A stretch of DNA of 64,000 bases from Selaginella moellendorffii (taxonomy: Eukaryota; Plantae; Lycopodiophyta). Below the pieces are notes generated by a model. The model worked only from the letters and a program-made list of their open reading frames with translations, did not search any database and was not told the origin of the DNA. The stretch covers positions 442,964-506,963 of the forward strand of contig NW_003314351.1 in NCBI RefSeq assembly GCF_000143415.4. Direction: 5' to 3'. Made by a program: the position numbers and the translations under genes. This document shows positions 1 to 64,000 of this stretch, in pieces (within the stretch, counting starts at the first letter, position 1; the number at the start of each line of letters is the position of its first letter).

Positions 1-1200
1 CTAAGACTTTTTATTGGGATAAGAAAGTTAGATATACCCTTTTGGGGGAAAAATTACTTATGTTGCGATATAGTAAGTCAATGTCGTAAAAGGAAATGCT
101 CATTGTCACGGAGGCCATCATTGGGACACCTAAACACTCTAGAACACCAAAAGGTGGTGTTTAGTGTCGCGAGGGCAATAGATAAGGCCCAAGGGATAAA
201 GTCCCTAGCGAATGATGGATAGGAGTTGCTATCCAAATGTCCAAGGTTGTGGAGATAGGAGGAATCCGTCTACCTGATTTGGACAAAGCCAAAAATGGGA
301 TTTTGGCAAGGCTAGTGATGGGCATATGGAGGCCCATAAGTAGCAACGGTAATCCCGGTGTGTGGGATTATAAGGTGAGCATGCCCAAATTGAGGAACCA
401 CTCACTAAGCTATTGGGTAGGTTCATCCCTATAAATACTTGTTAAGGCATGGTAGAATGTGCAAAGCTAGCCTCTTAGTCTAGAGGAGAATAACCAAAGG
501 AAATATATGAGGCCAAAGGGCAAGTAGTATTGGGATGGAACTGAACCATAGAAATCAAAGGGCATAACCAATGGTGGTTATGCAAGTTGGGAGTGGAGAA
601 TCAAAAGGGTGCTCAAGGATGTTGCTACTAGCGATGCCACCGCGATGCCACCGCGATGCCATGAAAAGTCTAAAATGTAGAATTATCCATGTTAGATTAT
701 ATAGCAATTGGAAAGTTTGCAAAAGGAGAGGCCTTAGCAAGCTAAAGGGACAGATTTCCTTCGAAAGGTTCCCAAAGACAGTTCTAAGTAGCTGGATACC
801 TAGAAAGCAAAGTGTAAATGGTTCATAGAATGCGCGAAATCAGAGTGGCACAGCAGAAGCGTGGTCTTGAAGCTTGCTATGAGGCGAGGCTATCAAGGTT
901 GGGGAAGTAGTTCCCGAGTGTTCAAAGAGAGAGCTTTGAACGAAAGTTAATGATTGAGGACTTTCACGCTTATGCACGAACCATGTTACAGTGGCCGGCT
1001 GACTTGCTAAGTGAGATTGGCAAGTCGGGGGGAACAAATACCCTAGTTGAAGGTGATAACTTCAAAAAGGGTGGGCCATAGGGCCAAGCATGGAGGAGTC
1101 CATGCATGATCACAGATGTGTCAAGTGAGAGGACTTGGCAGTGTGGAGGAACTAGGTTCCTAAGCTGTGATCTGTAGCGCGTTTTAAATAAAAGTTGGTG
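1..1200 (+). mobile_element. Possible degenerate non-LTR retrotransposon (LINE ORF2 3' part) fragment
   Basis: ORF 237-434 reads EIGGIRLPDLDKAKNGILARLVMGIWR, loosely resembling the post-RT GGLG..DL...N.ALLAK..WR motif of plant LINEs. Frames are broken by stops and AATAAA occurs near 1188. Weak, motif-level support only. Confidence 0.3.
631..661. repeat. 11-bp tandem repeat (gcgatgccacc) x~3
   Basis: Seen directly: gcgatgccacc gcgatgccacc gcgatgcca. Confidence 0.85.
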
Positions 1201-1920
1201 CACCGGCGTGGGGAGTCACGCCAGGCATTCTGTGTGATGCCATCCGTAGATGTATATACGAAGGTTGGGTTCGAGTCCCGACCCTCTAGTGCTTGGGTTC
1301 AAGTCCCAACTCACTAGGGCGTGGTGATAGTTTGGAATATGAGGACACTCATATTTCGGTGGTCATAGACTCTCAGTGGGGAAACTGGTTTGGGCACACC
1401 CCCAAGCGAGGGATGCCTCAGAGTCGTGATGCACGGTTAGATTGCTTAGTGTGAAAGCTTGGCATATCTAGCTTGAATACTTTGGTGCAAATGGCACCAA
1501 GGACGTGGTGAATGAGATGGGGACACCCAGTCTTAGTTGTTATGGACCCTTGGCCGGAAGGGCTGGCTTGGGTGCACCGCCAAGTGTGGGGGATGCCCCC
1601 GGGGTCATGGTCAACAAGCTAAAGGTCTGGAAGACCTAGTACCTATTGGCAAACTTGTTAAGGTGTCAAGGTTAGATCACTAGGTGATTGTGAGACACAA
1701 AATCCCTAGGCCCCAAAGTGGAGCCGGAAGGGTGCCACGTGGTAGTGGCCGAAGTGAGAGCCAAATGAGCATAACACATTTGGACCAAAAGCTCCGACTT
1801 GAAAAGTCAAGAGCGGGAGTGGAACTCCCAACGAAGTGCTCGAGGAATGAGCACGAAGCGAGCAATAAGCGAGGCTCCAAAAAGGGACCCAAAAAGGACC
1901 AACACATGACACGTGGAAGT

Positions 1921-2325
1921 GTCCGAGATGGACCCGAGACAGAGTCCGAGATGGAGTCCGAGATGGACCCGAGATGGAGTCCGAGATGGAGTCCGAGATG
2001 GAGTCCGAGATGGACCCAAGAGGGAGTCCGAGATGGAGTCCAAGATGGACCCGAGATGGACCCGAGACGGAGTCCAAGATGGAGTCCGAGATGGACCCGA
2101 GATGGAGTCCGAGATGAACCCGAGACGTAGTCCGAGATGGAGTCCGAGATGGACCCGAGATGGAGTCCGAGATGGAGTCCGAGATGGAACTGAGACCGAG
2201 ACCGAGACCGAGGCCGAGACTGAGACCGAGACCGAGTCTGAGGCCGAGACCGAGACCGAGACCGAGTCCGAGTCCGAGTCCGAAACCAGGACCAAGACCG
2301 AGTTCGAGCCCGAGGCCGAGTCCGA
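1921..2325. repeat. Compound minisatellite: 12-bp GAGATGGAGTCC / 11-bp GAGATGGACCC units grading into 6-bp GAGACC/GAGTCC units
   Basis: Seen directly. It explains the low-complexity ORFs (WSPR, RDGV, ETET, RPRP) in several frames. Confidence 0.95.
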
Positions 2326-2372
2326 ATACTAATACAGGTAGTTGGGTGAAAGCCCAAAGCGATCGTCCCCCA

Positions 2373-2408
2373 GGGGGGGGGGGGGGGGGGGGTTTGGGGG
2401 TTTGGGGG
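2373..2408 (+). repeat. Poly-G run (20 G) followed by two tttggggg units
   Basis: Seen directly. Confidence 0.9.
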
Positions 2409-5400
2409 TTCCAAAAGTATAGTACGGAGAGTGTGGGGGTTGGAGCCCAGTGGAGCCAGTTTAGCCAAGAAGGGCCAGTTTAGCCCAGGAAAGGCCAGTT
2501 TGGCCTGGGAAGGCCATGCCCAGTGTTGGGTGATGAACTGACCACTGGGAAGTCCAAGACTAGAGTGAATACAGACCGACAAGCGGGGTAGCTTGGTGAA
2601 GTGTTCAAGAGCCGGCTCTAGTTCCCCTGGGAGATTGAATGGTCAATGCTCCCAATCCAAGTATGGGTGGCACTACCTACTTGGATACCAGGCGTGGCTC
2701 AACGGAACCTCGTTCTAAGCCCATGGCTAGAGCACCCAAAGGTGGAAGGCGGGGAGAGTACCCATGAGGCCCGCGTAGGGCCACGGTGTTCTGAAATGGT
2801 GTCCCAAAGTCCTAGACTGTGGAAAGGAAGAGGAGTAGCCCTCTAGTGTGGTGACCAAGGACACAGTCACACGGTGAGGAAGTCCTAGAGGATAGTGGGA
2901 CTTAGTGGTCGGGCCGATGGGCCTTGATCCAATGGTGGTGTTGGCGAACACAGCCAAGGACAGAAAGGGACTTGGTGAGGACCGGAACGGAGATATTGGG
3001 GAAGGCTATTCCCCATATCTGTAGGCATCCTAAGGATGTTAAGGAGTGGATTTGGGATGATCACTCATGGACAGATGACCCAGTCTTTGAGAAACAGGAT
3101 TGGAATGTAGGTGGTGTCAGACCACCAATGTGACCAAGGTAAATGGGCATGGCCTTAGTGTAACGGGCCGATATGTTAGTGGTACCTTGGGGTGTTGATC
3201 ATGGGATCGGACACGTGGAGCACTTGGACCAAGTGCAAAGGTTTAGTGGCATGGATGCCATTTTTGGGGTTAGCATGCCCCAAGTCCTAATTGGGACTTA
3301 TGGAGGTCGTGAATGAGACTCCTCCAAGTGATCGGAGGTGTGGTTAAGTGATTAAAGTAAAATGGAAAAATTAGTCGCTTACATAGGATTACATGTTGCA
3401 ATATTGGCCCTAGATGACAAATCAAATTTAAAAAAATTGGTATACTCCTTCATGAGCTAGTCAATTGCTACAACACAAAGACCGTTAAAGGGATCTAAAG
3501 AGGGAATAAAGGAACAAAATAGAAACATAATAGCAAATAATAGGGAGAGAAAAGTGATAGAAGCAAAGGTAGAAGCAAAAGGATAAAGAAATACAGAAGT
3601 AAGAATGGAAGAAATATAAAGAAGTATGAGACAAGGGGGAAAAGCCTCAAAGTCACATTTGGCATAATTACATTGTAACCAATCCATATTAAGAATGAGG
3701 TTAAAAGCTTGACTTAGCATCATTTGCAATGACTAAAGTTCAAGCTCAAGATTGCTTATATGCACAATTAGGTTTGTTTCATCCCGTGCATATATATATA
3801 TATATATATACACAGCCATTGCCAGAAAGAATGAAAATTGGCTTTGTTCCACGATACAAATGTAGACAAAAACATGTGGCAACAGGCCAAACAATAGAAG
3901 ATAAACTTAAGCCTATATCAACTAATACGAAGAAAATAATAGAATACCTTTTGTTATAAAAATAAATTTGGAAAGAAAACACTAAATGAACCAGTGCTGA
4001 ATAAACCCCTCAATGATACTCTCAAAAGAAGGGAGGGGTCACCAACTTATTTGTGTAAAGACCCTCAACTACTCACGCAACTCCTTATTTCTTGGAAGCA
4101 TTTTGGTGCCTAGATCTTACACTATAACAGTACCAAAAAAACGTTATTAACACTAAAGTCTCCACTTAAGAAATAGAGAATGCCAATCCGAAAAATGCTA
4201 ATAACACTAATATGTGTGACCAACTTTATTACATGCCTAGTAGTGGACATCACTTGTCATTAAACTCAAATAGCAATAGCAACAACCTTCATTGGAATAG
4301 GACCACTTCCCATAAGAAGTGGAGCTAAAAGATGTACAACGAAAAATGGAAGATGTTAATGTTGTGCTATGCAAAAAGCATCATCAAGGGTGGTTAAAGT
4401 AAGTGCATATATAAATCTCATAAGATATTGATGAAGTGTTGTCCACAATATTCCCAACTTAATCCACTCCTATATATTTGGCTCTGCATGATGTAAGAGG
4501 CTTTGAAAATGAATGACAAATTACATCATTATCTCATATGGCTCTTACAATTGTTGGAAGGCATTATTAAAATTATTAATATGTCCAAATGCACATATGA
4601 AGGGGCCTAGGAAAATGCTCTAATCCACATAAGTGGTTGAACTCAAACCATTATATTACTACAACACCATCCTTTAAAAACACATAGAAACTTATGCAAA
4701 CACTAAGCATCATCCCAAGAATAATATGTGACAATCATTGTAAAGTGATTGAATCAATGGTAGGATTTCTTTTCCCAAGAATCAAGGAAAAAGGAAAAAA
4801 AAAGAAAAAAAAGAAAGAAAATTATAAGGAAAGTGAGATCTAGTTGATGCAAAGTTAGATTTATAAACTAAAATCCCAAATCAAAAACCTCGTCAGGGAC
4901 AATTAAAATTGCCCCTCATCTTCACCAATATAAGTGTATAAAATATATAAATGAAATATAGAAATGTGCATTAATTGTACACTTGGACCTTACAATAGCA
5001 AATTATTTTAATATTTAACATGTTAGCTGGTAGTGGATAATACCTAGAATATGCTCAGATATTTTAGTATATTTTAATTATTTAATGGTTAATATTTATT
5101 TAGATTGATCCTATGATTATAAATTATAATTTGAGCCTGTTATGTCTTCTAAATTATAACATTTTATTAAATACCTGGATAATTTCATTTCTAGTGAGGC
5201 AATTGTAGCTGAACCAAACTGATGCACACGTGAATATTAGGTGATGAGCATGCTTTCACTACCACCTCTCTATATAAAAAAGTGTCAAAATGTATGATAT
5301 TGCCACTCTTATTATCTTATCCAACAAATAAAGTGTATTCATAAGTATACCAATTGTTATATTAGGGCAAATGCTGTTCTAGGCAATTACAGTGGCAAGG

Positions 5401-6084
5401 CTCGATCAAACTATGTCACAACTTAGGATTTGCACATCTTTGTATTGTCTTGGATTTTCTTCATATGAGGCTAGTACAGAACCACAAGAATATGAACAAC
5501 TTTATACCTTTAAAATTTCCATTATTCTGCTAACATCTTTATAAAAAGTATAGTCATATCAAATCAGCTTCCATCAAGAAAATAAAACATTTACACATTT
5601 TGCCTTTGATAGAAGCTGTGGTGGTGGGGGCAATATGGTAGCCACAGAGTATTACTCCATTTTTGCTCGATGAAGCTAGAAGTTCTGGTGGTGGTAGCAA
5701 TATAGGAGCCACAGAGCATTGCTCCCATTGCTGGATGAGCTAAAAGATATTCCTGCTCAAGATTATAAAAATTTATTTTGTGTGCTAATGTTAAATAGCC
5801 CATGTCTTTCTTTAACTTGTAATGCTTTGGGCTAAGCAGGTACAATATACTACAATTAGATATTTCCAAGGAACCGACTTGGAAATGAGCACGAAATGCA
5901 TAATTTAACGCACAGGCGCTGTCGTTTTTGGGTCCCGAACCTTGACCGGAAGCAGCTTGGTAGTAGCTGCCTAGGTATTTTTCTTGGCGCTTAAGCTTTC
6001 TTCTTCCAATAAAGGTCGCTCCCACTCCCAGGTACATAGAGTTCCACTTTGTCCTTCTTTGTTTTTTCGAGCTCGAGCTCGAGA

Positions 6085-9000
6085 ATGGTAGAAAAGGATG
6101 TCCCTGGATCGAACGCAGCAGTGCAAGATGATCAGTCCGCGACTCAAGTTGTCCCCATTTTCAAGCTCTTCAGCTTCGCGGATTGGATGGATGTTCTCCT
6201 CATGGTGCTGGGAACTGCCGGCGCTGTGGCAAACGGAATGACGATGCCGCTCATGGCGATTGTCTTCGGCGAGCTGACGGATTCGTTTGGGCAGAACGTG
6301 AGCGATGTGGATCGCCTCTCCAGGGAAGTCTCCAAGGTAAAGTCATTCATTCTCGATCGAGAAGAAGAAAAAAAAGAAAAAAAAATTAAAAAAGAAAGAA
6401 GGAGAAGCGGAATATATTTCCATAGCTTTACTCTGTTTCTAAGTTTCTCGACGGACTGAATCAGGTGTCGTTAAGGTTTGTGTATCTCGGGATCGTGGCT
6501 TCTATTGGATCTTTGTTTCGTAAGTATTATTTCCACGTTTTTGTACGCAGTGTGATCGTGCGGCGGTTTTACAGAACTTGCGTGCTGGATGTGCACCGGA
6601 GAGAGACAAGCCGCGAGGATTCGAAACTTGTATCTCAAAGCCATTCTGCGACAAGACATCTCCTTTTTTGACAAAGAAACCAAGACGGGAGAAGTGATCG
6701 GTCGAATGTCCGGAGATACAATCCTCATACAAGATGCAATGGGTGAAAAGGTACAGAAAAACTCGAGAAACGAAATGTGTGAGCGTTCTTCTTTCTCGCA
6801 GGTGTCGAAGCTCATCCAATTCACCACCGCTTTCTTTGCTGGTTTTGTAATTGCCTTCATCAAAGGCTGGAAGCTCACGCTAGTGATGATGTCCGTGATG
6901 CCTCTGCTCGTTTTTGCTGGAGGGATGATGGCCAATCTCATGTCCAAAATGGCGAGTCGAGGCCAGAAAGCTTACGCCGAGGCGGCAGTTGTGGTGGAAC
7001 AAGTCACTGGAGGCATCAGAACTGTAAGTGTTTTTTCTTTGCACCAGAAGGTCCAAGATGAAACTTCCAGGCCAGCAGGAATTTCACGACTTTTTTTACA
7101 GGTGGCTTCGTTTACTGGCGAGCGTAAGTCCATGGCTGACTACGAGACAGCACTTACGAAAGCGTACAAAGCTGGAGTTTTTGAAGGAGTCGCATCGGGA
7201 GCTGGCCTTGGTTTCACGCTGTTCACCATGTTTTCCAGCTATGGTCTAGCGCTGTGGTATGGATCAAAGCTGGTTTTAAACGGTGGATACTCGGGTGGAG
7301 ATGTCATCAGTGTCTTGTTTGCTGTGCTCACCGGAGGCATGTAAGTGTTTTAGAACGTTTCAGAAGCAGCAAACCTTTCTCTTTTGTCAGGTCTTTGGGA
7401 CAAACTTCACCCAGTATTACTGCGATAGCATCCGGAAGAGCTGCAGCTTACAAGATGTTCGAAGTCATTCGTCGAGTCCCTCTGATTGATGCCTTTGACA
7501 TGAGCGGACAAACACTAGAGAGTGTGAAGGGCGATATCGAGCTTCGGGACGTCACCTTTTCGTATCCCACACGTCCAGATGTCCCGGTGTTTACGAGCTT
7601 CAATCTGGAAATCCCGTCTGGGACAACAGTTGCTTTGGTCGGGGAGAGTGGCAGCGGCAAGTCGACGGTGATAAGCTTGATCGAGAGGTTTTATGATCCT
7701 CAGGCTGGCGAGGTTTTGATCGATGGTGTCGACATCCGGAAGCTCCAGCCGAAGTGGCTACGCCAACAGATCGGACTTGTCAGCCAGGAACCGGTTTTGT
7801 TTGCAACCTCCATCAGAGAGAACATTGCTTATGGCAGAGAGGGAGCGACTGAGGAGGAGATTATGGAAGCTGCTCGCCTTGCGAACGCTGCGAAGTTTAT
7901 CAGCAAGATGCCAAAGGTAAATGCTTTCAAAGTTTTCATGGAAAGTTCCATAGTTATCTTTTGTTTGCTTCCAACCTGTAAGGGATTCGACACACAAGTT
8001 GGAGAGCACGGGACTCAGCTTTCTGGCGGACAGAAGCAAAGGGTGGCCATCGCTAGAGCTATACTAAAAAATCCTCGCATTCTTCTGCTGGACGAGGCAA
8101 CCAGCGCTTTGGATGCCGAGTCGGAGCGAGTGGTGCAGGAAGCGTTGGACCGGATCATGGTGAACAGGACAACAGTGATCGTCGCTCACAGGCTTTCCAC
8201 GATCAAAAACGCAGACTGCATCGCTGTTGTTCAAAGAGGAAGCATTGTGGAGAAAGGTAAATCTACACCTTTTGAAACTCTAGATCATCCAAGTCACGCT
8301 CGTATCTTTGCAGGGACACACTCGGAACTTATTCAGAGGCCAGATGGAGCTTACGAACAACTAGTTCGTCTCCAAGAAATGCACGACGTGAAGTCAAACC
8401 AGAGCTTGAGCGCTGCTCAAGCAATCGATCCAGACGAGGTGGTAGTAATCGATCAAGAGCTGGATGAACGAAGGCTGAGCAGGAGTAGCAGCCGTGGATC
8501 GTTTGGAAGCAAACGCAACGTAACTCGAAGTTCGTTCTCCTTGACTAGAACGGCGAGTGTCGATCCAGAGCAGGCCGACAAGAGCGACGGAAAAACAGGA
8601 GTAACCCGGAACAACTTTCTTCGCCTCGCAGCTATGAACAAGCCAGAAACACCGGTTTTCATCGTTGGAGCTCTTGCTTCCACTGCAAACGGTGTGGTGT
8701 TTCCGGTCTTCGGCCTGCTTCTGTCCAACATTTTCGGAGTTTTGTACAGCACGAACCGGCACAAGCTGAGACACGACGCCAACTTCTGGGCGAGCATGTT
8801 CCTGGTACAAGCTTCCGCGTGCTTGATCATCTCTCCCATACAACTCAGCGCCTTCGGATTCATCGGCCAGAGACTCATTCGACGAGTCCGGAAGAGATCG
8901 TTCGAGTCCGTTGTTCGTCAGGAGATTGCCTGGTTTGACGATCCGTCCAATTCAAGGTAGCTTTGACTAGCTCTATTTCGAAAGTTTTTCTAAGGTTTTT

Positions 9001-10613
9001 CTTTCCTTTTTTCTAGTGGAGCAATCAGTTCCCGGCTCTCAGTAGATGCTGCTCATGTCAAGAGCATGGTTGGCGATTCCTTGTCGCTGCTGCTGCAAAA
9101 TCTGGCGTCACTCATTGCAGGGCTCGTCATCGCGTTCACTGCAAACTGGATATTGTCACTTGTTGTCTTGGCACTTATTCCACTACTCGGAGCTCAAGGC
9201 GTAGTCCAGACCAAGATGATGATCGGTTTCAGCAAAGATGCGAAGGTAAGTTTTCCACCTTCGTTTTATGTTTTGCTCGATCAATGTTTTGCTTACATCC
9301 TCCTTGTATGCACGCACAGGTCATGTATGAAGAGGCGACAAAAATCGCAAACGATGCAGTGAGCAGCATTCGTACTGTGAGCTCTTACTGCCTCGAAGCT
9401 AAAATGCTGGAGCTTTACAAAACAAAGTGCTCCATCCCAACCAGGAACGGGATTCGCAACGGAGTTGTGAGTGGAATCGGTCTCGGCATTTCGAGCTTCG
9501 TTATGTTCGCAGCCTATGCCTTCAGCTTTTGGTTTGGAGCTCGTCTTGTCAGGGAGGGCAAAACAAGCTTCCAAAACGTGTTTAAGGTAAGCACCTTGTT
9601 CATGGTTGATCTTATTTCGTGATCCTCCAGGTGTTCTTTGCGATCACGATGAGCGCATTCGGCATAGCTCAGGGAGTGTCGCTCGCCCCCGACTTTGCAA
9701 AGGTGAAATCGGGAGTGAACTCGATCTTCGCGACTCTGGACAGGAAATCAAAGATCGATCCTTCCAACGAGGAAGGCAAGACGCTGGAATCGACTCGCGG
9801 AGACATCGAGTTCCGGAACGTGAGATTCCGCTATCCAGCGCGGCACGAGGCGGAGATCTTCCGAAACTTGAGCTTTTCCATCCCCGCGGGCAAGGTACGT
9901 CTCCCTTTTAAATTTTCGGTTTTGAAATTTCCCGGGCTGTTTTCTGTGTTGCGCAGACCATGGCGCTGGTCGGCGAGAGTGGAAGCGGCAAATCCACAGT
10001 CATCTCGCTACTGGAGAGGTTCTACGACCCAGATTCGGGCAGCATTCTCATCGATGGCGTCGACATTCGATCGCTCAAGCTACGCTGGCTCCGACAAAAC
10101 ATCGCCCTGGTCAGCCAAGAGCCCACACTGTTTAGCGGCAGCATCCGGTCCAACATCGCGTATGGGAGAGAGAGCGGCGCGCCCGTGAGCGAGGAAGAGA
10201 TCACCGCGGCCGCCAAGGCCGCCAACGCGCACAGCTTCATCTCCGCGATGCCGGGAGGATACGAGACCGAGGTCGGGGAGAGGGGAATCCAGCTCTCGGG
10301 CGGGCAGAAGCAGCGGATCGCGATCGCGAGGGCGGTGCTCAAGGAGCCCAAGATCTTGCTCCTGGACGAGGCAACGAGCGCGCTGGATGCAGAGTCGGAG
10401 AGGCTGGTCCAGGAAGCGCTGGATCGGATCATGGTGGGCAAGACGAGCGTGGTTGTGGCGCATCGATTGTCCACGATTGTGGGCGTGGACATGATTGCGG
10501 TGGTGAAGAATGGAGGGATTGTGGAACAGGGCAGCCACGAGGAGCTCATCACAAAGCCCAATGGCGCCTACGCTACGCTGGTCAAGCTCCATCGCCACAA
10601 GCCAGCAAGCTAG
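6085..10613 (+). CDS. ABCB: Full-length ABCB (MDR/P-glycoprotein) transporter, ABCB4/11/21-like, multi-exon
   Basis: KLFSFAD..D N-terminus, [10 protein letters not shown], two NBDs with Walker [10 protein letters not shown], signature LSGGQKQR and Walker [12 protein letters not shown]; TMD-NBD-TMD-NBD joined across short GT-AG introns. Confidence 0.95.
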
Positions 10614-10666
10614 GACCCTAGCCGTATACATTTTTCCAACGGTTGCGATACTTTAGAATAGATATT

Positions 10667-11869
10667 TTAGATTTTGGAAAGGAGCTGAGAGTTCTTGTAG
10701 ATCGAACCAAATCGGCGTGTCGCCTCCACGATTCCCAGCAGGATCTTCACATTCTTGGCGGGGAAGCGCTCGAGCAGCGCCTCCCGGGCTCGATTCGCGA
10801 GCTCGTCTCGCAGCTGCGCGCTCCTCTCGGCTCCCACCAGCGTCAAGTATGTTGTCTTGCGATTCTTGACGTCACTACTCGCGTCCTTGCCCATCTCCTC
10901 CGCCGTCATGGTCGCGTCGCTTAGATCGTCGTTCACTTGCCACATGAGGCCGAAATATCGCCCAAATCTCCTCAGGCCCTCAATCTCCTCCTCGCCGGCG
11001 CCGCCGACTATAGCCCCCGCTACCAGCGGCAGCTCGAAGAAGGAGCTCGTCTTGTTGGTGTTCTTGGCGTTGAGTTCCTCGAGTGTTTCCAAGCTCTCTC
11101 CCTTCTTGACGTCGTCGTACTGTCCATACACAAGCCTCTGCATTGAGAGAGAGAATTCCTTGACCAGCCTCAGCCTCTTGTCCGTCGAGACGAGCGTGGA
11201 GTCCACGACCGTCCCGAAAGCCAGTGCCGCAAGTGCTTGTGCCGCGAGGATAGCAGTGGTGTCGTCGAACTCTACGTGTGCCGCAGCCCTTCCTTTCCTC
11301 GTCCTTGCATTGTCCATGCATGGGAGGTCGTCAGTCGTGAGTATGATCGCCATCCACATCTCGATGGTGCAAGCCATTGGAAGTGCTGCGTGGCGGTCTC
11401 CTCCGACCAGCTCGCAAGCAGCGATACACAGCGATGCCAAGTGCCTACCTTCTTCGTCCGCTGTGCAGTAGCGTATTGCTTTGTGGAGTTGTGCCGGGCA
11501 TGATTTGACGAGGTTCGACATGATTCTGTCCAGCTCCTCCTCGATCATCTCGCCTCTGGAGCTAAGGTACTTGTAGAGCTGCATGATTTGCTCCTTGTTT
11601 GCTGTATTGCTGCTGCTGCTGCTGCTCAATGGTGCCTCTGTTGTTGCAGAGCGGCACTGGAAGTGGATGAATTTTTCTGCTCTGCTCGCCGGTGAGCACG
11701 AACTTTGGATGTGTTTCGTGCTTCTGATTGAGGAGAAGCTCGCTCTAGAACCACCAATCGCATTGGAACTTGAACAACACCTTTTGAGGTACGGGGAACT
11801 TTTACCGTTGCTGCGGATTGCTGACGGTGATGTTGCAGAGCAATAGCGAGCGTGAAAACGTTCTGTCAT
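10667..11869 (-). CDS. Intronless, divergent GGPP synthase-like (trans-isoprenyl diphosphate synthase fold) protein with probable plastid transit peptide
   Basis: LCIAACELVGG (CxxxC), first Asp-rich motif DDLPCMD, GQ..D, KT, second Asp-rich motif NDDLSD, GK...D...K.TY; Ser/Arg-rich N-terminus. Canonical GGKRVRP and EMIH are missing. Confidence 0.9.
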   Translation of the reverse strand: MTERFHARYCSATSPSAIRSNGKSSPYLKRCCSSSNAIGGSRASFSSIRSTKHIQSSCSPASRAEKFIHFQCRSATTEAPLSSSSSSNTANKEQIMQLYKYLSSRGEMIEEELDRIMSNLVKSCPAQLHKAIRYCTADEEGRHLASLCIAACELVGGDRHAALPMACTIEMWMAIILTTDDLPCMDNARTRKGRAAAHVEFDDTTAILAAQALAALAFGTVVDSTLVSTDKRLRLVKEFSLSMQRLVYGQYDDVKKGESLETLEELNAKNTNKTSSFFELPLVAGAIVGGAGEEEIEGLRRFGRYFGLMWQVNDDLSDATMTAEEMGKDASSDVKNRKTTYLTLVGAERSAQLRDELANRAREALLERFPAKNVKILLGIVEATRRFGSIYKNSQLLSKI

Positions 11870-12476
11870 TCCAGCGGAGAAATCGCAAGCGATGAAGAAC
11901 GACGCGCAAGGGCTGAGGGACGCGACCGCCGTAGATAGATCTGCTAGAGGATGGAACCAAATGAATGCATTGCCGAGATTTCAATGCTGGAACTACGTGT
12001 AAGAGCCCGGGACGCAATCTTCATGCCTGCGTGTGTTGGCTTATCGTCTGGGTTCATCTCGATTACAGGCAAATCACGTTGATCACATCCTGTGGATTAA
12101 ACGCATCTAGGATGCCGCTGCAACGAACTTGTGAACTACCGGCTTGCAGGTCAGAGTTTGTTTGGACTCGACCTTCCACCAGGAAGGAAACTTCAAACTA
12201 AAACAAGGTTTTTCTTTCCCTTTTTCCCCGAATGTGTTGGGCTGACCTGATCCATGTCCCACTGGTTGACTAAATTCCGAGCAAATATTTCAGAATAATC
12301 ATAAAGAAGTCATGAGGATTTTCCACGTCTATGAGAAGTTTCCTAATGCGTCCCACTGCGGCTTCCATGGTTTTTCGCTAGTTTCCAGGCTACTTGATTT
12401 AAATCAACCTTGAGGTCAGAAAATTGATCGCCACACAACATTGCCATCACATAGTGGCACTTTTTCTGTGGACGCT

Positions 12477-13070
12477 ATGGCGGGGAGAAGCTCACTTCTC
12501 ATGAATGTGGCAGTGATGCTTGTGATTCTTCTGGTTTTGGTGCTGGAACCCAATGTCGCCAGCGGCAATAGATTGTTGCCAGCGAAACATGTCATCAGGT
12601 ATCATGAGGATCATAGCTTTGGAGTGGAAATCCCTGGTTTGATCAAATCGGAGCAGGCGACAGGGAGACGACAAACGCTAGAGCATAACTCTCCAGCAGA
12701 ATCTCGTCCCAAGTTCTTGGAGAAGACGCTATCTCCGGATGATCTCGAAATCACGGCACCAGCGGCTTCTCCGGATCACGCAGGTGTTGTCCAGAATGCA
12801 AATCTAGACGCTGTCGTGTCTCACAGCCCAGGCGAGAAGATCGCAATTGTGGTTGTGATCGTGTTCTTCGTGGCTTCGATCGGGGCGCTGGTGCTCTACG
12901 TGTGCAAGACGAAGAAATACATTGAGCACCGGCGGGCGGCGTCGCTGGCGAGATCGATCGAGCAGGGATTTGGTCCCAGGAGCATAGCTCAAGCATCCAC
13001 GTCCTCCTCGTTGTCGCCATCGTCCCCTGGATCATACTCTCCACCGCATCCACAACTATCAAGTTCGTGA
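12477..13070 (+). CDS. Small type-I single-pass membrane protein of unknown function
   Basis: Intronless ORF with a hydrophobic signal peptide (VAVMLVILLVLVL), polar ectodomain, TM helix IAIVVVIVFFVASIGALVLYVC followed by basic KTKK and a Ser/Pro-rich tail. Confidence 0.7.
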   Translation: MAGRSSLLMNVAVMLVILLVLVLEPNVASGNRLLPAKHVIRYHEDHSFGVEIPGLIKSEQATGRRQTLEHNSPAESRPKFLEKTLSPDDLEITAPAASPDHAGVVQNANLDAVVSHSPGEKIAIVVVIVFFVASIGALVLYVCKTKKYIEHRRAASLARSIEQGFGPRSIAQASTSSSLSPSSPGSYSPPHPQLSSS

Positions 13071-13404
13071 TCCATGGGCTAGAATTATATCTATCGGGGA
13101 GATCCATGAGCTCGCTAGATCTATCGATCGATCGATCGATCGGGATCGGGGAAGAAAATCTGGTACTGTTGCTGTGAATTTTTTTCTTTTCTTCGCCGCC
13201 ACGATTTGCAAGATTTTGCTTATCGACGGTTCAAGGAGTTGTTAATAATAATGTTGCAAACCCTAAGGGCAAACGTGGCAGGGAATCTTGCTTAAATTAT
13301 CCACCTAAAAGCAGAGGGTCTTGTGTGCGAAGCTTTGTAGCGGCCGGACATAAAATCTCGCGCCAAAAAACTGGGAGCCTTAGGGTTGCTAGGGCGAAGC
13401 GGCG

Positions 13405-16400
13405 ATGGCGGGCGGCAAAAGGGGCAGCAAGAGGCAAGGTATGGTTTCGCCCCCTTTCCTCGTCCACAGCAATGGATCGGCGTGCTTGTCCTGGCAGCAT
13501 GGAGCGAGAGCGAGGATGAAGATTATCGCGCAGAAGACGATGGTGAGTTAATTTCTGTTTCCTTTTCTCCGTTTCACTTGTAGCTCACGATCCGCGCCAT
13601 GCAGCTAGCGGCAGCCATTCCGACGGCGAGTCCGTCGAATCGCATCGATCTGAGAAGATGGACCCATCAGAGGAGAGCTTCCAAAACGCCGAGACCAGTG
13701 ACGAAGAAGAGGCCAGTGATATCAGTGCTCCGGGCAAAGTAAAAATGGAGGAAGATGTGGACGTCAAGCCACTCTCTGTTGCCACAGCACCGCCGTTTCC
13801 AACGGTAATAGCTCCAAAGCGACGGTATGGCACCAGAGACGAGTTCGAGGACTGGACGGGGCCAAGCAGAAGGAAGAAAGCGAAAAAGAGCAAGAACGCT
13901 GTGCAAGACGAGGATGACGACGACAACTATGATCCCGCCACCGAGAACTTGGAATGGAAGCAGTGGGCTCGAGAGTTGGAGACGGATATAGTGAAGATAG
14001 GGAAATGCAGCAGATGGGGTGACGACGACATGGAAGAGGATCAGCCGAAGAAGAAAGTCCTGGCGCAGCACGAGACGCCATCGGAGCTCGTGTTTCCACT
14101 GCTGCCGTTTCAAGGGGAGTTTCTAACGTGGAGTTTGTCGCGGGAGGAGTCAAACATGCGGGGTGGTGTTCTTGCCGACGAGATGGGGATGGGAAAAACT
14201 ATCCAGGCCATCTCACTCATCATTGCAGGCAGAACAGCAGGACACGGGCACGACCCGAATGCTCCTGATGCGAAAAATCTCAACACGACTCTGGTGGTTT
14301 GTCCGGTGGTGGCAATCGAGCAGTGGAAGAGTGAGATAGAACGGTTCACCAAGGAAGGGACTTTGAAGGTGCTTATCTACCATGGAAACCGGAAGCATAT
14401 AACTGTCAAGGAGTTGGCCAAGCACGACGTGGTTTTGACGACGTATTCGATTATCGAGCACGACTATCGCAAGATCCTGCCCGACAAGCTGAGGTGCAAA
14501 TGGTGCCAGAAAGCTTACTCCGCGCAAGGGTTGGCGAAGCATTACAAGTATCACTGTGGACCCGAGGCCAAAAAGAGTGCGGCGCAATCCAAGCAGAAGA
14601 AGGGAAAAAAAAAGGAAGTGAAGAAGGCGGTGAATCAGAGGAAAGGGAGTGCGGCCAAAGATGATTTTTCGCTTCTGCATTCCGTGAAATGGGTGCGAAT
14701 TATCCTCGATGAGGTATGATACGTCCCAACTCTAGCGTGTGACTCTACCATACGGATTTCAGGCACACACGATAAAGGATAGAGCCTCCAATACTGCCAA
14801 GTCGGTGTTTGCACTGCAGTCTTGTTACAAGTGGGGCTTAAGTGGTACACCGCTGCAGAATCGCGTTGGCGAACTTTATTCACTTGTAAGGATATTTCAC
14901 GGTTGTTTTTTTCTTGGCTTGACTTTTTTTTTCCTTTTATCTGCAGGTTCGTTATTTGGAAATAAATCCTTATGCGTATTTTTTCTGTAAGAAGTGTGAC
15001 TGTAAATCGCTCGAATACTCGTAAGTTTCGATGTGTTGTTTTCTCTCGGATGTTGATGTTCTGTTGTAGGGCGACAATGTGCGATAAGTGTGAGCACGCC
15101 AGCACACTTCATTTTTGTTGGTGGAACAAAGTAAGTTTTGCCTGTATTATGGACACATTTGAACCGCTTGTTCTTTGCAGTTTATTGCTCAACCTATTTC
15201 AAGGTTCGGATTTCAACAGGGAGGTGGGAAATCTATGAAGTTACTGAGGCAAAAGCTGCTGGATGAAATGCTCCTGCGGCGGACCAAAATCGAACGTGCA
15301 GCAGACCTCTCTATGCCTCCAAAACTGGTGGGACTTCTCTTAATGTGTTTGTTTGATGAACTTCATTCTAAATGCGCTCTGGCCTGCAGTCGTTCGTGCG
15401 GAAGGTAGTTTTCGATGCCAAAGAGGATGATTATTATCAGTCTTTATACTCACAGAGCAAATCCGTCTTTAACACGTAAGTCTTAGATCTTTTCTAAACG
15501 ACGAGTTGACAATGCCGGGCTCCAGATACGTGAAAGAAGGATCTGTTCTCAACAACTATGGTCACATATTTGACCTGCTTACCAGATTACGCCAGGCAGT
15601 GGACCATCCTTACCTTGTCGTTCATTCTGCTACTGGCGCGTCGGGAGTATCTGTGACTACTCCTCTCTGTGTAATTTGTGACGAGGACTGCATTGATCCT
15701 GTGGTATGTAGTATTTTCTCCTTGGCAGCTCACTTCAACAATGTCTGCAGTCTGCAAAATGCAAGGACACGTTTTGTCGATCATGTTTGGAGAATTTACT
15801 GTCGGAAGGCTCCGAGGACACCAAGATAGCTTGCCCAAGATGCGAGACGCCTCTCACGGTTGATGCCAAGAGCTCAAAGGTTGTTGGAAAGAAGTTAACA
15901 GGCTATAGAAAAGGGAGCATCATCAACAGACTGGATTTGAATGATTTCGTTACAAGCACCAAAATCGAGGCTCTGGTGAGTAGCTGAACAAACCCACAGT
16001 TTCCTTGATCCTCATTGCCGATCGCAGAAGGAGGAAGTGAAGAAGATGATCTCGAAGGATACATCTGCCAAGGGTCTGGTATTCAGCCAGTTTACGTCAA
16101 TGCTGGACTTGATTGGATACTCTTTCGAACTCGTAAGTTCTAGCTCTGCCTTTGGAAGCTCTTTTTACTAGCCAGTTTTCTCATGCAGGCTGGAGTCAAA
16201 TGTGTAAAACTCGATGGTGGCATGTCCTTGTCTCAGCGAAGCACTGCCATTGACACATTTAGGAACGACCCAGAGTGTAAGCTCTTCCTCATGAGTCTCA
16301 AGGCCGGCGGCGTGGCGCTCAATCTAACTGTAGCATCATACGTAAGCTTCTTCTTGGCTTGTGCTGCGAGCTTAACGAACGTATCCTTTTTTGTTTTTGC

Positions 16401-16756
16401 AGATTTTTTTGATGGACCCGTGGTGGAATCCAGCAGTGGAGCATCAAGCTCAAGACAGAATCCACCGCATAGGCCAATACAAGCCCATCAGGTAGGCATT
16501 CTTAAGGAAGAGGTGTTCCAGCAACTAAACCTTCGTTTTAAATCCAGGGTGACTAGATTCGTTATCGAGAATTCTGTGGAAGAACGCATTCTCAAACTAC
16601 AGGAGAAGAAGCAGCTGGTTTTTGAAGGGTAAGTCATCATAGTTTCATAGTATCGAGAATGATTATCGAATACTTTTGCACAGGACTGTTGGTGGTTCTG
16701 AGCAAGCGCTAGGCAAGTTAACCGAACAAGACCTTCGATTTCTTTTCGCAACCTGA
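13405..16756 (+). CDS. RAD16: RAD16/RAD5-like SNF2-family ATPase with inserted RING finger, multi-exon
   Basis: [32 protein letters not shown]|[41 protein letters not shown]...C..FC..C...[17 protein letters not shown]-terminal [10 protein letters not shown]. Confidence 0.92.
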
Positions 16757-16782
16757 GGACAAATCGATCCAAGCGTTCTTGT

Positions 16783-16802
16783 ACACACACACACACACAC
16801 AC
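16783..16802. repeat. (CA)n microsatellite
   Basis: Seen directly, between the convergent RAD16 and CCC 3' ends. Confidence 0.9.
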
Positions 16803-16900
16803 GTGATACACGTGAATTTTCTAACAAGATATACCGCTCCATCATAAGACTATCTCGCTTGACCCATTTATGTATGTATAGAATCCGCAAAATCTTTCTT

Positions 16901-19900
16901 TCATCCGCTCCAGAGCTCGGTCCCTGTTCCCCTCACAAGCACCACCCTTTGCAGTCCCTGCGTGAGCTCCTCGCAATACTCCATATACCTCCACGGCTCC
17001 ATTCCCTCGTAGTGATCCGGGAGATTGAGCAAGACGAGCTGCGCTGACTTGGATTGCTCCACGATAATCTCGTTTAGCTTCTTGGCCGAGTAGCTCTGGC
17101 TGAAAGTATGCCAGGTTCTCTTCATCGGCACCACGTTGATGTCGGGAGTGCTCCCCAGGAGCAGCGGCGAGCCGTGGAAGAGCTGGCCTTCGCTTGCAGT
17201 GCGGAACATCTTTCCTTCCCTGATTGGAGGCAGCTGTCCCGCGCTCTTGGCCCTGAAGATGTTTCGTCTTGCCTTCTCCTGTGCGAACTCGGAAGCCACC
17301 CCTTCCACTACGATCTCCAAGTCCGACTTGCTCTCTTCCTGTTCGTCATCACCCCCAGCAGCAGCATTGTGATTGTCGTGCTCTTCTTTGGAGAAACTCT
17401 CCGCCTTCTCCTCTGTCGCAACTTGCTGGTTGGCTGTCGAGCTCTCTGGCTCATCGTCATGCACAGACTCCGGCGACGCTTGACCCTCTACGGAGTGTGC
17501 TTTGGATGAGCGCTGAGCCCATCGAGGACGCCGGCTGATTGGTGAGGCGCCACGCAGCAAACTTAGCTCGCCAGGGAAGGCCCTCTTGAAAAACTTCTGC
17601 AGGGCCTTGTAGTTCCCACCTTTCCCGGGCTTGGTCTCCCTCTCGGCCCGTTTCCTGTGCGTCCAAACGAAATGTAACAAATAACGAAACCCAAGGAACA
17701 GCTTACCGAAACTGGGCAACTTCATTTGCATACGCCAGTGCCTCCTCCATGCGTATCGTGTTGTCAAATGTATAAGGAGCCAAATCCGCGTCCTCGAGCT
17801 CGAGAACTTCCACATCAGCTACAATGCGAACCTGAAAGTGAAATATGTTGAACTCTTGCACCGTATATGAGAATGCCATACCTTATCCAAAAGCTTGCGC
17901 AGATTGTTCTTGACCTCCTCTGAGTTGTCAAGTCTTTCCGCAACAGTGTGTACTCGCAATTTACATTTCCGCCAGACCTTATGCTGGTTTATCAAATGGG
18001 CCAGCATCAGTAGAAGGCCACCATCGTGGACAATCCACCAAACGTCAATGTTCCCCTCCTGCGTGCTTCCGTTGCTAGGGAACACATCCAAATGCATACA
18101 GAGCACCACTGCTTTATCTACAGCTCTGCATTCTCCCAAAGTTTCCAAGAGCACCTGCTTGAAAAAAAACCCATTCGTCTATCTTCCAGACTTGACACAA
18201 AGCAACATACCTCAGCACTGTTTTTCTCTTCTCCGTCTCGCCAGTTTTTTGGCCATCCCAGGAGCAATGTATTTGGTTCTAACGATCCCAAACCAGATGA
18301 TTGAATCGCGTAAGTTTTCCCCTCGCGGTAAGACGGCGCGACAAAAACGCGAGAAAAGCCAGTAACTTGAGCAGCTTGCATACAATTCTCAAGCTCTACC
18401 TGCAGTGAAAATAATTTCCGGTGTAGAGAGAACAGAAACAAGCATGTGATACATACGCTTTCTGCTGTTATTTGTGGCATCATATCCTCAAGTTTTCCTT
18501 CAAGAACGACACTAACGACGCATAAACCTTTACCCTGTTAAGGAAGACTTCAGAACACTCAAGTCTTCGTGACATGGTCAGTTACCTTTTTCAGCTGAGA
18601 TGCGAAGGATAAAAGTTCGTGCCCAGCATGAGCATCAGCGGACCACGAAGATCGTGGTTTAGAAAGGCATAAAAGCTGCGGTCTCCAATTGACCGTGTAC
18701 CGAGCCTCGCGACCGACAGACAAAATGCTCTGGACCGCCAATTGCCATCTTAATCCTCCTAATCCAGTTCCCCAGTCAACCTCAACCTGGAAGTAAGAAA
18801 CGAATTAGAGGCCTGCAATTTACCAAGACGTTCACTTATGAGTACCTGGCGGTAGTCTATGTACCCGTAAATAATCCCCACCACCACCATGGCAGCTAAA
18901 GCCCAATACCAGACTATAAAAAAGTTCATTGCGGAGCACAGGAAAAATCCTAGAAGAGCGAAGAACCAGTGGTAGTGTTTCCATTTCGGTCTCCAGCTGA
19001 AATGACGCCGAATAAGGCCTTTGAACTTTATAAGTGAAAGGGACGGGACATACCTTGGTGCTTGCATGATCGACAGTATGAAACACGAGAGGTTCAGTGC
19101 CGCGTAACAAGTAAGAAAACATATCGAAACTAGAGGGGCAATCTTGTCCAAACTTCCGATCATAGCAGCCATCATACACAGTATAGTAGTAAAGATCAGC
19201 GCCCTTCGGGGTTCGCCATTTTCTGTGGTAGAAGATAACCGATTCAGGAAAGGAATGATCCGGTCTCCAGCGATGGCCTGAAAGATCAAACGATCAGAAA
19301 GAAGGAACCAACAAGTCGTTGCCAGCAAAAAGAACTGACCTGGAGTAGACGAGGCGAGGTGATTAAGCATTGCAAAGCTTGTGCTAGCGAGGCAATGATA
19401 ATACCCAGCTGCGTCAATATTGGCAAGGGAAAGGCGACGTCTTTCATCGCCTGCAACCTTCCCTCTCCAGAATGCACGCGTCCAACATCCTGCCCGAGTA
19501 AGTACTTTCGGGTTCCAACAGCAGCCCACAAACCCAGATACGATGTGTAGATTATAAAGCTGATCACGATCGCTCCAAGAGTTCCAGACGGAATGGATCT
19601 CTCCGGCTGCCAGAGATTTTTTGCTCTATCTGCACCACTGTCAAGAACAGATGACATTAAGTTACAACAAGAGTTTTCACTTGAGAAAGCGGTTACCTGA
19701 GAATTCCAGTGAAGCATGGAAAGAAAATCGATAAAACGACTGAAAATGAAACACCAGGTTCATATCCTGGACCCCAGTTACTTTTGAATGTTTTCCACGA
19801 AAGTCCAGTTAAGCTGGGAGGTACATTTCCATTAGGCGCCGTAAACAAACCAAGGTAATACGACAGCATGGTATAAAGCACAACGAGGAAAAACGCAATG

Positions 19901-20851
19901 CCTAGCTTGGAAACAAATTTGATCCCAAAATAGACCTGTCAACACAAGAGAACCACGCAGTTCAGTGAAATCATTTGAGTCATGCCACAAGAACGAAATG
20001 AACCGAAAACAAAACTATTCCTACCAGTAGTCCAAGAGCAAAGAGTATGATCAGACCAATGATCCGATTTGCAGACGGAAAGCGAAATGCTGAGAAGGTA
20101 AATTCCAACATCTCCACGGCACCGAGTGCCTGCACAAAGACGGAAGCATAGCATTTATGAAGATCACGATTCACTGTAAGCTTGGAGTTCAGACCGACTT
20201 ACTTCGAGAACTGCAAGAAGCATTACTCCGATGTAGTACAGGCATCCAACTGCGCCTCCAAACTTAGGACCCAGCGCTCTCGATATCAGATAGCTGCCAG
20301 CCAACAGAAGAATGACTTTTAACTTCACGAGAACTCGACGACTTACTATGTGCCACCTTCTTCTATGGGACCATTTGTAGCGACAGCACTCAACGACATG
20401 GTTGTCAACAGCGCGCAGAGGAAGGAGATGATGGCCACCAAGAAGGATTGCCATACTCCAGCATTCCCAACGATGTAGAAGAACCTCAAGAAAATCAAAA
20501 CTCCTGAAAGCACACACGGGCAAATTGTGTGAGAATTGACAAAGAAAAGGAGATGGAAACCGGGAGCAGCTTACCCCACATATTTTCACAAGTCGGGATG
20601 AGCACACCAGCGTAAGTCCCGAGCCCGTCCTGGTCTTTTCTGCGGAACTTTCTCCATAAAGCTGTAAGGAAGCCGGGCTTCTCCTCCTCCTTGGTGTACG
20701 GTGGCGAGTTCTCTCTCATCTCTTGCTTAAACTCGGCCGTCCTCTGCAACGATTCCGTGGATGACGCCCTGGACGCGACCTTGTGTGAGTTGAAGCAAGA
20801 TTTCCCGGCAATGACCGGGCTGTCGGGCGGAAATGCTTGCGAGGATTCCAT
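16901..20851 (-). CDS. CCC: Cation-chloride cotransporter (SLC12/CCC), multi-exon
   Basis: LGTYAGVLIPTCENMWG, GGTYYLISRALGPKFGGAVG, FFPCFTGILSGADR, SIPSGTL, NWRPQLL, GLGSLEPNTLLLGWP, IDVWWIVHDGGLLL, LVLLNLP...VVLVRGTG. Confidence 0.93.
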
Positions 20852-22489
20852 CTTTCCTGAAAAAGCACCGACAAAACCTGTACAGCACAAGATCCAACGC
20901 ACGAATCAATCGATTTGCGAGCCATGCAACATAAATTCCCCAGCTCTAAGGCGCCATGCAAGCTGGCGGCATGGAAATTTTACCTCAAAAACCTCGACTG
21001 AGCGCAGGATTGCCGCTCGTGGCCTCGAATTCAAGAGAGCGCTCTAGAGAAGCAGCCGCTGGGGGGAGGAGAAAAGGGCGCAGGCAGCGCGGAGAATTAG
21101 GTAAAGGATTGCACAAACCGCCTCAATCGAACCGCATTCCAGAGCTGCGGCGCCCGGCGCCTCGATCCGATTGACGATCGCGTCGCGCGGCGATCCGAGA
21201 GAAGAGGCGCTCGCGATCCTATAATCTAGACGATGAATGTATGGCATGCAGAGCGCAAATAATCTCCCCCCTGTCCCTCTTCTCTCTCTCTTGTCTTGGA
21301 GCCAAGAAGGGGGAAAATGGAAAGGAGAGAAAAGAAAAAAAGAGGCACTATACAACAACACAAATCAAGTTAATATAAACAAGAACAGCATCAGATTTTG
21401 GGAACCAAAGCGTACGGAGTGGGCGGGAGTTTGAGTCGTGTATAAACGAGATTAGTTTTTTAGTGACGAGAAGATCCAACGCCGAAAACCGTTCCACGTG
21501 CCTTACTATTCTGGAATGCCCCGTTTACTTTTTGCCCGAATCTCATGCGAAGATTCGCATTGCGTCCAAGCTACAAGGTAGGTAAGCTGAGCTTGCAGTT
21601 TGATCACACCACAACAGTGCCTTGTTTGTAAACTTTACATTATAAGAGAAGGGGATCCGGGAATATAGTATTTCTTTCCTTGTTTCACCACCTACAACAT
21701 CGTGATTGATCGCTTCTATATGCATTCATTACATTGCCCATGTACATTTTCGAATCTCTCTTCCCTTTATTTTTTGAGTCTTGCTTTTCACCAACACTGT
21801 GAGCGTTGGAATCGATGTTTCCAGATCCCAAAGCGTTGTTGCGGTGTATGTGGGTGTAAATCAGCGCGGGTGGCATGGCTAGCTTGGCTGATCCATGGCG
21901 CAAAACACGTGTAATTTCCCTTTGGCCAACGTCATAGCGCCAAAAGGGGATGGGTCCCGTTTCCGTTGACTTGAGCCGGCTGAGGTGGCGTCCATATCAT
22001 AGGCTGCCTCCTGCGTTGACTAACGTAGCTCCGTACGCCTCTCAACCTCAACGACAAAGGCAGAGCTCATGAGCTCATCCTACTCCACTTTATTTCCTCC
22101 TTGCTATAAACTTCCTTGACCGAGTTTCCCCATCAGAAGCCGGTTCATCCGCGAGATACTGTGACACAATCAAAGAAGACAGCTCTGTGTGTGTTCCATG
22201 CTCAAGATTGTCAATGGCGTTCGATGGGAACATCAAAGTTGGCGTAGCTAGCAAGAAGGGGATTATTTCCATTCTTCTTGGTGCAAGCCAATGTGTGTGG
22301 CATGACAGAGGAGCGTCTGTACAAAACCGTTTACCTTCCCCCCCAAGAGATCTGATGCGTTTTGAATGGAAGAATTTCTCTGGAGATATGATTCCTGTGA
22401 GTCTATCTATGTGATAGTGCTCCTCTCAAGCATCCACTTCGCTGAAGTTAGCTGGAGCCTATTGGGCAAGAGAAGGTAAGAGATGACCC

Positions 22490-23960
22490 TGCAGCCCGGA
22501 CAGAACGGCATGCTTTCCACGAGCTCAACCTTGGAACAGTACGTAGTGATTTTCCAGTGGGGCAAACCCAAAGTCGCTGCAGATACAAGCGAATCAAGTG
22601 ACGCTCAAGTCCATGAGCCTGATATGGCTGTCGCCTTCGGAAGCAACGAAATGCCTCTCAGGGATACCCCCTTTGGGCATATGCAGCAACAACATTTTTC
22701 ACAACTCCTCGTCCTTCCTGAGCATTTCGCGAATGAGGATTCTAGCTTATTCAAGGCAGCCATCCCGGTCATATGCCCCTACCATGGTAGACCACGACGC
22801 AGCGCCCCTGTAACTAGTACAATCAGACCCTTCCATATCCCCACTCTGGGCATGTTCGTCGCGGTGTCGTCTTTCCTAGTGACCATTCGAAACCGTGACA
22901 TGCCGCCCCTCGCGGGCATCTTTCCAAAGCTTCAGGAGATGCGTATGATGCCCGAATCCAGGTGGCAGCACCCTCTTCAATCATGGCCATCCAGGTGGCA
23001 GGCACCCGCACGGGAATCTTTCCAAATGAGACGTCGCTTTTGGGCAGGCATTTTGCCTGGGCGAGGCAGGCGTGGTCGCAGGAGGCCCAAGAGATCTCCA
23101 AAGAGAAGCTTAGTTTGATAGGCGGAAGAGGCGTAGCTCCTCACGATTGTGTTCCTGTTCCGACACGGCATCAGCTCAATTGCTCAAAGGCAGGCCTTGC
23201 GTCGGCCACCCTCTCACCGCACGACGTGAATGCGGCAAATCATCGTGTTCCACACGGATGATCTTTCTGGCCGAAGCACATCGACATCGGCGCAGCGGCA
23301 TTTTGAGAAAGAAGGGCGTGGGGTCGTTGAGATGGCCGTGCTGCGCGTCATCGGCGTCCGCGTCAGTGAAGGGCATGCCATCGAAGACAAGCTTGGCGTG
23401 ATCGAGCTCCCCTGCCGAGCAAATGCAGAAAGGATGGAGTTCCACGCATCAAATCACGCCGCCTTTGATCGCCGGGATCGCCGTTCGCTGCAAAGCCCAC
23501 ACCACGTCCCAGCGGCAGACAGGTTTCCCCGTTTGGGCATATGCCATCAGCATCACCGCGTCTTTGTACGGCATTGAGTGGTACAGCTGCTCTCTGCGAA
23601 TATGCGTTACTTTGGATTGATGATTCGCCATCAGGCGCGACGCCGCGAGTGTGTCCCCCCATTTTGCGCGTACGTCTTGATCACGAGGTCCCACGAAACA
23701 TGGCTGCGCCGAGGAGCCGCATCGAACAGGCCAACGGAGCGTGGAACAAGATCCACAATTTCGTACGGCGCCACGTCATTGCTGTCGCGCGACTCGTGGA
23801 CTTCTCCCGTTTGCGTGCACGCCGCGGCCAGGATGTTTCATGACATGCTGCGCAATTCCATCAGACACTCGCCCAAGCTCGCGCCCCGTACATGAGGAAA
23901 ACGTGATTTTGCGATGAAATCGCTGATCTGCCGGCTCGAGGAGAGGATATGAGCCTGGAC
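22490..23960 (-). pseudogene. Decayed tandem copy of the adjacent PPR gene
   Basis: Collinear matches to 24400-26810, e.g. aacggcatgctttccacgagctc (~22504 vs ~24414) and gccggctcgaggagaggat (~23930 vs ~26776). No continuous ORF and many deletions. Confidence 0.88.
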
Positions 23961-24241
23961 CTGGTGATCCTGTATGAGATCGAGATTTCTCTCGGTGATC
24001 TCATCCCTGGAATGAGACGCTGGATCCTCCCAACTTCCGCTCGCTCCAGGGGCAACAACAAAGAAAAATGCTTCCTCACTTTTCTTATGTATATGTCAAT
24101 GACAGAGGAGCGTTTGAACAAAATTCCACTCGAAAGATCTGATATCAAAACCTTTTTCCTCTTCCTAGTGGCAGAGTTTCCCTGTTGTTTGTGTTTGTGT
24201 GCTCATCAAATAGGATTCTGCAATCCCACAAGATCTCCACT

Positions 24242-26899
24242 TTACTCACGTTGGCTGGAGTGCGAGAGCAGATTGGCCAAGAGAAGATAAGCCGCGGGGC
24301 CGCCTTGACTCTCCACCTCGGGAGCCCGCCGCGCCGCTACCAAAGCAAGATTGATTTGCTCCTGCGTCCTGCAAGCGCCGAGAAGCGTCCTCCACGCAAC
24401 TTGGCCCGGCCAAAACGGCATGCTTTCCACGAGCTCGGCCGCCTCGTCAAGCCTACCGCAGCGAGCAAAGATGTCAACCATGGAGCAGTAGTGATCTCCA
24501 GTCGCGCAAAACCCAAAGTCGCCACCAATGCAAGCAAACCAAGAGACACTCACGTCCATGAGCCCGATGTGGCTGCAGGCAGCCAGCACGGCGGAGAAGG
24601 TGATCTCATCCGGTGTCAAGCCTTCCAAGCTCATGAGTCGAAAGCACTCAAACGCCTCCCGGTGATGCCCGTTTTGGGCATATGCTGCAATAACAGTGTT
24701 CCACGACACCAAGTCCTTGCTGGGCATTTCGCAAAAGAGTCTGCTAACTTCCTCAAGGCAGCCAACGCGGGCATATGCCCCGACCATGGTAGCCCATGAC
24801 GCAGCGTCCTTGTATCTGGTACCATCGAACGTCCTCCGCGCACCTTCCAGATCCCCACTCTGGGCATATCCATGGAGCAACGAGTTCCACGCCGCGGTGT
24901 CCTCCTTGGGCATCTTTCCCAGGGCATCCGCCGCTTGGTCCATCCGCCCTCTCCGTGCAAATGCCGTCACAAGCGTCGTCCACGAAACGCTGTCCCTCGC
25001 GGCCATCTTTCCGAACACTTGCTCCAGGAGATTCGTATGATTCCCGGATCCCCCGTACGCCCCAAGCATCGCGTTCCATGATACGAGCGTGCGTTCCGGG
25101 GAGCCGTCGAAGAGCCGCTTGGCAGCGGGGAGATCCCCGTTCTGGGCGCTCCCGGCAATCATGGCCGTCCAGGTGGCAGGCGCCCGCGCGGGAATCTTTT
25201 CAAACGCACGGCGGGCGTCGTCCGGCTGGCGGGAGTGGGAATATGCGGTGATGATGATGTTCCACGGGACGACGTCGCTCTTGGGCATGGCATCAAACAG
25301 GGACTTCGCCTGGGCGAGGCATGCGTGGTCGGAGTAGGCTCCCAGCAAGATCGCCCAGGAGATCTCGTCTCTCTCGGGCATCCAGTCGAAGAGGAGCTTG
25401 GTTTGATCGAGGGCGGCGCCCGAAGTGGCGTAGCTCCTCACGATTGTGTTCCACGACACGATGTTCCGACACGGCATCAGCTCGAAGGCGGATCTTGCCT
25501 CGGCCAGCCTCTCGCCGCACCACGCGAATGCGCCAATCATCGTGTTCCACACGAAGGCATCGCGCTCGGGGATGGAATCGAACATTCGCTTGGCGTTGCC
25601 AGTCTCTCCGGCCGAAGCGTACGCCTGGCACATCGACTTGAGCGACAGTGCGTGGTGCAGTGGCATTTTGGAAAAGAAGGCCTTTGCCTGGCCGAGATGG
25701 CCGTGCTGCGCGTGTGCCGCAATCATGGCCGTCCATGTCAATGCATCCCTCAAGGGCATCTCATCAAAGAGAAGCGTCGCGTGTTCAAACTCCCCCTGCT
25801 GCGCAAAAGCGGAAAGGATCGAGTTCCACGACACAAGGTTCCGCTGAGGCATCCAATCGAACATTTCCTTTGCACGTCCGGGATCGCCATTTGCTGCAAA
25901 ACCCCACATCATGGCCGTCCACGACACCACGTCCCACTGCGGCATCCTTCGATACAGCTCCTCTGCGAGACAGATTTCCCCGTTCTGGGCAAATGCCGTC
26001 AGCATCGTCGTCCACGTCACCCCGTCTTTGTACGGCAGTGAGTGGAACAGCTGCTGCGCATCCTGGACGCTGCTGCTCTGCGAATATGCCGCCAGGAGTG
26101 CGGTGCTGGAGACTGTGTCTTGCAATGGCATCCTTTCGTAGAGTTCCTTGCCTTTCGCAAAATGCCCGGTTTGGGTATATGCAGTGATCATGGTGTTCCA
26201 CACCTGGGGATCCCTCTCAGGCATGGAGTCGAAGAGAGATTTTGATTGGGCGAGTTGCCCCTCTTCGGACGCTGCAAGGATCATACTGATCCAACAGACA
26301 TTGTCCCATCCTGGCGCGCGATCGAACACGTCTTTGGCGCCGCGGGTATGCCCCCCTTGGGCGCACGTCTTGATGACGAGGTTCCACGAGACATGGCTGC
26401 GCTGGGGAGCCGCATCGAACAGGAGCTTCACTCGCGCGACGTCTCCGGCCTGGGCGTGGAGCGAGATCCATGAATTCCAGGACACGGCATCGTGCATTGG
26501 CATCCTGTGGATCACCTCCGCTGCGTGGTGGCATTGTCCGCCCGAGGCATACGCGCGGCACAGCGAATTCCACGACACCACGTCTCGCCTGGGATTGCTG
26601 TCGAAGAGGGCGCGCGATTCGGAGATCTCTCCCGCTTGCGCGCACGCCGCGGCCAGGATATTCCACGACACTGTGTTTGGCTGCGCGATCCCATGGAACA
26701 CTGCCCTCGCCTCGCCCAAGCTCCCGCACGCGCAGTACATGAGGAGAATGTGATTCGCGATGAAAACGCTCGTTTGCCGGCTCGAGGAGAGGATCCGAGC
26801 GTGGATCTTGCGGCCCTGGATGAGATCCCTGGCCCTGGCACACGATCGGAGAAGAGAAGTGAAGGCATCCTCGTTGAGCCGACCAAGGGCAGGGGGCAT
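24242..26899 (-). CDS. Intronless PLS-class pentatricopeptide repeat protein with a long run of ~31-aa short motifs and a truncated E domain
   Basis: 885-aa ORF with repeated VSWN..I..YA..G...A..LF..MP.RD, then HYCSMVDIFARCG, WRTLLGAC and AAYLLLANL followed by a stop; no DYW. Confidence 0.93.
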   Translation of the reverse strand: MPPALGRLNEDAFTSLLRSCARARDLIQGRKIHARILSSSRQTSVFIANHILLMYCACGSLGEARAVFHGIAQPNTVSWNILAAACAQAGEISESRALFDSNPRRDVVSWNSLCRAYASGGQCHHAAEVIHRMPMHDAVSWNSWISLHAQAGDVARVKLLFDAAPQRSHVSWNLVIKTCAQGGHTRGAKDVFDRAPGWDNVCWISMILAASEEGQLAQSKSLFDSMPERDPQVWNTMITAYTQTGHFAKGKELYERMPLQDTVSSTALLAAYSQSSSVQDAQQLFHSLPYKDGVTWTTMLTAFAQNGEICLAEELYRRMPQWDVVSWTAMMWGFAANGDPGRAKEMFDWMPQRNLVSWNSILSAFAQQGEFEHATLLFDEMPLRDALTWTAMIAAHAQHGHLGQAKAFFSKMPLHHALSLKSMCQAYASAGETGNAKRMFDSIPERDAFVWNTMIGAFAWCGERLAEARSAFELMPCRNIVSWNTIVRSYATSGAALDQTKLLFDWMPERDEISWAILLGAYSDHACLAQAKSLFDAMPKSDVVPWNIIITAYSHSRQPDDARRAFEKIPARAPATWTAMIAGSAQNGDLPAAKRLFDGSPERTLVSWNAMLGAYGGSGNHTNLLEQVFGKMAARDSVSWTTLVTAFARRGRMDQAADALGKMPKEDTAAWNSLLHGYAQSGDLEGARRTFDGTRYKDAASWATMVGAYARVGCLEEVSRLFCEMPSKDLVSWNTVIAAYAQNGHHREAFECFRLMSLEGLTPDEITFSAVLAACSHIGLMDVSVSWFACIGGDFGFCATGDHYCSMVDIFARCGRLDEAAELVESMPFWPGQVAWRTLLGACRTQEQINLALVAARRAPEVESQGGPAAYLLLANLLSHSSQRE

Positions 26900-26966
26900 T
26901 CAAAATGGTCTTCACCATTTTAGGGTTCTTGGAAATTGTTACCCGTTTGGGAGAAAGAAGAAAAGA

Positions 26967-29777
26967 ATGAGCTGCAATCGCGTTCCCGGGGGCGGATGCC
27001 AGGGGCCCGATGTGCGGCTTATCGATCGCGGCAGCCATGTGAGTGATCGCTTCTCGGTGATCCTTGTTTTCTCATCTTGCACAGGTGATTCTGGACAACG
27101 GGATTGTCGAGGTGACGATCTCGAGGCCTGGGGGCATTGTGACGGGGATTCGCTTCGGCGGCATTGATAATCTGCTCGAGATTCACAACAAGGAGACGAA
27201 TCGCGGGTTTGTTTGTTTGCTTTCATTCCTTTCTCGTCTAGCGAGCAAGCATCTGATTGTTTTATTTTTCTTTCTTTGCTGCCTTGAAGCTACTGGGACC
27301 TCAACTGGAACGAGCCTGGAGGGAAGGACACTTTCGATGTGTAAGGCAAACTTTGTTTACTCGATCGTGATTGCTAACCGATCAGCCATCGCTACGATTT
27401 TTCAGTCCCAGTGGAACGATTTTCCAGGTTGTGTGTAGCGATGGTGACAAGGTGGAACTTTCGTTTCTGCGGCCTTACATTCCGGGAACTAAGATGCTTC
27501 CTCTTAACATCGACAAAAGGTGAGTGATTCTCTTTTCATTGTGTGCTAGTAGCTAGCTTTGCTGGCTTAAAACGTAGATTTGTTCTTCTCCGTGGCAACA
27601 CTGGATTTTACACTTACGGAATCTACGAGAGGCCGGCTGGATGGCCAGACTTCAACCTTAATCAAACACGGGTGACTTTTAAACTCCGCAAGGACAGGTC
27701 TGGAAAAATATCGGAGCTTTCATCCTTCTTGATACTTTGCTGGCTTGTAGGTTCCAGTTCATGGCAATGGCCGATACAAAACAGCGGCCAATGCCATCGC
27801 CGGATGATCGTTTGCAGCAACACTGCACGCAGCTAGCTTATCCTGAGGCTGTTTTGATTCACACTTCTCAAAACCCTGAGTTTCGAGGTGAGGTATGGGA
27901 TTAACACTATGTTTTTGTTGAGTATAAATTTCTGTAACATTTTTGGCCAGGTGGATGACAAATATCAATATTCTTGTGATAACAGGGAGAACAGAGTACA
28001 TGGTTGGATCTCATGCAACCCCGCTCTAGGCTTCTGGATAATCACCGCCAGTGACGAGTTCCGCAATGGAGGGCCTTTGAAACAAAATTTGACTTCACAC
28101 GTTGGCCCAACATGTCTCGCTGTAAGTTAAGAACTTTGGATATTGAAGCTCTCTAGATTTCTTTTTTTTTGTTTCCACCAGATGTTTCACAGTGCACATT
28201 ACGCTGGCGCAGCCCTGTGCCCAGAGTTTCGCAATGGGGAAGCCTGGACTAAAGTTTTTGGACCGGTTTTCATATATTTGAATGTAGCGGCAACTTATGC
28301 TCAGGTGAATTGTCGCTATCTTTGGGAGGATGCAAAGCAGCAGGTGATATGTCTATGCGGATATTTTTTGTTTCTTTTACCTCCTGTGTTTCAGATGGTT
28401 ACAGAAGTGGGGTCGTGGCCTGTTCCCTGGCCTGTGTCTCCAGATTTTCCCAAATCAATGGACCGCGGAAGCATTTCAGGAAGACTACTAGTCAAAGATA
28501 GGTACTGTTTCATTATGAGCTGCTGTCCTCGGTTCATATGTTTTTCTGTGACATTGTAGCTTCAAGTCACCAACCCCATTTGCGGGATGTTATGCCTTTC
28601 TTGGCTTAGCTTCCCCCGGTGACAAAGGTTCGTGGCAAACGGAGAGCAAGGTGAATGCTTTTTCTTTTGTGGGGGTTAATGGACGATGTACCTGACTTGT
28701 TTGTTGCTGCCAGGGCTACCAATTTTGGGCCCAGGCTGATGCGGAGGGATATTTCCACGTCAAGCATGTCAGAGCAGGCAAATATAATCTGTATGGCTGG
28801 GTGCCTGGTGTCCTGGGTGACTACAAAAAGGAAGGCAGCATAGATGTCTATCCCGGTTTGTATTCCACGCAGTGTTGCCACTTCCAAGAGTCACAAAACT
28901 CACTATGTATGCAGGGTCATGGTTGCAACTGGGACATATGGTTTATGAACCGCCCAGGGATGGACCGACAGTCTGGGAGATTGGAATTCCCGATCGAACA
29001 GCTGCCGAGTTTCACATTCCGGATCCGAACCCAAAGTATATCAATAGGCTTTTTGTCAACCATTCGGAAAGGTACGCACACTCTTGGTTTTGCTTTTTTT
29101 CGGTGGCTGGCAATCTTACTTTTCTCCTTACAAGATCTGAATACTTTATTGTAGATATCGACATTATGGCCTGTGGGAGCGGTACTCGGAGCTATACCCA
29201 GAAGGTGATCTTGTGTTCACCATTGGTAAAAGCGATTGGAGATCTGATTGGTTCTTTGCACATACTTGCCGGTACAATGTCACGACTTCCTCAATACTCA
29301 CGCTCACCTACTGATGGAAATATTTTTTTAAACCTTTTCCGCTTGCGGTGCTGCAGAATTGAAAAGGATGGTAGCGTCAAACCATCGACTTGGCAGATCC
29401 GGTTTCATCTGCCCTGCGTCCAAGGCGGGGTTTATAAGCTCCGGTTAGCTTTCGCGGCATCAAACAATGCAGCCATTCAGGTACAAAAAGGTGTTTTAAC
29501 GCTAACGCTGTGTTTCAACCGCAGGTCAGAGTTAATGACCCCAATACAAGGACCACGGTATTTGACACGATGCAATTTGGCAAGGATAATGCAATAGCAC
29601 GCCATGGAATCCATGGCCTCTACCACCTTTGGAATGTGGACGTGAGGTCGGAGTTATTCAGAGCCGGTGAAAACATTCTCTACTTGACGCAGCGCAAGCC
29701 AACAAGTCCCCATTGTGGGGGTTATGTATGACTACATCCGTCTTGAGGCACCTGGTGAGTGTAGGTACGAGAGCTAG
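26967..29777 (+). CDS. Rhamnogalacturonan lyase (PL4 family), multi-exon, with an apparent 1-nt frameshift near the 3' end
   Basis: VILDNGIVEVT, NRGYWDLNW, GEVDDKYQYS, GGPLKQNLTSHVGPT, MFHSAHYAG, YEPPRDGPTVWEIGIPDRTAAEF, KDNAIARHGIHG. The conserved GVMYDYIRLE lies in a shifted frame after 29708-29711. Confidence 0.9.
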
Positions 29778-29934
29778 AGGACAGCAGCTTTCTCGCGCGG
29801 CTTGCAATCTTGCGTTTTGTCCTTCCCTCGCGCATATTATAATTTGTGGGGGCCTCTCCCTCTGGAAGGAAGCGTCCAAAGTGGAAAAAGAGCAAGGCTC
29901 GCTTGGTTTGTAGCAGCAGCAGAGGAGGGAGGCG

Positions 29935-29936
<2 letters not shown>

Positions 29937-29969
<33 letters not shown>
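29937..29969. repeat. (CT)n microsatellite
   Basis: Seen directly. Confidence 0.9.
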
Positions 29970-29972
<3 letters not shown>

Positions 29973-32900
29973 GAGGGGCTCTCCTTTATGTCGCAATCAG
30001 GCAACAAACACAATTTGGCTCCTTGGCTCGCCGCTTCTCCTCTTTCGCCAGCTTTGCGGTACGAGAAAAAGAAAAGAAGTTAAGCTATTCTTCTTCGTCC
30101 TGGTTTTGCTCTCGATCATTCATTCCCTCTTCCAGTTCGTGCTTTTAACAAGAAAAAGGATGATCCGGGTGGAAGATTTGGAATTAAGGTGCTTGAGGTC
30201 AATCGCCACTATATAACTCCCGGTTCGTATCAGGATCTGCGACGTCATCCCAGAGCGCGTTCCTCACCGGAGCATAAAAAAGAGCGTTTGCTCCACTGAC
30301 GCTGCGGCCGTGGGATGGGAAAGATCCAACGGCCCCTGGCCCGTCTCAAAAGACGTGGGTGGCATCATGCAATGTGGATGGGGGTAAGGCCGCTCCCCTA
30401 GCCACCGGCTGCGGTCTACGTCAACAAATAGTTCCCGGGCGAATATCCATCCCTGCAACAAAGCTAGATGCCACTACGCCACTTGATGTCCCCGCCCTCC
30501 TTGAGAAACCAAAACAAACAATTCCCTCCCTTCCTAGAGTTGAGTTGAATACCATTTTGTGTGGTAATGTGTGAGAGCGATGTTTTCCAAACCAGCCAAT
30601 TTTTATACACCCAATGCTGCGGCCACATTTTTCTAAAGACTATAGAAAACGAGAGATGAGCACAATCCCTGGAGTTTTTATATGCACAAGGGGTGTCAAT
30701 CTGGAAGCAGGAATCATGTCATGCATGGCCGTCTCTTTCTGCATTGGAGGTAGAGAGGGTATAGAGTGTATAGAGCTGCTTCAGCTCTTTTTGAGGGGAA
30801 TATGCAGGCAGTTATAAACCCTTATTTTTGAATGGAGCTATCCAGTGTATATTTTGTTATGAATCAACTGCCAAGGATCTTGGTGGACAAATTCCAGACC
30901 CAGCAGCCGCAGCAGCCAGTAGCAGCAGCCAGAGCAGCAGCTGCTGCTTCTCTGTACCCACTCTCTTGGAAGATGTGTGGGAGCATTGTATGCTGTACCA
31001 AGAAATGGAAAGATGGAAATCTCCCTCCTGGTTGCTCTCTCTTGTGGATGTAGCAGCAGCAGCAGCCAAGAGCAGTGAGTGAGTGTGTGGCAGCAGAGCC
31101 AGGCTGGCCCAAAGGGCAGCCATTCTAGGGCAAAATCTAACTAGGGCCTATAATACTAAAGTGTCTTTTTTCTGTATTCAAGTAGACTTGCTGACATTTT
31201 TGTGCTGCAGAGTCACCTGACACTTTGAATGACGCAGAGGGAAGAGAAGAGCAGCAGCAGGCAGGCAGGCAGGCAGGCAGGCAGTGGTGGGCTGCTATGA
31301 TGTGGGGTGTATCATTTTCCCTCAGGATTTCCCTCTCTTGTAATGTCATAACTGACCCAGTCCCAACCAATGGAACCGCGGTTACCGTATGAGTTTGCTG
31401 GTGGTGGTGCCGGGAGTGTGGGGGACAAGGGCGTCAGACATGATGGCCGTCCGCCGCCGCAGTCGCGTGGTGGCGGTAAGCCGCAGGCGGCGCCGTCCGG
31501 GCGGGAATCTATACTGGATACAACCGCAACCCGTGGCCCGTATTCGTATGCCGTATCCCGGTTGCCCATATTTCTTTCGTCTACATTAGTGATAATGATG
31601 CATCAGATTCTCGGGGCTTTCAATCCATCTAAGAACGAAGATTCAAAACAAGTTGGCAAGCTCGATCTATAGATATTGAGATTTTATAAATATGGGTGGA
31701 GGGATCACATGGATTCCTAACTTAACAGTACAAGTGGCGAGGATTTTCGTTTATCTTCATGTCCCTTTGGTGTTGCCATCCATGGAATCCTTTTGTCCAT
31801 TCTTTATTCCCCCTTTATTCTAAACAACGAACGAGATTGTCACTTTGACAATGATAGGACAATGCCAATACATTAGCAAAAAGGACTTGAAAATAAGCTC
31901 CCTCCCCCGCCTCCCACTATCACCGCAACACTGAGCAAAGAAAGAGTTGAAAAAGCTGTGATTGCTTTTTGGGAGCCAGGGAAGATGAATCAAAATCTTG
32001 GAGCTGGCTTAGTTGCGGTCCTAAAACACACTCGCCCTCCAGTTCGTTCTTTGTGATGAAATCTCCGGTGACGTCGATGTTGCGTGCATCATTTTGTTTG
32101 TCCGCTTGCTCTCCAGGGGTCCACAAATTTGTGTGAGTGGTTTCGGGGTCTCACTCACTCACCCCTGATTGATCCTAGTGCCAAAGCTTGGAGAGGAATC
32201 CCACTTATAACAAAAATGTTTGGTGATCATGGCTAACTCTCTCTGCCACAAGATGCCCCAAACACTTTGTTGCAATGTACTTGTCAACTTTGTTTCCCTC
32301 ATCTTTAAAAGGTCTTTTGTTTAATCTTTCCTGCTTGGCAATCCTCATCTTGCTTTGCTCCGCATCTCATCCATACAATACAGGGCACATACATACATAG
32401 AAACATGGCGGTACACAAAAACAAAGCTTGAAATTCCCAGGCCAAGGGAATGAGTGCTTGCCTTGTTGCCTCGCAGCAGCATCACTACTAGATTTACTGG
32501 GCGAGTTAAAAACAAGGAAATTGTCCAGGAGGGGAAGGAATACGTATCTGCACACGTGTACGTAGATATACCCGTAAAAAGCATCCCCTTGGGCTCGCTT
32601 TCACACCGCGCTGCTGTTTGGCAGCGACCTGTCCTTAAAGCCCCCTCTACCTAGGTCGTGTATCCAAGATTTACACTACACTGCTACACTACATTGTTTC
32701 TTTCTCGCCTATCTATCTATCTATTTGCTCCGAGGGATTCTCCTCTCTCCATTTTAGGTATCGCGCGCTCGATCCACATCCATCGCCCAAGAGCTCCCGA
32801 AATCTCAGCTCGCGACGCTGCGCCAGGTCTCCAGGCTCCATGAGAGAGCTGGAATCGTCCTTCTTTCCCTTGGCCGGAGAGGCGCGCGCGGGGGGCCGAA

Positions 32901-33387
32901 ATATGTCTTAGCTACAGGACGCGCTCTTGGTCTCGATCGGTGGCTCTAAGGCGGCGCTGTGCGTGTGTGTGCTCTCCATCCCTTCCTCCGCCTTGCTTGC
33001 GAGCCTAGGATGAGGAAGCAGCAGCAGCAGCAGCAGCAGCAGCGGTGTGGGAGTCACGGCGGCCGCGTGCGAGTAGTCGACGAAGTTCGTGTGCCCAGGG
33101 AGACGGAGAGGGACTACCACTGCCTGCGAGCGATCATCATAATCTGAAAGGGGGGGATTCCAGGGAAACGAGGGCGTCGCATTCGCCGGGCTTCGTTTGC
33201 TTTTCACTGTTTGCGGAAGCTGGGGGAGTGAGCCTGGTCCTGAGCTGACAGAGGAGAAGCAAGCAAGGCACGCAGCGAGGAGGAAGAACAAAGGGGGCTA
33301 GGCTCGCATTTTTGGCATTTTTGGTTTTGCGGCTCATCTCAAGATCATTGTGGAAGATCGTCCCGGATCATCGCGGGCATTGCTATC

Positions 33388-36300
33388 ATGTCGGCGGAGG
33401 GTCTGGGCCAGGCTCTCCGGAGTCTTTGCAACAGGACGGGCTGGTGCTACGCTGTGTTTTGGAAGCTAAAGCGACGCAGCCGTATGTGAGTAAATCATCC
33501 TTTCGCTTCGCTTGTGCTCTAAAGAGGGAGAGAGAGAGAGAGAGCTCTCTTGCTTGATCTCCTGCTAACTGGAGGTGGCACTGCACTGCCTCTCTTGGGT
33601 TTTTTTAGCTACTGTTGACTTAGCTTGTCTCTTATGCGTTTTTTCTCGCTGTGTTTTTATTGCAGGGTGCTGACATGGGAGGACAGCTACTACGAATTCG
33701 CGACGCTGCCACCAATCGCCAATGCTTTGAGCCGCAGCGGCGCTGGGAATGGGAGAAGCCCTCTGGACATGCTGCTGCTCAAGCAAGATGGTGGCATTGC
33801 CGAAGATCAGATACAGTTGGCTGTCGCTAAAATGTCCTTCCAGGTTTACTCCCTGGGAGAAGGGTACGCAACCCGGTTGTCGGTGTCGTGGCTAACCCAA
33901 CTTTCCTCTCGGGCAGAATAATTGGGCGTGTAGCTTTCTCCGGAAAGCACCAGTGGGTGTTTGCAGCTGGGGAAAGATCTATGGAAAGCGGAGTACCAGC
34001 GGCATTGGAGCACGGCTGGTCGAATCAGTTTGAAGCGGGAATAAAGGTATAGTAGCTTTCATTCGAGGGAGTCCTTAACTCTTTGGTGTGCAGACGATTG
34101 CTGTGATAGCAGTCCAGCAGCAAGGTGTTGTGCAACTTGGATCGACTCAAACGGTGTGTAGCTTCTCCCAGCTCTTACTCAAGTAACTGTGTGTGTGCCC
34201 TTGCAGATGGCCGAGGATCTGAACTTGGTAGGCCAGATCAGAGCATTGTTCGGAGCATTACAAAGCATGCCTGGGGCATTCGTTCCTGAGTTCACTCCCG
34301 ATGGACAAGCTGGAAGAGGCCTTTCTGTTGTCCCGAAAGCCATGCCAACGTACGTCAACAAGCCCGCTTCTACGTTGGCAGCATTTGGCTCTTCTGCAAG
34401 AACAACCATGAGCAGCCGACCAGCGTGCCCCGTTTCTACGGAGGGAGAACACATGTTGCGTTCAGCGGCCAAAGTTGTTGAGCCTGCCTTCCAACTTTCT
34501 ACGAGCAGCTGGGCTTCAATGGTAGTTCCATCCATGGGGCAGAAGCCACAGGATATACGCCCCGCCTCTACGGGTCTCTACTCTTCCAGATCTCAGGTCT
34601 TCCAGGAAGATCCAGGCCATTTAAGCCGCTTGATCAGCAAAGCTCCTGTGGAGAGTTTCTTTAATTCATCGGAGACAGGGCGGCTATCTAATTTCTCCAG
34701 CGAGCTTTCCTACGGACAAAGCATCAGGCACTTCGACTCCAGCGGATGGCCTCCGCCGGACTCCACCTTGCCAGTGTCAACAAGAGATTATGATCAGAAC
34801 CTGCCGCTGCCAACTTCCTTCGGAGACGAGACAGGGATGATGCGGCCGGGACCAGAAGAAGGATTTGACTACAACAGTTTGTTTAAGGCGTTTCAGAAGG
34901 ACGACTTGGATGATTTCAACAACTTGTTAGCGTCTCTGAATAAGGAGTATGCGGGAGGCCAAGCCAGCGGTTCGACAACCTGTTCACAGTTCGCTTTTGG
35001 GGATGAATTATCCGAGGTGGTGGTTTCTCATTCAAAGTGCGGGCCAAGTAAGGAGGAACTGTACGTGAACATGCCAACACAACCGGTTGAAGACATGAAA
35101 CCTGCGAAGCTTGCTCTACCCTTTGATGGCGCCACCGCTGCAATGGACAAAACCCGCGATGCATTTGTCAATCTGTCGGCGGACAGGCCAGAGCAGCTGT
35201 TGGATGCTGTTGTTGCCGGTGCGAGTACGTCGTCACTGGGTTCCAGGGGACCGACGTCTGCCAAGAGTTCGTTAGGATGCGCTCCCGCGCTAACTGTTGG
35301 GAACGCGGTGCAATATCTGGAGAAGCAGCTATCGAGCTCTTCGAGTTTGGACAGAGATATAGCTGCCAACTGGCCTGCAAGCAGTGTGTCCGTGGATGTT
35401 TCTTCAAGCTCTTGGACCGAAGGGAGCCAGGCTAAGAAGTCGGAGGAACACTCGTACAAGGATACTAGCGGAGCGGCAGCCAGAAAGCAGGAGGAGCCTA
35501 GTCGGATGGCTGGGAGGAAGAGGCTGAGGCCAGGGGAAGCTCCAAGGCCCAGGCCCAAAGACAGGCAGCAAATACAGGACAGAGTTAGGGAGCTTCGCGA
35601 TATTGTTCCCAATGCAACAAAGGTAAGCGTCGTCCTTCATGCAGTAAAATGGATGTTCACCTTCTACTTGTTTTGTGTGTAGCAGTGTAGCATTGATGCG
35701 CTGCTAGAGAAAACAATCCGGCATATGAAGTTTCTCCAAAGTGTGACGCAGCACGGTGACAAGTGGAAAGCTGGAGGCGACGTAAAGGTGAACGAAGGCC
35801 GTGTCTTTGCATCGAATATCGTCTAATTTGGACAACTTAACAGGGAGAGAGGAGTGCAGAGAACAGCAGTGGCTTGGAGAACGGTGCAAGCTGGGCTATG
35901 GAGCTTGATGCGAAAGGAAGTGGCGTTCCGATTCTTGTGGAGAATCTCAAGCAGCCACGGCAAATGCTTGTTGAGGTTGGTGAATCAGTACTTAATATAT
36001 TGTCGTCGGCTGATTTCTCGTGCTCTCTCAGATGTTGTGCGAGGAGAGAGGCTTATTCTGGGAGATTGCTGACAACATCCGGGGTCTTGGGCTTACAATC
36101 CTGAAGGGTGTGATGGAGTCGCGGAACGATAAGATTTGGGCTCGTTTCAACGTTGAGGTAGAAGAAGCGATTCTTTTTCTTCTTTTCCTTGCGTTTGGTG
36201 TGTAGCTAAAACTCGACATACAGGTTCACGCTGCGAAAGAAGTAAACCGGCTCAAGGTGGTTTGGAATCTCACGCAGCTGCTTAGACCCAGCGGCAAGAA

Positions 36301-36427
36301 CACGAGCGCGCCAAGCTTTGTGGGATCGGAGATGTCGGACGTTTGCTCCGAGTCATTTGGAAGCCGATTCCAGCCTCAAGTTGTTGCTTCGCACGGCATT
36401 ACCGTGTCCCCTGGTAGCGCCTGGTGA
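33388..36427 (+). CDS. LHW: LONESOME HIGHWAY-like bHLH transcription factor, multi-exon
   Basis: N-terminal bHLH-MYC_N-like ALRSLC...WCYAVFWK, YSLGEGIIGRVAFSGKHQW, QFEAGIKTIAVI; family signature RLRPGEAPRPRPKDRQQIQDRVRELRDIVPN..KCSIDALLEKTIRHM.FLQ; C-terminal MLCEERGLFWEIADNIRGLGLTILKGVME. Confidence 0.93.
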
Positions 36428-36629
36428 CAAATGTGAAGGTGGTGTTGTTATTATACACTATGTTATTTACATAGCATAGATCTATTTTTCTTCCTTGTAC
36501 ACCATTGCTTGAGAAAAATCGAAAGTTGCAATTCTTCCTTGTGTTTATATAAAGCATCGTAACTCGAGCATAATGTCTGGACTCCCTCCACAAAATATTA
36601 AAGGCCCCAAAATAAGAGGCGCCAAACTG

Positions 36630-36750
36630 CCAGAACCAACGGCCAGGATGGAGATCGCCGACGTGGCGGGTTGCGATGTCATTGGCTGGGAGGTCGATCC
36701 TCGTCGCGCCGCGAGAGCCAATGGGAGCGCAGGAATCAGGTGTTTATAAG
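36630..36750 (+). promoter_or_regulatory. H2B promoter: AACGG (MSA-like), ACGTGG box, CCAAT/ATTGG boxes, TATA-like tttataag
   Basis: Motifs seen directly upstream of the H2B ATG; function inferred. Confidence 0.45.
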
Positions 36751-36900
36751 ATTTTCACGGAGCTAGGGGTTTCCATTGGCGAGCAATCTTCCTGGTCTGT
36801 GCGAGAGGAGTAAGTGGTAGCGCTAGCTCTCAAATCAGTAGGCAGAGCGTCTCTTTCTCTCTGTCTCTCTCTCTCTCTCGGATTCGCAAGCGGCGGAGCG

Positions 36901-37326
36901 ATGGCCAAGGCAGCGGAGAAGAAGCCTGTAGCTGAGAAGGTCCCAGCGGAGAAGAAGGCGGCGGAGAAGAAGCCGCGGGCGGAGAAGAAGACCCCGGCCA
37001 AGGATCCATCGGCGGCGGCGGACAAGAAGAAGCGCAAGATGAAGAAGAGCGTGGAGACGTACAAGATGTACATATACAAGGTACTCAAGCAGGTCCACCC
37101 CGAGACGGGCATTTCGAGCAAGGCCATGGGGATCATGAACAGCTTCATCAACGACATCTTCGAGAAGCTAGCGCAGGAGGCCTCGAGGTTGGCTCGCTAC
37201 AACAAAAAGCCCACAATCACCTCGCGGGAGATCCAGACGGCGGTTCGTCTCATCCTTCCCGGCGAGCTCGCCAAGCATGCCGTGTCCGAAGGGACCAAGG
37301 CCGTCACCAAGTTCACGAGCTCTTGA
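36901..37326 (+). CDS. H2B: Histone H2B (intronless)
   Basis: [44 protein letters not shown]...AVTKFTSS with a plant-type Lys/Ala/Pro N-tail. Confidence 0.98.
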
Positions 37327-37711
37327 GCTTGTTCTTCCTGCTTTTGCCTCTCCTTTCTTTTTCCTATTAATCTAAGTGTCGTTGTAACTCCTGTATACTT
37401 GATCTTCAATGGTGAAACTTTTTTTTTCCAACAGTCAATGTGTTCTACAATGGTAGTTTTCTAAGTTTGCTCGCGCTGGAACGAGTCTAGCACAGTGAGA
37501 AATGTGAAGTATATGTATATACATCACGTCGAGATCGAGAGGGAAAATCGCAAGTACCACCTATAGTTATCAAAACAAGTAAAGCCATCCTTGTTGCCCA
37601 CGAAACAAACCATCTCGAGTCTCCCGGTCTCTTGTCATGTACATGTTGCTGTGGCCTCGAAAAACGAGGAAAAAAGATGGAAAAAGAAGAGCTTTAATCT
37701 GTTTTTCAGCG

Positions 37712-40700
37712 TCACCCTCTTCTGAAACTGTTGTGCTGCCTCAGATAATTATCGGCAGTCTTTCTCTCGGCTTCCGCTTCGTACCTCCCACGCCTGCCTG
37801 GCTTGTTGTTATCTCTCGTCCCTCTCAAATCACTGCCTGCTCTATTATGACCATCCAGCCGTGACGACGAGCTTGGCAACGTCGGCTCCCTGAGAACCTG
37901 ACTTAAAACCCCGTCACTGATGAGGCCCTTCTCCACTGCTGCAGCCGAGGTGATGAAACAGTTCCTCGACTTTGCATCTTCTATGAGCTTAGCCCAATCT
38001 TCAGACTGCTCCAACGTACCGGCATTGCCTATAACCTGCGCAGCGCATGCATGGCTTCAGCCAGGAAAAAGTGATAAAAAAATACAAAATCTTACCCATA
38101 GCGATCGACGAGCTCGAGTCAAAGCCACGTTCATCCGCCTTATGTCCGCTACGAATCCCACCCCGTGGTTAGAAGCTCGGACGCAAGACATTATAATCAC
38201 GTCCCTTTCCTGCCCCTGGAATGCATCCACCGTGTTGATGTAAACTCCCTTGGCATCACCAGAGAGAGACTCGAATTCCCTCTGTATGCACCTCAGTTGA
38301 AGCTTGTAAGGAGATATGACACCCACGGTCGCCTGCTGCCTCCCTGCCGCCTTCAAAACACCTTGGAGGTGGTCATACAGCTTGGCTGCAAACTTGGCCT
38401 CGACAACATTCTGAAACGAGACCGAGCCGCTGATGTGCGACTCCTTTCCGTGGCTCACGTCGAAAAAGAGGTAAGGCTGCAGCAGCGGGTCATGGTGGTA
38501 AATCTCGTCCGGCAAGCCCTTGACGCTGTCACTGTCCTGGAGACGGCCCTGATAAAAATGCCGAGATGGAAAATCCCGAATTTGAGGATGCATGCGATAC
38601 TGGACTGTCAGCATGAGCGTCGGACATCCCGCTTGTTGAAACCGCTCGAACAAGCTTCGCGAATACTGCATGGTGTCAGCCACCCGGCTAATGACAGTCG
38701 CTGGGAGCTGCTGCGGATCACCAACCAGGACACAGCGGGCTGCTCCAAGGATGAGTGGAGGTAGCACGCCTAGTTCGCTGGCTTGTGCTGCTTCATCAAT
38801 AACCACGATGTCAAAACCACGGGCCAGATTGGTGAAGAGTTTACGACCGCTGCTGGAAACTGTGGTGAACACGATCTCCGCCTCATTCGCAAAGCTCGCT
38901 TCGAGCTTGCTCTTCGCGTCCTCGAGACCATATCCACCACCCGGCTTATGAAGGTTGTCGACAATCACAAACCGGGACATGTCAACCAGCACCTTATCTC
39001 TTTCTTCCAGCAGCGATGCCAGCTGCTGCAGCTTCATGTCTCTGGCCTGGTCGCGGGCCGTAAGCACCTCGGGCTCGACACCGACTGCGCCCTGGACCCG
39101 ACTGGCATTTAAGTCCTTTTGTAGCACCGCTATATGCTGTGATAGAGCATACTCCCGCAGCCGCATCCGCTGAAGCCACTCTAAAATCTCGTCCCGCCCT
39201 TTTCCAATGAGCGACTCCGTTCTCTTTTCCACGGAAACTGCCTGCGCTGCCTTGGACTGCGGATCTGTTCCCACGCGAGCCACGTCAGGCCGATATACCC
39301 TCATCTCGCCGTCCATAAAACCTTTGTCCAGCACACGAGAAAGCAGCTCATCTGTTGCTGCATTCGAGGGAGCACAGACAAGCATCCGGGGCTTCGGGCA
39401 AAGCTTTGGAAGCTGCCGGAGGAGACTCTTGTCCATCTTCTGCAAAACCTCATCAATCCACCCTCCCTGCTCGTCATCGCCAGCAGCAGCATCCGAGACT
39501 ACTGCACCAGGTGCAATTTTCTTGAGGAGAGCGGTGTAGTACCTCTGATACTGCACAAGGTGGATAGCATTCAGCATCCCCCAGACCGTATGTGTTTTCC
39601 CTGTCCCAGGCGGCCCTTGCACCAGGCTAAAAGGCCATATTTCCTGTGATCTCGTAGCTGCAGCAGTGCCGGCAGCCGTGTGCATAGCCGCCCATTGTAT
39701 AGCCGACAGTTGCGGAGCATTGAAATTGTTGCGCAAGTACTCAGTAAACCCTGGAGTGAAACAGCTAAGCATAACCGCTTGCTCCTGGTCATAACGAGGA
39801 AATAGCTCGGGCCGTGGCTGCAATATCGCCTTGAGCATCTGTGAATGGACCACTCGTAAAATCCATGAAAGAACCAAGAAAACAATTTACCTGAGGGTGC
39901 AGGCGGTAGAGAGCATGAAGGGCAACATATTCACGTTGTGTAGTCGCAAGGCCGCCTAAAACAGTGAACGACCATACACCACCTTGACGCAGGTCGTCCA
40001 ACAAGTGATTGGGGTAGCCACCTCTTCAAACAAAACCGAGTTAGACAACGATAGGAAAGTTTAGCTCAAACGGAAATAACTCACCCATTATCTCCGTTGA
40101 ATTCGGAAAAGTTTATGAACATAACAGCTCCATGGGCGTCACGAACGTCAAGCGGCATGTACCGGCGGGCAATACCAGCAATGTGAATCGATATTTCGCC
40201 TTCCTCTTTGGCATCTTCGCTGCCATTCTTGCGTTGAGCGTCTGTATTATAAGCACCAGCTTAAAGCTCAATTTCTCTTGAGAAAGACAAATGACACACT
40301 ACCTTGAGGCGGTGTCGACAAAACTGCCACGTCGCCTTCTTTGAAGTTAAAGCGAGTACGAGCGTCCATAGGAAGTAAAGTGACATCGTACCATCCTGGT
40401 AACAAATGTTTAGTTACCCTGCATCAGAATCAGAACCAGAATCACAAGGCACATACCTCTGTCGCGTTTATCAACTGCTTTGATCATCGCGGAAGTGTGT
40501 ACTTCCTTTCCTGAGTCACGAAGCTCCTCCCAGACATTGAACAGCTGTGCCCGGCACTCTTCAAACAGTAGTGGTTCGAATACTTGTACGTATTCTTCTA
40601 AAGATGCAAAGCTTCCTGGAACGCGCTGCAGCTCTGTCTCCGCTGGTTGGCCTGCACAGACTTCACACCGTCAAAAATCCATCCCAGATACGTAGTCCTA

Positions 40701-41834
40701 CACGCCCAAGCAGGTTTGATAACTACTCTGTGCGATCAGCCCAAACAGCAGCGCTGCAATTTTCATTGAGCAAAATCCCTTGCTCTTCCACGTCCGATGA
40801 ACCTTTTGGTGGACTTGCATATAAAGAGCGGCAGCTGCTTGCCATGTTACACACACAGTCGACTCAAAACTGTAGAAAAACAGTACGTGAGTAAGCATAA
40901 CACTGACAGAAACTATGAAGCATCTAGCGTCATAATGTTGCCAGCATCTGACTTAGTCAGCGACCCTAACCATTTTCTCTCTTTCGAAGAAGAAAAGGAC
41001 AGGAAAAACCAAGGCCAAAAAAAAAAGAAAAAAGAAAAACAGGAACCGTATTACCGGAGAATATAACAAACCTGATTGTTGCCACAGCTTGCTGCAGGTA
41101 GCCTCTCGATGGAGCCTTTCAATAGACGCGTCCAGAGGTTGAGATGCTGCAGCAGCACGCTTGAATGGAGCTTGTCTCCTAATTGGTGCGCGCTCTTCAC
41201 CTCCATTCCCTCCATTCTCACCATGCTGTCGTCGAACATTCGGCCTCTGGAATTGCGGCTTAAGCTGCGCATCTCGGGGCCTCTCTTTGGCATCGAGGGA
41301 TCCATTACAGTTGTCGTCCTTGTTGGTCTCGAAGCACGACTCCACATTCTCTCTGGCTTCTTTAAGCTGTTGCCGAACTCCTACGCTCCGCACAACCGGT
41401 GTCGGGACTTTCGGCGGACGCGCTATTTGCAAGGACTCGTCTAACTCCAGCACCATCGTCTGCCTCGTACGCTTCTTGCCCAGCTTCTCATCGTTCTTGG
41501 CTACAGCAGCTTGCCTGGGGAGGGTGGTGACCGCTTTTCTCTGGGGGGCTGGCGTTGGCGTCTCGGGTGGTCGAGTACTGTCGGGTGGCCGAGTACTGTC
41601 GGGTGGCCGAGCACTACTTTCCACTGCTTTACTACAAACAGCAGCGCTTGTATCTTCCGGCGGCTCCATGAAGTTGTCCGACTGTTTCTTGGCCAGCCTC
41701 GCGCTCCTCCGCGCCTTTTCTACCTTGACGGGTGGCTTGTCACCGCTGCTCGAGGAAGGGCATGCCGCTTGTCCCGCCGTGTCGGCATCAGGAGCCTTGG
41801 GCGATGGAGGCGGTAAATTCAGATCGAGCTCCAT
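37712..41834 (-). CDS. SEN1/senataxin-like SF1 (UPF1/DNA2-NAM7 type) helicase, multi-exon
   Basis: LVQGPPGTGKT, LVCAPSNAATDELL, VVIDEAAQA, LVGDPQQLPATV, QYRMHPQI, TVDAFQGQERD, RMNVALTRARRSL; N-terminal MELDLNLPP. Confidence 0.93.
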
Positions 41835-42209
41835 CGTCCTAGAACTTGTAACTACTACTAGTAATAATCCGGCATCACATAATAGGGTCACCTAGGGTTA
41901 TCCTCGTCGGCCACAACGCAATACGTCTCGCACCTGGACAAACTTCCAATCCACCACTCCTGCTCCATCCTAATCCACCACTCCTTCTCCATCCTGACCG
42001 CCACCGCCGCCCCTCCGCCCGCCCGCCCGCCGCTCCTCCAATCCCTCCGCTCTCTCTCAACTTCGCTGACTTGCTCCTCTTGGTGGAGGCGAGCACAGCG
42101 CTCTAGAATTCTTCCTCAGGCTCTCTCTTGTCTCTGGGAGAGAGGGGCAGCCGCATTTTATAGGTAAGAGAGCAGGGCCCTTGCGTCCACCGTAATTCTC
42201 ACCCTGTCG

Positions 42210-42228
42210 CCAATGCCCTCTCGCCACG
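42210..42228 (+). promoter_or_regulatory. ERSE-like element CCAAT-N9-CCACG upstream of the SEN1-like gene
   Basis: ccaat gccctctcg ccacg matches the consensus, ~50 bp upstream of a minus-strand TATAAAA at ~42156-42162. Confidence 0.4.
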
Positions 42229-42353
42229 TGTCCACGGGAGAAAGCCACTGGATTGGATTCGGGCCTGGGGATCCGACGGTGGACGTTCAAGTCTGTACGT
42301 ATATATAATATAGGTACGAACTCCTTTACTTATTACAAAAGTACGTGGGGGGG

Positions 42354-44419
42354 TCATTGACTTGTCAAGGTCCGAGTGGGGAGGACGAGGACGAGGAGAT
42401 TTTGGAGCTGGCGGCACGGCGTTGGAGTGACGCCGAGAGAGGCTCCTTTGACGTTGGAGCAGTCCCACTTGGATCCCTGCGAGGCGTCGTCAACCTCGAG
42501 AGTTATGTTGGACAAGCATATGTCCTCAAACGGGGCCGCCTCCAAGCCTCTCAGGCTTCCGGCGTGGGAGATGTTCCGGCCCCAAACCTTGTTCACGTAA
42601 ATCCCTCTCACCACCGGGTACGCCAGCGGGTCGTAGCCCTCGTCAGGATGCTCGCTGCTACTGTTGCCGCTCAAGGCGATTGCCGTGAGCACACTGTCCA
42701 TGGTGACGTTGGTGACCGAGATGTTCTTGACGTAGCCTCCGCGGCCCGCCCCAGTCTTAACGTGGACTCCGATCTTTGAGTTGAACACTCGAACGTCCTC
42801 CACCACCACATTCTTTATCCCGCCCGACATCTCACTGCCAAAGGCGATGGCGGCGCTGGCGGGTGCCTGGGCCGTGATTCGCCGGATCACGACCTTGGCA
42901 CTCGGGAGCCCAACCCGGATGCCATACTCGTCCCAGCCGCTCTTGACCGAGACAGCGTCGCCGCCGCTGGTTATCGCACAGTCCTCAATGCAGACGCCGG
43001 TACAAGAATCTGCACAGGGCACGTGTTTATCTGGATTAGAATCAGAGAATGGAAAATGGATGGATGGATGGAGTTGAGTGATCCATCCCACGAGATCAAC
43101 AACCAGAAGCCCATGCAAAGAGCACAGGGTGGGAGCTCACGTAATGAAACCCACAGTCAAAATAGTAGTAAACCCAAAAGATGCTATACCTGCATCTTGC
43201 CGGTTCCTTAAACAACAGTGCCTCGCTCCTTTGGGCCTGGGTTACCATCTAACTCACTGTTAGCAAGAGCTCTGTTTCGAAACAGCCAAGGGTTCGAAAA
43301 CAAGCGACAAAATTCCAGCAAGGAATCGCTAACGTAGAAGAAGCAGCAACTAAGTAGTTGTGTGAAAAAAAGTCAGAGTCGAGAACCATGGTCCACTCCC
43401 ATGGTTGCTCAAGTACGTGAAAAGCCTGGATAAAGTACAGGGTTGTCAAGAATTGTTACCTGGTTGGACACCATCAGTGTTGGGTGACTCCGAAGGGGCA
43501 ACCACGGTCACGCCTCTGATGACAACATTGCTTTCAAAACCAGAAACCAACAACACGCGGTAACTCGTTAGAGCAGGAAAAAAAAAACTTAAAAAAAAAA
43601 TTTCCAGGACTCTAGCAGAAGTGCCACTACACCTATCAGACAAACCTGCAATAAACAGGGTGGATGGTCCAGGATGGTGAATTCAGGAGACTAATATTTG
43701 ACACCACGATGTTTTTCGAATTGATGAACTCCACCAAGTGGCCCCTTGTATAATTCAGGGACTGATTACGGAACCAGTGCCACCACACCGATCCCTGCCC
43801 GTCTATTGTCCCATTTCCACCTGTGACAGAGCAACTGTGCTTCACACAAGAAAAGCGAGGAGGATACAGTATCTCACCTGTAATCACTACATCTTCCAGA
43901 TCCTTGCCATAGACTAGACTCCTGTGCCTCCGACCCGGGAGGTCCCTGCCCCTCCCGTACGACGGCAATGGATCTATTAAAGGCCAGTCGTGTGGATCCT
44001 ACCGAATCGAAGAAACAAGCAAGCAGAGTGAGCGACATCCAATTGGCCGACCTCACCTGAGAGGCGAGGATGACGGAGCCCGTGTCGAGAAAGAGCGTGA
44101 GGTGACTGATGAGCGTGAAGCTGCCCGTTAGCCACCTGCCGGCGGGCACGTAGAGTTGCGCGCCACCCTTGTGAGCAAACGACTGCAGATAAAAGACGGC
44201 ATTCTGAAACGCCACCGTGTTCACGGTTTGCCCATCCCCGACAGCTCCGAACTCTGTGATGGACACACTGTGCGGCCTCGCAACGCTTCTGCGGTTGCCG
44301 CGCCCGCAGATCTCCTCCACGTCCAATCGGCCGGACGAGCTCGGGCAATCGCCCCAAGACTCTATCACCATCATACCTACAAGAATGGCCAGCGCGTCGA
44401 GCTTCACAAACCACCACAT
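42354..44419 (-). CDS. GH28 polygalacturonase-like protein, multi-exon
   Basis: SITEFGAVGDG..NT.AF, WLTGSF.L.SHLTLFL, GTIDGQG, SPNTDG..PDS, GGDAVSVKSGWDEYG, GSEMSGG, KT..GRGGYV. The start codon is uncertain because an upstream exon is possible. Confidence 0.9.
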
Positions 44420-45429
44420 CTCTGGCGCCCTCGATCCCCCGCCCCGAAGACCTAGCAGCAGCAATGCAGCAGAGCTGGATTGGTTGGCGATGCCAAAATC
44501 ATGGCGATGCTAATCGGGGCCGCCGCGGGGAAGCCAAAACTACTGGCCGTGATACTCTGCCGACCGCACAGTGACCGATCTTGATCCGCCTCCTCGCCCG
44601 CGACCGCACACTCTTCCATGTCTCGCCGCTGTGTGTACTCACATCTCCTGGAAGGAATTGTTGGAGCGTGGCACCTGCTAAATGCGGCCACGGAGCCTGG
44701 AAACTTACCGATTTGAGGTGGAGAGGATGAGCGCTGCCGCCGCAGAGGGTGTGAAATGGAGGTGGATCCAGCGCTGGGCACATCCCCCACCCAGATTGCT
44801 CGCCTCGCCTCGCCCGCGTTTCCGGAGCAGACGTGCCTGTTGCTCAAGCTATTTTCTTCCATTTCCACGTCAAGGGAATATTTAACAAAGAGTAATGGGC
44901 TGGCAACCGGCAATGGCCGGTTGCACGTAATCCATTGGTGCGCCACAAGCCCGCCAGCCACCGGCTCTAGGCCGTTGCGCCTGACCGACACCTTGGAGCT
45001 CCAGCTGGCTTGCTGGCCTCTGCTAAATTGGACTCGCCTCGTTGATGTGAAAGCTTGGTTGGGCCACAAGACGCCACCAGCCGAGTGAATGGAGAAACCG
45101 TCACAGATGATTAGAGGATTAGAGGACGATTACATCACGCGAGAGCAACAAGAGAATTTGCAGAACTGGGGAGGAGATAACTAAACTATTTCCTCCCCTC
45201 ATCCAGAATGATGCACAAAAACAAAAAAAGAAAAAGTAGGAGAGATTGGATTGGGCATTTGGAATTTGGAAGCAGGAACATGGGCCATGCAGCTAAAAGT
45301 CATATGCTCCCATGTGCCCTCATCACATTCGTTAAGCGTAACTTACGCGAATGAATGGCATTGTGACAAAACACCCAGTTTCCTAGGTAGCTTTGTTTTC
45401 AGAGGGGGGCTGGCTATAGAGGCGACGTA

Positions 45430-46393
45430 TCACTTTTGCAGCCACATCAATACCATTTGCGCCTGGAGAGACGGTCCAAAGCACTGCGCCCTTGTGAGAC
45501 AAAATCTGGTGCACGACGTCCCGCCGGGGACGACAGCGCGAGTTGTCTCCAGTATGTAGCACGAACTGCCTGCGTCGCCTTTTCCCTGTACCAAAACCCC
45601 CCACACATCTACGCTGCTACCATCGCCATCGCCATCGCCGCCGTCCTTTGTTGACTGGGCGTTGCCGGCGGCCTTGTCACGTCCACACGACCGGGTCAAG
45701 TCGAACGATCTCCGGAGGCAGAGGCTATCTTGCATGGGGCATTGGCCAGCAGCAGACAGCGATCGTGCGTCGCGAACCAGTCTGGATGTTTGCTCGTCAA
45801 GCTTCCGGACGAGGATTAAACCGTCCGGAGACGCAGTCGTTACAGACTCCCTCACGTAGTTCCAGCACTCGGACGGGGTATGCTCCAAGGCACTCGGAGG
45901 AACCCTGCGCCTCTGCGTCCTAATGCCCTTCGAATCGAATATGTACTGGAGGAATGGTGCCTCCCGAATGTTCTTCACTATCTGGCAAGCCGGCCACCAT
46001 ATAATTATCAGCATACATCTCAGGACAGCGTCAAAAGAGAAACATTACCTCGACTATGTGATCTTGCACCCACTTGTCTAACGTCCTCATGTCCGAGCAT
46101 GGCTGTGACAGGGACAAAGGCTGCAACCAGAAGCTACTCCTGTCAATGGGAGTCGAACAGGATGCGCTTTCCACCGCGTCAAACACCAGGTTCCCAGCGT
46201 TGCAACCCGTGGTGGCTCTAGTCCTAGTGGCTACTCTAAGAGAATCGAGCCCCCTCAATCTGCCGGGCCGAGCAAAGAATGATATCGCGCATCGATCGTC
46301 GTTCCTAAGCACTACCTGGCTGCTGCTGCTGCTGCTACTGCTGCTGCCGAACGCAGCGGCAAGATTTCCCGCCACCGCTGCGGAGGACGCCAT
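45430..46393 (-). CDS. Conserved plant protein of unknown function, probable plastid transit peptide, two exons (intron 45982-46048)
   Basis: MASSAAVAG...Ser-rich transit-like start; LDKWVQDHIVE|IVKNIREAPFL, PDGLILV, WGVLVQG, CYILETTR, CTRFCL...CFG. Confidence 0.75.
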
Positions 46394-46509
46394 TCTTCTT
46401 GGGGCTGCAGCGATCCCGCGTTTGTTTGACTGCTTTAGGGCTTTGTAGGCCAAGAAGGATGATTCGAGATTACGAAAAAGGGTGACAGTTGGAATGTTTA
46501 TGTGCGTCG

Positions 46510-46675
46510 ATTCCACGTGTGCTGGATGCAACGGCTGAGATGACTGACGTGGCCGTTACACGAGAGGCCACACGGCTAACACGTGCTGATGAATGCCATG
46601 TCATTTGCACGTGTTAACCGTGTGGTTTCCCCTTAAAATTCATTAAGCTGTGCAATGTGGCGCCTGCGTGGCAAA
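46510..46675. promoter_or_regulatory. Cluster of G-box/ABRE motifs
   Basis: ccacgtgt (~46513), tgacgtggc (~46545), acacgtgc (~46579), gcacgtgt (~46607) and gcgtggc (~46666), 120-280 bp upstream of the 46393 ATG. Confidence 0.55.
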
Positions 46676-46960
46676 AGAAAAGATGATGTGGCATTAGGGC
46701 TAAAAAGAACAATTTGACCGCCCGTTTTGTTTAAGCATATGTTTATAGTGGTCAAAAATGGCAAGTAAAATAATATTTTCGTTAGAGATGTAAAAAGTAA
46801 ATTTACCAGGGGAGATATTTTGGTTGCTACATGAAATTGATATACCACCTGCAGACTTCTTTAATCAGGTGGTGGTTGGGAAATGGCGCATGGACACGTT
46901 CAGCGAAACAAAGTCTTCTGTGATTTATTCCATTCTAACCATCGGCATGCGCTTTACGTT

Positions 46961-48204
<1,244 letters not shown>

Positions 48205-48734
48205 CTAGATAGCTAACTCTCTCCTTCCTCCTATGGTTGGGTACTACTAGACCATCAGGCAACCAACAGCCTCTCTCTTGTTCACAACAACAGGTGATAG
48301 CTTTTACCTTCTCCGCCGAGCTGAGTAGTTTTTAACTGAACACATTCTCGAGTTGCCAATGTTCACTCATCAAACTTAAACTTTGAGAAGTAGAAACAAG
48401 ATGAGAGAGCTTCAAAATGGAACACTCCCAACAGTCAATGATGGATGAGATCAACAAGGGGTGAAACCTGTCAAAAATCCATCTTCTTGTTACAAAGAGC
48501 TTTAGCGACACCACAACTACTTTGGTGGGGCTAAAACGTTCGTAGCATCTCGAACCTCGATAGTCGGTTTGGAGGATCGGATTTTGGGAAGTATAAGAGG
48601 CGAGTGGACCAGGCCGCCTTTAAGCGCTTCTCGCTCAATCAATCAGAGGCTTCCCAAGCACATACGTCATTGTAAATGGCCGCTCAAAGTTGCGATCAAG
48701 CCATTTTTGACCCATATCCCTGCACTGTCATGAC

Positions 48735-50987
48735 ATGGCTCTACCGCCCAAGAGCTCCCGGCTGGTGGATGTTGATCTCGAGGTGCTCGAGGACAACCCA
48801 GGTAAGGCTACGTATGCATCGCTTCTCCGGCAATGTGGGCGCTCCAGGGCGCTGTGGGCGGGCAAACAGGTTCACTCGCACATGATAGCGAGGGGGCTGG
48901 ACAGAGACAAGGTGCTGGGTGATATCCTCGTCCAAATGTATGGAAAGTGTCGTAGCCTCGGCGACGCAAGGGATGCCTTTGAGCGGCTGGCATACAGAGA
49001 CGTCTACTCGTGGAGCATCATCATCGCAGCATTCGCCCAGAATGGGGATATTGATATGGCACTTGGGCTATACGAGCGGATGCAAGAGGAGGGCGTGCAG
49101 CCCGATATGTTCGTCTACTCAAGCGTTGTGGGAGCCTACTGTGCAGTGGGCGATCTCCAGCGAGGGCAAGAGATCCACAGGAGAATCGTCGACAGTGGAA
49201 TGACTCCAGATGTTGTGGTGCACAACTCGCTCGTTAACTTGTATGCCAAGTGCGGCCGCATCGATGACGCCAGGAGTCTGTTTGATGGGATGCAAGTGAA
49301 GAGCCTCGCCTCCTGGAACGCAATGATCGCCGGATATGCACACCTGGACCTCGGGGACGAGGCCTTTGATCTCTTTCGCTGCATTGACCTCGAGGGCCTG
49401 GGTCCGGACATGTTGACGTTCATCAACTTGCTGGGGGCGTGCTCCACTCCGGAGTTTGTAGACGCCGGAAGAAATATTCATGCTCGGGTGGCGGCTCTGG
49501 GCTTGGATTCTAACCTTGTGCTTGCCACTGCGCTGCTCGACATGTACGCGAAATGCGGGAGCATCGAGGGTGCCAGGAGTGTGTTTGCAAGCATGGCTGA
49601 CAACAAGAACCAAGTATCTTGGAACGCCATGATCGCGGCACGGGTTGAGTATGGCCACCCTGACGAGGCCATGTATCTCTACCACCAGATGCATCTCCAA
49701 GGCTTGAAGCCAAACGCTTTCACGTCGGCCAGCGTCCTTGGTGCTTGCGTCTGCGTGGAGCAGGGCATGCAGATCCATTCCTGGGCAATGTCGTGCGGAT
49801 TCGAAGACGATCCGGTGGTGAGGACTGCGCTGGTGAACATGTACTCCAAGTTTGGAAGGCTGGAAGAAGCGGCAAAGGTCTTTGCCGACGGGCAGGGCTT
49901 CCAAAACGATCCTGTTGCGTGGAACGCGATGATCACCGCCTACACGGAGGCCTGGCTCCCCAGCGAGGCACTCGGCCTGTTTGACGAGATGCGAGAGCGA
50001 TCAATAGCGCAGGATGCGGGGACGCTGATTGCCGCTGCAAATGCGTGCTCAGTCCTGGGGGACTTGTCGGCTGCTAGAGCCGTCCATTCCGCTGCGCGAC
50101 GCAGCGGCCATGACTCCATCGTGCTGCAGAACTCGATCATCAACATGTATGCTCGATGCGGGAGCTTGGACGAGGCGCGAGCCTGTTTCGACAGCATGCC
50201 GCGGCGGAGTGTGGTGTCGTGGAACGTGTTGATGAGCGGCTACGTGGAGCAGCAGCAAGGCGAGGAGTCACTCAAGCTCGTCCGGTGCATGGACTGGCAG
50301 GGCATCCATCCCAACGCCTTCACCTTCAGCTGCGTCGCCACCGCTTGTTCGTTGCTCAAGGACCTCCGGGCGGGGCGGGCGGCTCACTCCCGGATCGTTG
50401 CCAGCGGCTTCGACACCGACAGGGTGGTGGTGACGGCGCTGATGGACATGTACGGGAGGTGCGGGAGCGTGGAGGCGGCGAGGAGGACGTTCGACGACAT
50501 GAGGCGGCGGTGCTCGACTCGAGTGGACGTGGTGTCGTGGAACGCCATGATGGGGCTCTACTCGCATCACGGGCAGCCGCGGGAGGCGCTGGAGCTGTTT
50601 GGCGAGATGGGCTTGGCGGGGGAGGCGGGCAACGAGGTGAGCCTTACGCTGGTGTTGCATGCGTGCACCCATGCCGGCCTGGTGGCGGATGCGGTCGAGG
50701 CGCTGGCGCGCGGGGTGGAGGCGGGCATAGTGCCCAGCCGGGAGCACTACGCGTGTGTTGTGGACGTTTTGGCACGGGCGGGGAAGCTGGAGGTGGCGGA
50801 GGAGGTGATGAACAACATGCCCGTGGAGCCGGGCATTGGGGCGTGGAAGTGCCTGCTGGGGGCGTGCGCCGTGCACGGAGACGCGGGGAGGGGATCCAGC
50901 GCCGCGCAGCATGTGGTGGAGATGCAGCCCACCAATGCGGCGCCCTATGTGCTGCTCTCCAACATCGCCAAAGCTCCAAAGCCCTAA
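48735..50987 (+). CDS. Intronless PLS-class PPR protein with truncated E domain
   Basis: 750-aa ORF with P-L-S triplets (MYAKCGS, SWNAMI), HYACVVDVLARAG, WKCLLGAC and APYVLLSNI followed by a stop; no DYW. Confidence 0.93.
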   Translation: MALPPKSSRLVDVDLEVLEDNPGKATYASLLRQCGRSRALWAGKQVHSHMIARGLDRDKVLGDILVQMYGKCRSLGDARDAFERLAYRDVYSWSIIIAAFAQNGDIDMALGLYERMQEEGVQPDMFVYSSVVGAYCAVGDLQRGQEIHRRIVDSGMTPDVVVHNSLVNLYAKCGRIDDARSLFDGMQVKSLASWNAMIAGYAHLDLGDEAFDLFRCIDLEGLGPDMLTFINLLGACSTPEFVDAGRNIHARVAALGLDSNLVLATALLDMYAKCGSIEGARSVFASMADNKNQVSWNAMIAARVEYGHPDEAMYLYHQMHLQGLKPNAFTSASVLGACVCVEQGMQIHSWAMSCGFEDDPVVRTALVNMYSKFGRLEEAAKVFADGQGFQNDPVAWNAMITAYTEAWLPSEALGLFDEMRERSIAQDAGTLIAAANACSVLGDLSAARAVHSAARRSGHDSIVLQNSIINMYARCGSLDEARACFDSMPRRSVVSWNVLMSGYVEQQQGEESLKLVRCMDWQGIHPNAFTFSCVATACSLLKDLRAGRAAHSRIVASGFDTDRVVVTALMDMYGRCGSVEAARRTFDDMRRRCSTRVDVVSWNAMMGLYSHHGQPREALELFGEMGLAGEAGNEVSLTLVLHACTHAGLVADAVEALARGVEAGIVPSREHYACVVDVLARAGKLEVAEEVMNNMPVEPGIGAWKCLLGACAVHGDAGRGSSAAQHVVEMQPTNAAPYVLLSNIAKAPKP

Positions 50988-50997
50988 CCTGTGGGCG

Positions 50998-52146
50998 ATG
51001 GCAGACGGCGCGGACGACGATTTGGAGCCGCTGTTTGATTACCGCCGCGAGCAAGCAGGCCGCGACGAGAGTGAGTGTCGCCCATCTCCTGCTCTTCTTC
51101 GTTTCACTTTGGTGCGTTGTTTGCAGGCAGCGATCAAGAAGAAGAGCCCGAGCACGACAACATGAGGTTGTCTTCAGCCAACTTTACGGTGCGGCAGGCA
51201 ACCGCGTCGCCTGCCACGACACAGCAGCAGCAGCAGCAGCAGCAGCTGACGCAACGGCAGCGTGTAGTGGAGGAGGACAGGGAGTGGGATAGGAGTTGGT
51301 TACCTCCGCCGCCCAAGCTGACCAAGAAGGTGACAGCCACCACAAGTTTCCACGGCGTCAGGTTCGTGATTTTGTTTATTTCTGGATACATGTTCGAGAC
51401 GGATGCCTGCCTTCAGCTCGCTTCTGAGAGCCAAGCAAGCGGAGCTGCTGTCCCTGTCGCAAAAGGCCTGCGAGGACATTGACGAGCTGGACCGGCGAGC
51501 CAAAGCTTACACTCCTGCGCAAGCCGCGGACAAGATCGTGGTTAGAGTCCAAGATAGTTCCGGTGGCATTCAGTGTATTCGCATGGGAATGGTGGGTGGC
51601 GACAGGAATAGTTTTCTCTCTTGCGCAACTTAATCCATTTTTGTATTCCAGGATGATAGGCTCGACAAGCTGTTTGATGCATATTCCACTGCCGCAAAGG
51701 TGTCCGTGTCGGGCTTGGTCTTTTGTTTCGATGGCGAGCAAGTACAGGGGAGTGCAACGCCAAGAAGCATGAATCTGGAAAACGAGGACATGTTGGAGGT
51801 GTCCGGGCAATCATGCTCGCGGGACAACAGCGACCACAACTCACAGCGACAGCAACAACAACAACAACACAAGATCGTGCTCAAAGTTCAGGACAAGTCG
51901 GGCGGGATTCACTCCTTCCGTATGGGAATGGTGAGGTGTTTTTTTTTTACTGCTGTACCCATTCATAACTTTTGCTTCCAGGATGACAGATTTGAGAGGC
52001 TGTTTGCTGCGTATGCAAGCACCACAAAGACATCCAAATCGAACTTGGTGTTCCGTTTTGACGGGGAACAGTTGCAAGGCAATGCCACTCCCAAGAGCCT
52101 GGATATGGAGGACGATGACTCAATCGAGGTGTTCGTCAGGTCTTAA
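50998..52146 (+). CDS. NIP45/Rad60/Esc2 (RENi)-like protein with two SUMO-like domains, multi-exon
   Basis: N-terminal DLEPLFDYRR and WLPPPPK motifs of the plant family; two KIV..VQD.SG....RM..DDR...LF.AY......LVF.FDGEQ.....TP.S...E..D..EV domains without a terminal di-Gly. Confidence 0.85.
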
Positions 52147-53008
52147 AAAACGTGTAAAAGGTAGAAAAGGGAAATCAGCAGCACGTTAGGCGTGTCCAAA
52201 GGAGGTAACATCTTGTTTGTTCACTCACAGGCTACTTTTCGTGGTGCTCTGTTAGTGGGATGGGATTTGGGATTCCTCGTGCGTTGATCGTCAAATCCCT
52301 TCGCTTCCTTCCACCTGTGTGGATCCCGTGCATGCTACTTGTGCGTGGTGCTTGGTGACAAAGTCGTGATAGTTGCACCAAAACTAAAGGTGAATCACTT
52401 GGAGCACTGCGCACGACGAAAGGGACGGACAGCATAGAAAGGACATGGACAAGGAACGCCCCAGCTCCAATTTTTGACAAAGCTGCTGTACCGAATGAAG
52501 TGAATCGAATCAAGGAGAATCGTTTTTCGCTGGTGTAAGTTGGTGGGGAGGCAACTAACTCTCTAATAATCGCTACGTAAACTCGTACGACTTGAATGCA
52601 AAGCAGACAAGCATCTCTTGCTAGAAAGCCTTGTCTATATCCCATGCCCATTTACACCACTTTGCTTTATTTTGCTAACAACGGAGGTGCGTCCATGCTT
52701 TGCGGCAGTACGGCAGGTGATGGATGGGGGGAGAGAGAGAGAGAGAGAGAGGCGTTTCACAAATGCCGCCGGTGCCGACAGAGAGCGAGAGGGCGAGAGG
52801 GCGATGGGAGGGCAAGGAGTATTTGTGACCTGCCAGTCGAAACTAGCAAGCAAGCAAGCAGCAGCAAGAAAGCGGTTTCTTCTGCTTCTCTCGGTCACGC
52901 CATATCGCTTGCGAATATAAATATGTTGTTCCTTTTGCATTTACTAGGTAGCATGAAGTAGGCATTTTGTTTTGCTAGAGCTAGCTAGCTAGCAACGAGA
53001 GCTACACC

Positions 53009-54750
53009 ATGGCGGTGCTGGGGCTCTCGTCTCAGATCAGGGGCGCGGAAGATGACGCCAGGAAAAGAGAGAGCGGCAGGGGCCACGGTCGCAAGCTGTC
53101 GGGCGTCTTGTCCTCCTTCCTGGATGCATTCCGCTGCCATGTCGCACACGCGGGCGTGTGCAGCGCCGCCACCAACAAGGAGCAAGACACGAGCAAGAGC
53201 AAGGCCAAGCCCAGGCTCAAGCTTCTCCTGCAGCAGCAGCAGCAGCAGCGGGCGGAGGACAATAGGGAGCACGACAAAGCATCAGCATCGATATCCGAGG
53301 TATGTGAGCGACTCAAGGCCCATGACGACGACGACGACGACGACAACAAGGCCAAGGTGGTTGTGAGCCCGAGAGATCATGGGGGGCCCAACAACATCAA
53401 GGCCCCGTCCGGCTCCGGAGGAGGATCCTTCGGGAGGAGATTGGATCTGCGGTGGCTGGTCGACGGCGTGAAGAGCGGGCGGAAAGAGGACGAGCGGTTG
53501 AGAGCGGCCACAGAAATGCGGAGGATGAGCCGTGACAGCGCAGAAAACAGGGTGGTGCTGGCGGAGCTGGGCGTGATTCCCTCGCTGGTGGACCTCTTAA
53601 CCATCTCCGCTGTCTCCGCTTGCAAGCAGCCTCTGCTGGCGCTGCTCAACCTCGCCATCGGAAACAGCAGGTACCTAGTGGTGGTGATCGCAGCCAATGA
53701 GATTAAGCTTTTGATTCGCGCGTGCGCAGGAACAAGCAGTGGATCGTCGAGGCCGGAGCGGTGCCAATCCTGGTCCGGATTCTATCCAGCGCTACCTCGG
53801 CTGCGGACGTTGTCGAGAGCGCCATAGCTGCTCTACTCTCGCTGTCAGCCCTGGATTCCAACAAGCCCATCATAGGCCACTCGGGTGCATCCCAGCAGCT
53901 GGTGCGGATCGTCCGCACCAAGAGCAGCAGCAGCATCATCAAGGATTCCACCCGCGTCTTGTACAACCTCTCCATTTCTTCCGCAAATGTTGGGCGTATG
54001 GTGGCGGATGGTGCAGCCGACGCCCTCCTCAACCTCCTCAACACGGACGCCGATAGCGACCCGCTGGTTGCCGACAGGATCCTGGCCACGCTGGGCAATC
54101 TGGCGGAGCTCTCAGAAGAGGCACGCAAATGCCTCACCTCCTCCGCTGCCATCGCCAAGCTCCTCACGGCGCTCGCATCCTACACCGCAACCATGGAAGA
54201 AACGTCATCTTCGTCGTCGTCGTCGGCGTCGGCTTCGTCCGGCTCGGAAGAGGACTCCCAAGTATATTCGAAGCATCTTGGCCCTGCCGCCACGGTCGCA
54301 CGGTGCCAGGAGCGAGTCCTCTACGTGCTCATGCTGCTCACTCACCACAGCTGGCCTGCTCGCCAGGCCATGGTGAGCGCTGGTGCTGTCACTCCACTCC
54401 TGGAGGTGGCACTGCTGGGCACGGCCATCGCGCAGAGGAGGGCGGCACGGATCCTCGACTGCCTGAGGGAGGAGCGCTTCCAGCGAAATGCCAGGCCAAT
54501 GTCGGCACCACTCGCGCTCCCGCTCGCAGCTTCGTCCAGGATGGTCCAGGCCCCAAAGCATGCAGTGTGCGAGGAGCGAAGGGCCGTCAACTGGATGGTG
54601 AAGCAGAGCTTGGAGAGGAATATGGAGAAGATGGTGCGCCGCGCCAGGCTTCCTTCCGAGGATCTAGACGCCAGCAGCAGGATGACAATAAGCAGTAAGC
54701 TCAACAGGAGCTTTGGCAGCAGTTCCAGCTCCAAGGCGATGCTTGTCTGA
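53009..54750 (+). CDS. Armadillo-repeat protein (PUB-like, no U-box), two exons
   Basis: LAELGVIPSLVDLL, ALLNLAIGN|.NKQWIVEAGAVPILV, LLSLSALDSNKPIIG, LYNLS, LLEVALLGT.IAQRRAARIL, VKQSL..NM.K.VRRA.L. Confidence 0.88.
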
Positions 54751-54775
54751 TAGATTTTTGTACATAAAGGAGGAG

Positions 54776-57700
54776 CTACTTGGCCGGCGATGATAGATGC
54801 AGCTTCACCAGCGAGGCATAAGCTCCATTCGGCTTGCTCATGAGCTGGGAATGGCTCCCTCGCTCCACAATCACCCCGTTGTTCACAACGGCGATCACGT
54901 CCACGCCAACAATTGTTGACAGCCGGTGCGCAACAATTAGCGTTGTCTTGCCAACCATGATCCTGTCCAATGCCTCCTGGACAACGCTCTCAGATTCCGC
55001 ATCCAAGGCACTGGTTGCCTCGTCCAGCAGCAGAATCCTGGGCTCCTTGGCCACGGCTCTGGCGATGGCAACTCGCTGCTTCTGTCCCCCAGACAACTGC
55101 ATGCCGCGGTCGCCAACCTGAGTGTTGTAGCCGTCGGGTAAGGCCGAGATGAACTTGTGAGCGTTTGCGGTCGTTGCTGCGGCCTCGATTTCCTCCTCCG
55201 CCACCCTCCCCTCTCTTGCATACGCAATGTTGGACCGTATGGTGCCGCTGAACAGAATTGGTTCTTGGCTCACCAGTCCAATGTGTTGGCGTAGCCACCT
55301 CAGGCTCATCGTTTTGATGTTGATCCCGTCGATGAGTATCTCGCCGCTATCAGGATCGTAGAATCTTTCCAAGAGAGCGATGACAGTTGACTTCCCGCTC
55401 CCACTTTCCCCTACCAGGGCCATTGTCTGTGGGAAAACATAAACAAAGTCACAAAAGAAGATGCGCTTCGGGTACCTTTCCAGCTTCCAGTGAGAAGCAC
55501 ATGTCACGAAACACTTGCGCATCAGGACGTGACGGGTATCTGAAGCTCACATGCCGGAACTCGATGTCGCCCTTCATTCCTTCCAGCGCCTTGCCTTCGG
55601 CGTTGAAGGGATCAATCTTAGACTTCCTGTCAAGGGTTGCAAAAATTGATCTGACCGAGGCCTTCACTTTGACCAGATCAGGAGCCAATGTCACGGCCTG
55701 AGAAACTCCCAAAGCACTCATTGTGATAGCAAAAAACACCTGTTGCAAAGCACCGCACGGTTATAGCAGCCCGTCAAGGCCAAGCAAAAGCAATGTCGCC
55801 CACCCGGAAAACTTTCTGAAACGTCGTCTTTCCTTCCTCCACTAGACGAGCTCCGTACCAGAAACTGAGTGCATACGAGCCATAGAGTACGAAGTTTGAA
55901 AAACCAAGCGCAGCTCCACTCACCATCCCGTTCCGTATCCCACTCTTGGACGTAACTTCACACTTTTGCATGTAAAGCCTGACCATCTTTTGCTCCATGC
56001 AATACGACGCCACTGTGCGGATGCTACTAACAGCATCGTTTGCAACTTTGGTTGCATCTTGATATGTTTCCTGCCACAAATCCACAGTGACGTGAGGGCC
56101 ACTGCCACATTATATCACACTCACCTTTGCGTTCTTGCTGAAACCAGTCATCATCTTCGTCTGTGTTGCGCCCTGAAGGGCAAGTAGAGGGACCAATGCA
56201 AGGATTAGCAGAGCCAGCGTCCAGTTTGCAGCGAAGGCGATTATCAACCCGGTAACAATGGTTGCAACATTCTGAACAGCCAACGACATGGAGTCTCCGA
56301 CCAGGCTACGGACGTAAGCTGCGTCGGTTGATAAACGAGCACTGATAGCTCCACTGGGCAAATGCAGCAAGCCACGTAAATAGAGAGAACTCTAGCAGAA
56401 AAAGAGCCCACCTGGAGTTGCTGGGATCGTCGAACCAGCCGATATCCTGGCGAACAACCGCACCAAACGACTGCCTCCTGATGCGTCGAATCAAGCGCTG
56501 GCCAATTAACCCGAAAGACGCGATCTGTGCCGGAACAACAATCAAACATGCCGCTGCCAGAGCCGTGAAAATGGCCGACCAGAAATCCACATCCTTTCGT
56601 AGCTTGTGCCTGCTCGTCTCGAAAAACGTCCCGATCATGTTGGACAGAAGCAGCCCAAAGAGTGGAAATAGCACACCGTGTCCAGCGGCGGCTAGCCCAC
56701 CGGCAACGGCCAGCGGTGCCTCGGGCTTGTTCAAGGCTGCGAGACGAAGAAATGCCTGCGTCAATTGTGGTTTCTCTTCCTCGCTCTTATTGTTGGCATT
56801 GTTATTGGCATTCTCCTCGATGGCCGACCTTGCAGCAGCACTAAAGCTTCTCAGAAGTCTGCTCCCAAACGAGCCGCGACTGCTGCTAGCCCTGCTTAGA
56901 GATCTTTGAGGGACGCTCTGCTCGACGACCTCGTCTGGGTCCACTTTGGCCAGGCTGTGCTTGGATCTCTCGTCATGTTGCTCTTGCAGGCGCACCAGCT
57001 GGGAGTAGGCGCCATCCGGTTTCTGTAGCAGCTCCGAGTGTGTGCCTGGTCACCGGGTGTAACATATAAACTATAGCTCCAAGGCCGATATAAATCTGAG
57101 CACTCACCTTTCTCAACCACGTTTCCTCGCTGAACCACAGCGATGCAGTTTGCGTTCTTGATGGTAGACAATCTATGGGCTACGATGACAGTTGTCCGGT
57201 GCACCATGATCCCGTCCAGAGCATCCTGGACAACCCTCTCCGACTCGGCATCCAGAGCACTGGTAGCTTCGTCAAGGAGAAGAATGCGAGGGTTCTTGAG
57301 GATAGCTCTGGCGATTGCGATCCTCTGCTTCTGACCTCCCGAAAGCTGTGTTCCATGATCTCCAACGTGCGTGCTGTAACCCTGCCAAAACACTTAACCG
57401 CAATCCTTAATGACCGGATTGAATTCTCACCTGAGGCATCTTGTCTATGAACTTGGAAGCGTTTGCAAGAGCGGCAGCGCGCTTGATTTCCTCGTCAGTG
57501 GCGCCATCTTTCCCATAGGATATATTGTCCTTGATAGAGGCACCAAAGAGTACCGGCTCCTGGCTTACGAGGCCAATTTGTTCTCGCAGCCATTTGACTT
57601 GCAGACGGCGTACGTCAATGCCGTCTAAAAGGACCGCCCCAGCCTGTGGATCATAGAACCTCTCGATTAAGCTGACAACAGTAGACTTGCCGCTACCGCT

Positions 57701-59128
57701 CTCCCCCACCAAAGCAGCGGTTATGCCGGATGGTATGGCCAGAGAGAAATTGTCAAAGACGGCTACCTCCGGGCGCGCGGGATATCTGAAGCTCACGCTG
57801 CGGAGCTCAATGTCACCAACCACCCGGTCGGGCGTTAGGCCACCCATGTCCGACGCATCGATACTAGGCTTCCTGTGGATGGCTTCAAACATCTTGCATG
57901 CCGCTGCCCTTCCCGCAGCAAACGCGCTGATACAAGGTGAAGCCTGGCCCAGGGACCTGCACGCCACCATTCCATGTCATCATAAGTATGAAATGCTGTT
58001 ATCTACTTACGATCCGCCCATGAGTACTGCGAAGATGACATTGAGGACGTCACCACCCGTGTAGCCTCGATGCAGTATCAGCTTTGATCCATACCACAGT
58101 GCAAATGCATAGCTGCCGAACACCACACACAGGAGAGCTCCCAGCCCGGCTCCGGCAACAACACTCTGCCGGACTCCAGCTCGGTACGCCTTGTCAAGCG
58201 CCTTGTCGTACTTGTCCACAGCCTGCTTTTCGCCACCAAAAGACGCAACCTACACGTACACATGTCCCGTGACATGAAAAGGGTGGCGGAATTGTACTCA
58301 CAGTTTTGATGCCACCGACAATCTGCTCCACGAGAGTTCCTGCCTCGGCATACGCCATCTGTCCTCTAGTTGCCATTCTGGACGTGAGAATGGCCATTGC
58401 ACCGCCAGTGGCGACGAGCAAAGGGATGACCGAGAGCAGGACGAGTGCCAAGCGCCAGCCCTTGACAAATGCAATGACGAAGCCACCCAAGAAGGTTGTG
58501 CTAAGCTGGATGAACTTCCCAACCTGAAGTGCATAAATTTGCATGACATAATGTTGCAGATCAAACCCACCTTTTCCCCCATGGCCTCTTGGATGAGGAT
58601 GGTGTCACCAGACATCCGGCTCATCACCTCGCCTGTGTTGGTCTCCGTGTCAAAGAATGGGATGTCCTGCCGCAAAATGGCCTTGAGATACAGGCTCCTG
58701 ATACGAGCTGCTTGCCGCTCTCCCGTGCACATCCAACAGCACAGCTCTGCATTAGCACACCATCCATCTGTTAGGAGCAGTGCAGGTCGTCCAAGCGAGC
58801 ACGTTACCCAGGAGAGCCGCAATAGCAGATCCACAGCCAAGGTAAAGGAAACGCAGCGCCACCTGACAAAAACGATAGAGTGTGCTCCGCTAAGGGTTGG
58901 AAAACGTACCCGAGACACGGTGTCCACAACTTGGCTCGTGTTTCCTGCCGATTCCCCGAAAGCGTTTGTCAGTTGGCCAAAGATGATGGTCATGAGTGGC
59001 ATTGCGATCCCGTTCCCCACGGCGCCAAAGGATCCCAGGAGCATGAGGAACAAATCCAAGCCGTCTGCGAAGCTAAAGAGCTTGTAGAATGCAACGCTAC
59101 GGTCGCCCGCCTTCTTTGGATGATCCAT
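54776..59128 (-). CDS. ABCB: Second full-length ABCB transporter, paralog of 6085-10613
   Basis: Same domain order and motifs ([28 protein letters not shown] x2, LSGGQKQR x2) and matching intron positions. Confidence 0.95.
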
Positions 59129-59366
59129 CTCGGGCAGGGAGTTGCCCTACAAGCAGACACGGGAGGAGATATAAAAGGCACCACGCGTGCGTTGTGTTTC
59201 GGAAAGCGTCCATCCGGGTCAAAGAGAAACACATATGATACATATAACTTCTACAGCGTGATCTTTTAATTTAACAAGAACTCCCGTGCCGGAGACGTGG
59301 CTAAAGACCTCTCCTCCAATCAACCAAGGGTGCCTAGGTCGAATTTAGATATTTGAGTGCGGGGGG

Positions 59367-60766
59367 ATGCCTTTGTGCGTGAGCTGCGACCTCGGCCGCG
59401 GATGGCTGGGCGTGCCCGATGTGAGCTCGGTTGCGGTGGACAGGGAGAGGGTTCCGGTCCCAAAGCTCAAGAAGCAGCGGGGCCAATGGTCCAATGGCAC
59501 TGCGCCGGGCGAGTACGGTGGCCCTCCCTTGAGCTTGGAGCCCCTCAGAATGTGGGGGAAGCCGCGCCTCCATCCGCTGGAAACCAAGGACGAGTTTATC
59601 TGGAACATCGAGTGGAGGCCATTCTTCGATAGAGAGCAAGCTGCCGAGGAGATTGTTGCTGAGGTACGCTTAGGAATTGCACATTGTTGCTCCTACTTTG
59701 ATATTCATCAGGAAGCCGAGTCAAGCTCCGGATTCATCAGCTTCAACAGGGTCGCGGAGATTAACCGGTGACACCACTTTTCCCCTTGGCTTAGTGTTGT
59801 GTACAAAGGCAACCAACTACCATTGCAGTGTAGATGTTGACTTAACCAAGGAGCTTGTCCACACAACACCAACACCACCACCGTCACCAGCAGCAGCAGG
59901 AGCAGCAGCAACCGCCAATGGTCATCGCTGGCGTTTTGCCCCGACTCGTAACGAGCGGAGGCAATGGGACCGAGCTAGGAAGGCCTCAGTTGAGCGGATT
60001 CCGTGTCTTGTACGAGCTTGTGTCTCACTGTTAGGCATTCCCATTGTTGCAGGAGACGCTGAGGAGCGAGAGGGATTCCGTCGCAACAGCGACATCCTCG
60101 TCGAGGCAGCGAGAAAGGGAGAGATACAAGCGGGTACGTAGTAGTTCATCTTGCGCCGGCCACCTTTGAAATCTCACCTAGAGCTGCGTGTTGCAATCCA
60201 CAGCTCAAGTCAGGCCTGCAGGTGCTTACAGTGGGCATTGGCGGCGCAGGAACAGTGTGTGCGTACGTAGCCTACTCGCCCACCGTTGCACTGAGGTAGG
60301 GACTTAGTTGACTGTAATCGCCAGACGCTGAGACGATGTGCAACCAGCTACGGGATTGGACTGGCGGGTTCCCTGGCATATGTCCGAATGCTGGGGAACA
60401 GCGTGGATGCATTCGGCAGCCAAGACGTCAAAGGAGCTGCGAGGTGAGAGGACTGGATCGACGCGTGAGCAGAGCTGATTTTCCCCGATGGTGTCATGTG
60501 CAGGGGTGCTGTGGGTCAGCCGAGGCTTCTGGTGCCCGTCATCCTCACCATGATCTTCAACCGCTGGAACGAGTAGGATAGTCCTTACCTCGACGTACGC
60601 TCATGTGTCCTTGTTGGTGTTGTACAGGCTGCTGGCCCCGGAGTTGGGAGTGGCGGAGTTGCAGCTCATTCCTATGCTGGTGGGCTTCTTCACGTACAAG
60701 ATCGCCACCATGGCGCAGGTCGTCCAGGATGCGCTCCCGCAAGAAAGCCGGGATAAACTCGAGTGA
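59367..60766 (+). CDS. CGL160: CGL160, chloroplast ATP synthase assembly factor (Atp1/UncI-like C-terminus), multi-exon
   Basis: WSNGTAPGEYGGPP, EFIWN, SSGFISFNRV...VDVDLTKEL, WRFAPTR.E..QWDRA.KA, SYGIGLAGSLAYVRMLGNSVD, QPRLLVPV.L.MIFNRWN, LIPMLVGFFTYKIAT. Confidence 0.88.
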
Positions 60767-60798
60767 GGGTGTTTAGGGTTGCTGGAGGGAGGGGGAGG

Positions 60799-61347
60799 AT
60801 GAGGGAGAGATCCACGGCATCATCCAAGCCACACGATGAGCAGCACTCGCTGCTGCAGCACGACGGGGAGTCGGCGGTGTCCAAGCTGCTGAGCCCGGAC
60901 GCGGAGTGGGATAGGGTAAGTTCCGGCGCTAGAAGCGCTTGCAAGACTCACTCGTCAATCAACAGGATCAGCTGGGCGATGTGCTGCATTGGCTGAGGCA
61001 AGCCCTGGGGCTGCTGTGCGGAATCGTGTGGGGTCTCATTCCACTCGTAGGCTCCGTCTGGCTGCTCGTGTAAGTCTTATCTCTCGAGTGGCAATTCACC
61101 TCTCTCCCTGCTCGCTCGCATTGCAAGGTTCATGCTTGTGTCCACGCTGCTCGTCTACACGTACTACGCCTTCTTGCTCAAGGTGGACCAGGACGAGTTT
61201 GGGGGCCACGGCGCTCTCCTCCAGGAGGGCATGTTTGCATCGGTCACGCTCTTCCTGGTAGGTCAACGTACAAGAAGCTAACCCTAATCTCGCATGGCTA
61301 AATTGCAGCTGGCGTGGATTCTTGTCTACAGCCTTGTCCATTTCTGA
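60799..61347 (+). CDS. RAB5IF: RAB5-interacting factor / OPTI (C20orf24, EMC6-like) small membrane protein, 4 exons
   Basis: Spliced product reads W.R|DQLGDVLHWLRQALGLLCGIVWGLIPLVG...LKVDQDEFGGHGALLQEGMFASVTLFL|LAWILVYSLVHF. Confidence 0.88.
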
Positions 61348-61542
61348 TTTTTCCCTCGCCGCCCCAAAACTTCAACTCTTCGTAATAATAAAAACGTTTT
61401 CAAAAACACTAACGTAGCATCGGCGGATCTTGCGGCTGTGCGCTCGCCACGTGTCAGGCCGCCCAACGGATACTTGTTGGAGGATACAAAGCCCGACCCG
61501 CCGCTGTCCATCGAGGGTTTAGGTTTTGTGCTGGGGCGGCGC

Positions 61543-62934
61543 ATGGATTTCCAGTCCCTTCCTCGGCGCCAGCTCCAAATCCTCTGCAAGCAGCACAAGA
61601 TCCCGGCCAACACGACCAATGTCGCCATGGCGGCGGCATTGCGCGACCTTGCTGTAAGTTTTCCTTGGTTCTTGATCGCCAGCTGATTCTTGGGCATTCT
61701 AGGAAAAGGGGGGATGTGAAATCGTGATTCCGGATGTGACGGCGCCCACGCCTTGCAAGTCTGCCTTGTCCACCCCAGTGGCCACTCCCGGCCGAGTCAC
61801 CAGGAGCCAGGTGAAGCAGCAGCGTCAGCGTGACGAAATAGTCATGGAGAGGAAGGAGCTGTTCGTGGAGGAGAGGAGCTCTCGACGTCTCCCATCCAAA
61901 GCAGCGGTTCAAGGTAATGACGAGCAGGTGGTGATACACTCCCAAGCTTCCGAGGTTAAGGTTGCCGCGATTGGTCCCCTTGAGGAGACGAATGCGGCTG
62001 GTGCTGAGGTGGAGCAGCTGGATCTATCTGACGCTCAGGGGGCGACCAAGGGCACCGGTGCCAAGGAGGAGCTGGCTGCGGGGATCGTCTTGCCGCATGC
62101 ATCGGGGATTCCAAAGGAGAAGAAAGACATCTGTGCCGAGGAGGAGGTGGCTGAGATGATCGTCCCGCTGGACATTCTCGAAGAGAAGGAAGACGTCTGT
62201 GCCGAGGAGGGTATTGCCTTGCCGGACATTCTCGAGGAGAAGAAAGACACCTGTGCCGAGGAGGAGGGGATCGTCTTGGCGGACATTCCCGAGGAGAAGA
62301 CAGTCACCTGTGCCGAGGTGCAGCAGCGTGAAAACCCGCCACAGCCCTGCGACAATCATCATAACAACGGGCCACAGGCTGTGGACGCCTCGTCTTTCAC
62401 TGGAGCTGAGCTTGTCGACCACCAACTTGTCTCGTCCATGGACGGGGACGTAGCCGAAACGGAGATGTCCATGTCTGATGACTCGCTGCATCATCTTCTT
62501 AGTCACGCCCCTCAAGGTCAGCTGCCAACGGCCGAGGAAGTATTCCAATCTGATGGGTCAGAGGAGGATAAGTGGTGCGGCCCAGAACTTTTGATGGACG
62601 ATATGTCTCTTGTTGGCGAGTGTCAGCTTAACCAAGATCCGGCAGAGGTGGAGCAGCTGTCTTATGCGTTATCAACTGTCACCCTTGAGGAATCCTCGGC
62701 TACTTCACCCAAGTCAAAAGCGAAAGTGGACAAGGAAAATCTGCCTCTGGGATTCGAACGATTCAGCTTGAGACAGCTAAAGAAATTTCAAAAGGAACTC
62801 TACGGGAAGAAAAAGGTAAGGCGCTGCTCGGTTTCACAAACCGGATTCTCACCCCGTTTTGTCGCTTCCAGATGGAAAAGCCGAGCGTGACGCCTCTGTC
62901 TCCGAATGTCAGCAAGAACAACTGTGCACACTAG
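61543..62934 (+). CDS. Plant Asp/Glu-rich protein with conserved N-terminal SAP-like motif, 3 exons
   Basis: MDFQSLPRRQLQILCKQHKIPANTTNVAMAAAL family motif, acidic middle with internal repeats, C-terminal SLRQLKK. An AACGG motif lies at ~61465. Confidence 0.75.
62070..62320 (+). repeat. Coding tandem repeat of ~17-20 aa (I.EEK.D.CAEEE..I.L.D) x~4
   Basis: Repeated gagaagaaagacacctgtgccgaggaggag-like units. Confidence 0.8.
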
Positions 62935-63241
62935 CGAGCGACTGATCGGAGGTAAAGTAGACGTAGGTGTGAGATCATTCGTCTTCATGATCCTCAGAAG
63001 AAGCGAATATCCGAAGAATATGAATGCGGTCGGTCATTAAGTGTCATTTATTGTTTCAATCTGTCACCATTCGCGAATATGCGCTGCTCATCCTGGCTGG
63101 TTGATGCGTTTCGTGGACTTGCCTTTAGTCGATGGTGCGCGTGCTCCGTTCTGCCCTAGCTCGTTTCGTTTGTTCGTTTTCTGGCATTTTGTAGCTGTAG
63201 CTTGGGCTCGGTGTGGCGACCTGTTCGCTTGATTCAAATCA

Positions 63242-64000
63242 ATGGGCGTCAAGAAGAGCATGCTACCAGTGGAGGAGGTTTTGAAAGGAGCCATTGAATA
63301 TGTACCCCTGCGCGTTGGAGGTGATGGCCATCTGCTTCTCCCTTGTTGTAAAGCAAGTCGTGCCTCTTTTTGCAGCTCCACGTTCGTCTGGGATGCCCCT
63401 GCGGATATTTGCATGGGTTGTAGAGTCGCAACTGATCGGGAAGGTTGTACTAGCCTACTTCATGCGACTCAATCGCTTGCCTCAGGTTTTGCTTCTTCGC
63501 CTCCGCTACAATCGGGCAACTAACAAACCAGCTCCTCCCGTCTCTAGATGCTTTGCGACACTGCAATTCCAGATTCCCCAATGTTCCTGCCCGAATACCC
63601 AGACGACAGTGAGTGAAAATCTGGCATTGCTTTGACTCGTGAAACTGTTTGCTACCAGCAATCGGAGAACCTGCAACAAAGGTTCTAGCCTCAGATTTAG
63701 GAGCGATTTCTCGTGTCGACGCGGCCATCGAGTGCCTTCCGTCTTACATCTCGAGGAGCCAGCGTCTTGGCGACGGATATCCTTTCAAGTTCTGGTGTAT
63801 AAGGGATTATGCAGGAGCATATCGATCGGGAAGAACAACTCCGATGGAGGTAGGTTTTGTCACAGGATGCTATCTTGCAAGGCGTGAAGATCTCGATAAT
63901 TAGGTAGCCGAGCGCTTTATTCAAGCTGTAGAAGATTCTGAAAGGCTGAGTCCTCCAATGGCTTACATGATATCCTTCGACGCGTCCGACATACGTAAAC
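63242..64000 (+). CDS. FAAH: Fatty acid amide hydrolase (amidase signature family), 5' part, truncated by the window end
   Basis: Spliced N-terminus AP..SG..LRIF..VVES.LIG, IPDSPMFLPEYP, RVDAAIECLPSY, FKFWCIRDYAGAYRSGRTTPME|VAERFI matches the plant FAAH N-terminal region. The catalytic part is outside the window. Confidence 0.82.

What the first reader, a model, noticed from the sequence alone, without database searches (positions are those of the whole stretch)
10667..11869. GGPPS-derived protein has lost its IPP-binding site but kept both metal motifs: candidate plant IDS-type terpene synthase
Seen: canonical plant GGPPS GGKRVRP is replaced by acidic DEEGRHLAS (~11433-11459), EMIH becomes EMWM, RRG becomes RKG, and SLIH before the first Asp-rich motif becomes ILTT. 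DDLPCMD (~11312-11332), GQxxD, KT and a second Asp-rich motif remain. That second motif changed from VDDILD to NDDLSD (~10916-10933), matching the NDxxS start of the terpene-cyclase NSE motif, although the final Glu is absent. Established: those basic residues and His bind IPP, and insect and rust-fungal IDS-like terpene synthases arose from IDS enzymes, with IPP-site erosion described for the insect ones. It is unlike a type-II small subunit because the second DDxxD is intact and there is only one CxxxC. Inference: an intact 400-aa, probably plastid-targeted enzyme that ionises GPP/FPP/GGPP to terpenes, a route separate from typical TPS and microbial-type TPS.
Basis: partly seen in the sequence, partly recalled or inferred. 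Interest (0 to 1): 0.85.

Follow-up and report, generated by a model that had tools for sequence, protein, structure and literature searches.

The report
Selaginella GGPPS-like gene without IPP site
A spikemoss (Selaginella moellendorffii) gene copied from the enzyme that builds C20 isoprenoid chains has lost the pocket for the chain-extending unit but kept the metal site that activates prenyl diphosphates, so it may make terpenes by a route not reported for plants in the papers searched; function is untested and the plant's other chromosome copy is broken.

Summary

The organism is Selaginella moellendorffii. No protein lies between 100% and 41% identity. The nearest is one transcript from another sample (P0121), followed by two other atypical S. 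moellendorffii GGPPS-like proteins (P0128, P0387). All have lost the IPP-binding residues. These include the arginine whose single mutation turns a rust-fungus GGPPS into a nerolidol synthase. All keep 12 of 12 Mg/allylic-diphosphate ligands.

This pattern favours a non-elongating, prenyl-diphosphate-ionising enzyme and is the reverse of the type-II small-subunit pattern.

Several findings weaken the case at this locus:
- The ~97% identical second haplotype carries two frameshifts plus a truncated tandem copy.
- Allele divergence is neutral (pN/pS 0.97, against 0.11 in the adjacent ABC gene).
- RNA assemblies mostly show the broken allele.
- An antisense spliced RNA crosses the gene.
- No terpenoid genes lie nearby.
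- The NSE-like "ND..S" is not conserved.
- The deep tree position is unresolved.

The terpene-synthase reading is plausible (about 0.4) but unproven. The scan noted similar GGPPS-like genes at four other places in this genome.

The parts
10667..11869 (-). Intact 400-codon ORF of a GGPPS-family (polyprenyl synthetase) protein, intronless
   Evidence: ORF list; Pfam PF00348 E 1.2e-38; PDB relatives are the mint GPPS LSU and AtGGPPS; AF2 model and Foldseek
11585..11869 (-). Residues 1-95: Ser/Thr-rich, basic, acid-poor N-terminal extension, a presumptive plastid transit peptide
   Evidence: 31 S+T, 13 R+K and 4 D+E in 95 residues; pLDDT below 50 for residues 1-74; the sister transcript L002 also has an upstream in-frame extension
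11432..11458 (-). Residues 138-146, D-E-E-G-R-H-L-A-S, in place of the canonical A-G-G-K-R-V-R-P (IPP-binding motif 1). The Lys and the last Arg are lost
   Evidence: Alignments; IBM-1 pattern fails; in the rust GGPPS the equivalent Arg (R81) is required for elongation (PMC7484799)
11312..11362 (-). Residues 170-186: EMWM (His of EMIH lost), I-I-L-T-T before the first Asp-rich motif, and DDLPCMD kept
11291..11299 (-). Residues 191-193, R-K-G (canonical R-R-G): first Arg kept, second Arg changed to Lys
11048..11053 (-). Residues 273-274, K-T kept (allylic diphosphate Lys), followed by S-S-F-F instead of A-A-L-L
10916..10933 (-). Residues 313-318, N-D-D-L-S-D: second Asp-rich motif DDxxD intact. 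The preceding Val is changed to Asn and the Phe of the FQ pair to Trp
10856..10891 (-). Residues 327-338, G-K-D-A-S-S-D-V-K-N-R-K: both diphosphate-binding Lys residues (K328, K338) kept
   Evidence: K338 is Met in the broken allele
11094..11095 (.). Polymorphic 2 bp. Present here (frame intact) and absent from both copies on the other haplotype and from RNA contigs of four studies, where the absence gives a frameshift after residue 258
11792..11802 (.). Polymorphic 11 bp in the transit-peptide region. Present here; absent from the other haplotype and from the RNA contigs of runs X1 and X4
11567..11649 (+). 83-nt GT..AG intron on the plus strand, antisense to the ORF, seen in RNA contigs of two studies
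   Evidence: joint 11564-11648, cut +2; sequence
9955..10613 (+). Last exon of a convergent ABCB-type transporter gene. Its stop codon lies 54 bp from the stop codon of the GGPPS-like ORF
   Evidence: ORF 9960-10613; spliced RNA contigs; gene calls in L001

Best explanation
The ORF is the intact allele of a very fast-evolving, lineage-restricted offshoot of plastid GGPPS in Selaginella moellendorffii.

It belongs with a few GGPPS-derived proteins: the transcript P0121 from another sample, and the S. moellendorffii paralogues P0128 and P0387. In all of them the basic and His residues that hold the diphosphate of IPP have been replaced. Every ligand of the Mg2+/allylic-diphosphate site has been kept.

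The most likely mechanism is as follows. After import into the plastid, the protein binds a prenyl diphosphate (chain length unknown; Ile at positions -4 and -5 before the first Asp-rich motif suggests C10-C15 rather than C20). It ionises the substrate on the trinuclear Mg cluster as an IDS does. Because no IPP is positioned to capture the allylic cation, the cation is quenched by water or by proton loss. That makes the protein an IDS-like terpene synthase yielding simple, probably acyclic, terpene alcohols or olefins.

Shown here: family membership, fold, motif pattern, conservation pattern, the null second allele, and RNA coverage. Inferred: plastid targeting, loss of elongation, and the terpene-synthase chemistry.

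At this locus the gene is dispensable. The other haplotype of the same plant carries a doubly frameshifted copy plus a truncated tandem duplicate.
For: (1) Family and fold: PF00348 at E 1.2e-38, PDB relatives, a confident model and TMt about 0.9 to plant GGPPS/GPPS-LSU.

(2) All six IPP-binding-motif patterns of Rebholz et al. 2023 (PMC10108439) fail in this protein, P0121, P0128 and P0387. DDx4D and DDxxD are kept. The canonical plant GGPPSs tabulated each match 3 to 5 of IBM-1 to IBM-5.

(3) Of 159 positions at least 90% conserved in 131 canonical sequences, this protein keeps 88. It keeps 12 of 12 Mg/allylic ligands (Fisher p 6e-4) and 0 of 6 IPP-site residues (p 7e-3). The same holds in P0121 and P0128.

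(4) The last Arg of GGKRxR is lost in all of them. In a rust-fungus GGPPS the R81P change at that position alone abolished elongation and gave (E)-nerolidol (PMC7484799).

(5) The ORF cannot have drifted neutrally for most of its branch. In a simulation, 0 of 300 neutral runs stayed open at 40% identity, with a mean of 7.8 stops and no indels counted.

(6) The family is under purifying selection elsewhere. P0128 against P0387 gives dN/dS 0.39. P0128 lies between two cis-prenyltransferase genes.

(7) At the allele differences that can be polarised (K338M, E348K, R362Q, D202N, S332N), the change lies on the broken copy, not on the window allele.

(8) P0121 is an expressed, full-length transcript from another sample. 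It shares derived features with the window protein (DDxSDATM.AE.MGKD, loss of G-D in LAGDALL, a C-terminal extension) and is its sister at 97/98 support.
Against: - No biochemical data exist for any member.
- The second haplotype (L001) has an 11-bp and a 2-bp frameshift in both of its copies. Allele divergence is pN/pS 0.97, against 0.11 for the adjacent ABC exon.
- All RNA contigs crossing position 11094 in four studies carry the frameshift. The window allele appears in only one short contig (10741-10871, run X1).
- A plus-strand GT..AG intron shows that part of the RNA is antisense. The strand of the remaining RNA is unknown.
- The intact 2 bp therefore rests on the genome assembly alone.
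- The terminal branch is the longest in the tree: 1.67 against a median of 0.51 under LG+G4, and 3.0 against 0.55 under C20.
- About 25 otherwise invariant positions are changed only in this protein.
- No terpenoid-pathway genes lie in the 64-kb window.
- The aromatic gains near the IPP site (W172, F277, F278, W310) and the Asn before the SARM are not shared with P0121.
- The IBM patterns are strict, and many bacterial GGPPSs also fail them.
Confidence: 0.4

Rival explanations
1. A relic with no present function. The gene was a working member of the atypical GGPPS-like family for most of its history, but it is now being lost in S. moellendorffii. One haplotype is already frameshifted and duplicated. 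The other still has an open frame only because too little time has passed.
For: - The other haplotype carries two shared frameshifts plus a truncated tandem copy.
- Inter-allele pN/pS is 0.97, against 0.11 in the neighbouring gene.
- It has the longest terminal branch in the family.
- About 25 private changes fall at otherwise invariant positions.
- RNA assemblies are dominated by the broken allele, and antisense splicing crosses the ORF.
- No orthologue above 41% identity exists among 15 billion proteins.
- Gene birth and death, with pseudogenes, is also seen in the paralogous locus L004.
Against: - The window allele has no stop or frameshift in 400 codons.
- All 12 catalytic ligands are intact.
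- Polarisable allele differences fall on the broken copy.
- It retains as many conserved positions (88) as the expressed sister P0121 (89).
- With only 17 differences, a pN/pS near 1 is expected if the partner allele alone is decaying.
Confidence: 0.25
2. A non-catalytic or regulatory partner of canonical GGPPS. This would be a lycophyte analogue of GPPS small subunits or the GGPPS-recruiting protein, which changes the product length or location of the catalytic subunit through a heteromer.
For: - Plant GGPPS-family members that have lost catalytic residues are typically such subunits.
- One CxxxC (C148-C152) is kept.
- The AU test does not reject placing this protein and P0121 with the SSU-II sequences (p 0.62).
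- The rice recruiting protein is a detectable relative (5xn6_C, E 1.3e-30).
Against: - The losses mirror those of SSU-II. The SSU-II sequences P0076, P0214 and P0175 variously retain the K-R of GGKRxR, the His of EMIH or R-R-G, and all lose the second Asp-rich motif, KT and GK. This protein does the opposite.
- Keeping 12 of 12 Mg/allylic ligands in three deeply diverged lineages is not expected of a non-catalytic subunit.
- There is only one CxxxC.
- It is closer to large subunits than to small subunits in sequence: E 1e-50 against 1e-15 to 1e-30.
Confidence: 0.15
3. A prenyltransferase with a new second substrate. It would ionise a prenyl diphosphate but transfer it to something other than IPP, either an aromatic/indole acceptor as in the fungal GGPPS-like PaxC-type enzymes, or a second allylic diphosphate as in the irregular coupling of chrysanthemyl diphosphate synthase.
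For: - It fits the same split of kept allylic/Mg site and rewritten IPP site.
- The IPP pocket is remodelled with hydrophobic and aromatic residues rather than simply destroyed (W172, M173, F277, F278, W310).
- The paralogue P0387 sits among a PLP-dependent decarboxylase, methyltransferases, a UGT and a P450. P0128 sits between cis-prenyltransferases.
- Another first-stage note in this genome proposed an indole prenyltransferase (s1-385054).
Against: - No acceptor can be inferred from the sequence.
- The remodelled residues are not conserved between this protein and P0121.
- No such enzyme is known from plants (my own knowledge, plus the negative paper searches).
- This window has no biosynthetic neighbours.
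Confidence: 0.12
4. Still an ordinary chain-elongating GGPPS/GPPS that binds IPP in an unusual way.
For: - Both Asp-rich motifs, Q311 of the FQ pair, one Arg in the GGKRxR region (R142) and Lys at the second RRG position remain.
- The IBM patterns are over-strict for many bacterial enzymes.
Against: - The Lys, the last Arg and the His that hold the IPP diphosphate are all lost, and acidic residues (D138, E139, E140) now sit there.
- Loss of that Arg alone abolished elongation in a fungal GGPPS (PMC7484799).
Confidence: 0.05

Closest known systems
Plant plastid GGPPS / heteromeric GPPS large subunit (mint 3KRA/3KRF chain A/D; Arabidopsis GGPPS11 5E8L; type-II GGPPS)
   Same: Same Pfam family and fold. 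Shared features are the DDx4D first motif with Pro-Cys-Met, the DDxxD second motif, KT, GQxxD, GK and DK lysines, one CxxxC, an N-terminal transit-peptide-like extension and an intronless gene.
   Different: Identity is only 33-42%. GGKRxRP, the His of EMIH, the His before the FARM, the G-D of LAGDALL, the second Arg of RRG, the Phe of FQ and the C-terminal YRQN end are all changed. There is a 14-residue C-terminal extension. The branch is the longest in the family tree.
IDS-like terpene synthases of insects (FPPS-derived; GGPPS-derived in Heliconius and termites) and of Melampsora rust fungi (GGPPS-derived ILTPS)
   Same: It is a recent offshoot of an IDS with the IPP-binding motifs substituted and the Mg/allylic site kept. 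The Arg equivalent to R81/KKxR is lost, acidic residues appear in IBM-1, and the family shows birth and death with pseudogenes (PMC10108439, PMC7484799, PMC13143122).
   Different: It is a plant protein derived from the plastid, bacterial-type (type II) GGPPS, with a transit peptide. No activity has been shown. Rust ILTPSs have an NSD triad in place of the SARM, whereas here the SARM is an intact DDxxD. The origin is independent.
Type-II GPPS small subunit / GGPPS-recruiting protein (AtSSU-II, OsGRP 5XN6 chain C)
   Same: It is a divergent plant GGPPS paralogue that has lost residues needed for elongation, and the first CxxxC is kept. Phylogeny cannot exclude proximity.
   Different: SSU-II sequences retain parts of the IPP site (the K-R of GGKRxR, the His of EMIH or R-R-G, varying by sequence). 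They lose the second Asp-rich motif, KT and GK and have two CxxxC. This protein shows the reverse pattern.
S. moellendorffii atypical GGPPS-like paralogues SELMODRAFT_133501 (P0128) and P0387, annotated as 'heterodimeric GGPPS large subunit 1'
   Same: Same species, intronless, the same set of lost IPP-site residues and the same 12 retained catalytic ligands. The DD-x-(S/A)-D-A-T signature is shared. The ML score is better when all four are held as one clade.
   Different: They are 48-50% identical to canonical GGPPS, against 33-42% for this protein. They are under purifying selection (dN/dS 0.39) and sit in metabolic gene neighbourhoods. The called models have no long N-terminal extension.

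Membership tests
Polyprenyl synthetase (trans-IDS) superfamily, plant type-II GGPPS branch | Significant match to PF00348 and the all-alpha IDS fold | tested here: met
   E 1.2e-38, 133 bits against a cut-off of 27; Foldseek TMt 0.84-0.93 to plant GGPPS/GPPS-LSU
Polyprenyl synthetase (trans-IDS) superfamily, plant type-II GGPPS branch | First Asp-rich motif DDx4D with two extra residues, and second motif DDxxD | tested here: met
   DDLPCMD at 180-186 and DDLSD at 314-318
Functional chain-elongating GGPPS | IPP-diphosphate ligands: Lys and last Arg of GGKRxR, His/Gln of EMIH, second Arg of RRG, and the IBM-1 to IBM-6 patterns | tested here: not met
   All six IBM patterns fail. The changes are K to G, R to L, H to M and R to K
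Functional chain-elongating GGPPS | Condensation of allylic diphosphate with IPP in vitro | not testable with these tools
   Needs a recombinant enzyme assay
IDS-like terpene synthase (functional class known from insects and rust fungi) | Descent from an IDS with substitutions in the IPP-binding motifs while the metal-binding motifs persist | tested here: met
   criteria from PMC10108439
IDS-like terpene synthase (functional class known from insects and rust fungi) | Loss of the Arg equivalent to MliGGDPS R81 / the KKxR Arg | tested here: met
   Leu144 (ungapped alignment) or Ala145 (gapped alignment) occupies that position. The Arg is also lost in P0121 and P0128 (PMC7484799)
IDS-like terpene synthase (functional class known from insects and rust fungi) | SARM converted to an N/DDxxS/TxxxD/E triad (the criterion used for rust ILTPS) | tested here: not met
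   N313-D-D-L-S317-D-A-T-M321 has Met at the last position, and the sister P0121 lacks the Asn. The source paper reports that the triad is not strictly required
IDS-like terpene synthase (functional class known from insects and rust fungi) | Terpene formation from GPP, FPP or GGPP without IPP | not testable with these tools
   Needs GC-MS assays
GPPS small subunit type II / GGPPS-recruiting protein | Loss of the second Asp-rich motif | tested here: not met
   DDLSD is intact here. P0076, P0214 and P0175 lack DDxxD
GPPS small subunit type II / GGPPS-recruiting protein | Two CxxxC motifs | tested here: not met
   Only C148-x3-C152 is present. The second SSU motif region reads L-V-A-G-A, without Cys
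GPPS small subunit type II / GGPPS-recruiting protein | Phylogenetic grouping with SSU-II | tested here: inconclusive
   It does not group with SSU-II in the free trees, but the AU test does not reject the constraint (p 0.62)
Lycophyte atypical GGPPS-like clade (this protein, P0121, P0128, P0387) | Common origin shown by phylogeny | tested here: inconclusive
   This protein and P0121 are sisters at 97/98. Holding all four together gives a log-likelihood 6.9 higher than the free search, with AU p 0.62. Long-branch attraction is possible: without P0121 the window protein falls to the base of the tree

The most novel reading that the evidence does not exclude
Selaginella (and at least one other sampled plant, the source of P0121) harbours an independently evolved lineage of terpene synthases derived from plastid GGPPS. 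This would be a third route to plant terpenes beside classical TPS and microbial-type MTPSL, convergent with insects and rust fungi. The window gene would be its most diverged member, segregating as a functional/null polymorphism. Relatives placed next to cis-prenyltransferase genes may use cisoid substrates.
Probability: 0.25. Interest if true: 0.85.

Novelty: new variant of a known kind. Interest (0 to 1): 0.55.

Why it matters
IDS-to-terpene-synthase conversions have been shown in insects (including termites and Heliconius) and rust fungi. None of the papers I could search reports one in plants. A GGPPS-derived, non-elongating enzyme family in a lycophyte would add a further biosynthetic origin for plant terpenoids and would show that the conversion recurs whenever the IPP site erodes. 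It would also supply natural sequences in which the minimal changes separating coupling from ionise-and-quench chemistry can be read.

The question can be tested directly with a few recombinant proteins. For this particular gene the significance is lower. It is an orphan with a null second allele, so P0128 and P0387, which are under purifying selection and sit in metabolic neighbourhoods, are the better first targets.

Tried and rejected
- Orthologue search. Two word-indexed searches and one exhaustive HMMER search found nothing between 100% and 41% identity, so no dN/dS across species could be computed. P0002 is only the frameshifted copy on the other haplotype.
- Deep phylogeny. The C20 mixture 'careful' tree did not finish in two 300-s runs. 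The LG+G4 tree and AU tests leave the position of the long branch unresolved. I therefore do not use the tree to exclude SSU-II.
- Origin of P0121. A paper search for SRR2103747 found nothing, and a look-up by sequence in the scan's notes was blank. The organism remains unknown.
- Gene cluster. Pfam scans of ten large ORFs in the window showed SNF2, SLC12, PPR, bHLH, helicase and ARM domains and no terpenoid genes. The cluster idea is rejected for this locus.
- NSE-motif reading of NDDLSD. Rejected as not conserved and incomplete.
- Aromatic lining of the former IPP site as a TPS hallmark. It is present here but not in P0121, so I give it little weight.
- Strand of transcription. It could not be settled, because only unstranded contigs were served.
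- Pocket geometry. It was not analysed, because model coordinates are not exposed.
Full report
**1. What is in the sequence**

Window 10667-11869 (-) is an uninterrupted ATG-to-stop ORF of 400 codons. It matches Pfam PF00348 (polyprenyl synthetase) over residues 128-358 at E 1.2e-38. Its best solved relatives are the mint GPPS large subunit (3kra_A, E 4.5e-50) and Arabidopsis GGPPS, GFPPS and PPPS.

- A-G-G-K-R-V-R-P is replaced by D-E-E-G-R-H-L-A.
- EMIH becomes EMWM, and SLIH becomes ILTT.
- DDLPCMD is kept.
- NDDLRRG becomes NARTRKG.
- GQxxD and KT are kept.
- VDDILD becomes NDDLSD.
- GKTAGKD becomes GKDASSD.
- There is one CxxxC.

An AlphaFold2 model built on a 60-sequence alignment has mean pLDDT 82. 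Residues 1-74 are disordered and residues 86-400 are mostly above 90. Its best Foldseek matches are plant GPPS-LSU and GGPPS chains with target-normalised TM 0.84-0.93. The first 95 residues hold 31 Ser+Thr, 13 Arg+Lys and only 4 Asp+Glu, the usual make-up of a plastid transit peptide.

**2. Organism and the second haplotype**

The closest database protein apart from the gene's own shorter model (P0001, 293 aa, starting at Met108) is SELMODRAFT_425252 of Selaginella moellendorffii (P0002). Its contig (L001, GL377638.1) is colinear with the window over 21 kb at 94-98% identity. I take it to be the other haplotype of the diploid assembly.

L001 carries a partial tandem duplication with two copies:
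- Copy A is truncated and has several deletions. This is the copy modelled as P0002.
- Copy B is full-length.

Both copies lack 11 bp (window 11792-11802) and 2 bp (window 11094-11095), and copy B has 3 extra bp. The 2-bp loss shifts the frame after residue 258, before the second Asp-rich motif. In that haplotype the gene is therefore a pseudogene, and the lesion predates the duplication.

Window allele against copy B gives 13 nonsynonymous and 4 synonymous differences (pN 0.0142, pS 0.0147, ratio 0.97). The last exon of the adjacent ABC transporter gives pN 0.0020 and pS 0.0188 between the same two haplotypes.

Some differences can be polarised, either by copy A (D202N, S332N) or by family-wide conservation (K338M, E348K, R362Q). 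In each case the derived state is in copy B. The neutral ratio is therefore at least partly the decay of the broken allele, and nothing shows decay of the window allele. With only 17 differences this cannot be pushed further.

**3. RNA**

Contigs of four runs from four studies were laid on window 8500-13500. They remove the GT..AG introns of the ABC gene, so they derive from RNA.

They cover the GGPPS-like ORF. Run X1 covers 10674-12076 while barely covering the ABC gene, which argues for a transcription unit of its own.

Every contig crossing 11094 carries the 2-bp deletion. X1 and X4 also carry the 11-bp deletion, and the single-base differences are those of copy B. Only one short X1 contig (10741-10871) is identical to the window allele.

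Two runs show an 83-nt GT..AG intron on the plus strand (11567-11649; sequence). This is antisense to the ORF. In X2 a single contig joins the ABC exons to the region up to 11603, which may be a merge of convergent transcripts. Contigs carry no strand and drop minor variants. Sense expression of the intact allele is therefore neither shown nor excluded, and the intact state at 11094 rests on the genome assembly alone.

**4. Relatives**

An exhaustive HMMER search of 1.84 billion cluster representatives found the protein itself, P0002, and then a gap down to 41% identity.

The top hit, P0121, is a 1,177-nt transcript contig of run SRR2103747, from an organism I could not identify. Its ORF extends upstream to a 377-aa protein with a Ser/Arg-rich N-terminus.

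P0121 shares derived features with the window protein:
- the loss of GGKRxRP and of the EMIH histidine;
- LAGDALL changed to LAA(Q/T);
- the stretch DDxSDATM.AE.MGKD;
- a C-terminal extension.

The two are sisters with 97 (SH-aLRT, C20 quick tree) and 97/98 (UFBoot/SH-aLRT, LG+G4) support.

Two further S. moellendorffii proteins, P0128 (SELMODRAFT_133501) and P0387, are 80% identical to each other. They also lack the K/R/R of GGKRxR, the His, the second Arg of RRG and the G-D.

Holding all four as one clade gives a better likelihood than the free search (AU p 0.62). Holding the window protein and P0121 with three SSU-II sequences does the same (AU p 0.62). Without P0121 the window protein falls to the base of the tree. 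The deep position of this very long branch is therefore unresolved. Its terminal length is 1.67 against a median of 0.51 under LG+G4, and 3.0 against 0.55 under C20.

**5. Pattern of conservation**

Rebholz et al. 2023 (PMC10108439) formalised six IPP-binding motifs and showed that characterised insect IDS-like terpene synthases have lost them. The window protein, P0121, P0128 and P0387 fail all six patterns but keep DDx4D and DDxxD. The canonical plant GGPPSs tabulated each match 3 to 5 of IBM-1 to IBM-5. The patterns are strict, and many bacterial enzymes fail several, so I also made a position-wise count.

Of 159 positions at least 90% conserved in 131 canonical sequences, the window protein keeps 88, P0121 keeps 89 and P0128 keeps 108.

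All three keep 12 of 12 ligands of the Mg2+/allylic-diphosphate site. These are the three FARM Asp, the first Arg of RRG, the Gln and Asp of GQxxD, the Lys of KT, the three SARM Asp, and the GK and DK lysines. Fisher p values are 6e-4, 7e-4 and 8e-3.

They keep 0, 1 and 0 of six IPP-site residues. The residue sets were chosen from structural knowledge of FPPS/GGPPS and from the paper's Table 1, before counting.

In a rust-fungus GGPPS, mutating the last Arg of the KKxR/GGKRxR motif (R81P) alone abolished elongation and produced (E)-nerolidol (Wei et al. 2020, PMC7484799). That Arg is lost in all four proteins here.

**6. Has the ORF been under selection?**

A substitution-only neutral simulation was started from a family CDS. 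It needed about 463 changes to reach 40% identity and produced a mean of 7.8 stop codons. None of 300 runs stayed open. Most of the divergence therefore accumulated while an open frame was required.

Within the family, P0128 against P0387 gives dN/dS 0.39.

P0128 lies between two cis-prenyltransferase genes. P0387 lies among a UGT, PLP-dependent decarboxylases, methyltransferases, a lipase and a P450. A second, frameshifted GGPPS-like copy sits 9 kb away. Termite GGPPS-like terpene synthase families likewise mix genes and pseudogenes (PMC13143122).

The window itself has no terpenoid neighbours. Its only close neighbour is the convergent ABCB transporter gene, whose stop codon is 54 bp away.

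**7. Interpretation**

The combination of a selectively preserved ionisation site and a consistently rewritten IPP site is the signature reported for IDS-derived terpene synthases. It is seen here in three deeply diverged lineages.

It is the reverse of the SSU-II pattern. SSU-II sequences retain parts of the IPP site (the K-R of GGKRxR, the His of EMIH or R-R-G, varying by sequence) and lose the SARM, KT and GK.

I therefore rank a non-elongating, prenyl-diphosphate-ionising enzyme first, at 0.4. Simple terpene-synthase chemistry is the default outcome when no IPP is positioned. Ile at positions -4 and -5 before the FARM, where canonical GGPPS has Ser and Met, suggests a shallower pocket and shorter substrates. 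That last point is an inference.

The rivals are:
- a relic being lost in this species (0.25);
- a regulatory subunit (0.15);
- a prenyltransferase with a new acceptor, or irregular coupling (0.12);
- ordinary elongation (0.05).

The Asn is private to this protein, and the ninth residue of the putative motif is Met.

**8. Novelty and score**

No paper in the searchable library reports a plant IDS-like terpene synthase or these Selaginella proteins.

The scan's own notes list four other GGPPS-like loci of this kind in the same genome. My searches confirm the pattern for P0128 and P0387, which probably correspond to some of those notes.

If the activity is confirmed, this would be a new plant variant of a kind known from insects and fungi. 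For this locus the null second allele, the ambiguous RNA and the orphan status temper the interest, which I set at 0.55.

Noticed in passing
L001:10070-13900 (GL377638.1, other haplotype), against window 10600-13300: The other haplotype carries a tandem duplication of about 2.5 kb. It repeats the 5' three-quarters of the GGPPS-like gene and, once more, the small membrane-protein ORF and spacer. The duplication arose after the two frameshifts, because both copies share them.
   Followed up: yes
window 11567-11649 (+): An 83-nt GT..AG intron on the strand opposite to the GGPPS-like ORF is removed in RNA contigs of two studies. This indicates an antisense spliced RNA, or read-through from the convergent ABC transporter gene.
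   Followed up: partly
L003:8092-11829 (GL377684.1): The atypical GGPPS-like gene SELMODRAFT_133501 (P0128) is flanked on both sides by cis-prenyltransferase (PF01255) genes. This is probably the candidate cluster noted by the scan as s1-419983.
   Followed up: partly
L004:5600-30380 (GL377575.1): P0387 is an intronless ORF at 10001-10990, but its public gene model spans 10 kb. A second copy, 80% identical and with a frameshift near residue 272, lies at 19422-20365 within a repeated block of a PLP-dependent decarboxylase plus a methyltransferase. A UGT, a lipase and a P450 lie nearby.
   Followed up: partly
window 12441-13070 (+): A 209-aa ORF for a small protein with one hydrophobic stretch and Ser-rich ends. 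It is covered by RNA contigs in two runs and shows several small indels between haplotypes. No family was assigned.
   Followed up: no
window 1-6000: GC skew is strong (+0.23) over 1-4000, followed by a low-GC block (0.34) at 4001-6000. This is unlike the rest of the window and may be a repeat or transposon.
   Followed up: no
protein P0134 (Victoria cruziana, CAN6459817.1): A water-lily GGPPS paralogue has independently lost part of GGKRxR and the first Asp-rich motif (Q-Y-D-F-P-S-M-D). Eroded GGPPS copies therefore arise repeatedly in plants.
   Followed up: no
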